A stretch of DNA of 32,000 nucleotides from Nitrospinota bacterium (GTDB lineage Bacteria > Nitrospinota_A > UBA7883 > JACRGQ01), in contig JAOUMJ010000020.1 in the NCBI GenBank assembly GCA_029881495.1, positions 22,230-54,229 on the forward strand, given 5' to 3'. Shown here in pieces: positions 1 to 32,000 of this stretch; position 1 is the first letter of the stretch, and the number at the start of each line of letters is the position of its first letter. Below the pieces are notes generated by a model. It had not been told where the DNA came from and ran no database searches. It saw nothing but the letters and a program-made list of their open reading frames with translations. Made by a program: the position numbers and the translations under genes.

Positions 1-1
1 A

Positions 2-529
2 TACGACTATGGCGACAGGGTTTACGGGTTAAGCAGTTTCCAGGAAAACACGTTCAGGATATCCCGGCGCGATTTCGACAAGCTGGTAAAGAGGCCCGAT
101 GATTTTATTGATCGGAAAATATTCAAGGTGCTCCAGGCGGAGATATCAAAACTCTCCATCCATTACGAGGGGGAGAATTATCTGCTTGAAAAAAGCGGAA
201 GCAAGTGGAAGATGAACTCGCCACAGAAGGGCGAAGTATCCATAAGGAGAGTTGGACAGCTGATTTCATCGGTATTAAGCAGTGAATACGTGAAAATGGA
301 AGAAGGAAAAGCAAATACCGGTAGCAGCGGCTCCCCCAGCGTTCCTCTCGCTGTAATCTCCATGACGGATGCGTCCGGCAAAAGCGCGCATGAAATAACA
401 GTCATGGGCTTTACAAGGGATAAGACGATGCTTAAGGCAAGAGTAAAAGGGAGGGATATTTTGTATTACCTCCCGGAAAGTTTCCTCAAGAATATTTCAA
501 TGGATAAGCTTGAAGGATTGATCATATGA
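2..529 (+). CDS. DUF4340-like protein, 5'-truncated by the window edge
   Basis: Frame 2 has no stop codon from nt 2 up to the GTG at 128 listed in the ORF track, so the gene runs off the left edge. The C-terminal sequence ('...YLLEKSGSKWKMNSPQKGEVS...') resembles DUF4340 proteins, which normally follow GldG-like ABC-transporter accessory genes. This is by-eye similarity only. The stop overlaps the grpE start (ATGA at 526-529). Confidence 0.45.
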   Translation, partial: YDYGDRVYGLSSFQENTFRISRRDFDKLVKRPDDFIDRKIFKVLQAEISKLSIHYEGENYLLEKSGSKWKMNSPQKGEVSIRRVGQLISSVLSSEYVKMEEGKANTGSSGSPSVPLAVISMTDASGKSAHEITVMGFTRDKTMLKARVKGRDILYYLPESFLKNISMDKLEGLII

Positions 530-1125
530 GCGAAGCGAAAGAAGAGCTGATAATAAAAGATAGACGGCACTGGGTTCTTGAGGAAGCGAACGAAAAGAGC
601 CGGAATGATTCAGTCGTCGAGGCCGATATTGAACGTCTCCCTACATATGTGCAACAGCTACAACTTCAGGCCGAGGAGCACGACAAAAAACTCAAGGAGT
701 ATATTGCCGCGTACAAAGAGAAAATGGTCGAGAACGATCAGTTCAGGGCAAGGCTTGAGAAAGATGTCAATAGAAGGGTTGAGCAGGGGATAGGGAGCCT
801 GATGAAACAGATAGTGCCGGTGCTGGACAATCTTGATCTTGCCGTTGCCTCTGCGGATGGCGCGAAAGACGCGGAAAAGATGAGGGAGGGGCTAGTACTT
901 ATCAGGAATTCCATGGTAAATATTCTTAAGAATTCAGGTGTTATGGAAGTAGAGTGCATGGGAAAAACGTTTAATCCCGCCGTCGCGGAAGCTGTAGCCA
1001 GCGTTGCCGTTGAGAATGAGGATGAAGACAATATTGTAATCGAAGTGCTGCAATCTGGTTATATGCTGAACGAACTGCTGATCAGGCCTGCGCGCGTGAA
1101 AGTAGGAAAGTACGAAAAGCGATGA
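526..1125 (+). CDS. grpE: nucleotide exchange factor GrpE
   Basis: 199 aa. A charged coiled-coil N-terminus is followed by GrpE signature stretches ('[12 protein letters not shown]', 'FNPAVAEAV', '[16 protein letters not shown]'). It has a 4-nt overlap with the downstream dnaJ. Confidence 0.95.
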
Positions 1126-2228
1126 TTAAAAGGGATTATTATGAAGTTCTTGGGGTAGAGAGAAACTCGGATAAATCGGAGATCAAAAAGGCCTACAGGA
1201 AGGCCGCGATGAAATATCACCCCGATAAAAATCCCGGCGACAAGGAAGCTGAAGAGAAATTCAAGGAATCATCGGAGGCATATGAAGTTCTTCATGACGA
1301 TGAAAAACGGAGGCTCTACGACCAGTTCGGCCATGACGGTTTAAAAAGGACGGGATTCAGCGGATTTCGCGGCGCGGAAGATATCTTTTCCGCCTTTGGC
1401 GACATTTTCGGCGACATTTTCGGCGGAGGCTTCTCCGGCGGATTCGGAAGAAGAAAACAGCAGGGGCAGGGGGGAGACCTTCGATACGATCTGGAGATAT
1501 CCCTTGAGGATGCGGCCCGCGGGATGGACAAGGAGATAACTGTTGTCAAGAATATCCTCTGTCCCGTTTGCGAAGGGTCCTGTTCCGCAGAAGGGTACGG
1601 GCCTACAACATGCTCGACGTGCAACGGGCAGGGGCAGGTTGCACGGAGGCAGGGATTTTTCTCGTTTGCCGTAACATGCCCGAAATGCAACGGACAGGGG
1701 CAGGTGATTAAAAATCCGTGTAAAAAGTGCGGCGGCACCGGCGTTGAAATGAAAGAGAGAAAACTTCGGGTAAAGGTTCCGGCAGGGATCGAAAGCGGGC
1801 AAAACCTCCGACTCACAGGCGAAGGGGAACCGGGCAAATACGGCGCGCGTAACGGCGATCTCTTTGCCGTAGTCCATATACGCCAGCATGACAACTTCGA
1901 GCGTCACGGCGACGATCTCGTATGCCAGTTGCCGATCTCGTTTGCGCAGGCGGCTCTTGGCGCGGACATGGAAATAAAAACGCTTCTTGATGAAGCTACT
2001 ATAAAGATCCCGCCGGGCACGCAGTCTCAGTCATTGTTGAGGGTAAAGGGCGAGGGGATGCCGATGCTCCAAAGAAAAGGGAGAGGCGATCTTATCGTTC
2101 AGGTGATAGTTAAAACACCCGAAAACCTCACGGGCGAACAGGAAGAGATATTAAGAAAGTTTGCGGAAATATCGGGCGATAGCGTGAAAGGGAAGAACAA
2201 GGGGGTCTTCGAAAAACTTTTCCGTTAA
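1122..2228 (+). CDS. dnaJ: molecular chaperone DnaJ (type I Hsp40)
   Basis: J-domain with HPD ('[10 protein letters not shown]'), a G/F-rich linker, four Cys-rich zinc-finger repeats ([32 protein letters not shown]) and C-terminal substrate-binding domains. 368 aa. Confidence 0.97.
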
Positions 2229-2261
2229 GCTCCCATCAGAGCCGTGGCGAAGAGGCCACAG

Positions 2262-3248
2262 TTATATCAGAATTTCAACTGCCAGAAGAATGAGCGCTAT
2301 TCCCAGAAACCACTGAAACCTGTCAACGTATGTTGTAAATTTCGTAGAAGAGATATCGCTTTTCTCAAGGGCGCGGATAGATTCTATTATCGGATTGATG
2401 TTGAATACGCCGCCGGATGACGATATGAAAAGCGCATCGGTGATGTTGGCCACTTCATTCAGGGCGTCGCTGTTTTGCCGCGTAAAGACAGTGTTCCCGG
2501 AACTGTCCTTTTTATATCCAGCTAGATCGCCGTTATTATCCTTTATCGGTATAGGCGCTCCTGTTTCGCTTCCAAGCCCGACCGTATAGATCCTTATTTT
2601 CTTTTTTGCCGCTTCCCTCGCCGTTTCAGCGGGATTCCCTTCATTGTCTTCCCCGTCCGTAATAAGCACGATCACCTTTGATTTGGATTGGCTCTGCTCA
2701 AGGAGTGTTATCCCTTTTTTCATAGCTCCTGAAATATCGGTTCCGGAAAGAGGGGCGGAGCTGAAGCTGATGGAGTTGAGAAACATTTTAAATGTGGAAA
2801 TGTCGAGCGTGAGCGGACATTCCACGCCGCTGGAGCCCGCAAACACAAGAAGGCCCACCCTGTTTCCGGCGAAGGTATCGGCAAGCCGCTCGATCTCTTT
2901 TTTGGCCTTGGCAAGGCGGCTTGGAGCAACATCCTCCGCGGCCATGCTCAGCGAGATATCGAGCATCACGAGGATATCTATCCCGACACGCTTCACTTCC
3001 TTTGGCTCAACACCGAACTGGGGCCGCGCAAGAGCGACAATAAGAACTGTAAGCGATGTCATGAGCAGGGCAAATTTCAAGAACCTTTTCCACCTGTCGG
3101 CGCCGGAGAGGAGCTTTGGGAGGAGTGAAGAGTCGGCGAATTTCTCAAGACGCTTTGCGAACTCCTTGTTGAAAAGCCAGAATAGAAGAACGAGCAAAGG
3201 CACAATTGCCAAAAGATATAGCCATTCATGACTGCCGAATTTTATCAT
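2262..3248 (-). CDS. vWA domain-containing membrane protein, BatB-like
   Basis: N-terminal TM helices, then a von Willebrand A domain with the MIDAS DxSxS motif ('LDISLSM'), and a C-terminal TM helix. It has a 4-nt overlap with the upstream paralogue, the typical BatA/BatB arrangement. Confidence 0.8.
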   Translation of the reverse strand: MIKFGSHEWLYLLAIVPLLVLLFWLFNKEFAKRLEKFADSSLLPKLLSGADRWKRFLKFALLMTSLTVLIVALARPQFGVEPKEVKRVGIDILVMLDISLSMAAEDVAPSRLAKAKKEIERLADTFAGNRVGLLVFAGSSGVECPLTLDISTFKMFLNSISFSSAPLSGTDISGAMKKGITLLEQSQSKSKVIVLITDGEDNEGNPAETAREAAKKKIRIYTVGLGSETGAPIPIKDNNGDLAGYKKDSSGNTVFTRQNSDALNEVANITDALFISSSGGVFNINPIIESIRALEKSDISSTKFTTYVDRFQWFLGIALILLAVEILI

Positions 3249-4234
3249 TCGTGAAGACTCCTCAGGAACCTGTTACGCAAGATCCATTCGAAAAGAAGAG
3301 GGAAGAGCGCAAGCCCGGCGAGCCAAGTGAACTGTTCCGTATATTCATAATAGATATTGCTTTTCACTTCGGATTTTTCCAGGTGGTCGATCTCGTCATA
3401 TATCCCTGTAAGTTCCTTTTCGTTGCGAGCGGCATAATACCTGGCCCCTGTTTTAGACGCTATTTCGCGTAACAGCGCTTCGTCTATTTCACTTTTTACC
3501 GAAACTTTCCTTTTTCCGTATCGCGGATCGTCGATGGTTTGCTGAAAGATCCCTTCTCTGCCAACCCCGATCGTGTAGACTTTTATCTTCTCGGCAATCG
3601 CAAGCTCGGTCGCCGACCGCGGATCTATAAGCCCCCGGTTGTTCACGCCGTCCGTCAGGAGGATTATGATTTTGCTTGTCGCCTTTGAATCCCTCAGGCG
3701 GTTGATGCCGTTGGCGATCGCCATTCCGATCGCAGTGCCGTCCTCCAGAAGTCCGCTGTGAACCGGCGCGATGAAGGATCTGAGGACGTCGTAATCGAGG
3801 GTAAGCGGACATCTGGTGAAGCTGGTGCCGGCAAAGAGTATAAGCCCTATTCTGTCATTCACCCGGTTGCCGATGAATCTCGAAATTGCGTTTTTTGCGG
3901 CTTCCAGCCGAGAGGGCTGCATATCCATTATGTCCATGCTGGTCGACGTATCAAGGGCAAGATAGATATCGATACCCTCGCGGGTAATTTCCCGGTACCC
4001 CTGCCCGGTCTGCGGGCGCGCTATGGCGAAGATAAGGAGCAGTATCGCAAAGATTCTCAGCGTAAAAGGGAGAGGGCGCAGGCGCGTAATCCCGGATGGA
4101 GCTATCGCTTTTATCCTCCCGATGGAGGAGTACCGAATCCCGCTCTTCTTTGCTCTGAATCTCCTCCGGTACAGGATCGCCAGAAACGGGACCAATGCCA
4201 ATAAAAGCAGGAAGTAAGGGTGTGCAAATCTCAT
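3245..4234 (-). CDS. vWA domain-containing membrane protein, BatA-like
   Basis: The N-terminus 'MRFAHPYFLLLLALVPFLAILY' is typical of BatA. Two TM helices, a vWA domain with MIDAS 'LDTSTSM', and a C-terminal TM helix. Confidence 0.8.
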   Translation of the reverse strand: MRFAHPYFLLLLALVPFLAILYRRRFRAKKSGIRYSSIGRIKAIAPSGITRLRPLPFTLRIFAILLLIFAIARPQTGQGYREITREGIDIYLALDTSTSMDIMDMQPSRLEAAKNAISRFIGNRVNDRIGLILFAGTSFTRCPLTLDYDVLRSFIAPVHSGLLEDGTAIGMAIANGINRLRDSKATSKIIILLTDGVNNRGLIDPRSATELAIAEKIKVYTIGVGREGIFQQTIDDPRYGKRKVSVKSEIDEALLREIASKTGARYYAARNEKELTGIYDEIDHLEKSEVKSNIYYEYTEQFTWLAGLALFPLLFEWILRNRFLRSLHE

Positions 4235-4259
4235 AAATTATAAATCCATTTCCGATTAA

Positions 4260-4289
4260 TTGGCTATTCTAAAGCTCTTTTGCTATAAT
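4260..4289 (+). promoter_or_regulatory. putative sigma70 promoter with extended -10 (TTGGCT-N18-TGcTATAAT)
   Basis: -35-like TTGGCT at 4260-4265, and TG at 4281-4282 followed by a perfect TATAAT at 4284-4289. It faces the 4454 gene. This is a sequence match only. Confidence 0.35.
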
Positions 4290-4453
4290 AAGAACACAAG
4301 ATGTTCAGCAGAGCGCTTTTTTTTGGCGCCTAATAACCGTTGACAAGCGGTTTTTTAATCTGCTACCTTGTCGCTGTATCTGGGGACGGGCTATTTCCAG
4401 CAGATGGAAAATGTTCCGCAATATTTTCGCAGTTAATCTACGGATCAAAAATA

Positions 4454-4897
4454 ATGAATAATTCTAATTCAGGAAACAGAAGCCAGCGCCCAGGCGGCCC
4501 TCCGCACGGCAAACCGAGAGGCTCACAGGGGCCGCAGGGAAGAAGCAGACCCGTATCTTCAAACTATCAGGTAGATCTTTTTCATCACCAGATAGGCGCC
4601 AAGGCGGGACAGCAGCCGAGCGGCCACACGAGACCCTCTTCGGGCGGTGGTCCTCGATATGGACAGTCCAAGGGGATTAATGCGCGCCCCGCACAAGGGA
4701 GGCATCAGGCACCAAGACCTAAGGGTCCGGTTGGTCCATCGAAATCACAGAGAAAAGGGTACACGGTACACAATTTCGAATTGAAGGACGAACTCTACAA
4801 GAACTTCGAGGAAAAGCTGAAGGAGACTTCCAAAACTCCGAAGGAAGTCATTAACCAGCTGATAAGCTTTTTCAACATGGGTAAAATCAAGATTTAG
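4454..4897 (+). CDS. hypothetical basic protein: disordered G/P/Q/R/S-rich N-terminus plus ribbon-helix-helix-like C-terminal domain
   Basis: ATG at 4454 is preferred over the TTG at 4340, because the 38-aa extension looks non-coding. About 100 aa of low-complexity basic sequence are followed by 'GYTVHNFELKDELYKNFEEKLKETSKTPKEVINQLISFF', which fits the strand-helix-helix pattern of CopG/Arc/MetJ RHH domains. The gene lies 58 nt upstream of addB. Confidence 0.55.
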   Translation: MNNSNSGNRSQRPGGPPHGKPRGSQGPQGRSRPVSSNYQVDLFHHQIGAKAGQQPSGHTRPSSGGGPRYGQSKGINARPAQGRHQAPRPKGPVGPSKSQRKGYTVHNFELKDELYKNFEEKLKETSKTPKEVINQLISFFNMGKIKI

Positions 4898-4955
4898 CAT
4901 CTTGGTGCAAAAAACACTCCAACCGGCACTTCTCAACTTGCATTTACGCTGATCT

Positions 4956-7900
4956 ATGGATGAGCGTCTTCACGTCTATCCCACACGCTTAAAGGTCGAG
5001 GAGGTCGAGGCCGAAAGGTATCGCTCAGCCGGGGCTGTTTTCAGCAAACACCTGATAAGCATTTTCGAATTGGAAGGTCGGCTCGCCCGCGACCTCGTGC
5101 CATATAATCCGATAAGCGAAGTCGAGAGATGGCTTCTCATCAATCAGTCGATAATTTCCGAAAAATCGCTCGGAAGGGATAGAGCGATGGCCCCCCTCAT
5201 ATCAAGTGACGGATTCGTAAGATCCGTTGGGGAATTGATCCAGCAGATAAAACTCGGTCTTGTCGATTCAGCCGATCTTGAAAAAATAAACGGGTTTGCC
5301 CCCGGCAAGGAGGGGTGGATAAAAAAGGTATTTGCCGCCTATCAAAAATTGCTTCGAACCGAGGGGCTTTACGATTCCGCGGATATCAGCATGGAGCTTG
5401 TCAAAAAACTCCATGACGGAGTGGCTCCTCCTGCATGGTTGAGGAGTTTCAGCGGAATTGATTTTTTCGATATCTATCACTACACACCTTTCCGTTTCGA
5501 AATGATTACCCGGCTTGCTGAAGTGGTAAATATAGTTGTTCATTTCCCGTTGCCGGATGAGAGGCGGAAGGCGTTTGATTTTGTGGAACGGGACATTCAG
5601 AAATTCCAGAGCCTGGCCGGTATGGAAGGGAAGCTTGAGCTTGCGTTTGATTCTCTCCCAGGAGACGATCCCGGGAATAAGAAAAAAACCGCGCTTGATA
5701 TCCTTGCAGGGCAGATATTCTCAGAAGAGGCGGGGGATGCCGAAGAGGAAATATCCGATAGCGTAGAGGTGGTAAAAAATTCCGGCAGATACCGGGAGAT
5801 AGAGGAAGTCGCCTCAAGGATAATGGATCTCAAGGAGAGCCGGAGGAGTTGGTCTGATTTCTGTCTTGTATTCCGCCAGACAGGGAGCTACGCGAATATA
5901 GTGGAAGATGTTTTCCGCCGCGCCGGGATACCTGTCTATATAAGACGCGGATTGCCCGTAAAGAACAATCTTCTTGTAAAGACGATTCTTGGAATTTTCA
6001 GGATAATCGAAACCGGGTATGACCGGGATGAAATAGTAAAACTTATGACTTCCGATTACTTCGATATCGGCCTCTCCCGTGAATTTGCGAGATATCTTGA
6101 AAAAATATTCATGGATGCCGGAATCATCAGCGGTCCTCCCTCCTTGCTGGAAAAGAAATGCGCCGCTTATTTGAAACGGGGCATTGAAATGGATGGTGTG
6201 CCGGTAGCGGCAGAAACAGTCGACGATATTTCCGCGGGACTAAAAAAGGTATTTTCCATACTGAAGGAAGTTGAAAAACTCTCCCGCGCATCGAAAGCGG
6301 GGGAGACCATAGCGATATTCAGGAAGCTGCTAAAAATATTTTCTCCCAGGGCGATCCAGTTCGGCTTCCCGTTCTTCACAAGAGACCTCTTCTGCAAGGG
6401 GAGGTTCTATGAAGTAGTGGAGGAAGCTGAAAATGCGGTCAAGGAGCATAAGCTGGGGGAGTCCCGCTTCGGATGGGGGGATCTAAGGAGGTTGCTTTTC
6501 AACTCGCTTGGAAACGCGGAGCTTCCCGAATGGTCTGAGAAGAATCATGTCTACGCGCTCAATATCCATGAGCTGGCAGGGAGGAGGTTCCCTTACATTT
6601 TTGTTTGCGGTCTGCACGACGGGGAGTTCCCGCTTAAATCGGAGCATGGGGCTGTGCTTTCAGAATCTGAAAAAAAGCTTTTCAATGAAAAACACTCTGA
6701 AACCGTCCTCGCCCGAATGGCCGAGAGGAAAATGGGGAGGCAGGTTTTCAGCAGGCTCGGAGAGACGTGGGACGAAGAATCTTTCCTCTTCTTTCTTGCC
6801 GTACGTTCCGCGAGGGAGAAAATATATTTTTCATACTCCACGCACGACCTGAACGGAAAGGAACTCGGCAAGTCGACCTTTCTTTACGATATAAAAACGG
6901 TCTTACCTGCGCTTGCCGAAACAGCGACGAGGTCTGTCGCGCTTGAGAAGGGATATTTCGAGCAGATAGACCACCCGGCGCGTGAGGCAAAGCTGTTGCG
7001 CGACATTTTCAATACGCCAGAGGAAAACGCCGGAGCGTTGGCTGATTACTACAGAAGCGTGGTTGGCCATCCGGTCACGGGAAAGAGTTTCATAAACTCG
7101 TGCGAAAGGAGCATGATAGAAAGGGAGCGGGACAAATTTTATTCGTCTGCCGAGCCTGACGTCCGGGCAAACGCGTCAAGCGTATATACCGGCAAGGTTG
7201 GGGAGATGCCATTGCTCTCGGGATACGTTGAGAAGGAAGCGCGGAAAGGATTTTCCGCAACCGCGATCGAGAGGTTTGCAAATTGCGCGTTTCGCTATTT
7301 CATGGACAGGCCGCTCCAGGTAAAGCCGCAGGAGCTGCCAAGGGCCGATATTGAAAGGACCGTGAAGGGGAGCATCGCGCATGAGATCCTAGAGATATAT
7401 TATGCGCCAAAGGGGAAATTCAAGGTTCGCTCATCTCTTGAGCCTCGAAATGCGAGGGAGAAAAGGTTGAACACCGTTGCCGAAAAGGTATTTGCAAAGT
7501 GGGAGAAGTCCGAACTGAAAGGGGAGCCTGCCATCTGGGAGATAACCAAGGAGCAGATAAGGAGGGCGCTCTCGCTTTATCTCCGCTCCGAAGAGACAGC
7601 GTTCGAAAAGGAGCCCTTCACTGTGGTGGCTACCGAATTGAAGTTCGGCCCGGATGAACCCTTCTCCGTATCATTAAAACTGCCGGGCGGGGAGATGTCT
7701 TTCAACGGCCTTATCGACAGGATTGATCTTCTGGACGCGAAAGGGATGCTGAGGGTAGTTGATTACAAATATTCGAGCAACACATCGAAGTTCTCAAAAT
7801 TGGTGAAGAGTGAAAAATATGGCGAAGAGAGTTTTCAGGTTCCTGTATATCTTCTCGCCGCGCTGAATTTGGCAGAAAGAAAGGAAGAGTTCTCCGAAAT

Positions 7901-8153
7901 CAAAACGGCGGTGGCAAGCTACATCACCTTGAAGAAGGAGCCGAAGGAATCGGCTGTATCGCCAACGGCCTCGCTGTCGTCGGGTGACGGCGATTTCTCC
8001 TTCGATAACGCGGAATTCCTCTCGAGGTTTGAGAATATCAGAACGAAGATGAATTCGGGCGATTTTTCCGTTACGCCGAAGGATTGTGTTTTTTGCAAAT
8101 ACCGAAGGGCATGCAGGTACAGAGAGGTTATGAGCGTTGAACTTGGAGAGTAG
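4956..8153 (+). CDS. addB: AddB-type helicase-nuclease subunit B (PD-(D/E)XK nuclease family, no Walker A)
   Basis: 1065 aa. The C-terminal RecB-type nuclease motif is 'GLIDRIDLL...LRVVDYKYSS'. A canonical iron-staple Cys set is present ('FANCAF' ... 'DCVFCKYRRAC', i.e. C-Xn-C-X2-C-X5-C). No GxxxxGK[ST] motif occurs in the N-terminal region. An in-frame TGA at 4950-4952 prevents N-terminal extension. The 3' end overlaps addA. Confidence 0.8.
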   Translation: MDERLHVYPTRLKVEEVEAERYRSAGAVFSKHLISIFELEGRLARDLVPYNPISEVERWLLINQSIISEKSLGRDRAMAPLISSDGFVRSVGELIQQIKLGLVDSADLEKINGFAPGKEGWIKKVFAAYQKLLRTEGLYDSADISMELVKKLHDGVAPPAWLRSFSGIDFFDIYHYTPFRFEMITRLAEVVNIVVHFPLPDERRKAFDFVERDIQKFQSLAGMEGKLELAFDSLPGDDPGNKKKTALDILAGQIFSEEAGDAEEEISDSVEVVKNSGRYREIEEVASRIMDLKESRRSWSDFCLVFRQTGSYANIVEDVFRRAGIPVYIRRGLPVKNNLLVKTILGIFRIIETGYDRDEIVKLMTSDYFDIGLSREFARYLEKIFMDAGIISGPPSLLEKKCAAYLKRGIEMDGVPVAAETVDDISAGLKKVFSILKEVEKLSRASKAGETIAIFRKLLKIFSPRAIQFGFPFFTRDLFCKGRFYEVVEEAENAVKEHKLGESRFGWGDLRRLLFNSLGNAELPEWSEKNHVYALNIHELAGRRFPYIFVCGLHDGEFPLKSEHGAVLSESEKKLFNEKHSETVLARMAERKMGRQVFSRLGETWDEESFLFFLAVRSAREKIYFSYSTHDLNGKELGKSTFLYDIKTVLPALAETATRSVALEKGYFEQIDHPAREAKLLRDIFNTPEENAGALADYYRSVVGHPVTGKSFINSCERSMIERERDKFYSSAEPDVRANASSVYTGKVGEMPLLSGYVEKEARKGFSATAIERFANCAFRYFMDRPLQVKPQELPRADIERTVKGSIAHEILEIYYAPKGKFKVRSSLEPRNAREKRLNTVAEKVFAKWEKSELKGEPAIWEITKEQIRRALSLYLRSEETAFEKEPFTVVATELKFGPDEPFSVSLKLPGGEMSFNGLIDRIDLLDAKGMLRVVDYKYSSNTSKFSKLVKSEKYGEESFQVPVYLLAALNLAERKEEFSEIKTAVASYITLKKEPKESAVSPTASLSSGDGDFSFDNAEFLSRFENIRTKMNSGDFSVTPKDCVFCKYRRACRYREVMSVELGE

Positions 8154-11100
8154 CAGGGCAGAGGAGATAGTAGGGTTCGAAGGGGACACCTGCGTTCGCG
8201 CCTCGGCGGGGACGGGGAAGACCTTTATTCTCGTCGAGAAATTCATGCACATCCTGAAAGAGAAAACCGACGACAGTTATACGAAGATAGAAAATATCCT
8301 CGCGATAACCTTTACCGACAAAGCAGCGGAGGATATGCGGAAGAGGATAGGGGACAAAATATATGAAGAGGTGCGCGAGCTTGAAAAGCGGGAGAGAACA
8401 AAGGAAGAGGAAAAACTGCTAAGGCATCTTCGCACGGCAAGGAGGCTGTTGACGAAGGCGTACATCTCAACGATTCACTCCTTCTGCGCGAGGATATTAA
8501 GGGAGAATCCGCTGGAGGCAGGGATAGACCCGCAGTTTGAGATACTTGACGCGCAGAGGACTGGCGCGTTGCAGTCCAGATCGCTTGAACGTTTCCTTCT
8601 GGATAAACTGAGGAGAGGCGACAAGCCGGTTGCCGAACTTGCATACAGGTTCGGATTCGATTCGGATTTCGCGTTTGAGAGTTCGCTTTTCAGCCTCGTA
8701 TTGAGCCTCCTCCCTTTGATGAGAGCGGCGGGAGTAGATATTTTCTCCGAAAGGGCCTTGCTGTCCGAGTATTCGGAAAAGCTGGATGATGCTGAGAAAA
8801 TGCTTTCAGAACAAAAGAAGCAGTGTGCGTCCATTCTAAACGGGATGTCGGCTGAAATTTCAACCGAGAAACAGAAGGTGATAATGGAAATGCTTGTGAG
8901 TGGGATTTCCGCTCTTTCACCCTCAAGCGATATTGGGAATGAGGACACGCGGAAAAGCGTAAGCGGTATGAAATCTGCCATCAACCTGAATACCTTTAAA
9001 GGTAAAAAAGATGGCAATCTAAAGGCGCTGGCAACCGAGCTAAAAGAGACGCTGGAATTATATGAAATGACGGTTGTCTCTTCTCTCGCGCGTGAATCAG
9101 CCAGGCAGATAGCCGAGCTTGTCGGAGAGTTTTATCAGTACATGGAATCGTCCGTGAAGAACAGGGGCTTGCTTGATTTTGACGACTTGCAGGAGATGAC
9201 CCTCTGGCTTTTCAGGCGAAATGAAAGGATACTCGCGTATTACAGAAAAATGTTCCGCAATGTGCTGGTAGACGAGTTTCAGGATGTGAACGGTCTGCAG
9301 AAAATGATAGTGGAACAACTTGCCCCTCCCGGCGAAGGGAAACTTTTCGTGGTGGGGGACGTAAAGCAGGCGATATACGGATTTCGCGGGGGAGACCTTG
9401 AGGTGTTCGACGAAACCGAAAGAGCGATTGTAGAGAATGGCGGCGGGCTTTTCCGCCTGAATGTAAACAGGCGTTCAAATCCCGGTCTTGTGAAATTCGT
9501 GAACAGCTACTTCGGAAGATATGAGAAGAGCGTTTTCGACGCTGGTGATGAATGCGTATCTATGATGGATGAAACCGAAGTTTCGCCGGTGGAGTACTAT
9601 ACCTTCTCTGATGAAGAGAGCGCCGACAAGAGGCGGTTCAGCGAAGCAAATTTTATCGCGTCGCGAATAAACCGGCTGGTAGGTGAAAACAAGGCAAAGT
9701 TTTCCGACATGGCGATCCTTCTGCGAAAGTTTACCCCCCTCCCTATATACGAGGCCGCGCTTTCCCGGAATGGAGTGAGATACGCGGTACACAGGGGAAC
9801 AGGATTCTACAAGAGCCAGGAGGTGGCGGATCTTATTTCGATTCTCTCCTTCATTGATAATCCCGGCGACATAGTATCCTGGGTCGGCGCGGTGCGCTCC
9901 CCATACTGCGGATGTTCGGACAGGACCCTTTTCACGCTGAGGAGGGATGGTGAAGGAAAAACGGTCGAGCCGTACCGCCTCTTTTCAAGGGATGCCTATC
10001 TCCCCCCGCTTGATGAAGGGGAGGGGGAGAAATTCTCCGCCTTTGCGGAATGGGTCACTTTATTGATAAATCTGAAGGACAGGATGGCGGTATCGGAAAT
10101 AATCGAAACTGTTCTGGAAAAGAGCAGGATAACCGGCCTTCTTGGAGCGCAGAACGACGGTCTGCAAAAAGTTGCCAACGTGCTGAAGCTTATCGAAACC
10201 GCGAGGATGATGGAGCAGGAGCCGGGATTTACGCTGAAAAATTTCGTAAGGCACATCACGCGACTCTATGAACAGGAGGAGAGGGAATCCGAGGCAGTTG
10301 TCGTATCGGAAGAGGAGAATGCTGTAAAGATAATGACCGTGCATCAGAGCAAAGGGCTGGAATTCGGCATTGTATTCCTGCCGGACATTGGATCAAGCGG
10401 GAAGCGCGGAGGAGGATCGGCGATATTCCATAAGCGTAAAGGCTTGGCGGTAAAATATGTCGAGAAGGAAACCTTGTCATCCCATTCAGGGATCGTCTTT
10501 GAATCCACTAAGGAAGAGATAGAAGAAAAAGAGAAGAGCGACGCGAAGAGGCTTTTCTACGTCGGCTGTACCAGGGCGAAGGATATGCTGGTGCTTAGCG
10601 GATGCCCGGACCCGAAAAAGAAGAGGAGTGAAGCTTTGTCGGGCCTGGATGAATTGATGGAGCGCGAACCCTCCCTGTTCAATATCGTTTCCATACCCGT
10701 TGCAACTATGGAGGAGATAAGGGAACAGCGAACCCCATATGATGTATTGTCCGCCGGAGAAGAGCCGAAGAATACTGAATTGGGCAAAGGGGGCGAAGGG
10801 GTTGCGCCAATGGAACCCGCAGATGAAAGGAAAGAGGTCTTTGTCGATACAAGGAGCCTCGCCTCGTTCGCGAAATGTAAAAGGGAGTACATGCTTGGGA
10901 GATTGTACAGCGTGCCGGCAGAGAGGAGTTATCATGGCGGGCGCGGAGGGCGCAAGGGTGTTTACGAAGCGATGGAGATCGGCAACGCGATACACGCGAT
11001 TCTTGAAAAGCTCGATCTTGAGGTCCCGCAAGATGAAATGAGGACAGAAATTATCAAAATGGCGAAAAGGGAATTGCCTCTAGCATCAGAGGCGGAACTC

Positions 11101-11649
11101 CTGAAAGTTTCGCAAAAGCTGGAACGACTTTTTAAAACTCCGCTCTTTGAAAAAATTCGAAGCGGTGAAATGGAAGAAAAAGGGAGAGAGGTGCCGTTTA
11201 CTGCAAGATTCGGCAGGGATGGAGATGCATTTTTCCTCAAAGGGCAGGTCGATCTCCTGCTAAGGAGGGGCGAAACGGGGGTGATGATCGTCGATTACAA
11301 ATACGCTGTGAGGGGCGAAAGCGAGACGACTTATCGCTTTCAGGTGGAGGCGTACGCGGTTGCCGCGGAGCGCGTTCTCGGTGTCGAGGAGATCGTGTGC
11401 GCGATAGTCTATCTTGGCGGCGAAGAGCCGGAGTGTGTGGAATGGAAAATGGATACAGTGAAACTTCAAAAAGCTGAGGAGGCGATAACCGGTTCCATGA
11501 AAATGATTTCGGAGATGGAGAGGAGCCTTAGGGGAACTGAAGGGATACCCGACGCCGACTTTTCAAATATCCTTGGCGAGAGCGGAGCGGAAATAAAGTG
11601 TCCCGACGGAAACTGCGGCTATCATGCTGTCTGCTTCAGCGGTGAATAG
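8137..11649 (+). CDS. addA: AddA/RecB-type UvrD-family helicase with C-terminal PD-(D/E)XK nuclease
   Basis: SF1 helicase motifs: Walker A 'ASAGTGKTF', motif II 'VDEFQDVN', motif III 'VGDVKQAIYGFRGGD', 'TVHQSKGLEFGIVFL' and motif VI 'LFYVGCTRAKDMLVLS'. The C-terminal nuclease motif is 'GQVDLLL...VMIVDYKYA'. TTG start at 8137, 17-nt overlap with addB. Walker A lies only about 25 codons in, so the start is tightly constrained. Confidence 0.87.
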   Translation: MNLESSRAEEIVGFEGDTCVRASAGTGKTFILVEKFMHILKEKTDDSYTKIENILAITFTDKAAEDMRKRIGDKIYEEVRELEKRERTKEEEKLLRHLRTARRLLTKAYISTIHSFCARILRENPLEAGIDPQFEILDAQRTGALQSRSLERFLLDKLRRGDKPVAELAYRFGFDSDFAFESSLFSLVLSLLPLMRAAGVDIFSERALLSEYSEKLDDAEKMLSEQKKQCASILNGMSAEISTEKQKVIMEMLVSGISALSPSSDIGNEDTRKSVSGMKSAINLNTFKGKKDGNLKALATELKETLELYEMTVVSSLARESARQIAELVGEFYQYMESSVKNRGLLDFDDLQEMTLWLFRRNERILAYYRKMFRNVLVDEFQDVNGLQKMIVEQLAPPGEGKLFVVGDVKQAIYGFRGGDLEVFDETERAIVENGGGLFRLNVNRRSNPGLVKFVNSYFGRYEKSVFDAGDECVSMMDETEVSPVEYYTFSDEESADKRRFSEANFIASRINRLVGENKAKFSDMAILLRKFTPLPIYEAALSRNGVRYAVHRGTGFYKSQEVADLISILSFIDNPGDIVSWVGAVRSPYCGCSDRTLFTLRRDGEGKTVEPYRLFSRDAYLPPLDEGEGEKFSAFAEWVTLLINLKDRMAVSEIIETVLEKSRITGLLGAQNDGLQKVANVLKLIETARMMEQEPGFTLKNFVRHITRLYEQEERESEAVVVSEEENAVKIMTVHQSKGLEFGIVFLPDIGSSGKRGGGSAIFHKRKGLAVKYVEKETLSSHSGIVFESTKEEIEEKEKSDAKRLFYVGCTRAKDMLVLSGCPDPKKKRSEALSGLDELMEREPSLFNIVSIPVATMEEIREQRTPYDVLSAGEEPKNTELGKGGEGVAPMEPADERKEVFVDTRSLASFAKCKREYMLGRLYSVPAERSYHGGRGGRKGVYEAMEIGNAIHAILEKLDLEVPQDEMRTEIIKMAKRELPLASEAELLKVSQKLERLFKTPLFEKIRSGEMEEKGREVPFTARFGRDGDAFFLKGQVDLLLRRGETGVMIVDYKYAVRGESETTYRFQVEAYAVAAERVLGVEEIVCAIVYLGGEEPECVEWKMDTVKLQKAEEAITGSMKMISEMERSLRGTEGIPDADFSNILGESGAEIKCPDGNCGYHAVCFSGE

Positions 11650-11694
11650 GGAAGAGCGTGTTTCATTCCTGCCGCGCAATGCGATAGGGTTAAG

Positions 11695-13614
11695 CTACTG
11701 GATATTGTGATGCTTTCCTTCGTGTTCGATGATGGAGATGCTCTTTGGGCTTTTCAGAAGCTCAATTGATCTCTTGCAGATCCCTTCGGGATGGAGGGCG
11801 TATTTTTTTCTGGCGCTTTCCTGCGTGGAGTGAGGAACAAAAAGATCGGGAATCCCGATAGAGGCGCCGGCGATCGAGCCGAGCCCTTTGGCGCGCAGCT
11901 CTTCAAAAACGCCGGATCCAAACCCGCCGATGAGTGAGTTCTCTTCTACCGTTATGATATTGCCGCAGTGCTTGGCCCATTTTGAGATCATCTCCATGTC
12001 GAGAGGTTTTGCGAACCTGGCGTTTATTACCGCCGCGGAAATATTTTCCTTTTCAAGAAGCGCGGCAGCTTTTACGGCATTCACGACGGCATTTCCTATG
12101 GCGCAGATCACGATATCGTCTCCCTCATGGATCAGCTCGGCCTTTCCAATATCGATTAACCTGTATTCCTGCTCCAGCGGGATCCCTTCCACATTGCCGC
12201 GTGGATACCTTATAGAAGCCGGGCCGTTATGGTTAGCGGCGGTGTACATCATGTGGCGAAGCTCGTTTTCATCTTTGGGCGCCATCAAGGTCATGTTCGG
12301 TGTTTCGCGAAGAAAGCTGATATCGAAAATGCCCTGATGCGTGGAGCCGTCGTCACCTACGATTCCCGCCCTGTCGATGGCAAAGGTCACGGGCAAATTC
12401 ATGTTACAGACGTCGTGGATCACCTGGTCAAAAGCGCGCTGAAGGAAAGTCGAGTATATGGCGACGACCGGTTTGAAACCGTCGGCGGCCAGCGCGGCGG
12501 CAAACGTGACCGCGTGCTGTTCGGAAATGCCGACGTCGAAAAACCTGTTGGGGAATTTTTCGGAAAATTCCACAAGGCCGGTTCCGTCTCGCATCGCGGC
12601 GGTGATGGCAACTATTTTTTCATCATGCTCGGCAAGATCCACAATAGTTTTTCCGAAAATTGAAGTGTATGTAGGCCTGCTTTTGGATTTTTTCTTTCCT
12701 GTGGCGATATCGAACGGCGAGGTTCCGTGGAACGGTCCGGGGTCGGCCTGCGCGGGTGCATAGCCAAGCCCCTTCCTGGTAATGACATGTATGATGCGCG
12801 GGCCTGAAAGTTTCCTTATTGCCCTAAAGGAATCTATGAGGGTTTCAAGATTGTGCCCCTCTATGGGGCCGAAATACTTGAAGCCGAAATCTTCAAATAT
12901 CCTTCCGGGAACAATAATACCTTTTACTGCCTCCTCCACTCTGTGCGCGAAGGTGGCCACCTGTTTACCGATACCGGGTATGAGAGAGAGTATGTGATCC
13001 ACCTCTTTTTTCATTTTGTTGTATGTCTCGCCGCTTATGATCTTGTTCAGATGTGCAGAAAGGGCGCCGACATTCTCGGAGATAGACATCTCATTGTCGT
13101 TGAGTATCACCATCAGGTTCTTTCCAAGCGCGCCTGCGTTGTTAAGCCCTTCAAAGGATAGTCCCGATGTCATCGAACCATCCCCTATGACGGCGAGTAC
13201 GTCATGCTTTTCCCCTCTCATGTCGCGCGCCGCGGCGAACCCGAGAGCGGCGGAGATGGATGTCCCCGCGTGACCGGTATCGAAGTGGTCGGACGGGCTC
13301 TCTTCCCTTCTTGGAAACCCGGAGAGACCACCTTCTTTTCGAAGTGTGTCGAACCTGTCGAGGCGCCCTGTCAGCAGTTTATGGCTGTAGCACTGGTGCC
13401 CCACGTCCCAAATGAGCTTGTCTTTTGTAAAGTCGAAAACGGCATGCAAGGCGACAGTAAGCTCCACAACGCCGAGGTTTGGCGAAAGGTGTCCCCCGTT
13501 TTCCGAGACGGTTTGAATGATCTTTTCACGAAGTTCCTGCGAGAGCTCTTTCAGTTCGCTCAGGGATAGACCCGCAATGTCGTCGTGTGTTTTGATATTA
13601 GGGAGGTGTTTCAT
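11695..13614 (-). CDS. dxs: 1-deoxy-D-xylulose-5-phosphate synthase
   Basis: 639 aa. DXS hallmarks include 'GGHLSPNLGVVELTVALH', 'DVGHQCYSHKLLTGR', the ThDP-binding 'GDGSMTSGLSFEGLNNAG...LNDNEMSIS' and 'DRAGIVGDDGSTHQG'. It is the last gene of the conserved xseB-ispA-dxs unit. Confidence 0.97.
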   Translation of the reverse strand: MKHLPNIKTHDDIAGLSLSELKELSQELREKIIQTVSENGGHLSPNLGVVELTVALHAVFDFTKDKLIWDVGHQCYSHKLLTGRLDRFDTLRKEGGLSGFPRREESPSDHFDTGHAGTSISAALGFAAARDMRGEKHDVLAVIGDGSMTSGLSFEGLNNAGALGKNLMVILNDNEMSISENVGALSAHLNKIISGETYNKMKKEVDHILSLIPGIGKQVATFAHRVEEAVKGIIVPGRIFEDFGFKYFGPIEGHNLETLIDSFRAIRKLSGPRIIHVITRKGLGYAPAQADPGPFHGTSPFDIATGKKKSKSRPTYTSIFGKTIVDLAEHDEKIVAITAAMRDGTGLVEFSEKFPNRFFDVGISEQHAVTFAAALAADGFKPVVAIYSTFLQRAFDQVIHDVCNMNLPVTFAIDRAGIVGDDGSTHQGIFDISFLRETPNMTLMAPKDENELRHMMYTAANHNGPASIRYPRGNVEGIPLEQEYRLIDIGKAELIHEGDDIVICAIGNAVVNAVKAAALLEKENISAAVINARFAKPLDMEMISKWAKHCGNIITVEENSLIGGFGSGVFEELRAKGLGSIAGASIGIPDLFVPHSTQESARKKYALHPEGICKRSIELLKSPKSISIIEHEGKHHNIQ

Positions 13615-14501
13615 CAGTGCGTCCTGCTCCCGATGAAGAGCGCAAGCTCTTCAAGCGGTTTTATGTTCCCCTTGAGATCCTTTAGAGCCGCTATCGCGTT
13701 AATGATCTTTTCCGAAGCAAGCTCGCGGGACCTGTCGAGTCCAAGAAGGGAAGGATATGTCATCTTGCTCCTTGCGTCGTCGCTTCCGGCGGATTTTCCG
13801 AGTTCTTCCGTATTCCCTGTTACGTCGAGTATATCGTCGACTATCTGGAAGGCGTGGCCGATATTCTCGCCGTACTTCGCGAGCGAAGCCAATTCGCGGT
13901 CGTTCGCGTTTCCTATCAGTCCGCCCGCCTTTACCGCGGCAATTATCATCGCCCCGGTTTTACGGGTATGGATGTATTCGAGCGTCTCCATATCACCCTT
14001 TTTCCCTTCCGATTCGATGTCTACCTCCTGGCCGCCGACGGTACCCTGCGCGCCGACTGCTTGGCCGACTATCCCTATTATTCTAATCATTATATCCGAA
14101 GGGATTCCAGAGCCGTTGGGAGGGGATTCGGACAGTATTTCAAACGCGAGCGTTAGGAGGGCGTCCCCCGCCAGGATAGCAGTGGCCTCGCCGAATTTTA
14201 TGTGATTTGTTGGGAGCCCCCGCCTGAGATCGTCGTTGTCCATCGCGGGGAGGTCGTCATGGATAAGTGTGTATGTGTGGATCAGCTCTAAGGCAGCCGC
14301 TGTCGGCAAGGCGTTCTTCCTGTTTCCGCCGACAGCTTCTGTCCCGGCGACCACCAGGCATGGGCGCAGCCTTTTCCCCCCGGCAAAAACGGAGTAGGAC
14401 ATCGACTCAAAAAGCTTTTTCGGGATGTCTTGACGGACATTGAAAATGCGCTTTAGTTCCGATTCTATCTCTTTTCGGATTTCTTTAAAATGGGAGTTCA
14501 T
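13614..14501 (-). CDS. ispA: (2E,6E)-farnesyl/geranylgeranyl diphosphate synthase (polyprenyl synthetase)
   Basis: First Asp-rich motif '[17 protein letters not shown]' and second 'FQIVDDILD'. The stop overlaps the dxs start by 1 nt (TGATG). Confidence 0.93.
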
Positions 14502-14745
14502 CCTGCTCCGATGTGGAGTCCGTTTCCATCTGTTGCGTGGAAAGATTTCCTTTCTGATCCTTTATGAGTTTTTCGATCTTTTTTTCGGCGCCGGAAAGCT
14601 GGCTCTGGCAAACCTGCGCCATCTGGATACCTTCCTCGAACATTTTCAGGGATTTCTCAAGTTCCAGTTCTCCCCCCTCAAGCTGAGAAACAATCTCTTC
14701 CAGCTTTTGAAGGGCTTTTTCGAATTTTACCGTTTCCCCTGCCAT
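14485..14745 (-). CDS. xseB: exodeoxyribonuclease VII small subunit
   Basis: '[43 protein letters not shown]' is the typical XseB helical hairpin. I chose the ATG at 14745 ([12 protein letters not shown]) rather than the TTG at 14796. It overlaps ispA by 17 nt. Confidence 0.85.
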
Positions 14746-14751
14746 GCGCGT

Positions 14752-14780
14752 ATTATATCCCTTTCGCCGGGAATTGGAAA
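14752..14780 (-). promoter_or_regulatory. putative sigma70 promoter (TTTCCA-N17-TATAAT) placed for a leaderless or near-leaderless xseB transcript
   Basis: On the minus strand there is a perfect TATAAT (plus-strand 14752-14757) exactly 6 nt upstream of the xseB ATG. A -35-like TTTCCA (14775-14780) sits 17 nt further upstream. No Shine-Dalgarno sequence lies between them. Confidence 0.4.
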
Positions 14781-14851
14781 TGTCGTAAAGGGGCAAATAG
14801 ATGTATTTTCAGCCGCTTTTCAGGGTATGTTCCGTTAATCGGTGACTGCGA

Positions 14852-16987
14852 TCAGTAGCGGATCTCGGTCGGGTCGGAAGGGGCGGCCTTCTGCTGAGGG
14901 GTCTTGTCGAGGTCTTCCATGGAGAAGGCCCCGCTCTTGAGGAATCCGCGCACCCTTGTAACAACCGCGATCTTTGCCTGATCGACTTCCGCGACCGTAG
15001 CGTCCTTGGCAACGATCTTGTATTCGTCGCGCACTATCCTTCTTGCGTCCTCGTTGAGTGCCGAAAGTATCGCCGTCTGCACGTTCTTGTCGGACTGTAC
15101 AAGGGATTTGGCGATGGTGCTTCTCTCGAGATCCCTGATGGAATCCTTCAGCACGTTTCTCGGCACCTTCGGAATGTCGGTGAACGTGAAGTAGACCTTC
15201 TTTATCAGGTGGTATGTCTCCGGGTCCTCGGACTTGAGATGTTCGAGGAGCGTTGTCTGCGACGACATATCCATGAAGTCCATCATGCTGACCATGATGC
15301 CGACGCCATCGGCGGTAATGTTTTCAAGGCTTGGCACATCAATCGCCCGTCTGGCGATCCTCTGCGCAACCGGCTGGAAGGCGTTTATAGGTATGCTCTC
15401 GAATTTCGCCAGCTCGTACGCAATTGACGCCTGCTCTTCTATCGGAAGGTTTTTCAAAACCCCGGCCATCCTTTCCGGTGAAAGTTGCGAGAGAATGAGA
15501 GCCTTGACCTTTATCTCCTCCTCCTTGACGAGATAGGTTATTTGCGCTTCATCCAGATCGTTTAGGAAGCTGAACGGTTTTACTTTCTGCTTTTTGGCTC
15601 CGTGATCTTCCATCAGTATCTTTCTCATGGTGTCGTCGTGGAACCTCTCAAGGTACTGAACGGTTTCTTCCTCGCCGATCTCCTCTTCCTTCATGACGGT
15701 TTCTATCTCTATCAGCCTATCTACCGACAGCTCGCTGAAGATGCTCTTGCCGAGGTTGAAGCCGAGCACAGAGAAGAGGATGGCGGCCTTTTTCACGCCC
15801 TCACTGCTCTCAAGCTCTTCCTTTATCCTGCTGTTAAGGAGCCTCGGTTTGCCTACACCGAGGCTGACGATCTCCTGCTTGTACTGCTCTTTTTTCATCT
15901 GGAGCTTCAGGAGTTTTTTCTCCTCATCGATGAGCCCTCTCCTTTTCTCGGCTTCGCTTAGGGATTCTGATTTCTCCCTGGCTATTCTCTGCGCTTCGGC
16001 CATCTTTTCCTTTCTGAGTTTTCGCGCGGCGGACCAATTACGAAAAAAAATTCCGAATATGGTTACAAGCATCAGCAGAAGCATTATGCCAAGGAGCGCT
16101 ATGGCAAGATTTTCCCATTTCCTGTCGTCCATTGGAACTTTCTCTGCCGGGAAATCTATCTTTATGACTTCAAAGCCGTCCCCTCTGGTGACGTCCATGT
16201 CGAGCTTTTTGTAAACGAGGTTCTTAATGAATGATTCCTGCTCGCTCGTAATATTCCTGTCGACCATGAAGGTAACGAATATCTTCCTGATTATTTTTTC
16301 AATCTCCTGCTTCGTCTCCCGGACTGGAGGCGACTGAACCGGCATCGGCAAAACAGGCTGCTGTTGCTGAACAATCGTCGCGGCAGGCGGGATGAATGTC
16401 TCATCGGTAGTTACCGTCCTTTTCTGTCCCGGCGCTCTTCCTGTATCGTCTTCCATATCTTCATCGCCGAAGTCCGATCCGAGATCCGAAAAGGGGAGGC
16501 CCGGAAGTGTTTCGCCAAAATCGTCGCCTGACGCAAAGTCTCCTGAATCCTCCCTTGTCACTCTCCGTTTGATGAACCTGTTTTGCTGGAACTGCTGTTC
16601 CGGTGTGAGAACAGGCTGGAACTGGGTGACTGAAGTCTGCGGAGCCAAAGGCTGTTGCTGTATCTGCGATTGTTCCTGCGCAAGCGGCTGGGCTACCGGC
16701 TCCGGAGCCTTAGGAGCGATCGTCTCGGTTTTTGAGTCGAATATTTCAGCGTCGACCCTCAGGATGAAACGGGAATGACCAAGGTATGACGATATATCCC
16801 GGCTTAATCTCTCCTCGACCCGTTTTTCAAAAACAATTCCGCCGAGTTTGTCTTCTTCGAGTGTGGTTTTTACTTCATCCTGGGCCAGGGTGATTCCGGT
16901 CGAGGTGAGAAAGAATACAAGCGCACTGAAGAGGAAGAGCCCCCTTCCGTTCACCCATCTATTTTTCATAATCGTCATATTTTCCAT
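14852..16987 (-). CDS. membrane-anchored FliF/EscJ-like periplasmic module fused to a FliG-like (N/M/C) cytoplasmic domain
   Basis: 711 aa.
- aa 15-35: hydrophobic signal/anchor.
- aa 51-87: 'FEKRVEERLSRDISSYLGHSRFILRVDAEIF', resembling the FliF/PrgK/EscJ ring-building motif ('LEGELxRTIxxLxxVxxARVHLxxP').
- aa 88-225: Q/P/D/E-rich low complexity.
- aa 226-280: 'IFVTFMVDRNITSEQESFIKNLVYKKLDMDVTRGDGFEVIKIDF', resembling the second half of that motif.
- aa 293-315: TM helix.
- aa 316-390: K/E coiled coil.
- aa 395-690: FliG-like, with 'AAILFSVLGFNLGKSIFSELS', 'ALILSQLSPERMAGVLKNLPIEEQASIAYELAKFESI' and the torque-helix-like 'LSALNEDARRIVRDEYKIVAKDATVAEVDQAKIAVVTRVRGFLKSGAF'. Confidence 0.7.
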   Translation of the reverse strand: MENMTIMKNRWVNGRGLFLFSALVFFLTSTGITLAQDEVKTTLEEDKLGGIVFEKRVEERLSRDISSYLGHSRFILRVDAEIFDSKTETIAPKAPEPVAQPLAQEQSQIQQQPLAPQTSVTQFQPVLTPEQQFQQNRFIKRRVTREDSGDFASGDDFGETLPGLPFSDLGSDFGDEDMEDDTGRAPGQKRTVTTDETFIPPAATIVQQQQPVLPMPVQSPPVRETKQEIEKIIRKIFVTFMVDRNITSEQESFIKNLVYKKLDMDVTRGDGFEVIKIDFPAEKVPMDDRKWENLAIALLGIMLLLMLVTIFGIFFRNWSAARKLRKEKMAEAQRIAREKSESLSEAEKRRGLIDEEKKLLKLQMKKEQYKQEIVSLGVGKPRLLNSRIKEELESSEGVKKAAILFSVLGFNLGKSIFSELSVDRLIEIETVMKEEEIGEEETVQYLERFHDDTMRKILMEDHGAKKQKVKPFSFLNDLDEAQITYLVKEEEIKVKALILSQLSPERMAGVLKNLPIEEQASIAYELAKFESIPINAFQPVAQRIARRAIDVPSLENITADGVGIMVSMMDFMDMSSQTTLLEHLKSEDPETYHLIKKVYFTFTDIPKVPRNVLKDSIRDLERSTIAKSLVQSDKNVQTAILSALNEDARRIVRDEYKIVAKDATVAEVDQAKIAVVTRVRGFLKSGAFSMEDLDKTPQQKAAPSDPTEIRY

Positions 16988-16994
16988 TTTACCA

Positions 16995-17669
16995 TTACCG
17001 GTGTATTTTAATTACCACTCTGCGGTTCTGCATTTGATTTTCCGCAATAGCGTTTCCAAGTTCATCCCTGTTTGGAGCCTTGGGCGCGATGTCGGCAAAC
17101 CCGGAAGCCTGCAGTCTCTTTTTTTCAATACCGAATTCGATAAGCATGCGGAGCACGTTTGTAGCCCTCGCGGTCGAGAGCTCCCAGTTGGAGGGGTATT
17201 TCACAGTATTGATAGGAACGTCGTCCGTATGCCCCTCCACCGAGACCTTGTGGTCGTCGTATGAGATCACTTTCAGCGATTTGGCTACCTTGTCGATGAT
17301 CGGTCTCGCGGTATCCATTATCTCCGCGTCGCCGGACAAAAAGAGGGCGGCGCTGGAGAATTCCAGCTTTATACCCTGTGCGGAGAGGTCGACCATTATT
17401 TCCTTTTCCAGGTTTTCCTGTTTAATCATCTTGTCCAGCTCGTTTTTCAGTTCATGGAACGGTTTTGTAACCTTCTTTTTGCTAACCGATTCAATAAGTC
17501 CGGCTTTGACCTCTTCATACTTTGAAGCATCTACTACCGATATCGCGGCAAGGAGAATGAAGAAGGCGAGGAGCAGGGTGACCATGTCCGAATAGGTGGT
17601 CATCCATGTTCCTTCCTCCGATTCTTCGGATCTCCTTCTTCCGGGAGAGCCGCTCTTGTTGAAAGCCAT
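16995..17669 (-). CDS. motB: MotB-type stator subunit (OmpA-like peptidoglycan-binding domain)
   Basis: Single TM helix carrying the conserved channel Asp ('TTYSDMVTLLLAFFILLAAI'). The C-terminal OmpA-like domain has 'VSVEGHTDDVP' and the PG-binding motif 'NWELSTARATNV'. An SD-like AAGGAA lies upstream of the ATG. Confidence 0.87.
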   Translation of the reverse strand: MAFNKSGSPGRRRSEESEEGTWMTTYSDMVTLLLAFFILLAAISVVDASKYEEVKAGLIESVSKKKVTKPFHELKNELDKMIKQENLEKEIMVDLSAQGIKLEFSSAALFLSGDAEIMDTARPIIDKVAKSLKVISYDDHKVSVEGHTDDVPINTVKYPSNWELSTARATNVLRMLIEFGIEKKRLQASGFADIAPKAPNRDELGNAIAENQMQNRRVVIKIHR

Positions 17670-17694
17670 TACCTGTTCCTTTTAATGTTTTTCA

Positions 17695-18474
17695 TTACCT
17701 GCCGCTTTTCTTTCTGCTGAACCGCTTTTTTGGCTCAATGAAAGAGTTGAGTTTGTTTTCAACGAATATGGGGTGCTGTTTTTCCGCCAGTAGGAGTATC
17801 CCGTTCATCTGTATTACTCTCACCAGCACCTCGTAATCGGTTCTTCGCCTTATTTTTTCCGCTATCGGCATGAACAGCAGGTTCGACAGGAGGGTTCCGT
17901 ACAACGTCGTAGTAAGGGCTATCGCAAGTGCGGGCCCTATTGTAGAAGGGTCTTCCCCCATCTGCTGAAGCATGATTATAAGGCCTACGAGGGTACCGAT
18001 CATCCCAAAGGCAGGCGCGTACGATGCCATAACCTTGAACATGCTGTACTGCCCCTGCTGGGCGTCCACCATCCCTTCTATCATGTTTTCCAGGTTGGCC
18101 TTGATCTCATCTCTCTTGTACCCGTTGATAAGGAGCATGAGACCGTCCTTTTCAAATGAATTTTTAAGCTTGAGAGCTTCGTCCTCTATCGCGGAGAGCC
18201 CCTTGCTCTTTATGATCTCCGCCCACCGCGCAAACCTCGGAACAAGGTTTGTGTATGTGGTGTCATGCGACATGAATATCTTGTATACCGACAGGAACGA
18301 GCGTTTGACGTCCTCGTAGGGGAACGCGATGAATGTCGAGGCAACCGTTCCCCCAAGGACAATCGCGAAGCCCGGCATATTTACAAATACCAGGTACTCT
18401 TTCGTACTGCTTACGATAGCGGCGACGAATATCGCGATACCGGCAATAAGTCCGATCAAGGTTGATATTGACAT
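17695..18474 (-). CDS. motA: MotA/PomA-type stator subunit (MotA/TolQ/ExbB proton-channel family)
   Basis: 259 aa with four TM segments and a large cytoplasmic loop between TM2 and TM3. The conserved Pro-containing TM3 and TM4 read 'YAPAFGMIGTLVGLI' and 'GPALAIALTTTLYGTLLSNLLFMPIAEKI'. Size and topology match flagellar-type MotA, not the long-tailed ZorA. Confidence 0.9.
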   Translation of the reverse strand: MSISTLIGLIAGIAIFVAAIVSSTKEYLVFVNMPGFAIVLGGTVASTFIAFPYEDVKRSFLSVYKIFMSHDTTYTNLVPRFARWAEIIKSKGLSAIEDEALKLKNSFEKDGLMLLINGYKRDEIKANLENMIEGMVDAQQGQYSMFKVMASYAPAFGMIGTLVGLIIMLQQMGEDPSTIGPALAIALTTTLYGTLLSNLLFMPIAEKIRRRTDYEVLVRVIQMNGILLLAEKQHPIFVENKLNSFIEPKKRFSRKKSGR

Positions 18475-18475
18475 A

Positions 18476-19153
18476 TCAGTACCCCATTTCCTCTAGTTTG
18501 CGTCTTACGTCATTCATGGAAGGGTCGTGCTGAAGCGCCGCTTGCCACGATTGAACCGCCAGATCGAGCTTCTTCATCCTGTAAAAGATGGAGCCTTTCA
18601 GCGCGTGCGCGTAGGCATAGTCGGGGGCTATCAGCAGGGCCTTGTTCACTTCCTTCAAGGCGAGCGTGTACCGCTTCTTATAGAACTGTCTCTGCGCCTT
18701 GTTCAGATGGTTACTTGCCCTGTTGAAAGGGGATTGCGCCTCCGACGGCTCGCCGGGGGAAATCGCTACATCCTCCTCCGGAATGTCCATCTGCACAAAT
18801 ACGTTCTCATCGCCGGGGTCGATGTTCATCACGATGTCGTAACTTCTCCCCTTTCGCCTTATCTGCACGGTTTGGGGCGAGCGCGTGGCAAGAGTATCAT
18901 CTGCCGCCGCCCCTTGTTCGTTTGCTCCGTTCCTCTGCGGCTCGAGATTTATCGGCAGGTCGCCGGTATCCTCTCCCTTGCGGGCGGCCTCTTCCCTGGC
19001 CGCCTGTTTCACCATATCCTTTGTAGAGGAGCAGGCTGTAAGGGGGGAGAATGCAAATAGCAATATGGAGGCGGGGAGGATAACATGGGCCATAACCGCC
19101 CTTGCCAAGTTTGACCGCCATACAGTTTTCATCATTTCAATCACCTTGTTCAT
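18476..19153 (-). CDS. TPR-repeat lipoprotein
   Basis: Signal peptide ending in the lipobox 'PLTAC' (Cys41). A charged, probably disordered linker is followed by C-terminal TPR-like repeats ('QFYKKRYTLALKEVNKALLIAPDYAYAHALKGSIFYRMKKLDLAVQSWQAALQHDPSMNDV'). The start abuts the upstream stop (TAAATG), and the stop is 1 nt from the motA ATG. Confidence 0.7.
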   Translation of the reverse strand: MNKVIEMMKTVWRSNLARAVMAHVILPASILLFAFSPLTACSSTKDMVKQAAREEAARKGEDTGDLPINLEPQRNGANEQGAAADDTLATRSPQTVQIRRKGRSYDIVMNIDPGDENVFVQMDIPEEDVAISPGEPSEAQSPFNRASNHLNKAQRQFYKKRYTLALKEVNKALLIAPDYAYAHALKGSIFYRMKKLDLAVQSWQAALQHDPSMNDVRRKLEEMGY

Positions 19154-20470
19154 TTAAAAAACAAATCCGATACCGACTTCATACGTCGTTCCGCCAAAAT
19201 TGATATGCGATTCGAAATCGCCGATAGGCACCAGTTCGATCCTCTTTTCAGGGATATTCACAAATCCCAGAGAGAAGGAAAAGCGCTCGCTGAATCTAAG
19301 GGTCAGGCCGCTCTTATAGATTTCGGTGTGGTGTTTCATGAACAGCGCCTCGCCAAGGGAGACGTAGTAGTTCCATGTGGAGAAATATTCCTTCCGCAGA
19401 TTTTTTTCATCTACCGGCTCGTATCCCTCACCGGAGAAGAATATCTTGTCGAGCTTTAGGATAAGGTGCCCGTAAAATGCCCCTCCCGCAATGTCGAAGA
19501 ACTCGGGCCTTACGATATTGGCGAAATAATCGAGCCCAACGCCGTATATGATATGTTTGGAGTTCTTCGATTCTCTCAATACCTTGAGGCTAAGAGTAGC
19601 CACCTTGTCGAGATGCTCTGCTGGGAGAGTGGCGGACTTTCTCTCATATTTGTAGCCCCATATGCCGGTCTCCAGAGCAACTTCGTACGGGCGGAGTTCC
19701 TTTTCCTCTTCGATCTCCTCAAAGATGTCCTGGAACTTTCTCGCCCATACGACCTCCCCTGTCTTTGCGTCTACGACCTTGAAATTGAGAAACAGCTTGT
19801 CGTTTTCAACATATACGTTCCAGAGGAAAAAGCCGTCGACCTTTATGTTCTTTGCAATTTCCGCGAGCCGCTGGTTCGATTCCACGGCCCTCAGGATGGT
19901 GAACGTGTTCTCCTTGAGGATGAGCTGGGTCGATTTGCACTCCATGCATTCGAATATCTGGAACCTGCCGGTTTCAAGAAGTTTGCGTGTTAGCCCGTTC
20001 TCGATAAGCTCGTATATCTTCGCTGGCAGCATTTTGTTCTGCTTGTCGGCGTTCCGGTAAAGGGCGATCTTGTTCACGCGCGGACTGATAGATAAAAGTT
20101 CCTCTTTCGAGAAATTCATCGCCATGATAAGCGTCTGAACACGTTCGTAGAGATTCGGGTTTCGCGTCTGCTCAAAGGCCTCACCTGTGAGGAGGCTTTT
20201 TACCGGCTGTCTGTTCCCAGGCTGCGGTGTTGTCCCGGGGAGAGGCGCGGTATCGTCGAATACGGTTTCATCCTGCGGAAGCTCAAGTGGCTCACCATCC
20301 GGTGGAAGCTCGTCTTCAGGCGGCAGTTCTATACTCTTCACCGGTTGAAAGTCGGGTGATGCACCCGCCGGAGGCTCCTGCGCGTATGACAGATTGGCCA
20401 CTAAAAGCGCAAACAATATCGCTGACAACCAGGTATATCTACCCAGATGCAAAACTTTGACGTATTTCAT
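19154..20470 (-). CDS. secreted outer-membrane-type protein: P/E-rich linker, CsgG/FlgO/TolB-N-like alpha/beta module, C-terminal beta-barrel-like domain
   Basis: Signal peptide 'SAILFALLVANLSYA|QE'. aa 31-90 are Pro/Glu/Asp-rich. aa ~130-245 ('IALYRN...LTRKLLETGRFQIFECMECK...VDGFFLWNVYVENDKLFLNFKVVDAKTGEVVWARKF') resemble the periplasmic alpha/beta modules of CsgG, LpoB, FlgO and TolB-N proteins. aa ~260-438 form alternating beta-strand patterns ending in the OMP-type beta-signal 'YEVGIGFVF'. The RBS AAGGGA sits 7 nt upstream of the ATG. Confidence 0.6.
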   Translation of the reverse strand: MKYVKVLHLGRYTWLSAILFALLVANLSYAQEPPAGASPDFQPVKSIELPPEDELPPDGEPLELPQDETVFDDTAPLPGTTPQPGNRQPVKSLLTGEAFEQTRNPNLYERVQTLIMAMNFSKEELLSISPRVNKIALYRNADKQNKMLPAKIYELIENGLTRKLLETGRFQIFECMECKSTQLILKENTFTILRAVESNQRLAEIAKNIKVDGFFLWNVYVENDKLFLNFKVVDAKTGEVVWARKFQDIFEEIEEEKELRPYEVALETGIWGYKYERKSATLPAEHLDKVATLSLKVLRESKNSKHIIYGVGLDYFANIVRPEFFDIAGGAFYGHLILKLDKIFFSGEGYEPVDEKNLRKEYFSTWNYYVSLGEALFMKHHTEIYKSGLTLRFSERFSFSLGFVNIPEKRIELVPIGDFESHINFGGTTYEVGIGFVF

Positions 20471-20499
20471 TCATTTATCCCTTCTTGCGTCAAAAAGTA

Positions 20500-20515
20500 T
20501 GCAGTAATCATTCCA
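20500..20515 (-). promoter_or_regulatory. putative sigma54 (-24/-12) promoter for the five-gene operon
   Basis: The minus strand reads TTGGAATGATTACTGCATA. GG and GC have exactly the consensus spacing of TGGCAC-N5-TTGCA (here TGGAAT-N5-CTGCA). The element sits about 30 nt upstream of the ATG at 20470, with the RBS in between. Confidence 0.3.
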
Positions 20516-20572
20516 ATATTTGAAAATCCCGGAAAAATAACCACATAGAGAGAGGGGAGCGTTAAAAAATTG

Positions 20573-20594
20573 ACGTAAATTCCCTTTTTTACGT
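20573..20594. promoter_or_regulatory. inverted repeat ACGTAAA-N8-TTTACGT (candidate activator/regulator site)
   Basis: Perfect 7-bp arms at 20573-20579 and 20588-20594, about 60-90 bp upstream of the putative -24/-12 element. That is the distance typical for enhancer-binding-protein sites. Confidence 0.25.
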
Positions 20595-20685
20595 AGGAAA
20601 CTTGCTCCAGTTTTATCTCCTTAAAAGAAGCGAGGAGGTGGTGACAATCTCTACAAAAGCGAATTTTCCAAAATTGTGAGGCCAA

Positions 20686-20702
20686 CCTACAAAAAATGTA
20701 GG
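20686..20702. promoter_or_regulatory. palindrome CCTACA-N5-TGTAGG
   Basis: Perfect 6-bp arms with an AAAAA spacer, inside the 582-bp intergenic region. Function unknown. Confidence 0.2.
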
Positions 20703-21052
20703 ATATATTTCTCCCTAAACTGAGCATCTTTCTCCCTTTGGTTTGAATGAAACGTAACATATTATAGCAACAAAAGAGCCTTCTCCGCACCCGGCTTCTG
20801 GAAGCCGTTTTCACCCGGTTTGTCGCGATCTTTTCCGAATTTGCCATAGCTGAATAAAGTCTCCCTATAAGCGAGCCCTCGCTGTTCTTTCAAGTCGATG
20901 AGCGAAAATTGCTCTCAACAGCTAGTATACTATTACTGGTAAACAGCGCATTCATGGCAATGAAAATTTGCCCGGGATCTGGAGAAACCGAGTAAATAGA
21001 TCTTTCGTTCTGGAAAATTGAAATTTAACAATTCGAAGAGGGGGGTGGCAAA

Positions 21053-21868
21053 TTGGGATCATCGTCAGTCACGGAAAATTCGTTCCGCGAAACAACGCTT
21101 GGCAAGACAGGGAGGGTAGTTGGAAGGATTGCCGTCTCCGGCGGCTACGGTGTGCCGGCTGGCGCGGTCGAGATGGCGTTCGAGCGGGGGTGCAACTATT
21201 TCTATCACGGTTCATTCCGCAAAAAAGGGATGAATGAAGCGATTAAAAATCTTTGCGCCGCCGGGAAGAGGGATGAGCTTTTCATAGTCGCCCAGGTCTA
21301 TACGAGATGGGGCTGGCAGTTCCGCAGAAGTTTTTACAGCTTCCTAAAGAAAACCGGCCTTGATTATGCCGATGCGCTCTTACTCGGCTGGTACAACTCT
21401 ACCCCCTCCCCGAAGATACTCGACATCTGCGCGGAACTAAGGGAGAAGGGGCTTGTTCGCCATATCGCCATCTCGGGGCACAACAGGCCGGCGTTCCCGG
21501 TGTTCGCCGAGAAGGGTGTCGGAGATATATTTCATATACGGTACAACGCCGCCCACAGGGGGGCGGACTCGGACGTATTCCCGATGCTGAAAGGGGATCG
21601 TCCCGGCACGGTTGCCTATACGGCCACTTCGTGGGGACAGCTGTTAAAGAAGGGGAAAATGCCCGCCGGAGAAATGGTGCCGCGGGCTTCGGACTGTTAC
21701 AGGTTCGTATTGTCGAATCCAAATTTCGACCTCTGCATGACAGGCCCCGCCGACACTGCACAGATGGGGGAGGCTCTCGCCGCTCTTGACCGCGGGGCGA
21801 TGAGCGAGGAGGAGCTTGCCTGGATGCGCCGTGTCGGCGACCATGTGAGTCGTAAGAGTTTCAGATAG
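21053..21868 (+). CDS. aldo/keto reductase-like oxidoreductase
   Basis: 271 aa. The N-terminus 'FRETTLGKTGRVVGRIAVSGGYG' and 'VRHIAISGHN' fit the AKR (COG1453-like) TIM-barrel family. The canonical 'DTAxxY' block is not obvious ('CNYFYHGSF'), so it may be divergent. TTG start with a GAGGGGGG RBS 7-8 nt upstream. Confidence 0.55.
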   Translation: MGSSSVTENSFRETTLGKTGRVVGRIAVSGGYGVPAGAVEMAFERGCNYFYHGSFRKKGMNEAIKNLCAAGKRDELFIVAQVYTRWGWQFRRSFYSFLKKTGLDYADALLLGWYNSTPSPKILDICAELREKGLVRHIAISGHNRPAFPVFAEKGVGDIFHIRYNAAHRGADSDVFPMLKGDRPGTVAYTATSWGQLLKKGKMPAGEMVPRASDCYRFVLSNPNFDLCMTGPADTAQMGEALAALDRGAMSEEELAWMRRVGDHVSRKSFR

Positions 21869-21878
21869 GTATAGAGAA

Positions 21879-21914
21879 CCGGCAGAGGAGCGTATGCTCT
21901 CGCCCCTCTGCCGG
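21879..21914. terminator. bidirectional stem-loop terminator between convergent genes
   Basis: Perfect 10-bp stem CCGGCAGAGG / CCTCTGCCGG (21879-21888 and 21905-21914), with an inner AGC/GCT mini-stem. It lies between the AKR stop (21868) and the ccp stop (21923). The U-tracts are weak on both strands. Confidence 0.6.
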
Positions 21915-21922
21915 TTGATGGA

Positions 21923-22990
21923 TCAGTTTCTGTCCGGTATCGGCGTCGAATCGGTCGACGGCGGGAGTATCGGGAGGACTATATCGGGCATCTTGCCTGT
22001 CAGCGATTTAAGGAACGCCACTATCGCGTCGACGTCGTCCCTTGAGACAGGCTCACCTAGCTGGTAGAGTGCCATATCCTTTACCGCGTCCTCGAGTTTC
22101 CAGTGCCGCCCGTCATGGAAGTAGGGGTATGTCAGCTCAATGTTTCGGAGCGAGGGGATCTTGAAAACATTTTTATCCTCTTCCGCCTTGGTCACGCCGA
22201 ATCGCCCCAGGTCTTCCATGTTTTTCGGTTTTTTTACCACGCCGAATTTCTGGTATCCGTTTCCTCCTACCGCTGGTCCGTTATGGCAACCGGCGCAATT
22301 GATGTTCATGAAGATGCGCAGGCCCTCTTTCTCTTTCTCTGTGAGCGCCTTGTTGTCCCCTTTCAGAAAGCTGTCGAATCTTGAAGGGGTGAGGAGTGTC
22401 CTTTCGAAGGCGCCGATGGCGTTAGCGATGTTTTCATACCTGAGAGGTTCCTTTTCGTTTGGGAACGCCTTTCCGAATCGATAGACATATTCCGGTATCG
22501 AGCCGAGCCTTTTAAGCACGAGTTTTTGAGTTGCCCCCATTTCAACATCGGCTAGTATCGGCCCTTGTGCCTGCGCCTCCACGTCCGCGGCCCGTCCATC
22601 CCAGAACTGGGCGATGTGTAGCGAAGCGTTCAGCACCGTTGGAGCGTTCCTTCCGCCGACCATCCATTTATGCCCGGTGGAGAAAGGGTTGTTATCCACG
22701 CCGCCTGTTGAGAGATTGTGGCACGACGCGCAGGAAAATACATTCGATTTTGAAAGACGCGTTTCGAAGTAGAGCATCTTGCCAAGTTCCAGCTTCTCCT
22801 TGTTGGCCGGGTTTTCGTTTTTAAATACCGGTTTGTCGGGGAGCGGCTCGAAGTATCCGAGAGCCTCATCGCGGAGAGCGGCATCATCCGCGGCATGCGC
22901 GGAATGTATTGGCAATCCGATAAGGAAAACGGTGAAGAGCGCGAAAGACAACAATCTGAGAGGTGTTGGCATGGTGTGTGGAAGCGGCAT
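21923..22990 (-). CDS. ccp: di-haem cytochrome c peroxidase (BCCP/MauG family)
   Basis: Signal peptide and two haem c motifs, 'CASCHN' and 'CAGCHNG'. Family blocks present: 'GRNAPTVLNA', 'FWDGRA' and 'FKIPSLRNIELTYPYFHDG'. The start is placed at the third Met (22990) because GAGGAG lies 6 nt upstream of it. The ORF-track start at 22996 directly abuts the SD. Confidence 0.92.
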   Translation of the reverse strand: MPLPHTMPTPLRLLSFALFTVFLIGLPIHSAHAADDAALRDEALGYFEPLPDKPVFKNENPANKEKLELGKMLYFETRLSKSNVFSCASCHNLSTGGVDNNPFSTGHKWMVGGRNAPTVLNASLHIAQFWDGRAADVEAQAQGPILADVEMGATQKLVLKRLGSIPEYVYRFGKAFPNEKEPLRYENIANAIGAFERTLLTPSRFDSFLKGDNKALTEKEKEGLRIFMNINCAGCHNGPAVGGNGYQKFGVVKKPKNMEDLGRFGVTKAEEDKNVFKIPSLRNIELTYPYFHDGRHWKLEDAVKDMALYQLGEPVSRDDVDAIVAFLKSLTGKMPDIVLPILPPSTDSTPIPDRN

Positions 22991-23138
22991 AATCATCTCC
23001 TCAATTTCAATTAATAGCGTGTAAAAGGATCAAATCTCTGGTAAATCTGTCTTTTGATTATACCCGATTTTTACCGGTTTCCCCCCACGTGAGCGGTTTT
23101 CTGACTGTACCCACGCTCCAAAGAGAGGTGAAAATGGA

Positions 23139-24149
23139 TCATTTGATACGCAAAACAGCAGCGCCGTTTATCCGGCTATGTTTCAGGTCGATAAGCGCTT
23201 CGGGCGCTCTTTCGAAAGGGTAAGGTTTTATATCGGTCTTTACGGGGATCTCGGCAGATGCCCTTAACAGCTCGATGCCGTCGCTCCTCGTCGAGGCTGT
23301 TACGGAGAGTATCCTCTTTTCGTTGAAGAGATGTTTCTCATAATCCATGCGCGGAACATCGTCGACATATACCCCGGCTAGCGCGAGAGTTCCCCCCTTG
23401 TCTAGCTTCTCCATCGCTTTTGGAATGAGCGAGCCGGCGGGGGCGAAAGATATCGCGGCGGAAAGAAGAGCGGGGGATGGATCATCGGCAGAGCCTGCCC
23501 AGACGGCTCCAAGTTTCATGGCATGTTCCCTGTGCTCCTTTGAACGGGTGAAAACATAAACGTTCGCGCCGCGGTGTATCGCTATCTGGATAGCAATGTG
23601 CGCCGATGCGCCGAAACCGAAAATGCCGAGCGTCTCTCCGCTCTTAATTTCCGAGAGTCTAAGCGCGCGATAGCCTATTATCCCAGCGCAGAGAAGGGGG
23701 GCGGCATGTAGGTCGTCAAAGTGGTCAGGAAGGGGGTATACGAAATCTTCCGGCGCGGTGATGTATTCGGCGTAACCGCCGTTGGAGTGGAAGCCGGTGA
23801 AGCTGATAGAATCGCACAGGTTCTCAAGGCCACTGCGGCAGTATCCGCACTTCCCGCACGCGGAACGGAGCCATGCGATGCCGACCCTTTCCCCCGGCTT
23901 GAATCTTTTTGCGCTTTCACCGTTCCCTGAAACCTTGCCTACTACCTGGTGGCCGGGGATGATCGGGAGCGTCGGGAGAGGAAGCTCCCCCTCCACGGCG
24001 TGAAGGTCGGTATGGCAGACTCCGCAGGCGGAGATTTTAATCTGCACCTCCCCCTTTCCAGGCTCCGGTTTTTCGACCTCGCGCAGTGCAAGTTTTTTTT
24101 CTTCCGCGGGTGCGGTCTCTTCGATAAGCCACGCCTTCATTTTTCCCAT
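23139..24149 (-). CDS. zinc-dependent alcohol dehydrogenase (MDR family, AdhP-like)
   Basis: Catalytic zinc motif 'CGVCHTDLH', 'GHQVVG', the structural zinc Cys cluster 'CGKCGYCRSGLENLC', and Rossmann motif 'GIFGFGASAHIA'. Confidence 0.9.
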   Translation of the reverse strand: MGKMKAWLIEETAPAEEKKLALREVEKPEPGKGEVQIKISACGVCHTDLHAVEGELPLPTLPIIPGHQVVGKVSGNGESAKRFKPGERVGIAWLRSACGKCGYCRSGLENLCDSISFTGFHSNGGYAEYITAPEDFVYPLPDHFDDLHAAPLLCAGIIGYRALRLSEIKSGETLGIFGFGASAHIAIQIAIHRGANVYVFTRSKEHREHAMKLGAVWAGSADDPSPALLSAAISFAPAGSLIPKAMEKLDKGGTLALAGVYVDDVPRMDYEKHLFNEKRILSVTASTRSDGIELLRASAEIPVKTDIKPYPFERAPEALIDLKHSRINGAAVLRIK

Positions 24150-24325
24150 GAATGCTATTTTATCAGGCGGAGGCGCCGAATGGTCAGGAGCATGCGGACG
24201 GATTTGGAAATTGAAACACCCCTTCCGCTTTCATTCCAGAAAGGAGTGAGGGAGCAGGGGGCAGAGAGATATTCGCTTCTTATCTATTATCTTTGTCCGG
24301 CGGCGCGATTTGGGGGAGCGACGAA

Positions 24326-25150
24326 TTACAAAATTGACGCCAGGTCCCTCTTTAGCGATTTGGCGAATTTCCCTTCGCCGAGCTCTTTTCCTTCAAACTC
24401 GGCGCAGTAGCGCACCAGCGACAGGGAGTTCGTGAAAAAGATTTCATCGGCATCGAGAATATCAGATTTTCGAAACGCCCCTTCGCTTACTTCGATCTGC
24501 ATCCGCCGGGCGAGGTCGATAATCTTTTCTCTCGTTATTCCTGGGAGTATTCCGCATTCAAGCGACGGTGTGCAGAGGGTTTTCCCTTTCGCGAAAAAGA
24601 TGTTGGAGAATACCCCTTCGGCGAGCTCATCTCTTGTGTTCACGAAGAGTAGTTCATCCATCCCTTGCTCCTTGCCTTTCATCCAGGCGTGGACATTTGA
24701 AAACCTCGATGTTGTTTTGTGTTTCACCGCCGGGTCGTCGGCGTTTGACGGCCAGGGGGCGAATTTTGCTTTCAGCGGGTCTGCGGGGGTTTCACTCTCG
24801 GAGCCGATTATTGCGAAAGTGCAATCCAGGGGGATATCGCCGAAGCTCCCCTTTTCGGATGTTCCGCGTGAAAGCGTTATCCGAAGAAATCCGTTTTTGA
24901 TGCCGTTGCTTTCGATAAGCGTATCGATATGTTTTATCATCCTGTTCTTGCCGGGATATCCTATGCGGGCGAAGTGGGCGGAGTTCTCCATCCTTTTCAG
25001 ATGTTCGGATATCCATACCGGCATGTAGTTTTTCACCTTCACGGTTTCGAAAAGGCCGTCCCCGAGCGAAAAGCTTCTGTCTTTGACGTTCACCGAATGA
25101 TCGTCCACCAGTCTCAGTTCGCCGTTTACTATCGAGTAGGTTCCAGACAT
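24326..25150 (-). CDS. pabC: aminodeoxychorismate lyase / class IV aminotransferase
   Basis: Fold-type IV PLP enzyme pattern ('RSFSLGDGLFETVKV', 'LRITLSRG', 'HKTTSR', 'GILPGITR'). It sits immediately after pabB and overlaps it by 22 nt. The pabC assignment rests on that context. Confidence 0.72.
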   Translation of the reverse strand: MSGTYSIVNGELRLVDDHSVNVKDRSFSLGDGLFETVKVKNYMPVWISEHLKRMENSAHFARIGYPGKNRMIKHIDTLIESNGIKNGFLRITLSRGTSEKGSFGDIPLDCTFAIIGSESETPADPLKAKFAPWPSNADDPAVKHKTTSRFSNVHAWMKGKEQGMDELLFVNTRDELAEGVFSNIFFAKGKTLCTPSLECGILPGITREKIIDLARRMQIEVSEGAFRKSDILDADEIFFTNSLSLVRYCAEFEGKELGEGKFAKSLKRDLASIL

Positions 25151-26541
25151 TTTTGCGTGTCGCCTTTCTTTTGAAGTTCAAGGAGCACCTTCGCCTTGTA
25201 TCCTGTTTCGGCGAATTCCTGTTCAGGGTCGGAATAGGCTGTGATTCCTCCGCCTGTTCTGTATTCGGCCTTGCCGTTGGCGATGGTCAGAGTGCGTATA
25301 AGTATCGACGCGGTAATGTTTCCATTGATACCGCAGCAGGTCAAGGCTCCGCAGTAGAAACCTCGCGGGGTAGTTTCGAGTTCCTGAATGATCTCCATCG
25401 ATTTTATTTTTGGCGCGCCGGTTACGGAGCCTCCGGGGAAGAGCGCTCTGATGATCCGGGGGAAAGATATCTCATTTTTCAATTCCCCTTCCACGGTTGA
25501 TACAAGGTGGTGAACTGTCGGAAGCGATTCGCAGTTGAAAAGGGAGGAGACCTTTACCGATCCGGGGGAGCAGATCCTTGAAAGGTCGTTTCGCATAAGG
25601 TCGACTATCATCACGTTCTCCGCCTTGTCCTTTTCGGAGAGCTTTAGAATATTTTTATTTTGCGCGTCGATGTCTGGATCTTCGGACCGGGGAGATGTCC
25701 CCTTTATCGGTTTTGTCGTGATGTGATTTCCTTCCGTCCTGAAAAAAAGTTCTGGGGACATTGAAATGAAGTGGAAATCGCCTCCATTTATATACGCGCC
25801 GAAAGATGACGGGTTTATAATTGCCAGATCCCTGAAAAGGGAAAGCGGGGAGCCTTCAAACAAGGCTGTGAGCCTGCGGGAGAGGTTTACCTGGTATGCG
25901 TCCCCCTCGGCTATTCTACTTTGTATATCTTTTATCTTGCGGATGTAGTCTGCCTTGCTTTCATCGCATTCAAACGGGGAGATGAAATACTGTTGCTCCT
26001 GTTCGGCGGAGTTGTTGTCTTTTGAAACCGGATATTCACCGGTGAACGAGACGTCGTGCGCCTTTGATAAAAGGGAATCAAAAATGCGGACGGTGGCGTA
26101 CATTCCGCACCAGAGCGGAGCTTCGCCTGCTCTGTTTTTTCGCGCGGGGAGCTTTTCGAAACGGCGATTTAGCTCGTACGGCAGAAGGAAGACAAGGCCG
26201 CCGTCGAAGCAGGGGATGGATGATTCCTCTTTCGGCAGATGCCGGTGCAGGATATCGATGACTTCTTCCGGCGATGTTCTGAAAGTAAAGGTCTCGCCGC
26301 CATATTTCAGGAGCGTTTCCCCTTTCTCTGCCGATATGGTGAAGAGAGGTTTTACCGCCGCGATGGAGAATCTCCCGTTTCCGGAAACGGAATCGCCGCC
26401 AAGGAGCAGGATATCCCCTTCGGCTCCGGTCTCAATAGAGTTGAAGTACTCCATTGGGTCGTTGTAGGGGACTTCGGTCACGATCCGTCTCCCTAAAAGC
26501 GGGAAAATATCCGCGACCTTTTTTTCGAAAGCGTCAGTCAT
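25129..26541 (-). CDS. pabB: aminodeoxychorismate synthase component I (chorismate-binding enzyme)
   Basis: Chorismate-binding domain blocks 'GDAYQVNLSRR', 'SPELFF', 'KPIKGTSPR', 'AENVMIVDLMRND', 'FPGGSVTGAPKIKSMEIIQELETTPRGFYCGAL' and 'TGGGITAYSDPEQEFAET'. Coupling to a class IV lyase favours PabB over TrpE. Confidence 0.85.
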   Translation of the reverse strand: MTDAFEKKVADIFPLLGRRIVTEVPYNDPMEYFNSIETGAEGDILLLGGDSVSGNGRFSIAAVKPLFTISAEKGETLLKYGGETFTFRTSPEEVIDILHRHLPKEESSIPCFDGGLVFLLPYELNRRFEKLPARKNRAGEAPLWCGMYATVRIFDSLLSKAHDVSFTGEYPVSKDNNSAEQEQQYFISPFECDESKADYIRKIKDIQSRIAEGDAYQVNLSRRLTALFEGSPLSLFRDLAIINPSSFGAYINGGDFHFISMSPELFFRTEGNHITTKPIKGTSPRSEDPDIDAQNKNILKLSEKDKAENVMIVDLMRNDLSRICSPGSVKVSSLFNCESLPTVHHLVSTVEGELKNEISFPRIIRALFPGGSVTGAPKIKSMEIIQELETTPRGFYCGALTCCGINGNITASILIRTLTIANGKAEYRTGGGITAYSDPEQEFAETGYKAKVLLELQKKGDTQKCLEPTR

Positions 26542-26616
26542 TAGAAATATTTGCCCTTTCCTATCAGTGGCTGTGATATTAACATAACGGGTAATAGATT
26601 ATGTAATGGAGATGAT

Positions 26617-27129
26617 ATGGGGAAAATCGCCTGGGGTATAACCGGCGCGGGGCATATGCTGAGGGAGAGCGCCGACGTTATCGGTAGAGCAGGAGAGGCC
26701 GATGTATTCGTCTCTCCGGCAGGGATAGAGGTAGTTTCCATCTACAAGGTGCCGCTCCCCTCAAAGCCGCTTTCCGACAGGTCGGCATCCACCGTAGCAG
26801 TGAAAGGTTTCTTCACAGGGAAATACGATCTGCTGGTAATTTCGCCTGCTACGTCCAATTCGGTCGCCAAGTTTGTCTGCGGGATATCCGATTCTCTTAT
26901 CACGAACCTCTTCGCGCAGGCCGGGAAGGCGAGAGTACCGATAGTAGTGTTCCCCACCGATCTGGAAGAGGTCGTTGAATCGACCGGCGCGACGAAGCCG
27001 GTCAAGGTATTTCCGCGTCCGGTGGATCTTGAGAACACGGCGAGATTGAAAAGTTTTCCCGGCGTTACCGTAGTAGAGAATATAGCGGAGCTGGAAGGGG
27101 CGATAAAACGGGCAAGGGGGCTGACATAG
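26617..27129 (+). CDS. flavoprotein of the HFCD / archaeoflavoprotein (AfpA)-like family
   Basis: 'MGKIAWGITGAGHMLRES...', 'LVISPATSNSVAKFVCGISDSLITNLFAQAGKARVPIVVFPTD' match the FMN-binding flavoprotein (CoaC/Dfp/AfpA) fold pattern. ATG at 26617 with GGAG 6 nt upstream is preferred over the longer ORF-track start at 26551. Confidence 0.6.
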   Translation: MGKIAWGITGAGHMLRESADVIGRAGEADVFVSPAGIEVVSIYKVPLPSKPLSDRSASTVAVKGFFTGKYDLLVISPATSNSVAKFVCGISDSLITNLFAQAGKARVPIVVFPTDLEEVVESTGATKPVKVFPRPVDLENTARLKSFPGVTVVENIAELEGAIKRARGLT

Positions 27130-27140
27130 TAATCTCCCTG

Positions 27141-28289
27141 ATGGATTACCGTCATAAACTCCTGGCGGATACGCTGGCAGGGCTTGAGAAGAGCGGTGTT
27201 CCTCTCGTCGCGGTTGATGGTAGCGGGTTCAAGGCGGCAGGATTTGCCGACGACCCCGCGATCTATTATTTTGTTCCGAAAATTGCCCGCCTTTTTGGAG
27301 TTTCAATAGAAGCCGGCATCGACACGTTTTTTATCGGGATACTCTCCATCTCTCTTTTTGTAGCGGTTGTGTCTGCCGTCAAGTTGTGTAAAACGAAGCA
27401 GGGGAGGGTATGGGCTGTTTTGAATCTCTTGCTGACAGGATTCATCTCATTCAGGGTCGGCGATCTTTACAGCATCGCCCCGGCGGTTGTTATGTTCACG
27501 GTGCTTCCGTTCCTCCTCCTGTATGGAAAGGGGGAGGCGAAAAGGGATTTTATCCTTCTCGCGATAGCCGGTCTTGCATGCGGTCTTGCCAACGAAACAA
27601 GGGCGCACGCCGGGAGCGGAGCGCTCATCTTTCTGGTGTTTTACCTTTTCTTTTCCAGGGGAGTTTCCCGCAGTGGCGCAGCTCTTAATACAGCCATTCT
27701 TCTGGTCTCGTTTGTTATTCCATCTCTATTCTTTGGTCATCTTGCGGGGGAGAGGGACAGGTATCTTCTGGAAAACCGCCCCGGATACACAAGCGAGGAG
27801 ACCGGGAACACGATATGGCATTCGGTTTATATAGGCCTTGGCTATCTGAAAAATCCTTTTGTCGCGGAGTACAGGGACGACGTTGGATTCAGCAGGGCGA
27901 ACGAGATAAAGCCTGGGGTTGCCCCTTTTACGTCCGGATATGAAAAGATACTGAAAGGAGAGGTAATAAGGATTTTGTCTGAACACCCCTATTTCGCTTT
28001 TCAGAATATTTCGGCGAAGGGCGGCGTGTTGCTGATGTTCTTTCTTCTATTCGCGAATGTCGGGATAGCCGCCGCGTGGTTTTACGGAGCGAGGGGGGAT
28101 GCGGCACTCCCTTTGGCGGCAGCGATAGTTTTCTCGGCGCTTCCCGGCATATTGGTAGTTCCGTACCATGAATATCTCCTCGGCTTTTTCGCCTTTTCGG
28201 CGCTCTTTAATCTTCTGCATGCCGACAACGCGCTATCAAAAGGGGGAGTTGCGGATATGCTGAAGTTTGTTGGAAGGTATAAAAGCTGA
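27141..28289 (+). CDS. polytopic integral membrane protein of unknown function
   Basis: 382 aa. A roughly 55-aa soluble N-terminus is followed by at least 8 hydrophobic helices, with one large loop (aa ~205-290). It starts 11 nt after the flavoprotein stop, so the two are probably co-transcribed. I recognise no family motif. Confidence 0.6.
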   Translation: MDYRHKLLADTLAGLEKSGVPLVAVDGSGFKAAGFADDPAIYYFVPKIARLFGVSIEAGIDTFFIGILSISLFVAVVSAVKLCKTKQGRVWAVLNLLLTGFISFRVGDLYSIAPAVVMFTVLPFLLLYGKGEAKRDFILLAIAGLACGLANETRAHAGSGALIFLVFYLFFSRGVSRSGAALNTAILLVSFVIPSLFFGHLAGERDRYLLENRPGYTSEETGNTIWHSVYIGLGYLKNPFVAEYRDDVGFSRANEIKPGVAPFTSGYEKILKGEVIRILSEHPYFAFQNISAKGGVLLMFFLLFANVGIAAAWFYGARGDAALPLAAAIVFSALPGILVVPYHEYLLGFFAFSALFNLLHADNALSKGGVADMLKFVGRYKS

Positions 28290-28313
28290 TATGCGGTTTG
28301 TTAAGCCGCCTGG

Positions 28314-28352
28314 TATATAAAAAGCCGGGGGAGAAAGAGTTCCCGCCCCGGC
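28314..28352 (-). terminator. rho-independent terminator of dnaK
   Basis: The minus strand reads GCCGGGGCGGGAACTCTTTCTCCCCCGGC followed by TTTTTATAT. The outer stem is 7 bp of G/C (28324-28330 pairing with 28346-28352) with additional inner pairs. It starts 14 nt after the dnaK stop. Confidence 0.65.
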
Positions 28353-28365
28353 ATAGACTGTTCGA

Positions 28366-30270
28366 TTATTTCTTTTCGGCGTCTTCGAATTCGGCGTCGA
28401 CGACGTTATCCTTGTTGCCTCCAGCGGCTCCGCCAGAAGCGGAGTCCCCATCGGTTGGCGCTCCCGCGGCGGCGGTCTTGTAGATCTCTTCCGCCATCTT
28501 GTGCGCCTTCTCCTTGAGGCTCTCCATTACCGATTTCATCTTCTCGATGTCGTCCGACTCCATCGCGGATTTCAGTTCGGCAATGCCGTCCTCCACCGGC
28601 TTCTTAACCGCATCCGGCAGTTTGTCGCCGTTTTCCTTGAGGGTCTTTTCGGTCTGGAAAATTAGCGAATCGGCCGTGTTGCGCACGTCGACCTTTTCCC
28701 GTTTTTTCTTGTCCTCCTCCGCGTGGGATTCGGCGTCCTTAACCATCTGGCTCACTTCGTCATCGGAAAGGCCGGTGCTCGATGTGATGGTGATCTTCTG
28801 CTCCTTGCCTGTACCCTTATCCTTGGCGGAGACATGGGCTATTCCGTTAGCGTCGATATCGAAAGTCACTTCGATCTGCGGAATTCCGCGAGGCGCCGCC
28901 GGTATCCCTTCCAGGTGGAACCTTCCAAGCGTCCTGTTATCGGAGGCCATTTCGCGTTCACCCTGGAGAACATGTATCTCCACAGATGTCTGGCTGTCTG
29001 CCGCGGTTGAAAATACCTCGCTTTTCCTGGTCGGGATAGTCGAGTTTCTCTCTATCAGTTTCGTCATGACGCCGCCGAGGGTTTCGATGCCGAGCGATAG
29101 CGGGGTAACGTCCAAAAGAAGGATGTCCTTCACGTCTCCCGCGAGTACGCCCGCCTGAACAGCCGCGCCGAGGGCAACGACTTCATCCGGGTTCACACCT
29201 TTGTGTGGCTCCTTGCCGAAGTATTCCTTCACGAGGTTGGAGATTTTCGGAACTCTTGTGGAACCACCCACAAGAACGGCTTCCTTGATGTCGCTGGGTG
29301 AAAGGGATGCGTCAGCCAGGGCCTTTTTGAGCGGCCCGAGTGTTCTGGTTATCAGGCTGTCTACCATCCTCTCGAACTGCGCCCTTGAAAGTTTCATGTT
29401 CATATGCTTCGGGCCCGACTGGTCAGCAGTGATAAAAGGGAGATTGATGTCGGTTTCGGTCACGGTGGAGAGTTCCATCTTCGCCTTTTCAGCCGCCTCG
29501 CGCAGTCTCTGCAGGGCCATGGCATCCTTGGAGAGGTCGATACCCTGGTCCTTTTTAAACTCCGCTATCAGCCAGTCGATGATCTTCTGATCCAGGTTGT
29601 CACCCCCCAGGTGGGTGTCGCCATTGGTCGATTTAACCTCGACGACGTTATCTCCTACCTCAAGGACGGAGATATCGAACGTACCACCGCCGAAGTCGTA
29701 TACGGCGATCATTTCATCAGATTTTTTATCAAGGCCGTAGGCGAGCGCCGCGGCTGTCGGTTCGTTGATTATTCTTTTTACTTCGAGACCAGCTATCTTT
29801 CCCGCGTCTTTGGTCGCCTGTCTCTGCGCGTCGTTGAAGTAGGCCGGCACGGTGATAACCGCTTCGGTTACTTTTTCGCCGAGGTACGCTTCCGCCGACT
29901 GTTTCAGCTTGCGAAGGATCATTGCCGATATCTCCTCCGGCGTATGTTCCTTCTTGCCGACTTTTATGACAACCCCAGTTCCGCCCGAAGCTTCCTTCAC
30001 TTCATAAGGAACCATTTTCGCCTCTTCGGTTACTTCGCTGTAATGGCGACCCATAAACCTTTTTATCGAATAAATGGTGTTATGCGGATTCGTAACCGCC
30101 TGGCGTTTGGCCACCTGCCCGACGAGTGTTTCTCCATCTTTTGTAAAGGCCACAACTGATGGAGTAGTCCTGGAACCCTCCTCGTTCACTATGACCCTTG
30201 GCTCTCCACCTTCCATAACGGCTACGACGGAGTTGGTCGTACCGAGGTCGATTCCTACAATTTTACCCAT
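28366..30270 (-). CDS. dnaK: molecular chaperone DnaK (Hsp70)
   Basis: 634 aa. Signatures 'GIDLGTTNS', 'DFGGGTFD', '[11 protein letters not shown]' and the C-terminal '[12 protein letters not shown]'. Strong RBS GGAGGA upstream. Confidence 0.98.
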
Positions 30271-30311
30271 ATTTCCTCCAAATTTCGGTTTGTTTGCTAT
30301 TTTCTTGTAGT

Positions 30312-30340
30312 TGAATAAGACCTTATAACGGCCTAGTCAA
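30312..30340 (-). promoter_or_regulatory. putative dnaK promoter (CTTGACT-N17-TATTCA)
   Basis: On the minus strand, TTGACT (30335-30340) is separated by 17 nt from TATTCA (30312-30317), about 40 nt upstream of the dnaK ATG. The CTTGA prefix is also compatible with a sigma32-type -35, but no CCCCAT -10 is present. Confidence 0.3.
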
Positions 30341-30419
30341 GCTGTGGCCTGATTTTTATGGAATTTCAGGGGAAAGAGGGGATTATTTTCGAAGATCCGA
30401 GGTTCGTTGCCTGATTTGT

Positions 30420-30845
30420 TCAGCGTTTGCCGGTACTGCCGAAACCGTTTTCGGCGCGGACGGTATCGGAGAGCTCCATAGCCTCCACTATCCGCCAATT
30501 TTGGGCCTGCAGAGGGACTATCTGCGCGATCTTGTCCCCCCTCCCTATGGTGTAGTCGCTATCGTTGTCGTTCCTCATGAGGATCATCACTTCGCCTCGG
30601 TACCCTGCGTCAATTACCCCCGCGGAGGTGTATAGCCGTGCGGACGCGAGCGAGGACCTGTCTTTTACTATTCCCCCCCACCCATCGGGGAACTCAAGCG
30701 CGATGCCGGTCTTTATCTTCACCTGTCCCTTTGCCGGGATGACGGTCTCTTCAAGCGCGAAGAGGTCGCACGCCAGGTCGCCCGGGTGCGCCGAATTCGG
30801 GAGTTTCGCTTTAGGGTCGAGTTTCTTGGCTTTAAGTACAAACAT
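30420..30845 (-). CDS. dut: dUTP diphosphatase
   Basis: 141 aa. dUTPase motifs 'AGVIDAGYRGEV', 'GDKIAQIV' and the C-terminal 'RAENGFGSTGKR'. Confidence 0.95.
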   Translation of the reverse strand: MFVLKAKKLDPKAKLPNSAHPGDLACDLFALEETVIPAKGQVKIKTGIALEFPDGWGGIVKDRSSLASARLYTSAGVIDAGYRGEVMILMRNDNDSDYTIGRGDKIAQIVPLQAQNWRIVEAMELSDTVRAENGFGSTGKR

Positions 30846-31403
30846 CCCGTCATTCTATCCGCTTTATAAATTGGCAACAAGGAAACAGATTAGATGAATG
30901 AATGTGTCATCGCTGACTGGTGATGTTTTTATGCAAGTTTGTGTAAAAACTCTTCAAGTTAAAAATGAGGATAGCGGAAAAGATGCCCCTGCCAATAAAG
31001 TAGAAGTGTGATTACAGCAATTAAAATTACAGGCAAATATCGATCGACAACCATTGGTCGATAGCATAAAAAAATAAACGTGTAATTTATGGTTCCTGAG
31101 ACTTATAGACAGACGAAAATATCAGACTTGAATCGTCATAGTTATTTTGTAAATTCACTCCCTTTTAGAAATTATTTTAAAAAATACGCAATATTATAAC
31201 GTTACATTTGATGGCAATTATAAACATTGTACAGTTTCAAGAGGTTGGCTATTTAATCATGTCCTTTTCGTGACAGATTGGCAGGTAAAATTATATTTAT
31301 TATTTCGTTGACACTGGGGAAAGGCTAAAAAAGGTGGAAAATTTAGCAAGTTCTTATTGTATTCTTATAGCATTAAATTCAAATTAATATAGGGAGATTG
31401 TTT

Positions 31404-32000
31404 ATGGCAGGAATTCGTTACATTGTCTTTCTGGTATTGCTTTTGTTTTTTCCTTTTAAACATGCTGAAGCCGGCAATCATTTTTTAGGGATTGCAGGCC
31501 TCGCCGGAAAGACAGATGGAGTGCCTATGATTATTGGCCCAAAGATATTTTATTATACCAATGCGATTCCATTTGGTTTTTATGCTGGTAAACAATATAC
31601 CGTCGATAATGATATGGGATTTCCCAAGACTGAAAGCGAGCTGTTAAGCACGGATAAATTTGAAAGCCGATGGAATAGTGAAGTTATCACTGTAGGGGTT
31701 ACCAAAACTCTAGGCATTGGAGAGGCAGGTGGAGTGGGAGCTTTTGCGGGGATCGGGTATGGCAATGCGACAGGTTATGATGTTTTTGAAAGGCAGAAGG
31801 AATTCCCTGGAATGCCGGCAGGTTATCCTGCTCAAACAGAAATTTATAATATCGAACGACCATCAAGAACGAAGAGCGGGATAAACCTGAATGCTGGGTT
31901 GCAGTTTTGGATTGAATTGGGAACCCTTTCGGTTGAAGTAAACACATTTACAAAATCCGTGGCGTTTGGAATAGGTATTGGGGCTCCCTGGTCTGATTGA
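31404..32000 (+). CDS. secreted Gly-rich beta-strand protein (possible small outer-membrane protein), hypothetical
   Basis: ATG at 31404 with AGGGAG 7 nt upstream. Signal peptide 'IVFLVLLLFFPFKHAEA|GN'. The mature part is rich in G/A/I/T alternations ('GVTKTLGIGEAGGVGAFAGIGYGNATGY', 'SVAFGIGIGAPWSD'). The stop TGA is at 31998-32000. GC content is lower than in the core genes. Confidence 0.5.
   Translation: MAGIRYIVFLVLLLFFPFKHAEAGNHFLGIAGLAGKTDGVPMIIGPKIFYYTNAIPFGFYAGKQYTVDNDMGFPKTESELLSTDKFESRWNSEVITVGVTKTLGIGEAGGVGAFAGIGYGNATGYDVFERQKEFPGMPAGYPAQTEIYNIERPSRTKSGINLNAGLQFWIELGTLSVEVNTFTKSVAFGIGIGAPWSD

Follow-up and report, generated by a model that had tools for sequence, protein, structure and literature searches.

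Flagellar-type stator genes and a FliF-FliG fusion in a five-gene module of a Nitrospinota bacterium suggest an envelope machine working without a flagellum

Can the core parts of a flagellar motor serve in the cell envelope without a flagellum? The question is raised by five minus-strand ORFs spanning 14852-20470 of a 32-kb window (the whole stretch of DNA analyzed, 32,000 nt) from a Nitrospinota MAG, which the original prediction read as a candidate non-flagellar stator-rotor machine. That reading is supported by profile matches and by the conservation of the genes as a module, and our analysis suggests that the five genes probably encode a self-contained envelope machine, made of flagellar motor core parts and working without a flagellum. 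The intergenic gaps are 0, 1, 25 and 7 nt, and the ORF coordinates agree with the layout first described:

20471..21052, minus strand: upstream intergenic region, 582 nt, divergent from an aldo-keto reductase gene (sequence)
19154..20470, minus strand: 438-aa secreted protein, probable outer-membrane (OM) or OM-associated component (ORF call, model, Foldseek)
18476..19153, minus strand: 225-aa TPR lipoprotein (TPR_2, TPR_1, lipobox)
17695..18474, minus strand: MotA, 259 aa, PomA/MotP-like stator A subunit (MotA_ExbB, PomA alignment)
16995..17669, minus strand: MotB, 224 aa, stator B subunit (MotB_plug, OmpA)
14852..16987, minus strand: FliF(RBM3)-FliG fusion, 711 aa, presumed rotor subunit (Pfam, NCBIfam, PDB profile, Foldseek)

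The neighbours of the locus are housekeeping genes, as had been noted, with xseB-ispA-dxs downstream and the aldo-keto reductase (earlier called an oxidoreductase) upstream. The claim that the 32 kb hold no fliM/N, flhA/B, fliI, flg rod/hook or flagellin gene agrees with our Pfam scan, which found no flagellar families among the remaining ORFs of at least 150 aa in the window. The operon promoter is presumably located in the 582-nt upstream region, which has a single weak promoter-like site (21051-21022; such sites are not enriched) and no Rfam match. A Shine-Dalgarno-like GAAGGG stands ahead of the first ATG, and no minus-strand terminator-like sites were found within 14300-21200.

The stator, as judged from its sequence, is of the flagellar-type class and not of the Exb/Tol/Zor class, because MotA aligns over its full length (aa 1-251) with Vibrio PomA (PDB 8bri, 4e-41) and MotB has both a plug and an OmpA domain. 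MotA matches MotA_ExbB in Pfam (7e-24) and MotP (2e-59) and PomA (3e-53) in NCBIfam, the latter two under their equivalog cut-offs; among the other classes tolQ reaches no better than E=0.04 and exbB no better than 2e-4, ZorA did not match MotA, and the ZorB matches are generic. The protein has four TM helices and the full cytoplasmic torque-generating domain, and its TM3 and TM4 prolines, P154 and P203, are conserved in 60/60 cluster-linked homologues. In the PDB alignment the charged PomA residues R88, E96 and E97 correspond to K89, E97 and D98, with R/K89 kept in 43/60 and E/D97 in 40/60 homologues (~65-70%). MotB matches MotB_plug (1.1e-17) and OmpA (1.6e-15) in Pfam and MotD (1e-50) and MotS (1.5e-43) in NCBIfam. 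It consists of a TM helix with Asp28 (in TTYSD, nt 17586-17588), a plug helix and an OmpA-type peptidoglycan-binding domain, and carries the peptidoglycan-binding motif NWELSTARATNV. D28 and the N, W, L, S and R of NWELS..R are found in 61/61 homologues and E163 in 59/61. The hallmarks of an ion-conducting stator named in the original prediction, i.e. the Asp, the two prolines and the peptidoglycan-binding motif, are all present and near-invariant.

The 711-aa protein combines a FliF RBM3-type periplasmic domain, placed between two TM helices, with a complete FliG (N, M and C domains) behind them, which bears out the claim of a FliG-like stator partner covalently tethered to the inner membrane. 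Its main parts are:

16160..16873, minus strand: periplasmic region, aa 39-276, RBM3-like beta-alpha-beta ... beta-alpha-beta fold (model secondary structure, pLDDT, Foldseek)
16493..16507, minus strand: LPGLP motif, aa 161-165 (translation check)
16040..16111, minus strand: second TM helix, aa 293-316 (model)
14918..15805, minus strand: FliG-like region, aa ~395-690, N, M and C armadillo domains (Pfam, TIGR00207, PDB, Foldseek)

Both profile and structure searches support the assignment of aa 395-690. Pfam gives FliG_C (6e-17, aa 582-688), FliG_M (1e-11, aa 481-552) and a weak FliG_N, NCBIfam gives TIGR00207 fliG (5e-22), and the fusion-family profile matches FliG 1lkv in the PDB with 3e-33 and 3hjl over its full length. 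Foldseek on the model finds full-length FliG first (3hjl, 8e-10 over 318 columns; Salmonella C-ring FliG also matched) and then the FliF RBM3/collar/S-ring structures 6sd3, 6sd1, 8zdt and 8z4d, with modest E-values of ~1e-2 and probability 1.0. The family profile also matches Salmonella FliF residues 348-558 (2.8e-8), and YscJ_FliF_C is a weak Pfam match at aa 223-279. A long cytoplasmic helix follows the second TM helix to ~aa 392, and most members of the family are predicted to have two TM helices as well. The FliG region retains the GG-hinge glycine G561 and an MFxF-like hinge (Y..TF602.D), and its torque helix is 'EDARRIVRDEYK'. Among 153 sequences, 117-151 conserve each of the rotor columns LPG, GD of RGD (G269/D270), PFxFL, E490, Q501 and G561. 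At the position of FliG R281, 145/153 sequences have R or K, the 711-aa protein and its closest relatives having Asp or Glu, not Arg, and the D288/D289 equivalents are often acidic. According to the column statistics, the FliM-binding EHPQ motif is degenerate in the family.

The periplasmic part is reduced in one respect and extended in another. Neither the model nor the searches showed RBM1- or RBM2-type domains, and the model leaves no room for them; these are the FliF domains surrounding the export gate, and therefore the FliF part would have no place for the gate. At the position of the FliF beta-collar the model has a disordered Pro/Gln-rich insertion of ~130 aa (aa 91-224), with LPGLP in the middle of the loop. 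This near-invariant motif exceeds every other periplasmic feature of the family in conservation (L161 in 138/153, P162 in 144/153 and G163 in 143/153, with LPG[LMIVF] in 131/152 members) and is a candidate docking peptide.

The other two proteins could connect the motor parts to the outer membrane. The TPR protein has a lipobox (L-T-A-C41) followed by an acidic linker and C-terminal TPRs at aa ~147-217 (TPR_2 1.2e-7, TPR_1 2.8e-7); its nearest NCBIfam model is a PilW-type TPR lipoprotein (3.8e-8, far under the cut-off), and homologues with lipoboxes were found in loci L001, L002 and L003. The 438-aa protein, 100% identical to the NCBI entry 'hypothetical protein OEY64_09440 [Nitrospinota bacterium]', has no Pfam or NCBIfam match, and its homologues are found in the same gene clusters as the fusion family. 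It has a signal peptide, a Pro/Glu-rich linker, an alpha/beta domain at aa ~110-250 that includes the CxxC pair ECMEC, and a C-terminal half rich in beta-strands (~8 long strands in aa 265-436) that ends in GIGFVF, the Phe being terminal in 16/19 aligned homologues. Foldseek finds the LpoB C-domain (4q6l, E=2.6e-3, probability 1.0), followed by PelC, GNA1162 and TolB-N, and weak barrel matches to FapF, OmpX and OmpW. We grade an outer-membrane placement as plausible only, because the model is weak (pLDDT 50 overall, ~75 for aa 110-250). Hence the lipoprotein of the original prediction stands and its OM protein is plausible, and the idea that one operon covers every envelope layer would depend, for the outer membrane, on the signal peptide, the terminal Phe and a low-confidence model.

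The gene set is conserved as a module across many phyla. An exhaustive HMM search gave 403 clusters of the fusion family at 50% identity (E<=1e-30), at least 150 of which are full-length proteins of ~600 aa with the same topology. We surveyed the association originally described in 120 genome loci selected by a family-specific pattern and cut arbitrarily into 8-kb blocks. The fusion is present in 100 of these 120 loci; within the block, MotA and/or MotB accompany it in 69/100 and a TPR protein in 58/100, and by BLAST clustering the OM family is present in 40/108 fusion-family loci. Chance is not a reasonable explanation of the gene set, because it recurs in ~100 independent loci. The order is shuffled between clades, with at least five different gene orders, and in Marinimicrobia/Fidelibacterota the fusion is split into a fliF-like and a fliG-like gene. 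None of the 25 most frequent recurrent families among 125 flanking ORFs of related loci is flagellar. The hosts include Bacteroidia, Fibrobacteria, Cloacimonadota, Bdellovibrionota, Bermanella and Vibrio penaeicida, and the module is found in Bacteroidia, Sphingobacteriales and Chitinophagaceae MAGs, lineages known to have no flagella. Vibrio and Bermanella have their own canonical flagellar genes, and the cultured bacteria among the identified hosts, Vibrio penaeicida, Bermanella and Balneola, are to our knowledge all flagellated. Some Nitrospinota figure in published surveys of flagellar proteins, and the source genome could possibly encode a complete flagellar regulon outside the window.

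The module is closest to the flagellar motor core, its stator being a full-length homologue of PomA/MotP and MotB/MotS with plug, Asp and OmpA domain, and its rotor a complete FliG joined to the TM-flanked RBM3-type domain. Unlike that core, it has no linked genes for the fT3SS export gate, FliM/FliN, rod, hook, filament or rings, and unlike flagellar FliF the fusion lacks RBM1 and RBM2 and has the long disordered LPGLP loop in place of the beta-collar; it differs further in the degenerate EHPQ, the dedicated TPR-lipoprotein and OM partners, and its occurrence in phyla without flagella. Engineered FliF-FliG fusions are reported to support motor function. They form rings (PDB 8z4d; PMC11481574). 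The claim that this is not a described system type holds for the module, for which our literature search found no published description, but not for FliF-FliG fusion as such, which is known from Chlamydiaceae, organisms without a flagellum (PMC4768692). In the chlamydial protein, too, a FliG-like domain in the cytoplasm is attached to a reduced FliF, which has a signal peptide, two TM helices and a periplasmic RBM region of reduced length. However, this protein is much smaller (~330 aa, with RBM2, one RBM-like domain and only a FliG_M-like region), is thought to work with the injectisome, and has no associated MotAB, TPR or OM partner (PMC4768692), whereas the module protein has 600-800 aa and full FliG N/M/C and is clustered with a stator. 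Rotor proteins lacking an explanation have also been noted in non-motile genomes (PMC12199754).

Other ion-driven envelope systems share the principle and not the parts. The GldLM/PorLM motor of type IX secretion and gliding is an inner-membrane 5:2-family motor energizing an OM-associated complex with lipoproteins, as proposed for the module, and the two share some phyla (Bacteroidota). However, GldL/GldM are Exb/Tol-like, with a periplasmic force transducer (GldM) and neither a FliG-type cytoplasmic rotor nor an OmpA-type anchor, and beyond the MotA/ExbB superfamily Pfam and NCBIfam detected no sequence relationship with the module proteins. In Tol-Pal, ExbBD-TonB, AglRQS-Glt and Zorya a 5:2 complex likewise turns ion flow into envelope work, TPR and OmpA-type partners are common, and TonB/TolA have Pro-rich periplasmic spacers, but none is known to have FliG or FliF homologues, both of which the module has together with flagellar-class stators (plug plus OmpA, large cytoplasmic domain). 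Vibrio MotX/MotY/FlgT and Campylobacter PflA/PflB/FlgP provide TPR/Sel1-repeat proteins and OM-associated lipoproteins with alpha/beta domains, forming periplasmic rings that position stators round the rotor. By analogy, the TPR lipoprotein and the LpoB/PelC-like protein could have a stator-scaffold role, although these scaffolds surround the rod and L/P rings, which the module lacks, and Pfam and NCBIfam gave no match to their families in the module proteins.

We propose that PomAB-like stators of MotA5B2 type conduct H+ or Na+ through a channel with MotB Asp28 and are anchored on peptidoglycan via the OmpA-type domain, because the catalytic and anchoring residues are strictly conserved. The MotA cytoplasmic domains would push the FliG_C torque helix, which we infer because the FliG fold is complete and the complementary charges are partly conserved. 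The two TM helices would hold the fusion in the inner membrane, where the ring-building RBM3-type domain may oligomerize it into an MS/C-ring-like rotor without export gate, FliM/FliN or rod; both the ring and its rotation are suggested by RBM3 homology. Each ~65-residue arm of the Pro/Gln-rich loop could reach ~20 nm if extended, with LPGLP at the mid-point. We speculate that this tip docks on the OM-anchored TPR lipoprotein, on the LpoB/PelC-like domain of the 438-aa protein or on both, and that torque or tension thereby reaches a process at the OM or surface, which could be secretion, remodelling of the envelope or the movement of components on the surface.

It is possible, though unlikely, that the fusion forms no multi-subunit rotor and is a low-copy force transducer like TonB/TolA, a single stator turning or pulling the tethered FliG and tension passing through the loop to the OM partners. 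The loop resembles the TonB/TolA proline-rich spacers in composition, FliM/FliN scaffold genes were found neither in the window nor among the recurrent flank families, sequence similarity to RBM3 is weak, and all non-flagellar 5:2 motors known to us use a periplasmic transducer, not a cytoplasmic ring. However, in FliF, SctJ/D and SpoIIIAG the RBM domains are motifs that build rings (PMC4768692). FliG is moreover complete, with both hinge motifs supporting C-ring inter-subunit stacking, and pulling a periplasmic tether through a cytoplasmic FliG-MotA contact would be roundabout.

We consider it rather improbable that the module serves a conventional flagellum encoded at another locus, to which it would add an accessory or alternative set of rotor and stator parts, e.g. 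a second kind of motor, a specialized scaffold for stators or a brake. The stator and FliG belong to the flagellar type, the cultured hosts are flagellated, and Vibrio (MotX/MotY, FlgT) and Campylobacter (PflA/PflB) have stators that are scaffolded by TPR/Sel1-type and OM-associated proteins. Against this stand the missing place for an export gate, the degenerate FliM-binding motif, the ~100 loci with no flagellar family recurring beside the module, the lineages without flagella and a dedicated MotAB pair in every clade. The same RBM3-only FliF part, degenerate EHPQ and Bacteroidia, Sphingobacteriales and Chitinophagaceae MAGs argue against the fusion being simply the sole fliF-fliG of a normal flagellar regulon, as do the canonical flagellar genes of Vibrio and Bermanella. 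The earlier alternative of a reduced relic, taken as a decaying and functionless remnant of a lost basal body, is very improbable: the set of flagellar parts is incomplete and non-motile lineages are known to hold remnant flagellar genes (PMC12199754), but it is effectively refuted by a conservation pattern of 5/5 intact ORFs, functional residues near-invariant across phyla despite 20-30% overall identity, ~400 diverged clusters keeping the gene set through rearrangements, one fission or fusion event and lineage-specific additions, and two non-flagellar partner families co-evolving with the module.

An envelope machine that is flagellar-derived (or flagellar-ancestral) and couples ion flow to an outer-membrane process via the Pro/Gln-rich LPGLP loop is thus the most likely reading of the module. 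Since the cultured hosts are flagellated, it may also interplay functionally with the flagellum. The recurrence of this gene set without adjoining flagellar genes points to an undescribed non-flagellar motor.

The five genes considered here form a widespread and undescribed stator-rotor module of flagellar type. In the window they lie on the minus strand as five ORFs with spacers of 0, 1, 25 and 7 nt, exactly the packing that the original prediction had described, and a terminator scan found no minus-strand terminator-like site inside the run. The ORF calls for these genes are listed below together with two other gene pairs of the window.

Genes of the module and two further gene pairs
19154-20470, minus strand: secreted 438-aa protein (ORF call)
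18476-19153, minus strand: 225-aa TPR lipoprotein, with lipobox LTAC41 and C-terminal TPRs (ORF call)
17695-18474, minus strand: MotA, 259 aa (ORF call)
16995-17669, minus strand: MotB, 224 aa (ORF call)
14852-16987, minus strand: FliF-FliG fusion, 711 aa (ORF call)
2262-4234, minus strand: two tandem BatA-N plus VWA proteins, 328 and 329 aa, beside grpE-dnaJ; a BatA/BatB-type 'aerotolerance' pair
4956-11649, plus strand: AddAB/RexAB-type double-strand-break processing pair in overlapping genes, 1065 and 1170 aa, with UvrD-helicase and PD-(D/E)XK nuclease domains

The window outside the operon is housekeeping, and its other genes include grpE-dnaJ, dxs-ispA-xseB, dnaK, a di-haem peroxidase, an alcohol dehydrogenase, pabB/pabC-like genes and a UbiX-type flavoprotein gene. 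Genes for flhA/B, fliPQR, fliI and rod, hook, filament or ring proteins are absent from the 32 kb, so the predicted lack of flagellar genes near the operon holds within the window. A 582-nt spacer separates the first gene of the operon from a divergent aldo-keto reductase gene. Rfam gave no match anywhere in the window, this long leader included, and a riboswitch or other RNA leader was rejected on that ground. No tRNA genes were found in the window, and promoter and terminator scans gave the counts expected from shuffled sequence. A 126-aa ORF overlapping the upstream spacer (20467-20847, minus strand) has an odd Cys/Arg-rich composition and no family match, and is probably spurious. At the window end (31001-32000) the GC content is 0.375 versus ~0.50 elsewhere, and an ORF there (31398-32000, plus strand) encodes a small secreted Gly/aromatic-rich protein with a beta-barrel-like look.

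The top Foldseek matches to the model of the 711-aa protein (mean pLDDT 79) are full-length FliG (3hjl at 8e-10 over 318 columns; 318-326 columns for 3hjl/8umx) and Salmonella C-ring subunits, followed by the RBM3/collar/S-ring part of FliF (6sd3, 6sd1, 8zdt, 8z4d). Searched against the PDB, the family profile matches T. maritima FliG (3e-33) and residues 348-558 of Salmonella FliF (2.8e-8), and Pfam FliG_M and FliG_C match the protein as well. It is therefore a FliF reduced to an RBM3-type domain and fused to FliG. The chain runs from a hydrophobic N-terminal segment through a periplasmic region, a second TM helix and a very long cytoplasmic helix to a complete FliG, with all three armadillo-type domains (N, M and C) and the GG and MFxF hinges (G561 in 148 and F602 in 131 of 153 rotor proteins). 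What is kept of FliF is two TM helices and one RBM3-like domain; the model has no RBM1- or RBM2-type domains and thus departs from the RBM1-3 plus beta-collar plan of a canonical FliF. Its periplasmic fold consists of two beta-alpha-beta parts around a disordered Pro/Gln-rich insertion of ~130 residues, and this loop, with an LPGLP motif about midway, takes the position of the FliF beta-collar. [quoted passage not shown]

The most conserved positions of the 153 rotor proteins include L161-P162-G163 (138-144 proteins), G269-D270 (145-147) and F472/F474 (149-151), with Q501 kept in 117. In E. coli FliG, the torque-helix residues R281, D288 and D289 face MotA R90/E98. The equivalent of R281 (position 647) is Arg or Lys in 145 of the 153 proteins, and acidic residues are frequent at the equivalents of D288/D289 (654/655). 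The window protein is atypical here, with D647, R649/R650/R653 and then D654/E655. Only the Glu of the FliM-binding EHPQ(R) motif is kept (E490, 144/153), and the window protein reads EEEI; this loss fits the absence of fliM and fliN, neither of which was found in the window or in the flanks.

Over its whole length the window MotA can be aligned with Vibrio PomA structures (4e-41 over aa 1-251, PDB), and it also matches the MotP/PomA families. It has four TM helices and the large cytoplasmic torque-generating domain of a stator. The TM3/TM4 prolines P154 and P203 are conserved in 60/60 linked homologues. K89, E97 and D98 align to PomA R88, E96 and E97, the charges being kept less strictly among these homologues (R/K89 in 43/60, E/D97 in 40/60). 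The window MotB has a plug (MotB_plug, 1e-17), Asp28 and an OmpA-type domain (2e-15) with NWELSTARATNV; Asp28 and the N, W, L, S and R of the peptidoglycan motif NWELS..R are found in 61/61 linked stators and E163 in 59. The pair thus has the stator hallmarks expected from the original prediction, whose FliF/FliG-like chimera is equally recognisable in the matches of the 711-aa protein. By its sequence, this stator is of the flagellar class, with all ion-conducting and wall-anchoring residues in place. It is also a diverged subfamily of its own, since its best matches do not reach the equivalog cut-offs of the named flagellar stator families (MotP, 200.7 bits versus 394; MotD, 172.6 versus 283).

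Other identities were considered for the stator. A Tol/Exb identity was rejected (tolQ, E=0.04; exbB, 2.4e-4), and so was Zorya or another defence system, as PADLOC gave no ZorA match and only generic ZorB matches, at 76 bits versus 173 for MotD. None of the partners of ZorCD, TolA/B-Pal, TonB, GltG/J or GldM/K/N type was found in the window.

The 438-aa protein, which matches 'hypothetical protein OEY64_09440' from a Nitrospinota MAG at 100% identity, has a signal peptide, an alpha/beta domain and a strand-rich C-terminal half ending in Phe. The best structural matches of the alpha/beta domain are LpoB, PelC, GNA1162 and TolB-N, which are folds of periplasmic, outer-membrane-associated and often ring-forming proteins. 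Insertion into the outer membrane is graded as likely only, because the model is poor, with a pLDDT of 50 from an alignment of 5 sequences. Versions of this protein in Nitrospinota, gammaproteobacteria and Bdellovibrionota have a CxxC pair at aa 174-180 (ECMECKS / CIECRT), replaced by PE(F/L/V)xx in those of Cloacimonadota, Fibrobacteria and Elusimicrobia; the two cysteines may form a disulfide in the periplasm or bind a metal.

The module is conserved well beyond the window. A word-indexed protein search gave few homologues, 12 for the 711-aa protein and 4 for the 438-aa protein, and an indexed search with a 19-sequence alignment of the latter family added one protein. The impression of a very rare family left by the word-indexed search is rejected by an exhaustive HMM search, which found 403 50%-identity clusters of the fusion family at E<=1e-30; the best 150 of these clusters are nearly all ~600 aa long and share the two-TM topology. 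Homologues of the fusion at 24-58% identity adjoin the same four families in differing orders. We also searched GTDB species genomes with a degenerate DNA pattern made from family-specific residues and obtained at least 120 stretches. An HMM scan found the fusion family encoded in 100 of the 120 matches listed. Within these 100 loci, which are arbitrarily cut 8-kb blocks, MotA and/or MotB are present in 69 and the TPR protein in 58, while BLAST clustering linked the outer-membrane family to 40 of 108 family loci. The five-gene association seen in one contig is hence a conserved module.

Marinimicrobia/Fidelibacterota are the largest named host group. The others are Balneolaceae, Bacteroidia, Sphingobacteriales, Chitinophagaceae, Ignavibacteriae, Fibrobacteria, Cloacimonadota, Elusimicrobia, Bdellovibrionota/Oligoflexia, SAR324, 'Tanganyikabacteria' and the gammaproteobacteria Bermanella (including the complete genome NZ_CP139003.1), Oleispira, Gynuella and Vibrio penaeicida. 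Cultured hosts with available genomes are Bermanella sp. R86531, Vibrio penaeicida TUMSAT-NU1 and Balneola sp. EhC07.

The module varies with the lineage. In Marinimicrobia/Fidelibacterota, and only there, the rotor is encoded by two adjacent genes (loci L010, L011, L012, L021, L026, L042, L057, L059, L061, L063 and L071 among others), one for a FliF-like membrane protein of 410-680 aa (HMM positions 8-305) and one for a FliG-like protein of ~310 aa (305-602). The gene order there is TPR(~450 aa)-motA-motB-fliF-like-fliG-like, with a TPR protein twice the length seen elsewhere, and the HMM found no clear outer-membrane-family gene in these loci. Recurrent upstream genes encode a BamD/YfiO-like TPR_6 protein and a protein with a CarboxypepD_reg domain. 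In Bdellovibrionota/Oligoflexia the rotor gene is enlarged (770-810 aa), and a cNMP-binding protein of ~169 aa is encoded between motA and the rotor gene (L079, 1066-1575, minus strand; also L060, L123, L124, L101 and L102), an insertion that hints at second-messenger control of the machine.

Three single loci depart from these patterns. A SAR324 MAG (L085, 1662-5760) has a tandem duplication inside the module, in the order truncated FliF-like gene (452 aa, HMM positions 11-182), second TPR gene and full-length 602-aa rotor gene. A 9-kb contig (L007; GCA_013558375.1, JACCDG011542058.1) carries a divergent module of a 479-aa MotB, MotA, two proteins without assignment and a 596-aa rotor, which adjoins a serpin gene in an assembly whose contig accession numbers exceed 1.5 million; the contig probably stems from a bacterial contaminant or symbiont sequenced along with a eukaryotic genome. 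In Vibrio penaeicida (L073, 3-3542, minus strand) an ORF of >1180 aa lies directly downstream of the module motB and runs past the fetched block, and its product could be a cargo or surface protein.

To our knowledge, FliG is used only in flagella, and the same holds for MotAB/PomAB stators with a plug and an OmpA-type anchor. The non-flagellar 5:2 motors we know of (Ton, Tol, Agl, Gld and Zorya) all have Exb/Tol-like or Zor-type units and periplasmic transducers, and none has a FliG. The parts of the module fall within the flagellar stator, FliG and FliF superfamilies, but within the 32 kb it lacks the genes that define a flagellum, and its rotor protein is neither a canonical FliF nor a FliM-binding FliG. 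In recent stator phylogenies, 'FIT' stators, which bear a plug, count as flagellar ('FIT/TGI4' class; PMC12505986). Among natural FliF-FliG fusions, only that of chlamydiae has been described; it has ~330 aa, an RBM2-type periplasmic region, a FliG_M-like region only and no stator linkage (PMC4768692), whereas the window protein, at 711 aa, shows RBM3-type similarity, includes a full FliG N/M/C and is encoded in a cluster with MotAB. Of the rotor proteins found in non-motile genomes, one survey of motility loss noted that they 'could have an alternative function' (PMC12199754). Our literature search outside subscription journals found no published description of a non-flagellar FliG-MotAB module.

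In this module a membrane-fixed protein offers a complete FliG to a stator, two envelope proteins are co-inherited with it, and no axial or export genes are linked. With flagellar-class parts, conservation as a module and no linked flagellar genes, the proposed interpretation as a non-flagellar stator-rotor module is supported. Our tentative reading, held with slightly less than even confidence, is a non-flagellar rotary motor, hitherto unrecognised and of wide phylogenetic distribution, in which an axle-less FliF(RBM3)-FliG ring resembling an MS-ring plus C-ring top is spun by PomAB-type stators and wired to the outer membrane through the TonB-like Pro/Gln-rich loop with its LPGLP tip, the TPR lipoprotein and the outer-membrane protein. 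The RBM3-type domain would build the ring, and the stators would turn it as in the flagellar motor. Each ~65-residue arm of the disordered loop, if extended, would span ~20 nm, a length sufficient to reach the outer membrane. Since short peptides in extended form are what TPR domains bind, we propose that the LPGLP tip may be captured by the outer-membrane-anchored TPR lipoprotein, perhaps with the LpoB/PelC-like domain of the 438-aa protein taking part. Such capture would couple motor output to an outer-membrane or surface process.

An alternative hypothesis could be a TonB-like transducer that forms no ring. We consider this unlikely. Still less probable in our view is an accessory of a true flagellum. 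The cultured hosts of the module are flagellated. The Pfam families met repeatedly in 125 flanking ORFs are those of additional TPR proteins, of the cNMP-binding protein and of housekeeping enzymes, and no flagellar family is among the 25 most frequent. A relic is practically excluded, as the conservation pattern speaks against it.

There is a substantial chance that the module is a new kind of machine. If the rotary reading is right, the FliG-MotA torque interface would here be used outside the flagellum for the first time, and the module would either derive from the flagellar motor by reduction or be a surviving relative of a 'proto-motor' that preceded the secretion system. A rotor and stator working without export apparatus, rod and filament would make a new class of ion-driven envelope machine, and the 'rotor proteins in non-motile genomes' flagged by surveys (PMC12199754) would thereby acquire a function. 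The question of 'half a flagellar motor', that is, whether the torque-generating core is or was independent of the type III secretion core, would become open to experiment, with the cultured hosts that have available genomes as starting points for genetics and cryo-ET. Marine and anaerobic groups that are abundant but uncultured (Marinimicrobia, Cloacimonadota, Fibrobacteria and Bacteroidota) commonly carry the module, and hence it may underlie unrecognised surface or envelope behaviour there.

Follow-up and report, generated by a model that had tools for sequence, protein, structure and literature searches.

A natural FliF–FliG fusion encoded beside PomAB-type stator genes in Nitrospinota and Vibrio: a candidate motor without a flagellum

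The fusion gene and its neighbours

The window (the whole analysed stretch of 32,000 nt from a Nitrospinota MAG) carries on its minus strand, at 14852–16987, an open reading frame encoding 711 aa, which is annotated by NCBI from Met7 as a 'hypothetical protein' of 705 aa (MDH5543169.1, locus tag OEY64_09420). The reading frame is real and contains all the peptides quoted in a preliminary description of this DNA, where the product was interpreted as a fusion of FliF, the flagellar MS-ring protein, with FliG, the rotor/switch protein; the layout proposed there (an anchor, two half-motifs, an insert, a transmembrane (TM) helix and a FliG region) matches the AlphaFold 2 (AF2) model of the monomer.

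The features of this gene all lie on the minus strand. The N-terminal hydrophobic segment (aa 15–37, 16877–16945), modelled by AF2 as a helix at aa 13–28, may either correspond to FliF TM1 or be a signal peptide cleaved between TLA and QD. It is followed by a half-domain similar to RBM3a (aa 38–92, 16712–16876), recognised by AF2 modelling, Foldseek and profiles, which consists of a strand, a helix (aa 47–69) and a long strand (aa 74–92) and whose alignment to FliF of E. coli begins near residue 227. Next come the insert equivalent to the β-collar (aa 93–222, 16322–16711), which is rich in Q, P, T and D and predicted to be disordered (AF2 pLDDT about 30), with the LPGLP motif, located by the family alignment, at aa 161–165 (16493–16507), and an RBM3b-like half (aa 223–280, 16148–16321), identified by profiles and AF2, whose RGD...F motif matches FliF 'KRGDSLNVVNSPF'; the AF2 topology of the periplasmic part is β-α-β / insert / β-α-β. 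The TM helix (aa 293–316, 16040–16111), the counterpart of FliF TM2 according to AF2 and the profile alignment, is found in 146 of 149 family members, and in the AF2 model it runs on as a single long helix up to aa 379. A K/E-rich cytoplasmic helix (aa 317–372, 15872–16039) is collinear with the linker that runs from TM2 to the C-terminus in FliF, and the family alignment places the counterpart of the C-terminal FliG-binding helix of FliF, KPRLLNSRIKEEL, directly after it (aa 373–394, 15806–15871). The remainder, modelled as all-helical and FliG-like over aa 381–684, comprises a region similar to the FliG N domain (aa 395–468, 15584–15805; profiles and a Foldseek match to 3hjl over 319 columns, E=9e-9), the FliG middle domain (aa 469–560, 15308–15583; Pfam and FliG alignment) and the FliG C-terminal domain (aa 561–690, 14918–15307; Pfam and Foldseek), where the hinge Gly561 and the MFxF Phe602 are kept and the alignment to E. 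coli FliG puts the torque helix NEDARRIVRDEYKIVA at aa 645–660 (15008–15055). No DNA tandem repeats were found in the low-complexity insert, and no Rfam, tRNA or tandem-repeat features in or near the gene.

Four further genes on the same strand belong with the fusion gene. The adjoining gene (16995–17669) encodes a MotB-type stator subunit of 224 aa with a plug (MotB_plug, 1.1e-17), an OmpA-like peptidoglycan-binding domain (OmpA, 1.6e-15) and the channel Asp (YSDMVT, compared with YADFMT in E. coli). The next one (17695–18474) encodes a MotA/PomA-type subunit of 259 aa, assigned by Pfam and by an alignment to PomA that extends over its full length (8brd, E=4e-41); it has Lys at the R90 position and Glu at the E98 position, and P173 and P222 are kept. 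All NCBIfam equivalog scores of the stator proteins are under the cut-offs. The following gene (18476–19153) encodes a conserved 225-aa TPR protein with a lipobox (LTAC, Cys41), the lipobox-type Cys being present in six of seven orthologues. The 438-aa conserved protein encoded at 19154–20470 has a signal peptide, a CMEC motif, a β-rich C-terminal half and a terminal Phe, and the signal peptide and the terminal Phe recur in all seven orthologues; tentatively, it is read as a β-barrel of the outer membrane whose N-domain lies in the periplasm. Its Pfam matches (CsgG, FlgO and OMP_b-brl) are sub-threshold, AF2 modelled it poorly (pLDDT 46), and a profile of its family gave nothing meaningful against solved structures. 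A 126-codon reading frame at 20467–20847 was rejected as a member of the cassette, given its odd Cys/Arg-rich composition, its location in a low-GC stretch and the lack of tblastn matches in the related loci.

The position beside xseB-ispA-dxs was also rejected as a conserved context, since none of 80 dxs loci has the cassette upstream; the nearest match of the window Dxs belongs to a Nitrospinota MAG (64% identity). There is no minus-strand terminator-like site in 14300–21200, hence none between the fusion gene and xseB-ispA-dxs, and the promoter and terminator scan performed no better than on shuffled sequence. No flagellar genes are present in the 32 kb of the MAG around the cassette.

Homology to FliF and FliG

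A word-indexed protein search revealed only 12 relatives of the fusion protein, whereas an exhaustive HMMER search uncovered a far larger family, whose 150 best matches represent separate 50%-identity clusters, range from 560 to 780 aa and are nearly all full-length. Conservation was counted over 149 members, and Pfam and profile matches over 78. The 78-member profile aligned collinearly, in one stretch, with concatenated E. coli FliF and FliG, from FliF residue 227 to FliG residue 321 (E=3.6e-48), and its best match among solved structures was an engineered Vibrio FliF–FliG fusion (8z4d, chain residues 269–937, E=6.9e-50). This collinearity over both proteins bears out the natural fusion suggested earlier; an assembly or frameshift artefact is refuted by the same fused architecture in nearly all of the 150 best matches. 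A Foldseek search with the AF2 model likewise matched both FliF RBM3 rings and full-length FliG.

The profile clearly matched FliF of Salmonella (residues 233–558, E=5.5e-12) and of E. coli (residues 226–550, E=1e-13). The Pfam model YscJ_FliF_C (PF08345) matched 27 of the 78 members, one of them above the curated cut-off (33.4 bits versus 23.8, model positions 3–147), and gave a sub-threshold match for the window protein alone (E=0.022). The FliF-like nature of the periplasmic halves, also proposed in the preliminary description, is supported by a periplasmic-only profile, which at E<0.21 matched solely FliF among solved structures (9yh6, E=0.0022) and aligned with Salmonella FliF residues 234–442 at E=0.006; a comparison by hhalign of a nine-sequence periplasmic profile with the single sequence of E. 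coli FliF, which covered the C-terminal half only with a probability of 5%, is superseded by these larger profiles. All FliF alignments start at about residue 226–233, only about 10 residues separate the signal segment from the RBM3 helix, and the model of RBM1 and RBM2, PF01514 (YscJ_FliF, the SctJ-homology region), matched none of the 78 members. The periplasmic FliF part is indeed reduced, with RBM1 and RBM2, which surround the export gate in flagella, absent. As described, a single motif is split by an insertion, but this is FliF's own topology of RBM3a, β-collar and RBM3b and not a new layout; the RBM3 of FliF itself carries a disordered loop at the top of the β-collar (PMC11481574). The suggestion that a peptide bond had replaced the FliF–FliG interface did not hold, since both the cytoplasmic linker and the C-terminal FliG-binding helix of FliF are retained. 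The family consensus of this helix, nPelVa.vl.eWi, matches E. coli DPRVVALVIRQWI; in the window protein the helix is degenerate and its Trp is lost.

Counted by alignment columns, the insert of the window protein comprises 146 aa against a family median of 50 and is the longest in the family; the long low-complexity insert reported earlier is therefore present but extreme for a family whose collars are shorter, with a median of about 20 residues on either side of LPGLP. LPGLP is the best-conserved periplasmic motif (P in 147 and G in 146 of 149 members) and aligns, at low posterior, with the FliF collar motif GVPGAL. By alignment, the insert is the β-collar position lengthened by lineage-specific Q/P-rich sequence around the near-invariant LPGLP. 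So short a collar as that of most members may not form a FliF-like β-barrel.

The C-terminal region belongs to FliG (FliG_C 5.6e-17, FliG_M 1.1e-11) and not to MgtE (MgtE_N 0.0083); the MgtE N-domain match, at 17.1 bits, is under its cut-off of 25.9 and lies beneath the stronger FliG_M match. The 78-member profile covers residues 11–327 of A. aeolicus FliG and 5–321 of E. coli FliG, and FliG_C and FliG_M were found in all 78 members and FliG_N in 64; the N domain falls about 27 aa short of its E. coli counterpart. The NCBIfam fliG equivalog model TIGR00207 scored 78.8 bits against a cut-off of 226.7, and by these comparisons the FliG part is a homologue, not an equivalog, of FliG. The FliM-binding motif EHPQ...R reads EEIK...E in the window protein, and across the family E125 alone persists (140/149), with variation at the H, P, Q and R positions.

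The charged torque-helix residues of E. coli FliG that face MotA are K264, R281, D288, D289 and R297. The preliminary description, whose quoted E. coli torque-helix string was slightly off (it should read SQRAADILRDDLA), had noted a kept acidic pair and changes at R281 and R297. The pair is kept in the window protein, where D288/D289 correspond to D654/E655, and position 289 is Glu or Asp in 82 of 149 members. Both arginines are changed in the window protein (D647 and T664), but for R281 this does not extend to the family, which has Arg or Lys there in 141 of 149 members, and judging by the alignment the loss of this arginine is peculiar to a small subclade. The substitution of E. coli R281/D284 by D647/R650 suggests that two charges have traded places within the helix. 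At the K264 and R297 positions the family shows no conservation. The hinge Gly is kept in 144 and the MFxF Phe in 128 of 149 members, and the GD of the RGD motif in 144–146 of 149; the alignment indicates purifying selection on functional sites, namely the R281 position, the hinge Gly, the MFxF Phe, RGD and LPGLP. Three changed or degenerate interface features of the window protein speak against the interpretation offered below: the Asp at the R281 position, the unconserved K264 and R297 positions, and the lost Trp of the FliG-binding helix.

Conservation of the cassette and its hosts

A PomAB-type MotA/MotB pair adjoins the fusion gene in all eight loci compared, in three gene orders, and the TPR protein and the putative outer-membrane β-barrel are encoded in at least seven of the eight; none of the loci has other flagellar genes nearby. 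This synteny of four partner genes persists at sequence identities of about 20%. Every one of the eight cassette MotAs has P173 and P222, and in seven of them an acidic residue occupies the E98 position. Two-component or GGDEF genes flank three of the loci. A Zorya or other defence system was considered and rejected, as PADLOC gave no ZorA match for MotA and no match for the partners, only a generic ZorB/MotB similarity.

The hosts of family members are Nitrospinota, Vibrio species and Gammaproteobacteria. The fusion is present in complete (closed) chromosomes of Vibrio nigripulchritudo, and V. agarivorans is a second named culturable Vibrio carrying the cassette; Vibrio species also have ordinary polar-flagellum fliF and fliG. 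A word-indexed search with the 78-member alignment added nothing further. A scan of the contigs of GTDB species representatives with the alignment of the close subclade matched 120 stretches, none of which was a true relative, so this subclade is absent from those representatives. No description of the fusion–MotAB–TPR–β-barrel cassette was found in the literature.

Interpretation and comparison with known systems

Homology shows a FliF part composed of a signal peptide or TM1, a split RBM3, TM2, a linker and a FliG-binding helix, joined to a FliG part with N, M and C domains; it likewise shows that this fusion belongs to a conserved cassette, along with a dedicated PomAB-type stator, a TPR protein that is in most cases a lipoprotein, and a putative outer-membrane β-barrel. 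The explanation considered best, and held to be fairly probable, is that a truncated FliF and a complete FliG work in one chain as a self-contained non-flagellar rotor–stator machine. In the loci compared, the fusion gene lies beside its own stator genes and, in at least seven of the eight, beside two genes for putative outer-membrane proteins, with no other flagellar genes; it thus has the look of a pared-down, previously undescribed motor that builds no flagellum. Ring formation and rotation are what we infer for the fusion protein from the sequence comparisons. The RBM3 domains would oligomerise into an S-ring-like periplasmic ring, with an equal number of FliG domains ringed beneath the inner membrane, and the covalent link would fix the 1:1 FliF:FliG ratio of flagellar motors, in which the FliF ring has about 34 subunits. 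The passage of ions through MotA5B2-type units, which MotB would tether to peptidoglycan, would act on the torque helix of the FliG C-domain and turn the ring; torque or conformational work would then be passed via the periplasmic collar, with LPGLP at its tip, to the TPR lipoprotein and the β-barrel in the outer membrane. Such a device could not build or switch a flagellum, because it has no RBM1 and RBM2 around an export gate, no FliM-binding motif and no rod, hook or filament genes. The fuller proposal of an autonomous ion-driven, envelope-spanning rotary machine, with a one-protein S-ring/FliG rotor and its own PomAB-type stators driving an outer-membrane process, is possible and is put forward tentatively.

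Perhaps the protein instead forms a non-rotating ring or a smaller oligomer, that is, a static docking platform that might serve as a MotAB anchor in the manner of ExbBD-TonB or TolQR-TolA, or as a stator sink or sensor regulating another motor. This would agree with the outer-membrane partners and the peptidoglycan-binding MotB, which recall the logic of Tol-Pal and Ton, with the variable K264 and R297 positions of the torque helix and with the regulatory genes beside three loci. We consider it rather unlikely, since precisely the components of the rotating S-ring and FliG ring have been retained, the MotA-contact residues (the R281 position and the acidic 289 position) and R90, E98, P173 and P222 of MotA are kept, conservation extends to the hinge Gly and the MFxF Phe, and the cassette occurs equally in the Nitrospinota MAG without flagellar genes in 32 kb.

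The possibility that the gene simply encodes the MS-ring and FliG of the host's ordinary flagellum as a single protein draws on engineered full-length FliF–FliG fusions, which form rings and support motility (PMC4768692; PMC11481574), and on the flagellar PomAB type of the adjoining stator. It is very improbable in view of the missing RBM1 and RBM2 in all members, the family-wide loss of EHPQR except E125, the low fliG equivalog score, the eight loci without nearby flagellar genes and the occurrence of the family in Vibrio species equipped with standard polar-flagellum genes. That the gene is a decaying, functionless remnant of a flagellum since lost, or a product of misassembly, is hardly credible: non-flagellated lineages do keep scattered flagellar genes (Lysobacter, PMC9927559; Chlamydia, PMC4768692), and the long insert and degenerate FliG-binding helix of the window protein look relaxed, but nearly all of the 150 best cluster representatives have uninterrupted reading frames, motifs are strongly conserved, the same four partner genes persist across about 20% identity in three gene orders, and the cassette is found in closed Vibrio chromosomes.

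To our knowledge, the flagellar rotor of FliF and FliG is known almost only as a part of the flagellum. A conserved and widespread cassette of S-ring, FliG and stator would show that the torque core is separable from export, rod and filament, with the torque-generating parts paired here with outer-membrane proteins, and it bears on the question in flagellar evolution of whether the motor and the export apparatus are separable modules. If the motor reading is true, the cassette would represent a new class of envelope-spanning motor and a new member of the 5:2 ion-driven set, and possibly a living model, derived or ancestral, of the flagellar motor core without the type III export apparatus. A single polypeptide with a fixed 1:1 stoichiometry would be a minimal system for studying ring assembly and the stator–rotor interface, and the culturable hosts V. 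nigripulchritudo and V. agarivorans open the idea to genetics and cryo-ET.

The closest known system is flagellar FliF and FliG, with which the fusion shares, collinearly, RBM3, the β-collar position, TM2, the linker, the FliG-binding helix and the N, M and C domains of FliG, as well as the 1:1 ratio implied by the fused chain and the PomAB-type stator encoded next to it. It differs in lacking RBM1 and RBM2 (about 180 aa) and the EHPQR motif, in a collar that is short in most members and has an invariant LPGLP, and in loci that contain a TPR lipoprotein and a putative β-barrel instead of export, rod, hook, filament and switch genes. Fusions of FliF with FliG have been engineered in Salmonella (Francis 1992, as cited in PMC4768692) and in Vibrio (PDB 8z4d/8z4g; PMC11481574), whereas the present family is natural. 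The Chlamydiaceae fusion of about 330 aa (Bergeron 2016, PeerJ, PMC4768692) is also natural and joins a truncated FliF to FliG-like sequence where a complete flagellum is absent; compared by description, the present family is its converse, with RBM3 kept, RBM1 and RBM2 lost and FliG complete, and it has its own MotAB. This family has its ring-building motif interrupted by an insert, as does SpoIIIAG, in which the insert is a β region and a large ring is formed (PMC4768692), but the family profile finds FliF and no SpoIIIAG at E<=0.01 among solved structures, and the SpoIIIAH model matched, weakly, only one of 78 members. In the 5:2 ion-driven motors (ExbBD-TonB, TolQR-TolA-Pal, GldLM, AglRQS and Zorya ZorAB), an energiser of the MotA/MotB family is encoded with envelope-spanning partners, as it is here, and here as there the likely role is to pass ion-motive energy from the inner membrane towards the outer membrane. 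The present MotA has no Zorya match in PADLOC; unlike the energisers of these motors, the stator is flagellar and PomA-like, with a large cytoplasmic torque-generating domain and charges of the R90/E98 type, and it would act on a FliG ring rather than on a rod of the TonB, TolA or GldM type.

Domain composition of the fusion protein

The 711-aa open reading frame at 14852-16987 (minus strand) and all the peptides quoted from it in the preliminary description were confirmed in translation; its GenBank entry (MDH5543169.1, OEY64_09420), which originates from a 362 kb contig of a Nitrospinota metagenome-assembled genome, is annotated as a 'hypothetical protein' and begins at Met7 (705 aa). AlphaFold2 modelling with 12 homologues as input (mean pLDDT 66) predicted an N-terminal hydrophobic helix (aa 13-28), followed by a strand, a helix and a long strand (aa 38-45, 47-69 and 74-92), a Q/P/T/D-rich stretch of very low confidence (aa 94-222), a long strand, a helix and a strand (aa 223-242, 248-261 and 271-276), a single continuous helix (aa 290-379) including a membrane segment (293-316), and an all-helical region (aa 381-684); this layout matches the anatomy first drawn from the sequence.

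Pfam searches with the window protein assigned its C-terminal part to FliG (FliG_C 5.6e-17, FliG_M 1.1e-11) and not to MgtE, the MgtE_N match (0.008) lying below the cut-off. A phmmer search aligned aa 469-689 to the FliG structures of Thermotoga and Aquifex, and in Foldseek the model matched the full-length FliG of Aquifex (319 columns, E=9e-9). The FliF signal was weak in the single sequence (Pfam YscJ_FliF_C, E=0.022) and became decisive once profiles were used. Among solved structures, a profile built from nine sequences of the periplasmic part matched only FliF chains at E<0.21, bearing out the proposed FliF-likeness, with both halves aligned to Salmonella FliF 234-442. A 78-member family profile matched the engineered Vibrio FliF-FliG fusion 8z4d in one stretch (chain 269-937, E=6.9e-50), Salmonella FliF over residues 233-558 (E=5.5e-12) and Aquifex FliG over residues 11-327 (E=1e-46); an hmmsearch against concatenated E. 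coli FliF and FliG gave one collinear alignment running from FliF 227 to FliG 321 (E=3.6e-48). Member by member, Pfam recognised FliG_C and FliG_M in 78/78 sequences, FliG_N in 64/78 and YscJ_FliF_C in 27/78, the whole YscJ_FliF_C model exceeding the cut-off in one member, while the model of ring-building motifs (RBM) 1/2 matched 0/78. By sequence homology, the window protein is a FliF without RBM1 and RBM2, joined head-to-tail with a complete FliG.

The family was collected by searching 1.84 billion cluster representatives exhaustively. There were 403 matches at E≤1e-30, a set that probably contains some true FliGs, and therefore only the best 150 matches (all E≤2.4e-57) were used; nearly all are 560-780 aa long and align end to end. 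Named members come from Vibrio nigripulchritudo, V. agarivorans, Vibrio sp. SCSIO 43132 and 43136 and a Gammaproteobacteria MAG, and are annotated as 'FliG C-terminal domain-containing protein' or 'hypothetical protein'. In one clade, a member adjoins a gene with a weak match to a T9SS sorting domain, which hints at a Bacteroidota host.

Split motif, FliG-binding helix and torque helix

The split ring-building motif with its insertion is present as described, but the layout is not unusual, being native to the third motif of FliF: in Vibrio FliF, RBM3 comprises residues 257-299 and 392-449, interrupted by a β-collar (300-388) whose apical loop is unresolved (PMC11481574). Members of the family differ in the length of this interruption (median 50 aa, range 28-147), and that of the window protein, at 146 aa, is the longest, its extra Q/P-rich sequence flanking the collar motif LPGLP on both sides; no DNA tandem repeat was found in the insert region of the gene. 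LPGLP is the best-conserved periplasmic motif (P in 147 and G in 146 of 149 aligned members) and can be aligned, though at low posterior, with GVPGAL, a motif of the FliF collar.

The K/E-rich segment previously called a coiled coil corresponds collinearly to the FliF linker from TM2 to the C-terminus. The suggestion that a peptide bond replaces the FliF-FliG interface does not hold, as the FliG-binding helix is kept in the family; the interface is tethered. The family consensus of this helix, nPelVa.vl.eWi, matches E. coli DPRVVALVIRQWI, and the FliG N-terminus begins within a few residues after it; in the window protein the helix is degenerate (KPRLLNSRIKEEL).

The torque-helix residues read by eye are correct for the window protein (D647 at the position of R281, D654/E655 at D288/D289 and T664 at R297) and do not extend to the family: R281 is R/K in 141/149 members, Asp being confined to the small subclade of the window protein. 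Where E. coli FliG has R281/D284, the window protein has D647/R650 (15008-15055, minus strand) and most members have R/K and E/Q. D647/R650 looks, from the aligned sequences, as if charges had been exchanged between positions i and i+3 of one helix face, one helical turn apart; no compensating change was seen at the E98 position of the window MotA. The K264 and R297 positions are unconserved across the family, and only the first Glu of EHPQR remains family-wide; the hinge Gly is kept in 144/149 members and the MFxF Phe in 128/149.

The stator cassette and its genomic setting

Four same-strand genes lie directly upstream of the fusion gene with gaps of 0-25 bp, encoding MotB (with plug, channel Asp and OmpA domain), MotA, a 225-aa TPR protein with the lipobox LTAC, and a 438-aa protein without family assignment (19154-20470, minus strand). 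MotA aligns over its full length with Vibrio PomA (E=4e-41); its R90 position is basic, Glu occupies the E98 position, and the two catalytic prolines are retained. The 438-aa protein carries a signal peptide and the conserved motif C-x-E-C, its C-terminal half is β-rich, and it ends in Phe in 7/7 orthologues; its Pfam matches (CsgG, FlgO, FlgT_M, OMP_b-brl) are convergent and all sub-threshold. We infer a putative outer-membrane β-barrel with a periplasmic N-domain; the AlphaFold2 model of the protein is poor. The periplasmic motif reads C-[MI]-E-C in 5/7 orthologues and could be a disulfide or metal site.

Eight loci were compared: the window, six metagenomic or unplaced contigs (L001, L002/L004, L005, L087, L089 and L090) and the closed V. 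nigripulchritudo chromosome (L088). An adjacent MotA/MotB pair occurs at 8/8, and the 438-aa-type and TPR proteins, orthologous between loci by tblastn and alignment, at 7/8 (438-aa type: L001:5500-6681, L087:8168-9301, L088:8404-9429, L089:6224-7282), L005 having two unrecognised proteins instead; three gene orders are found. Signalling genes adjoin the cassette at three loci: in V. nigripulchritudo (AP027045.1, 3.06-3.08 Mb) the neighbour encodes a response-regulator GGDEF protein, and at L001 and L090 the products are hybrid histidine kinases with PAS/GAF domains. In the Vibrio locus, motB is followed by a gene for a 1307-aa AsmA-family protein, and the flanking GGDEF and AsmA genes may hint at a link to c-di-GMP regulation or outer-membrane lipid transport. 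L005 (GCA_013558375.1, JACCDG011542058.1) and L090 (GCA_024449895.1, JAANSX013718891.1) are short contigs from assemblies with contig numbering into the millions, and look like bacterial sequence within very large assemblies, possibly those of a eukaryotic host or a metagenome.

The remainder of the 32-kb window, where no flagellar gene was found, is housekeeping: grpE-dnaJ, batA-like VWA, addAB-like, dxs-ispA-xseB, cytochrome c peroxidase, dnaK and dut. The two tandem BatA-N/VWA genes of aerotolerance-operon type (2262-4234, minus strand) and the AddAB-like helicase-nuclease pair (1065 and 1170 aa; 4956-11649, plus strand) are ordinary context. The fusion gene is separated by 55 bp from xseB, ispA and dxs (14485-14796, 13614-14501 and 11695-13614, minus strand), with no terminator-like hairpin between them on that strand, so that the cassette and this isoprenoid/exonuclease VII operon may share a transcript. 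The cassette is absent from the dxs loci of 80 further genomes, the nearest Nitrospinota MAG among them, so its position here is local.

A 126-codon frame (20467-20847, minus strand) overlaps the cassette start; its translation is odd and Cys/Arg-rich, with no Pfam match and no tblastn match in related loci. The stretch at 20471-21052 has the lowest GC of the central window (0.46), a sigma-70-like site lies at 21051-21022, and the region is probably a non-coding leader or promoter of the cassette. At the right-hand end (31001-32000), GC drops to 0.375 with strongly positive GC skew, and for an open frame running past the window end (31398-32000, plus strand) Pfam, Rfam and tRNA searches gave no match; the DNA here may be foreign or intergenic.

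Proposed mechanism and comparison with known systems

Homology, domain order, interface-residue conservation and synteny are established at the sequence level. In the proposed mechanism, RBM3 would assemble an S-ring-like ring, the covalent link would fix FliG:FliF at one per subunit, and peptidoglycan-anchored units of MotA5B2 type would turn the FliG ring via the torque helix. The device would neither secrete nor switch, because it lacks RBM1/2, EHPQR and export, rod, hook and filament genes; work would be handed via the collar and LPGLP tip to outer-membrane partners. The only serious rival, a static platform for energy transfer of the Tol/Ton kind or a stator sink, appears unlikely. That the fusion is its host's ordinary flagellar rotor is very improbable, and flagellar genes adjoin the cassette at none of the eight loci; a decaying relic is scarcely credible.

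The cassette is of high interest since it is widespread, conserved and found in culturable Vibrio species, and it bears on the separability of the flagellar motor core as a module. No description of it was found in the full-text literature searched, and a recent survey of MotAB and non-flagellar relatives makes no mention of a FliG-coupled non-flagellar stator (PMC12505986). The closest structures to the fusion protein are FliF, FliG and engineered FliF-FliG fusions. In nature, the one precedent found is the FliF-FliG protein of Chlamydiaceae, whose truncation is, by description, opposite to that of the present family, RBM3 being lost and only FliG-M present (Bergeron 2016, PMC4768692). That protein has no dedicated MotAB (PMC4768692), whereas the cassette carries its own.
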